The translations under genes were made by a program, and so were the position numbers. Shown piece by piece: positions 1 to 23,319 of a stretch of DNA of 23,319 nucleotides. The notes beneath the pieces are model-generated. The model was not told the origin of the DNA. It ran no database searches and was given only the letters and a program-made list of their open reading frames with translations. Location of the stretch: positions 184,990 through 208,308 of IMG/VR virus record IMGVR_UViG_3300009095_001812; one strand, given 5' to 3'. Source of the DNA: a virus. Taxonomy: Duplodnaviria; Heunggongvirae; Uroviricota; Caudoviricetes. Position 1 is the first letter of the stretch, and every line of letters begins with the position of its first letter.

Positions 1-38
1 GATTCGAACTTATGATGAAAGATCTACTAGCGCGTTGT
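1..38 (-). ncRNA. Y-RNA(YrlA)-like scaffold element, copy 0 (5' part, truncated by window edge)
   Basis: Minus strand ACAACGCGCTAGTAGATCTTTCATC followed by AGTTCGAATC (T-loop); matches the 5' motif of seven other copies. Confidence 0.6.
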
Positions 39-188
39 ACAAAATTCTTTTTCTAATTTGTTTTCCAAAATATGTGTATAAGATTCTAAAAATCTCAATC
101 TAATACCTGATGGTATCACAGAATAATTCCAATGTAATCTCTGAAGGTTTATATAAAATTTCCAACCTAATTCTTTAAATTCAGACAT
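27..188 (-). CDS. Small hypothetical protein (53 aa)
   Basis: Manually translated ORF MSEFKELGWKFYINLQRLHW...; below ORF-track cutoff; no motif. Confidence 0.3.
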   Translation of the reverse strand: MSEFKELGWKFYINLQRLHWNYSVIPSGIRLRFLESYTHILENKLEKEFCTTR

Positions 189-214
189 TATATACATTAA
201 TATACGGGTATTTT

Positions 215-475
215 TTAGACCCTAGGAAAATACTTATATTTGATAATTACGAATATAATTACTGTATTGACAGTGTAATTCAGAATGAGCCATAAATCAG
301 AGAACTGGTACTTCCCCAAGATGTACGCCAACATGGCTATTTCGCCTAGACACCAAAGCCAGATGAAGGAATGGGACATCCCATTGGCATGGCCATCTTG
401 ATACGATTTGTAAGCTTGAGGAACTGCACATAGTGCTAAGAACAAACCTCCAATGAATCCTATAACTTCAATCAA
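215..475 (-). CDS. PQ-loop / SemiSWEET-like membrane protein
   Basis: 86 aa, three hydrophobic helices, PQ motif in ALCAVPQAYKSY. Confidence 0.75.
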   Translation of the reverse strand: MIEVIGFIGGLFLALCAVPQAYKSYQDGHANGMSHSFIWLWCLGEIAMLAYILGKYQFSDLWLILNYTVNTVIIFVIIKYKYFPRV

Positions 476-497
476 TATACTTTCTCTTTTTGCTAAG

Positions 498-599
498 TGG
501 GGTGAGCAGGGTTCGAACCTACACGAACTTTCAAGTTCTTCCGGTTTTATGCCGGTAGCGTCTGCCGGAGTTTTTACACTCTCATTCCGCCATCACCCT
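498..599 (-). tRNA. tRNA-Leu(TAA), atypical (D-loop hairpin insertion, A33, 1:72 mismatch)
   Basis: Anticodon arm ACCGG-CATAAAA-CCGGA, long variable arm, T-arm GTAGG-TTCGAAC-CCTGC, Leu-type D arm GCGGAAT..GGCAGACGC. Confidence 0.65.
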
Positions 600-678
600 A
601 TAGTCTTGACTATTGCACTGCTAATTTTTCTCGACCTAATTATTTATTTAATTATAATATAAGTTATTAGATATTAAA

Positions 679-810
679 AGTAACGAAAAATTAAAGACCT
701 CTATTTTCGTGTGCTGCCATTACACCATCCTGCTATAAATCAGCAGGACCAGGATTCGAACACTGGACTTCGCTCTTATGGGGAGATGAAAGATCTTTGA
801 GCGCGTTACT
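679..810 (-). ncRNA. Y-RNA(YrlA)-like element, copy 1 (permuted tRNA module)
   Basis: AGTAACG/CGTTACT terminal helix; AAAGATC/GGTCTTT second helix; inside T-arm (GTTCGAATC), acceptor hairpin TCCTGCT/AGCAGGA, D-arm GTGTAATGGCAGCAC. Confidence 0.75.
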
Positions 811-839
811 TGAACTTGAAAGAAGCCTTGCGACTTCAG

Positions 840-912
840 CTCCTCCCCCAGGACTTGAACCCGGATCATCTTGTTTAACAGACAAGAGCATTGCCAATTA
901 TGCTAGAGAGGA
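840..912 (-). tRNA. tRNA-Asn(GTT)
   Basis: Cloverleaf; anticodon arm CTTGT-CTGTTAA-ACAAG. Confidence 0.9.
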
Positions 913-925
913 AAATGTACGCATA

Positions 926-1177
926 TTAGAACTCAAATAAAAGTTCATTTCTATCATTGAACCAAACTCCAATTTCAACAATTTTGTCGTAATCAATTAC
1001 ATCCTTAGAGTATGAATACTTAAAGCCTAAATGCTTTATCAATTCAATGTATCCTGGCACCAAAGAATAGAGCTTATCATCAACGATTGCATTGATGTGT
1101 GAAATAGATTTGTCACTATAAAAATGATTAATTATTGTCTCAGCATCTTGTATAAAAGGTACATACTTTGAAATCAT
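926..1177 (-). CDS. Hypothetical protein
   Basis: 83-aa ORF filling the gap between tRNAs. Confidence 0.55.
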   Translation of the reverse strand: MISKYVPFIQDAETIINHFYSDKSISHINAIVDDKLYSLVPGYIELIKHLGFKYSYSKDVIDYDKIVEIGVWFNDRNELLFEF

Positions 1178-1341
1178 AATTCGATCTGCTTCATAAAATG
1201 AAGCAGCAAATTTCTGAGCCTTCTTTTACAAAGAAGGTATGTTTTATTTCGAATGACGTTCAGATTTGGATCCTGAGTAGCTCTATTATCACTTCCAAGG
1301 ATTGTATAGTTTGATTTATGTGCGTAAATATGTACTGTCAT
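1174..1341 (-). CDS. Hypothetical protein (55 aa; start moved to MTVHIY..)
   Basis: Internal ATG just downstream of tRNA-Leu(CAA); ATGA overlap with next ORF. Confidence 0.4.
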   Translation of the reverse strand: MTVHIYAHKSNYTILGSDNRATQDPNLNVIRNKTYLLCKRRLRNLLLHFMKQIEL

Positions 1342-1344
1342 TAG

Positions 1345-1426
1345 TCCCCACAGCAGGAGTCCAACCTGCACGCCCGAAGGCACCAAATTTTGAATCTGGC
1401 ATGTCTGGCAATTCCATCATGTGGGG
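1345..1426 (-). tRNA. tRNA-Leu(CAA)
   Basis: Acceptor CCCCACA/TGTGGGG; anticodon arm CCAGA-TTCAAAA-TTTGG; variable arm. Confidence 0.85.
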
Positions 1427-1538
1427 AAAATCTATCAATAAGTAGACATATGATTATGATCAAAAAAGATGTCTACCAAATAGTCAGTTTATTGACTGTG
1501 TTAAAACTAGCAAAAATACTCACGAAGCACTCGTAAAA

Positions 1539-2126
1539 ATGGGCCTTAATAGCAGAGGTGCAGCTTATAAAACATTCAAGGTTAGGTGTGAAAAACTCGA
1601 ACTCGATTTATCACATTTTGTTAGTGATAAACATCTCAGAAAAACATTATCCAAAACCGAGATTTCTCGATCTATAATTGATAATATATCAAGGCAAATG
1701 TCTTTGAAACAGCTTCAATTAAACCCACATACTGGTGCTAACATAAAGTGGATTGATCGTAAAGCGCGAGAATATTTAATTGATACTTCTCATTGGAAAG
1801 GTCAAGGACACCTAAAGGGTAAAAAACATAACTGGACGCCAGGTATTAGTTTAGATCAAATTCTTGTAAAAAACTCTACTTATCTCTGGACAGCAAACTT
1901 AAAGAAAAAATTACTAAAGGATGGATATTTTGATTATCGTTGTTCTGAATGTGGGATTAGTGAGTGGAACAATAAACCATTATCACTTCAACTAGATCAT
2001 ATAAATGGAGTGAATGATGATAATCGTATTGAGAATCTGAGGCTGTTGTGTCCGAATTGTCATTCTCAAACAACAACGTTTGCAGCTAAAAACAAACGAA
2101 CTGTGTCTGCCATTTTCATCACTTGA
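1539..2126 (+). CDS. HNH homing endonuclease (N-terminus probably frameshifted)
   Basis: CSECGISEWNNKPLSLQLDHINGVNDDNRIENLRLLCPNCHSQT HNH motif; paralog of 8899..9591. Confidence 0.85.
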   Translation: MGLNSRGAAYKTFKVRCEKLELDLSHFVSDKHLRKTLSKTEISRSIIDNISRQMSLKQLQLNPHTGANIKWIDRKAREYLIDTSHWKGQGHLKGKKHNWTPGISLDQILVKNSTYLWTANLKKKLLKDGYFDYRCSECGISEWNNKPLSLQLDHINGVNDDNRIENLRLLCPNCHSQTTTFAAKNKRTVSAIFIT

Positions 2127-2128
2127 GC
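2101..2128 (-). pseudogene. 5' remnant of a Leu-type tRNA
   Basis: GCTCAAG-TG-ATGAAAATGGCAGACACAG closely parallels the 5' third of tRNA-Leu(GAG) GTCCAGG-TG-GTGGAATGGCAGACACAG; no 3' half found. Confidence 0.6.
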
Positions 2129-2133
2129 ATTAA

Positions 2134-2258
2134 TGGTAACGAAAGATTGAAAGACCTAGCCGCTCACCTAGAACCACCTTTGAGCAGTTTTGCCATGAAT
2201 TGAACAGGCAGGTTTTATATACCAATAAAAGATGAAAGATCTTTCTAGCGCGTTACCA
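2134..2258 (-). ncRNA. Y-RNA(YrlA)-like element, copy 2 (degenerate T-arm plus D-like hairpin)
   Basis: TGGTAACG/CGTTACCA; GAAAGATC/GGTCTTTC; interior TGCC-TGTTCAATTCA-TGGCA and GCTCA..TGAGC hairpins. Confidence 0.7.
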
Positions 2259-2261
2259 GAG

Positions 2262-2334
2262 TGGGCCTAGGTGGACTCGAACCACCATTGATCGCGTATC
2301 AGACGATTATCCTAAACCATTAGAAGATAGGCCC
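2262..2334 (-). tRNA. tRNA-Ile(GAT)
   Basis: Anticodon arm ATCGT-CTGATAC-GCGAT; acceptor GGGCCTA/TAGGCCC. Confidence 0.9.
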
Positions 2335-2339
2335 TTTAA

Positions 2340-2585
2340 TTAACTAGACAATATTGCTATATCATTGTTGAGTTCTTTGATTGATTTTTTAAGATCCGCA
2401 TTTTCTTTTTCCAGAATACTCAGACGTTCAATAGCCCACAGAACTGCATATGCGTGGGGTGCTTCTATTACGGTTTGTCCATTTATATGGAGAACCCCAA
2501 ACATCGGATCTATATCAATCTCTCCCAATGCTTTTTGATAGCACTCGGGAGTAAAGTATTCTAGTGAATAAATTGTATCAGACAT
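2340..2585 (-). CDS. Hypothetical protein
   Basis: 81-aa ORF between tRNAs; C-terminal coiled-coil-like stretch. Confidence 0.55.
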   Translation of the reverse strand: MSDTIYSLEYFTPECYQKALGEIDIDPMFGVLHINGQTVIEAPHAYAVLWAIERLSILEKENADLKKSIKELNNDIAILSS

Positions 2586-2616
2586 AGCAGTAAAAACATT
2601 CTCTTTGCGCCCTTAG

Positions 2617-2689
2617 TGACCCCAACCGGATTCGAACCGGTGTCCTCAGATTGAAAGTCTAAGAATCCTTACCGCTAGACGATGGGGCC
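2617..2689 (-). tRNA. tRNA-Glu(TTC)
   Basis: Anticodon arm TTAGA-CTTTCAA-TCTGA; T-arm ACCGG-TTCGAAT-CCGGT. Confidence 0.9.
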
Positions 2690-3135
2690 GTGTTTATTAA
2701 TTGTGTATATTTTTCTAACTGATTTGATGCTTTATGTTTAGAAATCTGTAATTTATGTTTACCAATCTCTACAACATCAATAATACCACGATGAATTTCA
2801 GCATGATGATTTGGACATAATAAAAATGTATTTTCATGGGTATATTTTCCACCGACTTTTCCAGGAACAAACCTATGTATATCTAATGTTTTTCCATATA
2901 AACACCCATCTATCATACAGTGATTGATATTAGAGTCATTTATAATTTTAACCAGCATTCTTGCTTTTCCAGAAGCTTTATCTTTAAGTCTGGATCCGTC
3001 ATAAACTATACCAACTCTTGCTTCATTTGAGCACTTGGTCGAACAATATTTTCTCAATTTGTAAGACTCATAAATGAAATCATTTTTGCAATTTGCACAA
3101 ATGGATTTGATTTTTTTAGAAGAAACAGATTCCAC
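2659..3135 (-). CDS. Zinc-finger HNH endonuclease (true start probably ATG at 3242, disrupted by a TA-tract frameshift)
   Basis: CANC..YCSTKC zinc motif; LDIHRFVPGKVGGKYTHENTFLLCPNHHAEIH HNH-like motif; C-terminus runs into tRNA-Glu. Confidence 0.75.
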   Translation of the reverse strand: MESVSSKKIKSICANCKNDFIYESYKLRKYCSTKCSNEARVGIVYDGSRLKDKASGKARMLVKIINDSNINHCMIDGCLYGKTLDIHRFVPGKVGGKYTHENTFLLCPNHHAEIHRGIIDVVEIGKHKLQISKHKASNQLEKYTQLINTAPSSSGKDS

Positions 3136-3243
3136 TTGACATTTTATTGAACAATATATATATTATTGTACTTTTTCAGTTCACCAGGCCTTCTATAAAC
3201 TGGTTTTTTACAAATAGTACATTCTGTATTTGGGTTTCTCATG

Positions 3244-3326
3244 CGGAGAGCTGAGGAGTCGAACCCCTGACCTTTCAGTCCCCACCGGGTTCAAACCGGT
3301 TTGCCAACCACTTAGCGGAACTCTCC
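3244..3326 (-). tRNA. tRNA-Ser(TGA)
   Basis: Anticodon arm ACCGG-TTTGAAC-CCGGT; long variable arm; G73. Confidence 0.85.
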
Positions 3327-3347
3327 AAATCTGCTTGACCTTCCTTT

Positions 3348-3542
3348 TTACCACCACCATGTATCAAATAAGAGTCTGTCCCCAAAGATTTCATCGTATC
3401 TTTCATGATGGATTAGACGCCTGTCACGTTGTCTAATCTTGTGTCGGTGAAAGAACCGATCAGATCTAGAAGGTTTGCAATACCAGCTTGCAGAACCGTG
3501 GTGATTTTGTTTATATTTTCTTCTGTAGTTTTTGTGAGCCAT
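3348..3542 (-). CDS. Basic hypothetical protein
   Basis: 64 aa, Arg/His-rich, in a run of overlapping minus-strand ORFs. Confidence 0.5.
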   Translation of the reverse strand: MAHKNYRRKYKQNHHGSASWYCKPSRSDRFFHRHKIRQRDRRLIHHERYDEIFGDRLLFDTWWW

Positions 3543-3741
3543 ACGAGTGTAACTCGCAGAACTCTTGAATCCAATTAGTCATGTTTTTCTCTTTCTGTAT
3601 TAACACCCTTTTTAGAGCTTTAGTACCATCTTCCATTGTTATGACTTCGTAATGAACATTATAATCAAAAGGAGGAGAATTTCTTTTAATCTGCTCTCTA
3701 GCTTCATCAATCGAAACATGATATTTGCTCAGATTCTTCAT
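3511..3741 (-). CDS. Hypothetical protein
   Basis: 76-aa ORF. Confidence 0.5.
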   Translation of the reverse strand: MKNLSKYHVSIDEAREQIKRNSPPFDYNVHYEVITMEDGTKALKRVLIQKEKNMTNWIQEFCELHSYGSQKLQKKI

Positions 3742-3895
3742 ATGAACTCACAATGAAATAGTTATTAAGAGTTTTGTTTCCATATAGATCAAAAAGCGCA
3801 TCGGCTAATTCATCATCAGATGATTCTTCAATACCTTTCATAATCAAAGATATTGCATCTTCTCTGGTAATGTCAATAGTTGAATAGATTCCCAT
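3707..3895 (-). CDS. Hypothetical protein
   Basis: 62-aa acidic ORF. Confidence 0.55.
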   Translation of the reverse strand: MGIYSTIDITREDAISLIMKGIEESSDDELADALFDLYGNKTLNNYFIVSSYEESEQISCFD

Positions 3896-3910
3896 AATTT
3901 TTCTTTAGAA

Positions 3911-4047
3911 AAGTAACGAAAAAAGGCGAGAGTACATTTCCGTCGCTCTACCAACTGAGCTACCTGACCATAGATGCGGTCAGGGCAGGACTTGAACCTG
4001 CGACCCACGGATTAACAATCGATGAAATCTCTCTAGGCGCGTTACTT
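3911..4047 (-). ncRNA. Y-RNA(YrlA)-like element, copy 3 (permuted tRNA-Asn-like module)
   Basis: AAGTAACG/CGTTACTT; GAGAG/CTCTC; interior GATTGTTAATCCGT-GGGTC-GCAGGTTCAAGTCCTGC-CCTGACC-loop-GGTCAGG-TA-GCTCAGTTGGTAGAGC-G-ACGGA. Confidence 0.8.
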
Positions 4048-4049
4048 AG

Positions 4050-4121
4050 TGGATCCTTCCGGTTTCGAACCGGCTCTCCTGGGCTTCAACCAGGCGCTTT
4101 CACCAGATTAGCTTAGGATCC
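4050..4121 (-). tRNA. tRNA-Phe(GAA)
   Basis: Anticodon arm CCTGG-TTGAAGC-CCAGG; acceptor GGATCCT/AGGATCC. Confidence 0.8.
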
Positions 4122-4123
4122 AA

Positions 4124-4191
4124 AGTGACGAAAATAACGAAGACCTTTTGTCCAATTTACAGTAAGATGAATGATCTTCTTGCGCGTCACT
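4124..4191 (-). ncRNA. Y-RNA(YrlA)-like element, copy 4 (minimal scaffold, no tRNA module)
   Basis: AGTGACG/CGTCACT (compensatory change versus GTAACG/CGTTAC); GAAGATC/GGTCTTC; ~20-nt interior. Confidence 0.7.
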
Positions 4192-4197
4192 AAAACT

Positions 4198-4860
4198 TTA
4201 TTTAGTATCAGAGGTCCAGTTTGCAGTTTTTGGTTCTGAACTAAAAACCTCATCTGATATATCTTTTGCAATACAAACGTATTCTTTTGAATACTCTTGT
4301 TCAGATGCCTCTATAAACATCTTTCCAATTTTTCGCAATGAATCTTTATTGGTACATACTACGGTTTTGTTTTGTAGATTACCAAACGTGGATTGATTTA
4401 TCTCAATCTGTGGACCGTGACCCCTATCACAAACAGAGAAGGTGATACCAGAGTTAGAAAGGTGAAGATAAGTGCTAAGCTTCTCTGGGAAGTCTGCTAT
4501 CGCGAAATATCTGGAAGGCTCTTTGCCATAGAAAACCTTACTTACAGCAATGATTGTGCCTCGTGGCATGTAAGGATCAACAAAAACTGGAGTATCAATT
4601 CGTTTGCCAGAATCGAAAGCAACTACATTGTTTGTTAATCTCTTTATATCTAGTAAATCCTCATCAAAATCTTTTGGATGTACGATGAAGTTTCCGACTT
4701 CTAAATCCCATCGAGCAATCTGTGCAAACAAATTGACTAGAGCGTTTTTCTTTTCGGTAATTACTGAGTTCTCAGCATCATTCGCTTTGCAAAGTTTGAT
4801 AATATCCTCTGCAAAAAATCCATGATATTTTGGTCTTCCATCTACTTTTTCATCTTCCAT
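4198..4860 (-). CDS. Hypothetical protein (220 aa; start MEDEKVDG)
   Basis: Long ORF; the upstream extension in the ORF track overlaps tRNA-Arg, so start moved. Confidence 0.7.
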   Translation of the reverse strand: MEDEKVDGRPKYHGFFAEDIIKLCKANDAENSVITEKKNALVNLFAQIARWDLEVGNFIVHPKDFDEDLLDIKRLTNNVVAFDSGKRIDTPVFVDPYMPRGTIIAVSKVFYGKEPSRYFAIADFPEKLSTYLHLSNSGITFSVCDRGHGPQIEINQSTFGNLQNKTVVCTNKDSLRKIGKMFIEASEQEYSKEYVCIAKDISDEVFSSEPKTANWTSDTK

Positions 4861-4874
4861 AAATTTCCTATTAG

Positions 4875-4947
4875 CATTCCCGGCAGGACTCGAACCTGCA
4901 ATTGGCAACTTAGAAGGTTGCTGCTTATCCTATTAAGCTTCGGGAAC
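4875..4947 (-). tRNA. tRNA-Arg(TCT)
   Basis: Anticodon arm GCAAC-CTTCTAA-GTTGC. Confidence 0.9.
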
Positions 4948-4952
4948 ATTCA

Positions 4953-5132
4953 TTATAGATACTTTTCCCAGAATATATCTATTGCTTCTTTACGAATACC
5001 TTGCTTAGCAAGTAGGTGAACTTCATGGAGTTTCACAACTCCTTTTTCAACAAAATCAATTATCAAACCAGCCTGTTGCTGAGAATGTTTTTCTATTAAT
5101 TTCTTGTCAACCGGATCTGCCACGCTTTTCAT
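4953..5132 (-). CDS. Small hypothetical protein (59 aa)
   Basis: Manually translated MKSVADPVDKKLIEKHSQQQAGLIIDFVEKG..FWEKYL; fills an otherwise empty gap. Confidence 0.45.
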   Translation of the reverse strand: MKSVADPVDKKLIEKHSQQQAGLIIDFVEKGVVKLHEVHLLAKQGIRKEAIDIFWEKYL

Positions 5133-5412
5133 TTCCTCTTCTCCTCTTTGTCCTGTATCTCCTATTTGGATCTTGTTTAGAGAGCCATTTCATATATTTA
5201 CCAAACTCCTCATGTCCAAGAAGAGCTTCAACAGTATGATATGTAGATTCAAGTTCTTTGTTAGAAAAGAAAGCGTGAATAGAACGATGACAGTCAAGAC
5301 AAATGGGAAGTGTCTTTTTTCCGCCTCTTGATTTGGGAACTAGATGATGGTCGCTAACTTTTTGAACATCTCGACTACAAAGAGGGCAGTTGTGTATAAT
5401 TTCATTTCTCAT
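5107..5412 (-). CDS. Small HNH-family nuclease
   Basis: CPLC..DHHLVPKSRGG..PICLDCHRSIH motif. Confidence 0.75.
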   Translation of the reverse strand: MRNEIIHNCPLCSRDVQKVSDHHLVPKSRGGKKTLPICLDCHRSIHAFFSNKELESTYHTVEALLGHEEFGKYMKWLSKQDPNRRYRTKRRRGNEKRGRSG

Positions 5413-5719
5413 TTTCCCACATATCATTTGCTATCGCTGCTAGTGTATGTCCATGACATAATTTGGGAGAACACCAACAACCAAGAACTTTACCTTTCAA
5501 TTCTTTCTTTATATCCTCAATCATTTGAGGTTGTGAAAGAATCCATTCTCTATGTTTTTGAATTGATTCTTCTCTTGTCTGTACTTTGTATTGGGCAAGA
5601 GTTCCATCTTTTGAAGAGAAGGGATTTCCCCACTTAGACGGACGCCCTATGTAAACATCATATTTCTTTTTGGATCTATGAACTACATAAGGCCAAACTT
5701 CTTTGAAGAGAATTTTCAT
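5402..5719 (-). CDS. DUF4326-like protein (start MKILFK)
   Basis: YDVYIGRPSKWGNPF and LKGKVLGCWCSPKLCHGHTL motifs. Confidence 0.8.
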   Translation of the reverse strand: MKILFKEVWPYVVHRSKKKYDVYIGRPSKWGNPFSSKDGTLAQYKVQTREESIQKHREWILSQPQMIEDIKKELKGKVLGCWCSPKLCHGHTLAAIANDMWENEK

Positions 5720-5722
5720 TCG

Positions 5723-5806
5723 TGTCCAGAGAGGGAGTCGAACCCTCACGACCGTAACGGTCGGCAGCCCCTCAAGCTGCTGTGTCTGCCATTCCACCAC
5801 CTGGAC
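5723..5806 (-). tRNA. tRNA-Leu(GAG)
   Basis: Anticodon arm GCAGC-TTGAGGG-GCTGC; variable arm. Confidence 0.9.
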
Positions 5807-5807
5807 A

Positions 5808-6110
5808 TTATCTTTCGTATATACCAAATTTTACTAACTTGATATTACGTTTTGTTTCTGTATCTATATTCTTCAAAGAACCTTCATCAAGTTCATAAAG
5901 AATATTGACTTTTGTATATTTAACTAAAAGATCAGATGTCAATGTAACTATCAACAAAGCAGCTGAGGCTTGAAGAAACTTCACATTGAGTTCAGAAATT
6001 GAAACTAATCCTAAAAAGATTGTTCCAAAGAGCGCTAGTAAAAATATCATCTTGCTAAAAAAATGTTTAGCAAACATCCAATTTAGAATTATGCGCTCTT
6101 TAATCTTCAT
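5808..6110 (-). CDS. Hypothetical membrane protein (start MKIKER)
   Basis: Two hydrophobic segments; start moved out of tRNA-Gln. Confidence 0.6.
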   Translation of the reverse strand: MKIKERIILNWMFAKHFFSKMIFLLALFGTIFLGLVSISELNVKFLQASAALLIVTLTSDLLVKYTKVNILYELDEGSLKNIDTETKRNIKLVKFGIYER

Positions 6111-6111
6111 G

Positions 6112-6183
6112 TTGGGGTGGCAAGATTCGAACTTGCAACGAACCGGGTCAGAGCCGATCATTCTACCGTTGAATTACACCCCA
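6112..6183 (-). tRNA. tRNA-Gln(CTG)
   Basis: Anticodon arm ATCGG-CTCTGAC-CCGGT; acceptor TGGGGTG/CACCCCA. Confidence 0.9.
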
Positions 6184-7197
6184 ATTGGGTTCTGGATAGA
6201 GACTAACTACACAGTTTCTTCCTGAATCCTTTGCTACATACAGATTTTTATCTGCTCTCTCTACTAGAGAATCTATATCATCAATTTCATAAACTTCCGC
6301 AACGCCAATACTGACTGTTACTTCAAGCTTTCCGTCAATTTTGAGGGATGATATCTTGTTTTTAATTCTGTTGGCAACGGATGTTGCTGCGTCTAGTGTT
6401 GTTCCTGTCCAAACAATAAGGAACTCTTCACCGCCCCATCGACCAACAATATCTTCTTGTCTCAAATTTTCTACTATTGTTTGAACAACTGACTTAATTA
6501 CGCGATCACCCATTGCATGACCATAGTTATCATTGAAAAACTTGAAGTGGTCTATGTCAACTAAACCAACAGAAACGGGAGTTTCATTTCGATGAAACTT
6601 TGAAATCTCAGCCTTCAAAAGCTCCGTGATAACTCTTCTGTTGTAAACAGATGTAAGACCATCGTAAGTTGCATACTTCTCTAATTTGTCTAAAGCCTTC
6701 TTTAAATCATTTTCAGCTTTGACTCTGTCATCTATATCTCTGGTAATACAAATGATTTTTTCAACTCCATTACCATTTTTACGAGATGATGATCTTGTTT
6801 CAACCCACCTATAATTCCCTTTAAAATCACGGATTCTGTATTGAATTGGTTTAGACTCATCTAAAGCATGAGCTGCATGATCCTCTGCAATCATCTCTAA
6901 ATCATCTTGGTGAATCAAACAATAAGCTGATTTACCAACAAGGTATCCTGGTTCGTACCCAAGAATTCTTTTTACCGAAGGTGATGCAAAAAGATAATCT
7001 CCATTTGGAGAGTGAATAGAAATAAAGTCCGCAGAATAGTTTGCTATTAGCGATGATATTGAGTTATCAAAATCAATTCCTAAATTAGAAGAAATTGTCT
7101 GCGACCTTTGAAGACCAAGCTGATCCTCGACTTTGGCAACCTTTTGGTGAAGCAAAGCCAATTCCTTGTACAGCTTGGTCTTGTTTAGCAAACCCAC
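6163..7197 (-). CDS. PAS-domain diguanylate cyclase (GGDEF)
   Basis: PAS/PAC segment; YDGLT; DIDHFKFFNDNYGHAMGD; RQED I-site; RWGGEEF; AKDSGRNCV. Confidence 0.92.
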   Translation of the reverse strand: MGLLNKTKLYKELALLHQKVAKVEDQLGLQRSQTISSNLGIDFDNSISSLIANYSADFISIHSPNGDYLFASPSVKRILGYEPGYLVGKSAYCLIHQDDLEMIAEDHAAHALDESKPIQYRIRDFKGNYRWVETRSSSRKNGNGVEKIICITRDIDDRVKAENDLKKALDKLEKYATYDGLTSVYNRRVITELLKAEISKFHRNETPVSVGLVDIDHFKFFNDNYGHAMGDRVIKSVVQTIVENLRQEDIVGRWGGEEFLIVWTGTTLDAATSVANRIKNKISSLKIDGKLEVTVSIGVAEVYEIDDIDSLVERADKNLYVAKDSGRNCVVSLYPEPNWGVIQR

Positions 7198-7224
7198 TAC
7201 TGTATCTTAAATAATTACCATATG

Positions 7225-7296
7225 CAGGTCGCACAGGACTTGAACCCGTACCAATGGATTTGGAATCCACTATGCTACCAATTACACCAACGACCT
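7225..7296 (-). tRNA. tRNA-Trp(CCA)
   Basis: Anticodon arm GTGGA-TTCCAAA-TCCAT. Confidence 0.9.
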
Positions 7297-7540
7297 ATAG
7301 TAACTGTCTAAATCCTTCTAATGATAAAGTTTTTTCTTGAGATTCTTTGTACGTGTCGCATACACCATTTTTATGAATGCTTAGATACAATTCTTTTTTG
7401 TGTTTAAGATGAAAGTAAGTTTTTATTGTACACTCACCATAATCATTTCCGTTTTTGAATACAGAATATTCACAAAAATAACAGGACTTTTGTACTCTAT
7501 ATCCATTCTCATTAAGAACTTTGAGTTTGTTTATGTCCAT
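7295..7540 (-). CDS. Hypothetical Cys-containing protein
   Basis: 81 aa with CYFC and further Cys/His. Confidence 0.55.
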   Translation of the reverse strand: MDINKLKVLNENGYRVQKSCYFCEYSVFKNGNDYGECTIKTYFHLKHKKELYLSIHKNGVCDTYKESQEKTLSLEGFRQLL

Positions 7541-7551
7541 TTTTTAATTCC

Positions 7552-7667
7552 AGTAACGAAAAAACAAAGAGACTGTTTGTTCAACCCAGGATTTGAACCT
7601 GGAATATTCTGATTGCTCAGATGCGTTTACCATTTCGCGAGATGAAATCTCTTTTGGGCGCGTTACT
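7552..7667 (-). ncRNA. Y-RNA(YrlA)-like element, copy 5 (non-permuted D/anticodon-like/T module)
   Basis: AGTAACG/CGTTACT; AAAGAGA/TCTCTTT; interior GCG-AAATGGTAAA-CGC, TCTGA-GCAA-TCAGA, CCAGG-TTCAAAT-CCTGG. Confidence 0.7.
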
Positions 7668-7670
7668 TTG

Positions 7671-7743
7671 TGAACCCTCTCGGAATCGAACCGAGGATCT
7701 TCAGATTAAGAGTCTGATGCTGTTCCTATCTAGCTTAGGGTCC
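7671..7743 (-). tRNA. tRNA-Lys(CTT)
   Basis: Anticodon arm TCAGA-CTCTTAA-TCTGA. Confidence 0.9.
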
Positions 7744-7748
7744 TAATA

Positions 7749-7871
7749 AACAAACGAAAAAGTGCAGACAAATGGGCCGCCAGTATTACCGACGTTTTCC
7801 TTAGCCCCGGATGGAATCGAACCATCTCGCGCCCAATTTATGATAGATGAAATGTCTACGGCGCGTTTGTT
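7749..7871 (-). ncRNA. Y-RNA(YrlA)-like element, copy 6
   Basis: AACAAACG/CGTTTGTT (covarying); GTAGACA/TGTCTGC; interior TGGGC/GCCCA stem enclosing T-arm GATGG-TTCGATT-CCATC then a D-like hairpin. Confidence 0.7.
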
Positions 7872-7949
7872 GAACTTGTCCGCAACAGAGTAGCCTAACG
7901 GTGGTTTGCTATAATCGAACTTACTTCGATACTTCGTGCTCTATTGAAG

Positions 7950-8000
7950 TGGCGGAAGGTGAGGGAATTGAACCCCCAAGGCTATTACGCTCGGCACTTT
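7950..8000 (-). pseudogene. 3' half remnant of a Ser-type tRNA
   Basis: AAA-GTGCC-long variable arm-GGGGG-TTCAATT-CCCTC-ACCTTCC-G-CCA, starting at the HNH stop codon. Confidence 0.75.
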
Positions 8001-8605
8001 TATAAACCATAAAATCTAGCCCATTTTCTGACAGCGTTGTCAGAAACTCCAAACATCCTTCCGATAGATACCCAAGTTTTAGTATCTATTAATTTTGATA
8101 ACTCATCTTTACTGGGTCTTTCAACTTTTCTCAAATGAGTTCTTCCTATTCTTTTTTGAGATTCTTTATTAGGGAATCTACACTTTTTGTTACAAAAATG
8201 TTTAGCATATTTTTTCAATCTTGACGGCTGAACTCTTTTTTCCTTACCGCAAGTTGAACAAGATACGTATACAGGTTCTATAACATCTATAAATTGCCTA
8301 AGATATTTTTCTTTTTCTATAGACTCTTTTATATGCATCTCTTCATGAACCTCTCTATGACAATTGGAACAAAGTAATTGACATTTATCTAGTTCATTTT
8401 TTATAAATTTCCATTTCTTATTAGATATATGAGATACAGATTTATCTTTTTCATTTGGATCTTTGTGATGAAAATCCATAGCTGCATAACTTTTGTTGTA
8501 TCCACACCTTTCGCACTTTCCACCTTTATATTCTACAGCTTGTTTTTTAATTCGCCGCCGTCTTTCAGAAAGTTTCCAGTTTTGATATTGTTGTCTTTTG
8601 TTCAT
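8000..8605 (-). CDS. HNH homing endonuclease with C-terminal zinc motif and HTH
   Basis: CERCGY..DFHHKDP..KCQLLCSNCHREVH; VSIGRMFGVSDNAVRKWA; paralog of 10461..11219. Confidence 0.85.
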   Translation of the reverse strand: MNKRQQYQNWKLSERRRRIKKQAVEYKGGKCERCGYNKSYAAMDFHHKDPNEKDKSVSHISNKKWKFIKNELDKCQLLCSNCHREVHEEMHIKESIEKEKYLRQFIDVIEPVYVSCSTCGKEKRVQPSRLKKYAKHFCNKKCRFPNKESQKRIGRTHLRKVERPSKDELSKLIDTKTWVSIGRMFGVSDNAVRKWARFYGL

Positions 8606-8638
8606 GCTTGTATGTTCAATTATGCATACAAACTGGTG

Positions 8639-8722
8639 CGGAAAGCACTGGAGTCGAACCAGACACCTTTCGGTGCATTCTGATTAGCAGTCAGATGAGC
8701 AACCACTTACTCTTTACCTTCC
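8639..8722 (-). tRNA. tRNA-Ser(GCT)
   Basis: Anticodon arm TCTGA-CTGCTAA-TCAGA; variable arm; G73. Confidence 0.85.
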
Positions 8723-8727
8723 ATTTT

Positions 8728-8803
8728 GGTGACCGACGGGAATCGAACCCGCAAGAAACAACTGAGCCACAATCAGTCCGCTAACCAATTTGCGTTCGGT
8801 CAC
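8728..8803 (-). tRNA. tRNA-His(GTG)
   Basis: Anticodon arm ACTGA-TTGTGGC-TCAGT; C73; G-1 not encoded. Confidence 0.85.
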
Positions 8804-8805
8804 AG

Positions 8806-8842
8806 TGCAGGATGAGGGAATCGAACCCCCGACCTATTCCTT
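8806..8842 (-). pseudogene. 3' half of a split tRNA (partner of 9663..9688)
   Basis: AA-GGAAT-AGGTC-GGGGG-TTCGATT-CCCTC-ATCCTGC-A. Confidence 0.75.
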
Positions 8843-8898
8843 CTAATAATCCCACCGATCTTTAATCGAACCAATGACCTCTACTAATATCTTGGTAG

Positions 8899-9591
8899 AT
8901 GTATATGGGTATCTATTGGAACGATAAAGATTTTATTGAAGCTATAAAGAACAACAACACAATTAGTGATGTCCTGCGCGTTTTTGACATTCCTTCAAAC
9001 CAAGGATATTACAACAAGATGTTTCACGAAGATGTTGCAAGGTTGAATGTATCAACTATGCATTTTGTGAAGAGCAAACAGCCAGCAAATACTTGGCCAT
9101 TAGATCAAATACTTGTAGAAAATTCTTTTTATAAAGGAGGTTCTTATTATTTAAAGCTTCGACTTTTCAAAGAAAAATTACTTAAGAAAGAGTGTGCTGA
9201 GTGTGGTCAAGGACCAAAATGGAATGATAAAAAATTATCACTCCATCTCGATCATGTCAACGGAAATCCCAAAGATAACAGGATTGAAAATCTGAGGATT
9301 CTTTGTCCCAACTGTCACTCTCAGACAGAAACTTATTGTGGATCAAAAAAGAGAAAAGAAAAACATACTTACAAGTTTGTTTGTAAGTCTTGCGGCGGAC
9401 CAAAGAAGACATCACAGTCTACTTTGTGCAACAATTGCAGTGCAAAAACCAAAGCAAAATCAAAAATTGATTGGCCTAATAGTGATATCTTATCATCTAT
9501 GATACAAGACTTTGGTTATGAATATACTGGTAAAAAACTTGGCGTGTCTGGTAATGCTGTAAAAAAACATTACCAGAAATTTAGTGGATGA
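8899..9591 (+). CDS. HNH homing endonuclease with C-terminal zinc motif and HTH
   Basis: CAECGQGPKWNDKKLSLHLDHVNGNPKDNRIENLRILCPNCHSQT; CKSC..CNNC; KLGVSGNAVKK. Confidence 0.88.
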   Translation: MYMGIYWNDKDFIEAIKNNNTISDVLRVFDIPSNQGYYNKMFHEDVARLNVSTMHFVKSKQPANTWPLDQILVENSFYKGGSYYLKLRLFKEKLLKKECAECGQGPKWNDKKLSLHLDHVNGNPKDNRIENLRILCPNCHSQTETYCGSKKRKEKHTYKFVCKSCGGPKKTSQSTLCNNCSAKTKAKSKIDWPNSDILSSMIQDFGYEYTGKKLGVSGNAVKKHYQKFSG

Positions 9592-9659
9592 TACTGGACT
9601 CGAACCAGTGAAACCTCTGACTTGTAAAAACAGTGCTCTACCAACTGAGCTAATCATCC
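9585..9659 (-). tRNA. tRNA-Val(TAC)
   Basis: Acceptor GGATGAT/ATCATCC; loop TTTACAA; anticodon stem has one mismatch. Confidence 0.8.
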
Positions 9660-9662
9660 GCT

Positions 9663-9688
9663 GAATTACTCTACTGAGCTAATCCTGC
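9663..9688 (-). pseudogene. 5' half of a split tRNA (partner of 8806..8842)
   Basis: GCAGGAT-TA-GCTCAG-TAGAG-TA-ATTC; GCAGGAT perfectly complements ATCCTGC of the 3' remnant; D loop partly deleted. Confidence 0.7.
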
Positions 9689-9692
9689 ATAA

Positions 9693-9829
9693 GTAACGAA
9701 AAGGTGAAAGACCATTTTGTATCATAGTGCTTCCGTTACACCATACAGGCCGCTAAGCCTGCAACGGGATTCGAACCCGTACCTTTTGTTTCGTAGACAG
9801 TTAGATGAACGATCTCTCTAGCGCGTTGT
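9693..9829 (-). ncRNA. Y-RNA(YrlA)-like element, copy 7 (permuted module with CTACGAA loop)
   Basis: AACG/CGTT; GAGAGATC/GGTCTTTC; T-arm ACGGG-TTCGAAT-CCCGT; acceptor hairpin TGCAGGC/GCCTGTA; D-arm GTGTAACGGAAGCAC. Confidence 0.75.
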
Positions 9830-9832
9830 TTG

Positions 9833-9911
9833 TGTCCATAGAGGGACTCGAACCCCCACGCCGAAGCAATACGTTCTAAGCGTATCGTGTCTGCCATTCC
9901 ACCATATGGAC
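9833..9911 (-). tRNA. tRNA-Leu(TAG)
   Basis: Anticodon arm ATACG-CTTAGAA-CGTAT. Confidence 0.9.
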
Positions 9912-9937
9912 ATAGATATTCAATGTAGTTGTATTTG

Positions 9938-10012
9938 TCAGGGAGATAGGATTCGAACCTACAACCTTCTCACTCCAGATGAGACCGTCTACCAAGTTGA
10001 CATTACACCCTG
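9938..10012 (-). tRNA. tRNA-Pro(TGG)
   Basis: Anticodon arm TCTCA-TCTGGAG-TGAGA (C33); C1 acceptor CAGGGTG. Confidence 0.8.
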
Positions 10013-10077
10013 ATGTAGTTTTATATTATAAGTAGATTGCTAAATGCATAATTAGGCATAGAATTTGAGGTGCCATT

Positions 10078-10407
10078 ATGTTAAGTGACAACACTGGATT
10101 TACTCTAAGTATAGGAAAGCTAACTGCAATCATTATATCTGTTGTAGGTATGAGCTTTACTATAGGTATGTCTTATCAGTCTTTGATGCCTGATCGTGAG
10201 CTTCAAAAGAAGCAGACAGAAAAAATTGAAAAGATAGAAATCACAATGGAAAGAGTAACTACTGTACTTGAAAAACTAGAGGAGAAAACCTCTCAGCATT
10301 CTCAGGCTATCAATGACGTTCAAACTAAAATCAATACAGTAAACACTGAGGTTCAAGTAATTGGATCTTATGTAAAACAGAACGAAGAGAGAAAAGGAAG
10401 AAGATAA
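10078..10407 (+). CDS. Hypothetical single-TM coiled-coil protein (holin-like possible)
   Basis: N-terminal TM helix followed by heptad repeats; GAGGT SD upstream. Confidence 0.6.
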   Translation: MLSDNTGFTLSIGKLTAIIISVVGMSFTIGMSYQSLMPDRELQKKQTEKIEKIEITMERVTTVLEKLEEKTSQHSQAINDVQTKINTVNTEVQVIGSYVKQNEERKGRR

Positions 10408-10417
10408 CTTTCCAGAG

Positions 10418-10462
10418 TGCAGCGCGAGGGATTCGAACCCCCTCAGCCCGAAGGCGACAGTT
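10418..10462 (-). pseudogene. 3' half remnant of a type II (probably Tyr) tRNA
   Basis: AA-CTGTC-GCCTTCGGGCT-GA-GGGGG-TTCGAAT-CCCTC-GCGCTGC-A; the AA is shared with the HNH TAA stop. Confidence 0.7.
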
Positions 10463-11219
10463 AAATCTTTCGTAGCCAATATCCCTGTGGTGGTAATTCT
10501 ATATTATTATTTTTACACCTTTTTTTTATCGCCGTATCGGATACTCCTAGAGTTTTAGAAAGTTTTGATAATGGGTATTTCCAAACTAAATCTCCAAGGT
10601 TAGGTGGCCATTCTATTTTACAAATATAATTTGTAAAGATTGTTTTAGATTTTGGTTTATCAACGCCAAGTTCATTACAAATTCTTTTTAATGTAGAAAC
10701 AGAAACTTTAAGATTAGATGCTGCATCTGATAGATTCATTGAATTTAACAATTCAGATAAATATTTTTTTGAAGGTCTTGGTATTTTTGTAGTTTTTGAA
10801 TTACACGATCTACATTTTTGTGATTTACAATCAAACCTTACAGAAAATGGTTTTTTACAAGATTTACAAATTCTATTTTCTTTTATTTCATTTTGTAAAT
10901 CCTTCAAAAGGATTTTTTCAGAAGCTTGTTTTTTAGCACGTTGTCTTTCATGCTCTTCTATATGACAATTTGAACACAATAAAATACACTTATCCAATTC
11001 TGATTTTATTTTATCCCAAGACATCGTCGATTTTGAAATCGTAAAATCTTTTTTGGATGGATCTAAATGATGAAATTGCAAAGCTGTTATCGATTTATCA
11101 TAATCACAGTTTTCACATTTTCTACCTTTATAAATAACAGATTTTATTTTCAAATTTCTTCTAAAATCATTTATACGTACACGTTTTACTACCTTTTTGT
11201 ATTCGTCAATTTTGTTCAT
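10461..11219 (-). CDS. HNH homing endonuclease with zinc and HTH domains
   Basis: CENCDY..LQFHHLDP..KCILLCSNCHIEEH; two C-terminal HTH-like repeats. Confidence 0.85.
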   Translation of the reverse strand: MNKIDEYKKVVKRVRINDFRRNLKIKSVIYKGRKCENCDYDKSITALQFHHLDPSKKDFTISKSTMSWDKIKSELDKCILLCSNCHIEEHERQRAKKQASEKILLKDLQNEIKENRICKSCKKPFSVRFDCKSQKCRSCNSKTTKIPRPSKKYLSELLNSMNLSDAASNLKVSVSTLKRICNELGVDKPKSKTIFTNYICKIEWPPNLGDLVWKYPLSKLSKTLGVSDTAIKKRCKNNNIELPPQGYWLRKI

Positions 11220-11249
11220 ATATAGATACTACATTATTAGTAGTTCTAG

Positions 11250-11335
11250 TGAGGTGTGAGGGATTCGAACCCACTAGACTCACAAGAGTGTCTGATTTAC
11301 AGTCAGATCCGGCCCTCCAACTCCGGCGCTACCTC
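11250..11335 (-). tRNA. tRNA-Tyr(GTA) (imperfect acceptor and T stems)
   Basis: Anticodon arm TCTGA-CTGTAAA-TCAGA; variable arm; 2 acceptor mismatches. Confidence 0.75.
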
Positions 11336-11406
11336 AGGTGAACTCAGAACCCAACCTGCCTGTCTAGACCTAAATCCAAACAGAGCGGGTCAAGAGTTCA
11401 ATATCG

Positions 11407-11504
11407 TGGTGGGAGTAAGATTTGCACTTACGCAGGCTACTTGGATCTCAAGCATTACCAGGAGTTTTATAGACTCTTGCCCTCTCAAACAGGCGAGCCC
11501 CACC
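11407..11504 (-). tRNA. Tyr-like tRNA with ATA anticodon and very long variable arm
   Basis: Acceptor GGTGGGG/TCCCACC; AGAGT-CTATAAA-ACTCC; ~27-nt variable arm; T-arm GTAAG-TGCAAAT-CTTAC. Confidence 0.6.
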
Positions 11505-11605
11505 AAAATGAAGTATTCAGTTGTCAATGATCGAGGAGGGTTTCCCTCATCTATCTGAACAATCGATAACTTTTGTATCAATTGCGAACTTTAGCTTGTC
11601 GCTAG

Positions 11606-11677
11606 TTGGGGAACTGGGATTCGAACCCAGGTAGACAGCTTCAAAGGCTGCAGTCCTAGCCGCTGGACGATTCCCCA
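11606..11677 (-). tRNA. tRNA-Gln(TTG)
   Basis: Anticodon arm GCAGC-CTTTGAA-GCTGT; acceptor TGGGGAA/TTCCCCA. Confidence 0.9.
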
Positions 11678-11760
11678 AAATAAATATGAATTAAGATTAG
11701 ATAGTATTGTAATGAATTATTATGTTAGAATGTATAGTTGATGTTTAGAAATCAAATATG

Positions 11761-11793
11761 AAAAAACCGGCTCGGGATTTTTCCCTGCCGGTT
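11761..11793 (-). terminator. Rho-independent terminator-like hairpin upstream of the tRNA cluster
   Basis: AACCGGC-AGGGA-AAA-ATCCC-GAGCCGG followed by T6. Confidence 0.65.
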
Positions 11794-11823
11794 CTCGGAA
11801 ACGAAGTGTTTGTTTAGATCAAA

Positions 11824-11985
11824 TCAAATCGATTCGGTACTCCGGCAGGTGTCCTTCTGATAAAAGCGATTTTCGGCATTCCACGCACTTAGATCGCTGA
11901 TATTCAAGGAAATCTCAGGGCGCACGAGTGCATCGCCTTTTCTCAGGCATGCAGGCTTATGTTGATGTGCGCTAAATGAAGACAT
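11824..11985 (-). CDS. Small ORF / possible leader peptide (53 aa)
   Basis: MSSFSAHQHKPACLRKGDALVRPEISLNISDLSAWNAENRFYQKDTCRSTESI; AGGA SD; followed by terminator. Confidence 0.4.
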   Translation of the reverse strand: MSSFSAHQHKPACLRKGDALVRPEISLNISDLSAWNAENRFYQKDTCRSTESI

Positions 11986-12300
11986 GATTTCCTAGAAGGG
12001 TAGTTACCCACCGCGTAATATTATTTCAAAATATTAGTTGTTCTCGACCACAAAAGTTATTGAGTCGCAGTATTTGAAGCCCCACGCGGCTATTATTTCC
12101 CCGATGCTCAGGAGCTGCATTGAGCAAGAACTCATGGTGTAAGGCTAGGCCTTTGCCGCTGCCACCTTTGAATGTTGATCGACCGGACCCTGATGCGGGG
12201 GTTTTCCGAAACAAGGCCCGGTCTATCGACGCCCAGATGATGGGAAGACCACCACCTGTTCGCAACAGTAACCTCTTTGCAGGGTTGGGTCAAGGAAAAA

Positions 12301-12531
12301 TCAAACTTTTGTGGTGGGTATACCCCGAACCTTTCGCCGTCCTTCAAATTCAGCATTCAGTTGCTGGATTTGCTCTCTGGTCAGCCACTCGGCCCCGCAC
12401 TGATCGCACGCCGGGAACTCCAAGTCCTCCGGCACCTCGTAACCACTCTCACCTCTGTACGTCTTGAAACGCCCAGCGCCGGTAGAGAGTCGAAGTTTTG
12501 ACCCGCATTCATCACACAGATGGAGATCCAT
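12301..12531 (-). CDS. YgiT/MqsA-type zinc-finger protein (76 aa; start MDLHLC)
   Basis: CDECG...CDQCGAEWLT; AAGGAG SD; GC-rich. Confidence 0.6.
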   Translation of the reverse strand: MDLHLCDECGSKLRLSTGAGRFKTYRGESGYEVPEDLEFPACDQCGAEWLTREQIQQLNAEFEGRRKVRGIPTTKV

Positions 12532-12639
12532 ACGCTCCTTTTTTATTTTCTTATAACTTACAAAAAGATAAAGTGAAATTATCAGTGTTGTAATTATGAA
12601 AGATTTTAATATATAAATACTTATTTGTATTATCATATA

Positions 12640-12954
12640 TTATTTTTCAATATATTCCTTTTTTGGATCTCCATCTGGTCTACGACGGTTTGTATTTATA
12701 TGTCTATACCAACCTTCAGGATCATTTTTTCCATCCCAAACATTTGCTTGTTCAATAGCTTTTGGCGTATTGTGGTAACAGTACATTTGAGTAAAGCACA
12801 GATCATCTTCATCTTTTGCTAGAGTAATACGTGTGTTCTTGCCAAACATTTTGTGCAGCCGAACAACCTGGCCATCAGGTAAAACTCTCCGAACAAGAAG
12901 GAAAGGATCTGTTTTGTCATATTCTTTTGGGCTAAGCATCTGGAAACCCTTCAA
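12640..12954 (-). CDS. Hypothetical protein
   Basis: 104 aa; WDGKNDPEGWYRH motif; no function assigned. Confidence 0.65.
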   Translation of the reverse strand: MKGFQMLSPKEYDKTDPFLLVRRVLPDGQVVRLHKMFGKNTRITLAKDEDDLCFTQMYCYHNTPKAIEQANVWDGKNDPEGWYRHINTNRRRPDGDPKKEYIEK

Positions 12955-13156
12955 ATCTTCCTGACATCAAAGCTTTTCCAATAACAACAACCAAAGCATC
13001 ATGAATATTCTGAGGCGGAGTATCCAACCCAAGATCTTTGATTGATTCATCTATGGCAAAGCCAACATTAATGTTATCATTTTTAGATAACTTATCTAGT
13101 GCTTTTGGTATGACTAAAGCATATTTATAGCACAGTTCATATTGGTTTTTATTCAT
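12932..13156 (-). CDS. Hypothetical protein (start MNKNQY)
   Basis: TAATG coupling with upstream ORF. Confidence 0.55.
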   Translation of the reverse strand: MNKNQYELCYKYALVIPKALDKLSKNDNINVGFAIDESIKDLGLDTPPQNIHDALVVVIGKALMSGRFEGFPDA

Positions 13157-13350
13157 TAGTCTGGAAACATTACATGAATCCACATCCAGTCAGGAAATGA
13201 TTCATCTTTGAATTTGTTATCTTTATCTTCACATTCTTCATTTGAAACTGTTCCACCTGAAGATTTTGAAGATGAAGAGTTTGAAGTATTAGATTGATTC
13301 GAACACGAAACAATTATACTAAAAATGAATGTGCAATATAAAGGTTTCAT
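13156..13350 (-). CDS. Hypothetical lipoprotein-like protein
   Basis: Short hydrophobic N-terminus ending IVSC then Ser-rich linker. Confidence 0.45.
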   Translation of the reverse strand: MKPLYCTFIFSIIVSCSNQSNTSNSSSSKSSGGTVSNEECEDKDNKFKDESFPDWMWIHVMFPD

Positions 13351-13369
13351 ATATATAAAGATTTGGCGA

Positions 13370-13483
13370 CTATCCCGCTAGAACAATCGCCAAACCGAGC
13401 CCAATTGCAACCGAGGACCCAACCCATACCATACCCGATCCGGGTAAGTTGTCAAGTCCAAAATATTCCCGTAATATAGGCAT
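13370..13483 (-). CDS. Small single-TM peptide (37 aa)
   Basis: MPILREYFGLDNLPGSGMVWVGSSVAIGLGLAIVLAG, manually translated. Confidence 0.3.
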   Translation of the reverse strand: MPILREYFGLDNLPGSGMVWVGSSVAIGLGLAIVLAG

Positions 13484-13499
13484 CCTCTTCTATTCTAGT

Positions 13500-14123
13500 A
13501 TGATAAAAGGATCAGTTGTAGTTCCCGGAGCGATCATTATGGTAAATAATGATTTATCTTCAACTACACAAAATCGTTTGGTGACACAACTTCATATTGA
13601 TGAAGCTATTACCGGTCAAGAATTTGACATCAGATTAGCTGGTTCTACCGATTATGCCATTGGTATAAGAATTCTTGGAAGAAGACTTCTAGTTATTAGA
13701 GATCATAGAGATCAAACAAACAGACTAGAAATGGATATCGTTATGTTCGTGAAGAACGGTTTGATATCCGTAACAAAGAATTGCTTTGGACCTCCTGGGC
13801 AGACGTATCAACTCAGAAACATCTATTGGGGTGCTATTTGTATCTACAATACAGACATCAACAGAAGATGTTCAACGTGCTCTTCTTGTTCGGGCCCATC
13901 CTACACGTACTGTGATGGTTACGGAAGGTCTCCGTATTATCCAGCCATTTATGATCCTGCCTACCCAGCAGAGAATCATGCATATTGGCAGAAGAATCAA
14001 GGATGCTGCAATGGCTGTGGTGGTTGCTGCTCTGGCGATCCTAACTACCAACTATGTAGAAGATATCTTTGTAACTCAGAAGGTTGTATACCAGAACTTG
14101 ACTGTAGATTAATTAAGGCTTAG
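13500..14123 (+). CDS. Hypothetical protein with Cys-rich C-terminus
   Basis: 207 aa from ATG 13500; CSTCSSC and CCNGCGGCC clusters. Confidence 0.65.
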   Translation: MIKGSVVVPGAIIMVNNDLSSTTQNRLVTQLHIDEAITGQEFDIRLAGSTDYAIGIRILGRRLLVIRDHRDQTNRLEMDIVMFVKNGLISVTKNCFGPPGQTYQLRNIYWGAICIYNTDINRRCSTCSSCSGPSYTYCDGYGRSPYYPAIYDPAYPAENHAYWQKNQGCCNGCGGCCSGDPNYQLCRRYLCNSEGCIPELDCRLIKA

Positions 14124-14376
14124 GGCCTGGAAGTAAAGAATCTAATCTAGCACCGAGTTGATTTTCTTCTTCAATAATCTCTTGAAATAAATCACGAGCT
14201 TCTTTAAATCCCATACCGTGAGATAAAGTACCACTCTCCCTTTTGTCCTTCTTGTATTGAAGAATATAGTATTTATCTTCTTGGTAACCATAACCAAATA
14301 GAAATTCAACGTAGTTATCAAGTTTAGTTTTTTCTATTTTATATGGCCATAATTCATTTAAATGAATGGCATCCAT
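14113..14376 (-). CDS. Hypothetical protein
   Basis: 87-aa ORF. Confidence 0.55.
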   Translation of the reverse strand: MDAIHLNELWPYKIEKTKLDNYVEFLFGYGYQEDKYYILQYKKDKRESGTLSHGMGFKEARDLFQEIIEEENQLGARLDSLLPGPKP

Positions 14377-14378
14377 AT

Positions 14379-14945
14379 CTAAACTGGCTCAGGTTGTGCT
14401 GCTACGTCATCGGAACCAACCAACCGATCTTTGAGCATCATTTCTAAATTAGAGATAGTGTCTTCAATTTGTTGCGTGAACTTGGTCCAGAACAACCAAC
14501 GATCCTCAAATTTTTGTTGTTGCTCTTGGGGAACTTCAGACTTAGCTAGTTGTAGTTCATTGAAAAAATTTTCATTTAGATATGATCTCTTGTAGTTATC
14601 CCAAGAGTTTCTGACTTTTTGTAAGTCAGGAATAGATACATTCATATCTTTTTGATTTGTTAAGTTAAAATAGTACTGGCGTACATCGTTCTGTAAATTT
14701 CTAACTCCAGATTTTGATTCAGGACGAGTTATAGGGAAGCGTTCTTGTTCTTCCATCTTATCAACTTCTTGGACAAGAGTTGCAATCAACGCCTGGTCGA
14801 TCTGTGGGGTTGGATTGGCTACTCCATTAGGATCAGCAAGTTTATTAGACAATCCCAAGATTGTTTCCCAGGCCTGTAAATTAGCCGAGTTTTGAGCTAA
14901 TTTGTAGTACCAAGAAGCATATTTGAGGATCTTAGAAATATCCAT
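14379..14945 (-). CDS. Hypothetical protein
   Basis: 188 aa, helical; N-terminus MDISKILKYASWYYKLAQ. Confidence 0.7.
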   Translation of the reverse strand: MDISKILKYASWYYKLAQNSANLQAWETILGLSNKLADPNGVANPTPQIDQALIATLVQEVDKMEEQERFPITRPESKSGVRNLQNDVRQYYFNLTNQKDMNVSIPDLQKVRNSWDNYKRSYLNENFFNELQLAKSEVPQEQQQKFEDRWLFWTKFTQQIEDTISNLEMMLKDRLVGSDDVAAQPEPV

Positions 14946-14970
14946 ATTATAATATTGGGTTATTGCATAT

Positions 14971-14989
14971 GTCTCATCGTAATGAGCAA
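14971..14989 (-). CRISPR. Solitary truncated CRISPR repeat (hairpin handle only)
   Basis: 19/19 identity to the array repeat end TTGCTCATTACGATGAGAC. Confidence 0.65.
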
Positions 14990-14998
14990 GTGAGAATT

Positions 14999-15283
14999 AT
15001 GAAAATCAAGTCACATATTGTTTTGGGCTCTTTAGAAGCCATGGCTGACAAAACCGGAAAAGGCTCTTTATTTAGGGCTTGCATAGCATTTCAACGATCT
15101 TGTTCATCTGAAGAAATAGGAGATAAGATTGTAGGGCTTGGATACAGCTACATCTTAGGAAAAGATGTAATTCAACAAATTGATTCCATCTGTTCTGAAA
15201 ACGAATCATCAACAGGAGAGTTTAGAGAAGCTGTAAGAGCCCTACGCAATGCAATAGAAATGGCTAGTACCCGCCAGACTTAA
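14999..15283 (+). CDS. Hypothetical protein (94 aa; start MKIKSH)
   Basis: ORF between two solitary repeats, followed by a terminator. Confidence 0.55.
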   Translation: MKIKSHIVLGSLEAMADKTGKGSLFRACIAFQRSCSSEEIGDKIVGLGYSYILGKDVIQQIDSICSENESSTGEFREAVRALRNAIEMASTRQT

Positions 15284-15311
15284 ACCAACCCTGTCCTTTG
15301 AGTTGAAAACC

Positions 15312-15350
15312 GATACCGCCCGAGATGAGCCTCTGGGCGGTATCTTTTTT
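15312..15350 (+). terminator. Rho-independent terminator
   Basis: GATACCGCCC/GGGCGGTATC 10-bp stem followed by T6. Confidence 0.8.
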
Positions 15351-15450
15351 ACATTCAGGACAAACCTTTTCAGGTTCATCAGTTACCTTAGCCTGAACTT
15401 CCCACTTATGACTGCAAGATTTGCATGCGTATTCGTAAATCATTTTGTAC

Positions 15451-15487
15451 GTCCCATCGTAATGAGCAATATTTAGGTGTGTTCAAC
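15451..15487 (-). CRISPR. Solitary near-full-length CRISPR repeat (37 nt)
   Basis: GTCCCATCGTAATGAGCAATATTTAGGTGTGTTCAAC: one substitution and one insertion versus the array repeat. Confidence 0.75.
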
Positions 15488-15732
15488 AAACCCAAACTTG
15501 GACAAAAAACATATATCCGCTATTTGATTAACTTTACCTCACAAAAATCAGAGGAACAACATGCATAGCCGTTTACGTTTCGTCCCCATTTATTTGCTAT
15601 AAATGTATAACTTATTACAATATTTGTGAAACTCTCATGCTCAACATAAGTTTTTAGATTGGTTCTTTGACCATCAGTCAAGCATGAGGTTGTAAAAAAC
15701 ACAAAATAGCACAGATTATCAATTTCATTATT

Positions 15733-18234
15733 TTACATTTTCGTAGCTGCGAGATTCGCAAGTTCAGATCTTTCACCCTTGGAAAGGGTGAGATGTCCTA
15801 CCAACGGATGATCTTGGAGCTTCTCGACCGCAACGCTGAGTCCACAGTTGTTCTTATCCATATATGGATTATCAATCTGATCTGGATCTCCTGTAAGAAC
15901 AATCTTTGTCCCTTCGCCACAACGAGTAATAATAGTTTTTATTTCATGAGGACTTAAATTCTGAGCCTCATCAATAATAATAAACTGATTTGGTAAGCTT
16001 CTGCCTCTAATATACGTAAGTGGTTCTACACGAATAAGATCTTGCTGGAAAAGATCATCATACACAAGACCTGTTTTCTTTTTAGAACCACTAATCATCA
16101 TAAGAAGTTCTAAATTATCATATATAGGTTGCATCCAAGGATTCATTTTCTCTTCAATGGTTCCTGGCAAAAACCCAATATCTTTACCCATAGGAACAAC
16201 GGGGCGAGAAATTAAAAGACGAGAATACTTTCCATCTAAAACAACTCTTTGAAGACCAGCAGCTACAGCGAGGAGCGTATTATGTGTTACGATACAATCA
16301 TTTGTAATATATAAATGATCAGGGTGATCAATTAAAATACATTGACAGTTTTCAAATCCACAACTTTCAACACTTACTATATATCTTCTTGGTATATATT
16401 TAGTTCTATTTTTAACTAACGATGACTTTCTTTCAAGTCTAAATGGATTTATATTGTTAGGCAAAGATAATCGTAAACGATAAGATAAAAGCCCAGTTCT
16501 TTTTTCTTTGTTATAACTATATTTAGTTTTTCGTGTTGAAATGGACACTGTTCCACCAAGACTTTGAACTATCCATTTAAAATCTTGGGCTAAAAATGGG
16601 GATGTAGTTGTGAATTCAAAATCCTTACCAGTTCTAGAATCTACAGAACCATCAGTATCCATTAAACCTTGTAAAAGAGCAATCCTATCTTTTATAGAAG
16701 AATATTTATAATCATCAGGTATAAATTTTTCATGTGAAAACTTATTAATCAATCCGACTGATGTTAGATATGTAATAAAATTAGAAGAACTTACACGATC
16801 ACCGAAACTCCAATTAATATTTTTGTACAATGTTTTATTTTTTATAGATCTGTAAATTGAATCTCTATTATATCCATCTTTAGTACAATCTTGTATTCCT
16901 GTATATATTTTTTGTATAATTCCATTAATTGTTGACTTAATAGAGTGCCCATTTACAACTCTTTCAACACCAATTAAATCATAATCATATTTAGAGTGTT
17001 GAAGTAACTGTAATTGTGGTTTTATAGATTTATCAACTGCATTTTTCAATTCAAGATCTGATGTGCTAAAACCAAGATGATGTCGAAACGTTCCATCACC
17101 AATTAAAAGCCCAAAAACATAAGGGTCTATAATTAATTTTTGAGAAGCCATTTCAATGGGGTTTGTGATGGGGATACTATGATTTTTCTTTCCTCGGTAT
17201 AAAAGAGTTTTTCTTATTTCCTGAGTAGATCTTATTTGACCTTTGTTTTTTCTATCACGCTCGATAGATGTTTGAGTTTGCCAAAGATGCTCACCACAAG
17301 CAGTAGTAGAAGATCCATCACTAAAAGTAACACGAAAAACCTCTTTTGACCCTTGAGGAAAAACCCCTAAAATACAAGAAGATCCTCCAGAGGGTGTGCT
17401 AACAAGATCCCCAACATTAAGATCTCCCATTTTTACATAACCAGTAGGAGTTAAAACATCAGCAGTTAGTGGTTGGGCCTTACCAGTTCCTGCCATTCCA
17501 ACAAGAGTCATAAGCTTTACATCATCATCAAGTAACATATCAAGAGCAAACTGTTGCTCTCTATTCCTTGGTCTAATTCCCATTATTCCTTCTTTAGGAA
17601 CGTGTAAAGGAACCATTTTATTTTTTGATTTTAAAAATCGGCACAAAGCAGATTTGGATTCCGACTTGAGCATTACACAAGTATTATCAGCAAGTTCAGA
17701 ACTTTCAACTTCAAATTCTTTGGTAATAAATAATTCATTGATATCAGTATCTGAAGCTTGAATCTCTTTGTATCCAGATCTCATTCTATTTGTGTCTACA
17801 GAATTAGATTCATATGATGCTGTTTGTAAACCCAAGCTATCAGCGCGGATTCTTAAGTTGACATCCATCGTTACCAAAATGGTATTGAGTTCACTTTTAG
17901 TTTTGATATCTAGTGCCGATTGGAGTATCGCATTGTCCATGTTGTTTAGATCTATTGCGACTTTTGGTATCATCTTTTCGGTAGGAACATAGACGATAAA
18001 CTTTCCTCCATCATTGATGTCCACACCTTCTGCAAGGTGTCCGGAACATCTAAGGCCATCTATGAGTCTGCACGCTTCTCTCGAATTTCTTCCGCGTAGA
18101 GATTGCTCGTTTTTTAACTTATCAAGTTCTTCTAGAACGTATATTGGAATATATAAATTGTTGTCCTCGAAACTGAAAATGGATTGGGGGTCGTAAATTA
18201 AGATGTTTGTATCAAGAATATAGTTTTTTCTCAT
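15733..18234 (-). CDS. phoH: PIN-PhoH family ATPase precursor containing an intein (433 aa after splicing)
   Basis: N-terminal PIN (YILDTNILI); GMAGTGK|T P-loop; GFLPGTIEEKMNPW; YIRGRSL; IIDEAQNL; TGDPDQID. Confidence 0.92.
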   Translation of the reverse strand: MRKNYILDTNILIYDPQSIFSFEDNNLYIPIYVLEELDKLKNEQSLRGRNSREACRLIDGLRCSGHLAEGVDINDGGKFIVYVPTEKMIPKVAIDLNNMDNAILQSALDIKTKSELNTILVTMDVNLRIRADSLGLQTASYESNSVDTNRMRSGYKEIQASDTDINELFITKEFEVESSELADNTCVMLKSESKSALCRFLKSKNKMVPLHVPKEGIMGIRPRNREQQFALDMLLDDDVKLMTLVGMAGTGKAQPLTADVLTPTGYVKMGDLNVGDLVSTPSGGSSCILGVFPQGSKEVFRVTFSDGSSTTACGEHLWQTQTSIERDRKNKGQIRSTQEIRKTLLYRGKKNHSIPITNPIEMASQKLIIDPYVFGLLIGDGTFRHHLGFSTSDLELKNAVDKSIKPQLQLLQHSKYDYDLIGVERVVNGHSIKSTINGIIQKIYTGIQDCTKDGYNRDSIYRSIKNKTLYKNINWSFGDRVSSSNFITYLTSVGLINKFSHEKFIPDDYKYSSIKDRIALLQGLMDTDGSVDSRTGKDFEFTTTSPFLAQDFKWIVQSLGGTVSISTRKTKYSYNKEKRTGLLSYRLRLSLPNNINPFRLERKSSLVKNRTKYIPRRYIVSVESCGFENCQCILIDHPDHLYITNDCIVTHNTLLAVAAGLQRVVLDGKYSRLLISRPVVPMGKDIGFLPGTIEEKMNPWMQPIYDNLELLMMISGSKKKTGLVYDDLFQQDLIRVEPLTYIRGRSLPNQFIIIDEAQNLSPHEIKTIITRCGEGTKIVLTGDPDQIDNPYMDKNNCGLSVAVEKLQDHPLVGHLTLSKGERSELANLAATKM
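16279..17478 (-). mobile_element. Intein with LAGLIDADG homing endonuclease (400 aa)
   Basis: Starts AQPLTADVLTP in the Walker A, ends IVTHN before T; PYVFGLLIGDG and LLQGLMDTDG motifs. Confidence 0.9.
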
Positions 18235-18279
18235 ACTTCTTTATATATTTAAATATCCATAGGATCAGAGGAAGTATGA

Positions 18280-18439
18280 GTCTCATCGTAATGAGCAATA
18301 TTTGGTGTATTCAACACCCGATCCCGCCGCGCGCGCTGTAGCCTCCGATAGTCTCATCGTAATGAGCAATATTTGGTGTGTTCAACTCTATCAGATCTGT
18401 CTCTACTGCATTAGCTTCTTGGTCTCATCGTAATGAGCA
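18280..18439 (-). CRISPR. CRISPR mini-array: two 36-nt repeats, one 18-nt partial repeat, two 35-nt spacers; CasPhi(Cas12j)-like repeat
   Basis: Repeats 18280-18315, 18351-18386, 18422-18439; minus-strand consensus GTTGAACACACCAAATATTGCTCATTACGATGAGAC; orientation inferred from repeat homology. Confidence 0.85.
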
Positions 18440-18490
18440 GTTTCATCAAAAGTTGCGATTTTTCCAACCCTCGACCTGCTTATAATTTCG

Positions 18491-18498
18491 TATAAATA
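18491..18498 (+). promoter_or_regulatory. TATAAATA box (T4-late-promoter-like) immediately before ATG 18501
   Basis: Exact T4 late consensus, but short and expected by chance in AT-rich DNA. Confidence 0.25.
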
Positions 18499-18500
18499 AT

Positions 18501-18980
18501 ATGGATGTAAAGAAACTGACAAAACTAGCGGAATTATATTTCCTACATACAAAAGCACAGGTTGGCACTCCAAATATTACAATTCAGCCCGGAAGGCCTG
18601 AAACTAATTGTGCTGTAGATATTTTGAAACTATATAATCCATCTATGTTTATAAATGTTAAAGAGATTATTGTAGGTCCATCAGCTAATTACGGACATGT
18701 TGAATCGGGACCTGATAAAGATCCTTCAGTTATCTATGTGAACGCAGATAGAATTGTCTCTGAATCTGGAGGTCAACAAAGTGGAAAGGCCGCAGCTATT
18801 GCTACGGCCCAGGTTATTGCGCACGAGAAGGCGCACGTTGAGTCCTACGATCCCGCACAGGGTTTTATCGGCGGAGAGGCTCCAGCTGAGGCGGAAGAGC
18901 AGGCTTTTGAACAGTGGCTCCATTCTGGAGGAATGCTCCAGGTTGAGAAGCTTCCTTCTTATCAACAACTAAGTGGTTGA
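18501..18980 (+). CDS. Hypothetical protein with HExxH zincin-like motif
   Basis: QVIAHEKAHVE followed by a downstream Glu-rich helix. Confidence 0.6.
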   Translation: MDVKKLTKLAELYFLHTKAQVGTPNITIQPGRPETNCAVDILKLYNPSMFINVKEIIVGPSANYGHVESGPDKDPSVIYVNADRIVSESGGQQSGKAAAIATAQVIAHEKAHVESYDPAQGFIGGEAPAEAEEQAFEQWLHSGGMLQVEKLPSYQQLSG

Positions 18981-19128
18981 ACTTCAAAAGATCGGGATCG
19001 AAAACTTGCGAAATTTCCCAATGTAAAAATTCGAGTTTTACACACAGAAACACATTAGAAGAGACAAGTGGATATAGCTTTTGTATCAAATCATCAGCTA
19101 CGCGCCATAAATGATAATAGTAGTTCAT
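18865..19128 (-). CDS. Hypothetical protein (uncertain)
   Basis: ATGA-coupled to upstream ORF but overlaps the convergent gene by 116 nt. Confidence 0.35.
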   Translation of the reverse strand: MNYYYHLWRVADDLIQKLYPLVSSNVFLCVKLEFLHWEISQVFDPDLLKFNHLVVDKKEASQPGAFLQNGATVQKPALPPQLEPLRR

Positions 19129-19547
19129 TTGAGTGGTTTCGAATGACCAACAGCACCAGGGCCATGAACTATAGAAAAGCCCTCAACAGGAAAGTTGTGG
19201 TCTAAGATCTTTACATTTTCCGGTAAATTCTCTCTGAGTTTTCTTAGTTCTCCTCCAAGTGTCAAAGGATCTTGATCGGGAGCTTGACGTTCTAAACGTG
19301 AAAGAATTGATCTAACAGATCTCAAAACTTGAGAATCAGTATTATTTCTATCACATTGATCAGCCCAGTTCGAAGCAAAAATTCCTAGAACTCGCAATTC
19401 ATGCCAATTGATTTCGATAAGGAAATCCTCCTTAGGATCACAAGGCAGAGATACCGTATGACACTTGGGACAAGAGTCTGCAAACTCCACTTCCTCTATC
19501 GCAAAACGAGCACCACAATCAGTACACCATTGAACACATTCAGACAT
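19125..19547 (-). CDS. Hypothetical protein with N-terminal zinc ribbon
   Basis: CTDCG..CPKC. Confidence 0.65.
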   Translation of the reverse strand: MSECVQWCTDCGARFAIEEVEFADSCPKCHTVSLPCDPKEDFLIEINWHELRVLGIFASNWADQCDRNNTDSQVLRSVRSILSRLERQAPDQDPLTLGGELRKLRENLPENVKILDHNFPVEGFSIVHGPGAVGHSKPLK

Positions 19548-19550
19548 TAT

Positions 19551-20474
19551 TTATTCATCCTTTAGAAATTGCATTGCTATATCAGCGCCAGGAATATCAG
19601 ATAGTAAAAATATAGTGCTAACAAATATTAAAATCAAACCAACAAAAACGGTTGATATCTGAATTTTAGAAGATAGATCTAACTCCCAAAACTCTTTGCC
19701 TTTATCAGGTTTAGGTTTATTCCAAATATCTAAACAATAATCTTTCATGTAAATAAACATTGGTACAATACGATCAAACTGAAATCTAAATGAGAACCAA
19801 AGGGCTGCTACCAAACAGACACAAAGGGCCATTATTACAAATACAAAAAAGCTAACTGGTTTAATCTCCAACATCCCAATTATCGCTATAAACAGCAACA
19901 ATCCTAATTCGAGAGTTATAGATAGGTAGATAGCAAGAGCAAATCCAAATAAAAGAAATCCCAAACCTAAACGAGAATCAAAAGAGAATACAAGAGCCTT
20001 AACAACCCTTCCGCCATCTAGAGGATTTACGGGAAAGAGGTTGAAAAGGTTCACTGCACTTAACCAGCTTGCAGCTGCTGCCCACATCGCATTTTTTGTA
20101 ATGTAATACAAAATCAAAGGAGGGATTATAGTTAGAAGTCCAAAGATCGGACCCCAAAGAGCAACCCAAGCTTCTTCTCTTCCAGATCTAAATTCTTCCT
20201 CAGAAATAGCTGCACCACCAACAAGTGGAATGAAATAGAATCCTTTGGTCTTCAATCCATGCCAGCGCATAGCTGAAACATGACCCATCTCATGTATACC
20301 AATTCCAAACATGACAAGGAGCGCAAACTTCCATGTAAATATGAATGTATACGCTCCAAAAGTTCCAGCAGCCAAAATAAACTTGAGGGACTTAGCAAGT
20401 TTTAACAATGTTGTACTTACTTTTCCAAGTATAGCAAACATATTTATGTAGTTTGACTGAGCTGATGTTGTCAT
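19551..20474 (-). CDS. Site-2 protease (peptidase M50)
   Basis: IHEMGH, NLFNLFPVNPLDGGRV, multiple TM helices. Confidence 0.9.
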   Translation of the reverse strand: MTTSAQSNYINMFAILGKVSTTLLKLAKSLKFILAAGTFGAYTFIFTWKFALLVMFGIGIHEMGHVSAMRWHGLKTKGFYFIPLVGGAAISEEEFRSGREEAWVALWGPIFGLLTIIPPLILYYITKNAMWAAAASWLSAVNLFNLFPVNPLDGGRVVKALVFSFDSRLGLGFLLFGFALAIYLSITLELGLLLFIAIIGMLEIKPVSFFVFVIMALCVCLVAALWFSFRFQFDRIVPMFIYMKDYCLDIWNKPKPDKGKEFWELDLSSKIQISTVFVGLILIFVSTIFLLSDIPGADIAMQFLKDE

Positions 20475-21100
20475 GCTAGCTTAATTTCAGCTTTGATTGT
20501 TACTTCGAAATTGGGAATACGAATATGATTTGCCATTTTATGCTCAATAGCAGCTTGAGCAGTTAAGTACCAATCCGCATGAGATCTGTCATGTACAAGC
20601 TTTTGAAAATATCCTTCTGGGTGTCCACAATTATTATCCATGAGTTTATAAATCAAATTATTAAGACGTTCAGCTTCTGCTGAATCAGCCTTAATTTCTT
20701 CATTCTTTCCACGAGCCAAGGAAGAAACATCATGAATCATAACTGTAGAATACGGTGATATAAATCGGTAACCATCCATTCCACAAGATAAAAGAACAGC
20801 TCCACAGCTCATACTTTTACCTAGGCAAAGTGTTGCAATTTTTTTCTTGGATGATTTGATCAGATCTACCATTGGTAATAGTGAGTAAAGATACCCGCCA
20901 TAAGAATCAATTACAATTAATATAGTGTCTTGATCTGAATTCTCTGCATCGGTGAAATCAGAGTAAAACTTCTTTGCAGAATCTTCATCAAAATCATTTA
21001 CAAGAATAATTTTTGGTAAATCGATAAGCTCATCAACTTTACCAATGATGGTAGGATCTTTTTTAATTCGTGTAAAAATCAGATTGTTTTTGTCAGTCAT
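20471..21100 (-). CDS. clpP: ClpP-like serine protease
   Basis: IDSYGG, GKSMSCGA (Ser), VMIHD (His), DWYLTAQAA (Asp). Confidence 0.85.
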   Translation of the reverse strand: MTDKNNLIFTRIKKDPTIIGKVDELIDLPKIILVNDFDEDSAKKFYSDFTDAENSDQDTILIVIDSYGGYLYSLLPMVDLIKSSKKKIATLCLGKSMSCGAVLLSCGMDGYRFISPYSTVMIHDVSSLARGKNEEIKADSAEAERLNNLIYKLMDNNCGHPEGYFQKLVHDRSHADWYLTAQAAIEHKMANHIRIPNFEVTIKAEIKLA

Positions 21101-21563
21101 CTTTATCCGGAAGTAACTCTTTGAGAGTTTGAAGACGTTTCAATTGTTTTGGCGCTGTGCTTTTGTGCATGGGCCATGTAACAATTATCGTCTCACTTCC
21201 GGGCTCGACTTCTGTTAAACCAGCATCTCGGACAACGAAAACATCAAGAATTTCTTTAATCTTTTCAAAGTCTTTTGTCTTGGCTTTTAGAAAAACTTTT
21301 CTAAATGATTCGTTCATCCATTTGTTCGTAATATCCCTTTTCAACATTGGTTTTCCACCAGATGGCATGGGTTTACACAAATCGCATACTTTTAAATACC
21401 CAAAAATAAACATTTGAGCACCATGAGCTATTTGGGCTCCAATTTTACCAACACTCATTCCAATATCAGAACGTACAATGTAATATTGAACAATCGGATC
21501 TGATTGATCTTCCCTGATCTGGGCTAATTTTTCATCATCAAATGGATTTAGTTCTACCGGCAT
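21093..21563 (-). CDS. pth2: Peptidyl-tRNA hydrolase type 2
   Basis: VRSDIGMSVGKIGAQIAHGA; RKVFLK; DAGLTEVEPGSET. Confidence 0.88.
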   Translation of the reverse strand: MPVELNPFDDEKLAQIREDQSDPIVQYYIVRSDIGMSVGKIGAQIAHGAQMFIFGYLKVCDLCKPMPSGGKPMLKRDITNKWMNESFRKVFLKAKTKDFEKIKEILDVFVVRDAGLTEVEPGSETIIVTWPMHKSTAPKQLKRLQTLKELLPDKDD

Positions 21564-21873
21564 ATAAACTCTTTATATAAGTTTCATCAATTCCAGTTGC
21601 TATAAATTCTAAATCTGTACAAATATTTTCAACTGGGGTCTTTAGACTAAAAATATCTCTAAAGAATTTATTAGTTAATGAAGCATATTTCCAATTTACT
21701 TTATTTTTGAATTCTCTAATAAAGTCTTCAGAAAGTATTTGACAATATGAAATATAATTCCAATCAATTTTATCTTGGAATTCTCTAATAAAGTCTTCAG
21801 AAAGTTTTTGATAACGTGAAATCACACCCCAGTGTACATTGTCAGGGTTATTTTTTATTTCCTCAATATTCAT
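21538..21873 (-). CDS. Trp-repeat protein (23-aa LSEDFIREFxDK+DW repeats; start MNIEEI)
   Basis: 28-nt direct repeat at 21709 and 21778 (69-nt period). Confidence 0.65.
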   Translation of the reverse strand: MNIEEIKNNPDNVHWGVISRYQKLSEDFIREFQDKIDWNYISYCQILSEDFIREFKNKVNWKYASLTNKFFRDIFSLKTPVENICTDLEFIATGIDETYIKSLYAGRTKSI

Positions 21874-21874
21874 T

Positions 21875-22333
21875 TCAGTCGCTCCATAATTCTTTAGAAA
21901 GAGCTTCTTTCCAAAAATCAACAGATTTGTGTTCTGGAAGCTTCATAAGAATCATGTTTGCTTGATGAAAACTTTGAGCAAAAGAATCAAGATTAAACAA
22001 ACGTAGGCACTTAATAACTCTAGATATTCTTAACCAATTATGGTTTGGAATAGAATAAATCCAAGATCTATTTTCTAATAAAAAATCATAAAAGAATAAA
22101 AACGAATTTATAATTTTTTGCTGACCATTATTGTCAATAATGATATTGATATCATCTTTGGTAAGAATAGGAGCTAATTCGTTATAGTTAGATGTTTCAT
22201 TTAACGGAAACATCCACTGAATAAAATCATGGGTTGTTTCTAGATTTTCGTAACTAAACCGGAGATAATCATTCAACGTCCGGTTTTTGTTATCTATCCC
22301 GTCATGAAGGTAGAACTCAGTTATCGCTGACAT
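21875..22333 (-). CDS. Opioid growth factor receptor (OGFr) N-domain-like protein
   Basis: LETTHDFIQWMFPL..APILT and HNWLRISRVIKCL motifs. Confidence 0.8.
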   Translation of the reverse strand: MSAITEFYLHDGIDNKNRTLNDYLRFSYENLETTHDFIQWMFPLNETSNYNELAPILTKDDINIIIDNNGQQKIINSFLFFYDFLLENRSWIYSIPNHNWLRISRVIKCLRLFNLDSFAQSFHQANMILMKLPEHKSVDFWKEALSKELWSD

Positions 22334-22530
22334 TAGAATAGGTTTCCCTGAGAATCAATCATACCCTCGTACCCACACCAGTTGCACTTGGCGTGAATAG
22401 AGTACCCATCCATCCTAAGATGGGTTCTACTCCCATGCCACCCAATGTAACAAAAAAATCTTTTGACAGGATTTTTGGTGGGAATTACCGAATGATCAAG
22501 TTGTACACTCTTTATATTATTTGAGTTCAT
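22333..22530 (-). CDS. Hypothetical protein
   Basis: 65 aa; CYIGWH..CNWCG. Confidence 0.55.
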   Translation of the reverse strand: MNSNNIKSVQLDHSVIPTKNPVKRFFCYIGWHGSRTHLRMDGYSIHAKCNWCGYEGMIDSQGNLF

Positions 22531-23197
22531 ATTTCAACTTTCTTGCTAATCTAGAAATACCAACCTCTGTCTTACAATCACAAATATCAATAGCGTCTTC
22601 AAAAGACATCAAAGTACACTCCCCATACTTTTCTAATGGAGAACCATCTTCAGACGGAATTCCTCTTTTCATTCCGGTTACATCAACACAGAACCACCAA
22701 AGCAATTCTGGCATTGTTCCAACAGATCCCCATAGTGGTTTTCCAAGCACATCAACTTTAGGAACTTCAAAACCAGTTTCTTCTAACAACTCTCTTACAC
22801 CAGCTTGTGAAGGGGTTTCTCCTTCATCAATCAGTCCTGCTGGAAGTTCCCATGTAGAAGCGTCTTCACAAACGGGAAGCTCAAATCTAAGAGCTAGATT
22901 AGGTCGAACACAACTTCGTAACCAAATCCTTGGACTCTCTTCCGAAAGATCATAAGCGCACACTACAGCAGCATCACGCCTGGTTCTATCGATTACATCG
23001 TAGACAAGTGGTTCACATTCTTCTCCATTAGGATACTGAAGCTTCATCTTCATATGACGAAGAGTAAGAAATGATTTCTCGGGAGATTCAATATCACCGA
23101 GGTGTACGAGTTTGATTTCGGGAGGGTTCTTTACCATATCAAAAATATCAGTGCTAATGCTAAAATTTGAAGAAAACATTGAAGCAATATCATACAT
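22517..23197 (-). CDS. Nudix hydrolase (ADP-ribose pyrophosphatase-like)
   Basis: Nudix box WELPAGLIDEGETPSQAGVRELLEETGF. Confidence 0.88.
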   Translation of the reverse strand: MYDIASMFSSNFSISTDIFDMVKNPPEIKLVHLGDIESPEKSFLTLRHMKMKLQYPNGEECEPLVYDVIDRTRRDAAVVCAYDLSEESPRIWLRSCVRPNLALRFELPVCEDASTWELPAGLIDEGETPSQAGVRELLEETGFEVPKVDVLGKPLWGSVGTMPELLWWFCVDVTGMKRGIPSEDGSPLEKYGECTLMSFEDAIDICDCKTEVGISRLARKLKYELK

Positions 23198-23319
23198 TTT
23201 CTTTTAAAAAGTTCAAGATCAACAGTGTACTTAATCAAGTACTTGATACGATCAATTGAAATATCATATGAATCAAAATTAATGGATTCTTTTTCTAAAG
23301 CCTCAAGGAATTCACTAGC

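Follow-up and report, generated by a model that had tools for sequence, protein, structure and literature searches.

The tRNA gene region of bacteriophage T5 encodes F-TflI, F-TflII and F-TflIV, which are HNH site-specific nicking endonucleases. In fungal mitochondria, endonuclease ORFs of the type described for atp6 of Allomyces macrogynus form hybrid genes with their host gene, the old part of which is left as a downstream remnant. The SegB endonuclease of T4 is encoded by a free-standing gene located between tRNA genes (PMC2330249; PMC13096335); its target is the DNA of tRNA genes, which it cuts at the T-arm, and it causes the T4 tRNA region to spread, its own gene moving with the neighbouring tRNA genes (PMC2330249). 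In phages generally SegB co-localises with tRNAs, and it amplifies tRNA-Tyr against Septu, while in escape mutants its 3′ end is joined by microhomology to the tRNA-Tyr gene, which truncates the nuclease (PMC13096335). The 23 319 nt stretch of giant-phage DNA analysed here (the window) contains four ORFs that likewise lie free-standing between tRNA genes. As originally predicted, all four are HNH nucleases, matching both Pfam HNH and PHROG HNH families, and each adjoins a real tRNA fragment:

10461–11219, minus strand: HNH A, a type-1 nuclease of 252 aa
8000–8605, minus strand: HNH B, a type-1 nuclease of 201 aa
8899–9591, plus strand: HNH C, a type-2 nuclease of 230 aa, antisense to the tRNAs
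1539–2126, plus strand: HNH D, a type-2 nuclease of 195 aa (Pfam HNH, phrog_10822)

All tRNAs of the array are on the minus strand. The ORFs fall into two HNH families: type 1 (A and B, 33% identical), encoded on the same strand as the tRNAs with the nuclease N-terminal and an HTH C-terminal, and type 2 (C and D), which in this phage is antisense to them; a C-terminal HTH module, GVSxNAVxK, is common to both. HNH A presents an N-terminal HNH, zinc-ribbon-like cysteines and two HTH repeats at the C-terminus (Pfam HNH plus RWP-RK/HTH; phrog_2255), and HNH B an N-terminal HNH followed by a C-terminal HTH with the motif GVSDNAVRKW (Pfam HNH; phrog_2255). HNH C matches Pfam HNH and HNH_3 as well as phrog_10822, and the core of HNH D is 56% identical to it. 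In an alignment with HNH C and two paralogs from the same genome, HNH D is missing the zinc-ribbon and HTH at the C-terminus. HNH C and HNH D share the tRNA array habitat of the F-Tfl enzymes and belong to the same HNH family, as judged by phrog_10822 and by the F-TflIV-like annotation of a homolog that Enterococcus phage Bop encodes between its tRNA-Asn and tRNA-Ser genes. In the window they are antisense to the tRNAs and adjoin broken tRNA genes. SegB differs in its GIY-YIG fold. On the sequence evidence the four ORFs would be homing endonuclease genes of the SegB and F-TflIV kind whose insertion has overwritten resident tRNA genes, a reading to which we give a probability of roughly 0.6.

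A strict T-arm scan shows that well-formed T-arms outside the called tRNAs are confined to the tRNA region. The tRNA fragments linked to the HNH genes, and the neighbouring tRNA genes, are as follows:

10418–10460, minus strand: stump A, from the T-arm scan, the 3′ part of a class II, Leu(TAA)-like tRNA
7950–8001, minus strand: stump B, what is left of a Ser(xGA)-type tRNA, running from roughly position 36 in the loop to an encoded CCA
8806–8847, minus strand: stump C, the 3′ half of a split tRNA (anticodon-stem 3′ strand, short variable loop, T-arm, acceptor ATCCTGC, discriminator A)
9660–9688, minus strand: the 5′ half of the split tRNA (acceptor GCAGGAT, TAGCTCAG, shortened D-arm, part of the anticodon stem)
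2101–2128, minus strand: stump D, tRNA positions 1 to about 27 (acceptor 5′ strand GCTCAAG and a Leu-type D-arm)
11250–11335, minus strand: Tyr(GTA)-type tRNA (Rfam 27.3 bits; not called by ARAGORN)
8638–8722, minus strand: intact Ser(GCT) (ARAGORN and Rfam; in synteny with the related phage G001)
9584–9659, minus strand: Val(TAC), inside the split tRNA (Rfam 62.5 bits, the top-scoring tRNA of the window)
1344–1426, minus strand: intact Leu(CAA) (ARAGORN; Rfam 43 bits), 113 nt away from the start of HNH D

Each of the three 3′ stumps (A, B and C) lies no more than 75 nt from the end of an HNH ORF (permutation p = 0.0014) and begins in or just past the anticodon loop. The predicted break at this loop therefore stands for these three but not for stump D, which breaks off near position 27, where the D-arm meets the anticodon stem; in one case in G001 the breakpoint is at about position 65. 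The TAA stops of HNH A and HNH B were correctly placed at the stump junction, where the TAA/AAA of the loop coincides with the stop; stump A starts directly after it. The junctions at the anticodon loop or about position 27 differ from the mapped sites of SegB, which are in the T-arm and at the 3′ end of tRNA genes, and dead tRNA stumps adjoining the nuclease ORF are not part of the SegB description. The three 3′ stumps also have in common a T-stem GGGGG/CCCTC (Fisher p = 0.0008), and stumps A and C the acceptor end and trailer as well (repeat family D2), features that homing would not be expected to produce unless the box belongs to the recognition site. Several other lone T-arms between 1345 and 11335, such as those at about 3977–4001, 7802–7826 and 9756–9780, are not stumps but parts of permuted Y-RNA-like units. 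Debris of tRNAs also occurs away from any HNH gene, such as an 18 nt Ser 5′ piece at 3327–3344.

Site C preserves both halves of the broken gene. The acceptor strands GCAGGAT and ATCCTGC are perfect Watson–Crick complements lying 876 nt apart, the 5′ half continuing after the acceptor with a canonical TAGCTCAG D-arm start. The 3′ half is located 3 nt upstream of His, and in G001 an intact Asn(gtt) occupies the same position, 2 nt upstream of His. The Val(TAC) enclosed here is unlike the Val(tac) of G001, which is found at another slot beside Lys(ctt), and its 3′ acceptor strand contains the stop codon of HNH C; Val(TAC) is probably a passenger of the HNH C insertion. The closest relative of HNH C (46% identical, in G001) likewise splits a tRNA, a different one. 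This arrangement follows that of the Allomyces type, where an endonuclease gene enters a host gene together with a spare part or gene and strands the old part. There, however, the genes are protein-coding and the fusions in-frame, whereas here the targets are tRNAs and no same-tRNA spare is evident at A, B or D.

At site D the final eight codons and stop of HNH D are the antisense of stump D, whose D-arm contains a 10-mer common to intact Leu tRNAs (repeat family D11, with Leu(GAG) and Leu(TAG)). The genome has no matching 3′ half, the T-arm scan giving no T-arm followed by CTTGAGC, and the acceptor of Leu(CAA), CCCCACA/TGTGGGG, pairs with itself and does not pair with stump D. The G001 homolog of HNH D adjoins a 3′-truncated gene identified by eye as Ser(GGA)-like. 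Stump A comprises a variable arm, a T-arm, the 3′ acceptor strand GCGCTGC and discriminator A; its T-arm agrees with that of the Leu(TAA) gene in the same genome at 17 of 17 positions and its presumed 39–43 strand, read by hand from the sequences, at four of five. Neither an anticodon arm nor a 5′ acceptor strand was found within 160 nt. The gene beyond HNH A had been taken for an intact Tyr(GTA), a description that has to be withdrawn given a score under the Rfam threshold of 29 bits, the missing ARAGORN call and two acceptor mismatches (A6.C67 and G7.A66). It aligns as an ortholog of the second Tyr gene of the relative G002, both having an unusual C at position 8, and in the same slot G002 carries a 121-aa truncated HNH A homolog that runs 10 nt into Asn(gtt).

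Stump B, in which no anticodon arm was found, gives a gapless alignment with the Ser(GGA) of the same genome (40/50 identical) and has the 3′ acceptor strand ACCTTCC, its 3′ end ACCTTCCGC being identical to that of Ser(gct) in G001. The acceptor of the neighbouring Ser(GCT) holds two G–U pairs, as in 5 of the 38 tRNAs of the genome. At the same slot G001 presents His, Ser(gct), a LAGLIDADG nuclease and an intact Ser(tga). Since the order His–Ser(gct) exists there in the absence of HNH B, Ser(GCT) is an old resident, and stump B corresponds by position to the second, downstream tRNA. The comparison with HNH-less relatives that had been proposed thus yields an intact tRNA at slot B, albeit alongside another nuclease; no empty site was found in a close relative (at least 85% DNA identity).

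The recurrence of HNH genes beside tRNAs and their remnants, which had been anticipated, is borne out among homologs in IMG/VR. A tRNA or lone T-arm is located within 300 nt in 78 of 80 type-2 loci, and a T-arm lies on the same strand no more than 130 nt downstream in 51 of 80 type-1 loci, where 23 of the ORFs end within a complete tRNA and 19 adjoin a 5′-truncated one. The closest homologs of HNH B (44% identical) are directly upstream of Ser(GCT)-type tRNAs, into which their ORFs run, and in several type-1 loci the HNH gene is flanked by the same isoacceptor on both sides (Asn/Asn and Ile/Ile). The tie of these HNH families to tRNA genes is supported, as one of association only.

The original prediction went further, proposing for all four sites that the HNH gene moves together with a diverged version of its target tRNA that resists cleavage, the pair replacing the resident allele. 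As a general account this is unlikely. It fits site C, where Val(TAC) and HNH C lie between the halves of one tRNA, and it draws on the intact neighbours' lack of the GGGGG/CCCTC T-stem and on the predicted same-class neighbour, which holds for B (Ser/Ser) and D (Leu/Leu). At A, however, a Leu(TAA)-like stump lies beside a Tyr-type gene with an ortholog in G002, the two sharing only a long variable arm, and at B the stump is of Ser(xGA) type, with an anticodon-stem 3′ strand that does not pair with its 5′ counterpart in Ser(GCT). Stump B's 3′ acceptor does complement the 5′ acceptor of Ser(GCT) perfectly, but GGAAGGT/ACCTTCC recurs in the Ser genes of these phages, including Ser(gct) of G001, so the match is not specific to this pair. 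The gene order of G001, with an intact Ser(tga) downstream of a Ser(gct) that has no HNH B, also speaks against a travelling replacement, as do the absence of a 5′ stub upstream of Ser(GCT) and of the Tyr-like gene and the absence of a near-identical HNH-plus-tRNA pair from the other loci compared. It is similarly doubtful that the HNH genes are kept because they are useful to the phage, breaks in the array driving tRNA duplication, loss and exchange and the stumps being amplification or deletion junctions rather than insertion scars. Tandem amplification by SegB does join the 3′ end of segB to tRNA-Tyr and truncate SegB (PMC13096335), HNH D and the G002 homolog of HNH A lack their C-terminal part and continue into tRNA sequence instead, and both the paired isoacceptors around type-1 relatives and the wealth of other tRNA debris in the array would suit such a role; the stumps, though, differ too much from the 3′ halves of the intact tRNAs beside them to be recent tandem copies, and no repeat units surround the HNH genes.

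The array is dense in tRNA-like elements, and the HNH-free debris at 3327–3344 indicates that array recombination alone is able to make fragments. Even so, we regard it as improbable that the stumps stem from ordinary recombination among tRNA paralogs and lie beside HNH genes by a coincidence of crowding, given the proximity of all three 3′ stumps to an HNH ORF end, the start of two of them at the HNH stop codon and the recurrence of the adjacency in unrelated contigs. That the HNH ORFs lie inside introns, with the flanking pieces as exons of working tRNAs, is highly improbable, despite one such case outside the window. At genome positions 159140–159908 a group I intron (Rfam Intron_gpI, 26.3 bits, E = 2.7e-4) interrupts the anticodon loop of a tRNA-Leu(UAA), with U preceding the 5′ splice site and the intron ending in G, and its two exons joined in silico give a perfect 85 nt Leu(TAA). 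The same Leu(UAA) loop is interrupted by the cyanobacterial and plastid group I intron, and the conserved blocks of the phage intron resemble the regions flanking the variable P6 loop of the plastid one; the phage intron differs in carrying an antisense type-2 HNH ORF. It is not among the four HNH sites, however, and these show no ribozyme: neither 1–12500 nor site C (8790–9720) gave an Intron_gpI signal or any other ribozyme, the non-coding sequence between the tRNA parts at A and B is too short for one, stumps A and B have no matching 5′ exon and stump D no 3′ exon, and at C a whole tRNA sits where the 5′ core of an intron would be.

Insertion of homing endonuclease genes is further supported by sporadic occupancy among relatives, G001 having a LAGLIDADG gene at slot B and homologs of HNH C and HNH D, and G002 a homolog of HNH A. 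The cleavage target, repair route and mobility that we infer for the HNH genes, which may still be active, would be as follows. The enzyme would cut or nick a tRNA gene in a genome without the nuclease gene, and repair would copy the nuclease gene in; were homology to give way to illegitimate or microhomology joining at one of the junctions, the insert would overwrite part of the resident tRNA gene and leave a stump beginning at the repair junction. At A and B this junction would be the anticodon loop of the downstream tRNA gene, at C the insert would comprise a foreign Val(TAC) and the HNH gene between both halves of the old tRNA, and at D only a 27 nt 5′ stub would survive, from which a truncated HNH now takes its tail and stop codon. 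The phage could bear such losses, since further Leu(TAA) and Ser(xGA) genes remain in the array; the genome has redundant genes for Leu(TAA), Ser(TGA) and Ser(GGA). Both HNH families are almost confined to the tRNA gene arrays of phages, and the system, rather than being of a new kind, is the HNH counterpart of the nucleases that target tRNA genes in T4 and T5.

The tRNA array that carries the four HNH genes and the broken tRNAs occupies positions 125-197 kb of the genome, with about 40 tRNA genes on the minus strand, and our window forms the terminal 23.3 kb of a 208-kb IMG/VR contig that is estimated to hold about half of a giant phage genome. The window contains 17 tRNAs called by ARAGORN and another two recognized by Rfam. 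The elements at the four sites are as follows.

10461-11219 (-), HNH A, type 1
10418-10460 (-), stump A, 3' tRNA remnant
11250-11335 (-), intact Tyr-like neighbour at site A
8000-8605 (-), HNH B, type 1
7950-8001 (-), stump B, 3' tRNA remnant
8638-8722 (-), intact Ser(GCT) at site B
8899-9591 (+), HNH C, type 2
8806-8847 (-), stump C, 3' half of a split tRNA
9660-9688 (-), 5' piece of the same split tRNA
9584-9659 (-), intact Val(TAC) at site C
1539-2126 (+), HNH D, type 2
2101-2128 (-), stump D, 5' tRNA remnant
1344-1426 (-), intact Leu(CAA) at site D

All four ORFs match the Pfam and PHROG HNH families and show the nuclease motifs HH...N...H and DH...N...CH in alignments, and they have their own ATG start codons preceded by short hairpins. 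The type 1 proteins (A and B, 33% identical to each other) are encoded on the tRNA strand and consist of an N-terminal HNH domain followed by a C-terminal HTH, while those of type 2 (C and D, with a core that is 56% identical) are encoded antisense to the tRNAs and have two additional copies in the genome. An HTH motif, GVSxNAVxK, lies at the end of both types, the C-terminal HTH part being absent from HNH D and from a type-2 copy borne in an intron. A homolog of HNH C is found between tRNA-Asn and tRNA-Ser in Enterococcus phage Bop, where it is annotated as F-TflIV-like. A fifth HNH gene, of type 2 and on the tRNA strand, stops just before a piece of about 17 nt (L001, an extract of the same genome, ~19026-19043; genome ~184025-184042, -) that is similar to the 3' end of Asn(gtt) in two relatives, G001 and G002, and that on this likeness may be another very short stump.

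Megablast of the GenBank phage collection returned no close relative of the window, and an exact 28-mer of stump B used as a search probe likewise found nothing. The comparisons draw on three distant IMG/VR relatives: G001 (169 kb, complete), whose tRNA array is partly syntenic with the window in short blocks of 70-80% identity, and G002 (392 kb) and G003 (216 kb), with an 833-aa protein 81% identical to that of this phage. A PAS-GGDEF diguanylate cyclase gene lies within the array (6163-7197, -); an IMG/VR peptide-pattern search gave no relative of it, and the search for related phages or an empty site through this protein found nothing. A small HNH_5-type ORF (5107-5427, -) has 68-72% DNA identity in G001, G002 and G003 and, judged by this conservation, has the look of a fixed phage gene, whereas the four HNH genes look mobile.

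T-arms were sought as a 5-bp stem with a TTCRANN loop and a closing G-C pair. The scan gave almost no clean matches beyond the tRNA region, and within it recovered every called tRNA together with a set of lone T-arms. Most of the latter are held by nine units bracketed by AACGCG and TTTCGTT, in several of which the T-arm and 3' acceptor strand precede the 5' acceptor strand and D-arm as a permuted tRNA-like head. One unit matches Rfam YrlA (42 bits), and the terminal stems of the units covary. These elements are Y-RNA-like and not stumps, and no Ro60 gene was detected when the 208-kb contig was searched with Pfam TROVE.

Y-RNA-like units
682-807
2138-2254
3915-4043
7555-7664
7753-7867
9695-9827
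one straddling window position 1-36
two more in L001

Once these units are removed three lone T-arms are left, all of them against HNH genes: stumps A, B and C each lie within 75 nt of the end of an HNH ORF (permutation p = 0.0014). The original prediction, that HNH genes lie against broken tRNAs, was thus largely right and the association of the 3' stumps exceeds chance. Other tRNA-like elements in the window are an 18-nt Ser tRNA 5' fragment joined directly to the start of Ser(TGA) with no HNH alongside (3327-3344, -; its first 12 nt identical to the start of G001 Ser(gct)), a 92-nt element with a weak tRNA-Sec match (498-589, -), and two elements above the Rfam tRNA threshold that ARAGORN does not call (7578-7647 and 9939-10011, -), one lying within a Y-like unit and the other having a TCTGGAG anticodon loop.

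The association with tRNAs extends to the families at large, for each of which 80 IMG/VR loci were surveyed. A T-arm lies within 130 nt downstream of the type 1 gene, on the same strand, at 51 of the 80 loci; 23 of the ORFs enter a complete tRNA and end at a TAA in its D-loop or anticodon loop, and 19 lie against a tRNA without its 5' part. For type 2 a tRNA or lone T-arm is found within 300 nt at 78/80 loci. Both HNH families are thus tRNA-array specialists, for which an ORF fused to tRNA sequence is the normal state. Some tRNAs of relatives combine a class II D-arm and long variable arm with the anticodon GTT (L070:3523-3609, L021:2853-2940, L044:2543-2629); ARAGORN reads them as Asn, at 82-89 nt, and they often adjoin type-1 HNH genes.

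Stump B matches the phage's own Ser(GGA) (genome 137312-137400) at 40 of 50 positions without gaps, from the final bases of the anticodon loop across the 3' strand of the anticodon stem, the long variable arm, the T-arm and the acceptor, and the TAA stop of HNH B lies on that loop, as originally predicted. The gene order in G001 is His, Ser(gct), a LAGLIDADG endonuclease (L164:14210-14614, -, in an extract of that genome) and an intact Ser(tga), and in this phage His, Ser(GCT), HNH B and the 3' portion of a gene of the Ser(xGA) type, so that one slot is used by two unrelated nuclease families. An intact counterpart of the remnant, expected in relatives lacking the HNH, is present in G001 at the slot of stump B, in a distant relative where the slot holds the LAGLIDADG gene. 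The simplest reading of the two gene orders is that the gap between two resident Ser genes would be a landing place for endonucleases, HNH B having presumably overwritten the 5' part of the downstream Ser gene as far as the anticodon loop. The acceptor strand of stump B, ACCTTCC, complements perfectly the 5' acceptor strand of Ser(GCT), which lies upstream of HNH B. A chimeric origin of Ser(GCT), in which an old 5' half had acquired an imported 3' half and the original one had been displaced to become stump B, was rejected: the anticodon-stem strand AGTGC of the stump is unable to pair with TCTGA of the Ser(GCT) 5' strand, acceptors with two G-U pairs are common (5/38 genome tRNAs), and GGAAGGT/ACCTTCC-G-C is found exactly in G001 Ser(gct), so that this acceptor recurs among Ser genes.

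Stump A, which has a long variable arm, begins immediately after the HNH A TAA stop. In the T-arm it agrees with the phage's own Leu(TAA) (genome 173396-173477) at every position (17/17), its presumed 39-43 strand matches Leu(TAA) at four of five positions as read from the printed sequences, and a search with the stump gave as sole matches the Leu(taa) genes of G002 and G003, with 3 mismatches. The neighbouring Tyr(GTA)-type gene, with two acceptor mismatches, falls below the Rfam threshold and is not called by ARAGORN; it is the ortholog of the second Tyr gene of G002, an unusual C at position 8 being common to both. The order in G002 is Tyr, Tyr, a 121-aa homolog of HNH A and Asn(gtt), with the homolog reading 10 nt into Asn(gtt). 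As the stump is Leu(TAA)-like and its Tyr-type neighbour has this ortholog, stump A does not represent an old Tyr allele. The GTAGCGC at the 5' end of the Tyr-like gene (11326-11332) complements the stump A acceptor GCGCTGC (10419-10425), both on the minus strand, 3 nt out of register; this pairing was set aside as probably a chance match, since ARAGORN accepts the joined Tyr only with a non-canonical D-arm and G002 has GTATCGC there. Joining halves in silico is uninformative in this setting, ARAGORN accepting hundreds of junction combinations. That stumps A and B belong to rewired tRNAs was rejected as well: upstream of stump A neither an anticodon arm nor an acceptor 5' strand was found (within 160 nt), and for stump B the acceptor 5' strand gave one 6/7 match, as expected by chance. 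The ortholog of the first Tyr gene of G002 (11408-11503, -) retains an intact acceptor and has the anticodon loop CTATAAA, about 30 nt inserted in the variable region and a degenerate T-loop; from these features it would be either a decayed tRNA or a very odd one.

At site C the 5' piece reads GCAGGAT followed by TAGCTCAG and the 3' piece ends in ATCCTGC-A, so that the acceptors, separated by 876 nt, are fully complementary; in the anticodon stem four of five pairs are still possible, which places the break within the anticodon loop. Between the halves Val(TAC) and HNH C lie tail to tail, the HNH C stop falling inside the Val acceptor strand. G001 has an intact Asn(gtt) at this position, directly upstream of His, and its Val(tac), which adjoins Lys(ctt), is of very different sequence. 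A search for an intact version of the split tRNA found none, and stump C had no match in four relatives with 3 mismatches allowed. The nearest relative of HNH C, a G001 protein with 46% identity, is encoded antisense between two halves of a tRNA, with no passenger tRNA and no room for a ribozyme. A GTGGGAT 25 nt upstream of the stump C T-arm (8803-8855, -) can pair with the stump's acceptor strand, with two G-U pairs, as an acceptor/T-arm minihelix, for which Rfam gives a weak tmRNA match (15 bits, E = 7e-4, in a 931-nt search).

Stump D comprises a 5' acceptor strand and a Leu-type D-arm, and no 3' partner for it was found in the genome by the T-arm scan. HNH D is homologous to HNH C through the motif KNKR and then takes eight codons and its stop from stump D in antisense, which puts the junction near tRNA position 27, outside the loop. 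So truncated, HNH D may be inactive. In G001 the homolog of HNH D lies against a gene that was read by eye as Ser(GGA)-like and without its 3' acceptor strand, and breakpoints thus vary. A break in the anticodon loop, foreseen for all the sites, accordingly holds at A, where the stump follows the TAA stop, at B and at C, and fails at D.

The genes have several properties of free-standing homing endonucleases, with an intact nuclease domain of a homing-endonuclease family in all four ORFs, a position outside any intron or intein (Intron_gpI has no match in 1-12500 and 8790-9720) and a sporadic presence at syntenic loci, as judged, the relatives being distant, by tRNA-order synteny rather than an exact empty site: in G001 the LAGLIDADG gene takes the place of HNH B and the homolog of C is at another locus, and the G002 homolog of A is truncated. 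Group I introns in tRNA genes would likewise set an HNH gene between tRNA halves, and one such intron is present outside the window (genome 159140-159908; L002:14140-14908, -, in a second extract of this genome), where 682 nt interrupt the anticodon loop of tRNA-Leu(UAA) and hold a type-2 HNH ORF on the opposite strand. At the 5' junction the Rfam group I model scores 26.3 bits (E = 2.7e-4), a match missed by the genome-wide scan with default filters; a U stands before the intron and a G is its last base, and the two exons, when joined in silico, form a perfect Leu(TAA) of 85 nt. The blocks flanking the ORF resemble the conserved regions around the P6 loop of the plastid trnL intron. A ribozyme core with joinable exons is confined to this locus, Rfam detecting no group I ribozyme at sites A-D in either interval searched, and a weak similarity of the site C flank to the 3' end of the Leu(UAA) intron was unsupported by Rfam. 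Nor do the sites have the att duplication of an integrase-borne island in a tRNA gene: no near-identical direct repeats flanking the HNH genes were found, the stumps are strongly diverged from the 3' halves of the neighbouring tRNAs, and no integrase was seen among the ORFs examined.

The original prediction further held that each nuclease travels with a diverged, cleavage-resistant replacement for the tRNA it breaks. Both halves of the old gene flank an insert at C, whereas A, B and D have one stump only, and the neighbours at A and B do not behave as spares of the same tRNA that are absent without the nuclease: the Ser(xGA) stump at B stands beside Ser(GCT), which G001 keeps without HNH B, and the Leu(TAA)-like stump at A stands beside a Tyr-type gene. 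Nothing indicated that an HNH gene moves together with Val(TAC), Ser(GCT), the Tyr-like gene or Leu(CAA), the best matches in 180 loci being 67-71% identical. Site C is the sole site that fits a nuclease with a passenger tRNA inside a broken tRNA, while the neighbours at A and B, with counterparts in G002 and G001 respectively, are residents and not replacements that travel, and the prediction is thus wrong in detail for at least two sites. What survives is the reading of the genes as tRNA-associated homing nucleases that would break tRNA genes, and the system is an HNH variant of this known kind.

SegB of phage T4 recognizes the T-arm of tRNA genes, cuts, and drives the inheritance of its own gene and of flanking tRNA genes (PMC2330249); its homologs co-localize with tRNAs across phages, and in T6 escape mutants the segB 3' end is joined by microhomology to the tRNA-Tyr gene, leaving SegB truncated (PMC13096335). 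By analogy with SegB, the HNH enzymes would break tRNA genes and repair with one illegitimate junction would leave the stumps. The join may have used microhomology of the TAA that ends the nuclease gene with the A-rich stretch 3' of the anticodon in the loop, and this would place junction and stop at the same point in both A and B.

The T-stem GGGGG/CCCTC, which only 6 of the 54 T-arms in the genome have, is present in each of the three 3' stumps (Fisher p = 0.0008), and stumps A and C have acceptor end and trailer in common (83% identity over 30 nt). This T-stem could be a recognition box; it is not common to the tRNAs that adjoin relatives of these enzymes. A speculative and rather unlikely extension is that the C-terminal HTH shared by both families binds the T-arm box GGGGGTTCRAWTCCCTC and the acceptor end, with cleavage some 15-25 bp upstream in the anticodon loop, that changes in the T-stem bring escape, that nuclease pressure shapes the alleles kept, and that the TAA of the loop routinely becomes the nuclease stop. 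In the Tyr-like tRNA, a G-to-T change that produces a T.T mismatch would be an example of such escape.

Annotation can mistake stumps and ORF-tRNA overlaps for odd tRNAs or hypothetical proteins. Read as scars, the ORFs that end inside tRNA genes and the tRNA stumps, in which the first base would mark a former junction, point to candidate substrates, namely Leu(TAA), Ser(xGA) and the GGGGG/CCCTC T-arm box. The current view of phage tRNA arrays is that they counter host nucleases which cut tRNAs. SegB is a homing endonuclease able to reshape such an array, and our analysis suggests a comparable role, leaving readable scars, for two widespread HNH families in giant phages. Should the T-arm proposal be true, nuclease pressure, beside translation or host defence, would shape the tRNA alleles that a giant phage keeps.

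Follow-up and report, generated by a model that had tools for sequence, protein, structure and literature searches.

A type V-J-style orphan CRISPR mini-array in the phoH leader of a huge soil phage

The locus described here raises the question of which nuclease a CRISPR mini-array can serve when it is carried by phage DNA in which no cas gene is found. To our knowledge, Cas12j (CasPhi) is known from huge phages only, and this nuclease is thought to serve phage-versus-phage warfare. The array lies in the last 23.3 kb of a linear, 208,308-bp IMG/VR virus record (37% GC) that was recovered from a soil metagenome; these 23.3 kb are referred to as the window. CheckV puts the completeness of the record at 49%, so that the full genome would measure ~425 kb. 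An earlier note, made from the letters of the window, had described an orphan array with CasPhi-type repeats and had proposed either a Cas12j-family system with distributed arrays or the use of an effector borrowed from a host or a co-infecting element.

Architecture, repeat family and orientation of the array

The array occupies positions 18280-18439. On the minus strand it opens with a handle-only unit of 18 nt, after which 35-nt spacers alternate with 36-nt repeats, two of each. The leader-proximal first unit (18422-18439) retains an intact hairpin that folds into a 5-bp stem with a tetraloop, its ATTGC motif is degraded to ACTGC, and agreement with the repeat over the next 18 bases is limited to 4 positions. 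The array therefore consists of two full repeats and one truncated unit; the 36-nt repeats and 35-nt spacers claimed in the earlier note are both present, with the correction that the third unit is just 18 nt long. Downstream of this unit, spacer A (18387-18421; 40% GC against a window average of 37%) is followed by the full repeat R2 (18351-18386), which has one mismatch to R1, by spacer B (18316-18350; 71% GC), and by the full terminal repeat R1 (18280-18315), after which the phoH 5′ UTR follows. The GC contents that had been noted for the two spacers agree with these values. On the minus strand the repeat ends as it had been described, in ATTG-CTCAT-TACG-ATGAG-AC, and RNA folding returned the 5-bp stem and the tetraloop. 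The period of the array is exactly 71 nt, twice. Within the 208 kb, copies of the repeat were found three times in register in the array and twice at a distance of ~3 kb, and none were found elsewhere. With three in-register copies and two further copies, the array is far beyond chance. The assembly of the source run (Logan contigs) breaks within R1, and the 37-nt repeat unitig has a depth of 49.9 compared to 19.8 for the flank, contig depths being too crude for counting extra repeat copies.

Published Cas12j repeats share a conserved ATTGC in mid-repeat, a 3′ GAC, and a 5-nt stem with a tetraloop (PMC9917002). On the minus strand, R1 and R2 bear all of the published Cas12j features, namely an internal ATTGC, a 5-bp stem, a tetraloop, a 3′ GAC and a length of ~36 nt. 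Reference arrays were obtained by scanning IMG/VR for triplets of ATTGC-N12-GAC units spaced as in an array. Six of the 16 matches were true arrays, and five of these six adjoined a Cas12j gene, one of which matched CasPhi-2 (7lys) with E=6e-210; a seventh reference array was recovered through a Cas12j protein search. When the window repeats were aligned with the repeats of five cas12j-flanked arrays, ATTGC and GAC were invariant and all five stem pairs were paired (50 of 50 cells), with compensatory changes on both sides at four of the five pairs. The covariation score was matched by none of 500 shuffles, and slid controls paired in 20-54%. The periods of the reference arrays were 71-76 nt compared to 71 nt here, and the 35-nt spacers agree with the ~35-40 nt expected of such arrays. 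An Rfam search of the array returned neither CRISPR-DR nor any other family, even at E <= 10. The repeat is therefore assigned to type V-J on the basis of the invariant ATTGC and GAC, a stem that covaries beyond the controls, and no competing Rfam family. The CasPhi-type assignment in the earlier note thus fits both the published signature and the empirical set of cas12j-flanked repeats, with which the window repeat aligns while keeping all of its stem pairs. In summary, the mini-array is a genuine orphan array of type V-J style; it is classed by its repeat type, and not as a complete system, because no cas12j is present in the 208,308 bases of the 49%-complete record.

Our data indicate that the functional strand of the array is the minus strand. 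The repeat motif and the 3′ hairpin read correctly on this strand only, and the stem change in a further copy at 15451 leaves a G-U wobble in minus-strand RNA where the plus strand would have a C-A mismatch. In addition, the array and the units at 15451 and 14971 each precede a minus-strand gene, ending 45, 7 and 25 nt before the ATG of PIN-PhoH, of a Zn-ribbon protein (Zn_ribbon_8, 8e-13) and of ORF 14379-14945, respectively.

The phoH gene is located directly downstream of the array, so that the array was rightly said to read into the 5′ region of phoH. This gene (15733-18234, minus strand) encodes an 833-aa PIN-PhoH ATPase with a LAGLIDADG intein (Pfam PIN_4 7.6e-30, PhoH 2e-46, LAGLIDADG_3 1.1e-6) and is presumably co-transcribed with the array; the PhoH proteins of relatives are intein-less, with 432-435 aa. 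The top DNA match to the window, LR756500.1, was set aside, as it is without the array repeat and its PhoH is just 50% identical. The leader and candidate promoter region (18440-18511, minus strand) is common to the array and to the divergent ORF159, and the array and phoH are preceded by no other non-coding DNA. Because phoH has no other upstream non-coding DNA, the array would be transcribed whenever phoH is. A promoter-like site (TTTACA-18-AATTAT) at 18511->18482 on the minus strand is considered weak, since sites of this kind are no more frequent than in shuffles, and a leader hairpin is predicted at 18475-18445.

Beyond the terminal repeat, the phoH 5′ UTR takes the place of a "pseudo-spacer" (18230-18280, minus strand). 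A 10-bp helix is predicted between 18271-18280, which comprises the final base of the terminal repeat and the nine UTR bases that follow, and 18230-18239, where the ribosome-binding region and AUG of phoH lie. The minus-strand fold of 18215-18315 has an energy of -16.9 kcal/mol (z = -2.4), which was equaled or bettered in 4 of 200 shuffles, and the same helix recurs in a 261-nt fold. It is absent from the 58-bp phoH upstream region of G013, the one relative inspected.

Insertion site, solitary units and related handles

A search with the tail-sheath protein identified 22 related contigs with 45-81% identity. Since identity to the sheaths of the classical Cas12j phages is just 26-27%, the phage belongs to a different clade; of the earlier statement that CasPhi is found in huge phages of the Biggiephage clade, the huge phage applies here and the classical Biggiephage does not. 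The record is collinear with the relative G013 (392 kb, 91% complete) from ~341.5 kb down to ~165 kb of the latter. ORF159 (18501-18980, plus strand), the divergent neighbor of the array, served as a synteny anchor, with homologs of 63-66% identity in G001, G013 and G024. In these three relatives the gap between phoH and the ORF159 homolog is 57-58 bp long and array-free, from which it follows that the array was inserted recently, and in this lineage specifically, into the divergent promoter region.

Several other features of the phage were observed. A bank of 15 tRNA genes with interspersed HNH endonuclease genes lies at 840-11677 (minus strand), and a phage-encoded PAS-GGDEF diguanylate cyclase lies at 6163-7197 (minus strand), with ClpP, M50 peptidase, PTH2 and NUDIX genes near it at 19551-23197. 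A longer assembly of the right end of the contig was sought with the NUDIX protein, which returned one 1.7-kb Logan contig and nothing more. Further inteins and homing endonucleases are scattered over the genome, in a papain-like gene, a UvsW-like helicase and HNH genes (8899-9591 and 10461-11219).

The two further copies of the repeat are solitary units. The unit at 15451-15487 (minus strand) is full-length, with 37 nt owing to a 1-nt insertion. Its stem change creates a GGGA 9-12 nt before the Zn-ribbon ATG, so the ribosome site of this gene likely lies within the hairpin arm. The unit is unchanged in a sediment relative from another study, in which its flanks vary. The second unit (14971-14988, minus strand) is handle-only. 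Inside the minus-strand Zn-ribbon ORF, a strong terminator-like hairpin with a T-run was observed on the plus strand (15311-15350), and this appears to serve the convergent 94-aa ORF 14999-15283.

The exact handle had no match in IMG/VR. Neither there nor among 241 million metagenome records was it seen to form an array, and the only occurrences were lone units. These exact 20-nt handles are lone intergenic units in several unrelated metagenome contigs and often lie 0-45 nt before an ATG; in L108 and L109 the unit is antisense to its neighbors. Some of the metagenome matches are probably chance or oriT hairpins, since ~3-4 chance matches are expected per 20-mer on a rough estimate. One of them (L100) lies inside a 658-aa ORF, and L106/L107 (3,064-bp contigs) form a ~2.9-kb circle with a terminal overlap and a Mob_Pre-like gene, in which the handle, 40 nt upstream, is probably an oriT-type hairpin or chance. 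A looser handle pattern gave 60 single matches, all of which were attributed to chance; the match with a good stem (L041) falls inside an ORF. A search of INPHARED returned nothing real for the repeat, and no match for a CasPhi-2 repeat.

Satellite mini-arrays and lone handles, distant from the nuclease gene, were also observed in genomes that encode Cas12j. G005 (323 kb) has a seven-repeat main array, a one-spacer mini-array 23 kb off and five lone handles, and G006 likewise has extra units; G003 and G004 have the main array only. In G006, four to five handle units at 46-59-nt spacing lie directly upstream of cas12j (L097:2900-3160). The lone handles of G005 (L092, L093, L095) can be grouped into classes, each with a conserved 5′ part that differs from that of the array repeat, and a 16-nt lead, GTGTAGTCA..CACTC with two variable positions, occurs three times in this genome.

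Among the relatives of the window phage, three bear handles with lineage-specific stems that are still complementary: CCTAG/CTAGG in G001 (20 nt before an ATG), CTCAC/GTGAG in two units of G020 (24 nt before an ATG), and CTCTT/AAGAG in G012. The handle-bearing relatives are all incomplete (15-75%), and the 91%-complete G013 has neither cas12j nor handles. On the minus strand of G020 (213583-294160), a 20-nt gene-start-like motif, GTACAAGATGAGTGACGACT, was observed at least 10 times, mostly preceded by TTGCTG.

Effector, targets and possible roles

The earlier statement that the window holds no cas gene was borne out, and it extends to the whole 208-kb contig. The search of the contig with three Cas12j proteins (tblastn) gave a best E of 0.39, and a profile HMM of four Cas12j proteins gave a best E of 1.3 against all contig ORFs of >=100 aa. 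PF07282 (TnpB/Cas12 zinc-ribbon family) was unmatched in the contig, and its large unannotated ORFs returned nothing Cas-like from Pfam, PHROGs and PADLOC; sheath, polymerase, helicase and intein genes were seen. The RuvC/TnpB-like protein for which the earlier note had proposed a search was thus not found in this 49%-complete contig. The handle's relatives are all phage-borne. The 20-nt handle had no match in 185,579 species-representative prokaryote genomes, so a host system with this repeat is unsupported, and the same applies to the proposal of a borrowed host effector.

Full-length cas12j was found in none of 18 sheath-defined relatives. A 475-aa TnpB/Cas12f-like gene was observed in G013 (L139:436-1863, which is G013 160663-162090) and also in G024 and G023, with a PF07282 match of 2e-13; its best PDB match is the zinc-ribbon region of CasPhi-3, and it stands in an operon-like gene row ~8 kb past the G013 point that corresponds to the right end of the contig. 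It was rejected as the effector, as repeats are absent beside it and G013 is without handles.

A cas12j was found in G026, a contig of 28.6 kb (31% GC) that starts inside the 3′ end of this gene and continues with a five-unit array. G026 is collinear with G013 (344-368 kb) and with G020 (188-216 kb) at 30-70% amino-acid identity, and it therefore belongs to the same clade as the window phage. The island that contains this cas12j is hypervariable and is bounded by a conserved 335-aa gene on one side and by a homolog of ORF 1468-2547 on the other. This island is 6-21 kb long in six relatives, and cas12j was found there in none of the six. The left end of the contig stops within the island, 1.4 kb from the conserved flank. 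The first unit of the G026 array has a degenerate 5′ part, as in the window array, and the G026 spacers have 46-65% GC in a phage of 31% GC; GC-rich spacers in an AT-rich phage are thus common to both arrays. None of 26 Cas12j homologs from a set of 5.8 billion proteins was close to the G026 fragment, and the four Logan Cas12j loci that were checked have other handles. The conserved 335-aa gene is split into 2-3 pieces by ~1-kb insertions in G010 (77761-79922), G012 (33903-36380) and G023 (75175-78883), which could be introns, homing elements or pseudogenization.

The spacers gave no indication of a target. A protospacer was not found for either spacer in the phage's own 208 kb and all loci fetched, and exact 20-mers of both spacers had no match in IMG/VR. 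All blastn matches in INPHARED had E >= 4 and are attributed to chance, and a 20-mer of spacer B had no match in the GTDB representative genomes. There was likewise no match in G001-G005 and 17 relatives with <=3 mismatches over 26 nt, or in the full G013 and G020 with <=10 mismatches over 35 nt. These searches, which took in 19 relatives, were limited, and targets may have escaped them. The host and phage-like origins that had been proposed for the two spacers are guesses, because no protospacer was found.

On balance, and tentatively, the mini-array is best read as a satellite array of the phage's own Cas12j, whose gene would lie in the unassembled half of the genome. The cas12j island of G026, the break of the contig inside the corresponding island, the precedent of G005 and G006, and the intact spacers in register all favor this reading. 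It is weakened by the handles that G012 and G020 bear without cas12j, by G013, which has neither, by the lack of a normal array with this handle and of spacer targets, and also by the ACTGC of the first unit and the absence of cas12j from 208 kb.

Inserted in the divergent phoH/ORF159 promoter region, the array would be transcribed from the minus strand as part of the 5′ leader of the phoH mRNA. A Cas12j would then recognize every 3′ hairpin, cleave the RNA on its upstream side, and retain the handle and spacer as a guide. Cutting within the repeats would result in two guide RNAs, each consisting of a 3′ hairpin handle and a 35-nt spacer, and the handle-only first unit would need no 5′ repeat part; the terminal repeat would give a third product, a chimera of the handle and the phoH UTR. 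The effector, a Cas12j encoded in the missing half of the phage, would cut matching DNA and may be used against competing mobile elements. Speculatively, the binding of the effector could also affect phoH translation, since the predicted 10-bp helix covers the ribosome site and the AUG.

Guide piracy, which is the best supported of the alternatives and still rather unlikely, supposes that the phage has no Cas12j of its own and that its array and lone handles supply guides to a Cas12j encoded by a co-infecting huge phage or by a host prophage. The nuclease would thereby be redirected against the rival or a third element, in the manner of archaeal virus mini-arrays, which employ the Cas proteins of their host. 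The clade is mostly without cas12j, yet the window phage, G001, G012 and G020 bear handles with lineage-specific stems, and the island is fully assembled without cas12j in both G012 and G020; every handle-bearing relative is incomplete, however, and the satellites of G005 and G006 occur in genomes that do encode cas12j. The recurrence of the exact handle as lone units in unrelated metagenome contigs, never as a normal array, is consistent with piracy. Against it, no Cas12j array bearing this handle is known from which a matching effector could come. Sample 3300043411 is the source of both a relative of the window phage and the cas12j-bearing G026, and viral mini-arrays with an effector in trans are an established kind (PMC11656645); the lack of a spacer target counts against the redirection of a nuclease. 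In a related and slightly more doubtful proposal, a cas12j-poor clade of huge phages plants CasPhi handles and a mini-array in its own gene leaders in order to exploit or blunt the CasPhi of its rivals, and the phoH helix would be opened by the effector, so that the gene is on only when CasPhi is present.

It is improbable that the array is a decaying relic, that is, a fragment of a Cas12j array that was captured by recombination and is now non-CRISPR, acting at most as an RNA structure in the phoH leader. The near identity of R1 and R2 (1 of 36 nt differs), the exact register, and the hairpin that is intact in five copies, in one of them through a wobble-preserving change, speak against decay, and the sediment relative retains the 15451 unit unchanged amid variable flanks. 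What does fit a relic is the lineage-specific occurrence of the array, which is missing at the site in G001, G013 and G024, along with the truncated unit with its mutated ATTGC, the orphan spacers, and the abundance of homing endonucleases and inteins as signs of frequent recombination. The least likely reading is an RNA decoy, a Racr-like anti-CRISPR whose handle transcripts would titrate the Cas12j of rival huge phages that target this phage and in which the spacers are incidental: lone crRNA-handle mimics do inhibit Cas complexes, with candidates for almost all CRISPR types (PMC10651486), and two solitary units accompany the array with no cis effector present, but two full-length 35-nt spacers in exact register are superfluous for a decoy, the satellites of G005 and G006 would be self-harm beside their own cas12j, and a dedicated strong promoter or terminator was not seen around the units.

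An array of this repeat type in a second phage clade, distant from any effector, extends the range of the Cas12j system, with the nuclease gene as an accessory element of a hypervariable island and with satellite arrays and lone handles beside it. The locus is a concrete place to test whether the CRISPR nuclease of one phage can be exploited or disarmed by another, and its phoH-leader arrangement offers a simple reporter for the binding of the effector to a message.

Comparison with known systems

Descriptions already exist of orphan arrays from huge phages, of viral mini-arrays and of Cas12j arrays (PMC7162821, PMC11656645, PMC12607003). The more unusual feature is the presence of lone Cas12j handles in message leaders, which was not found in the literature searched.

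The array most closely resembles the CasPhi/Cas12j arrays of huge phages (Al-Shayeb 2020, PMC7162821; PMC9917002; 7lys, 7odf, 8iew) in its 36-nt repeat with ATTGC, stem, tetraloop and GAC, and also in its ~35-37-nt spacers, its compactness, the absence of adaptation genes and its huge-phage carrier. It differs from them in that no cas12j is found within 200 kb, only two spacers are present, the site is the 5′ leader of a PIN-PhoH gene, and the phage belongs to a distant clade.

The virus-borne mini-arrays of SPV1 and SPV2 (PMC11656645, PMC7099407) are similar in having one or two spacers, no adjoining cas gene and an effector that is presumed to act in trans. In contrast to the window array, for which the searches gave neither result, the repeats of SPV1 and SPV2 copy the host CRISPR and their spacers match related viruses. 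The repeat of the window array belongs to a phage-borne effector family, whereas the SPV1/SPV2 repeats are of the host type.

The solitary Racr units (PMC10651486; "V-J" and "Cas12j" do not occur in the main text of that paper) are comparable to the lone handle-mimics at 14971 and 15451, which likewise lie in viral intergenic DNA. Unlike Racr, the window array bears two in-register spacers, the promoter scan around it was not above shuffles, and the window units are not independent small-RNA genes but parts of the 5′ UTRs of protein-coding genes. Finally, the orphan arrays of jumbo phages and megaphages (PMC12607003; PMC7162821) are similar in being distant from cas genes, with an effector proposed elsewhere in the phage or host; the difference here is that the repeat can be assigned to an effector family and that a syntenic slot for the effector can be named.
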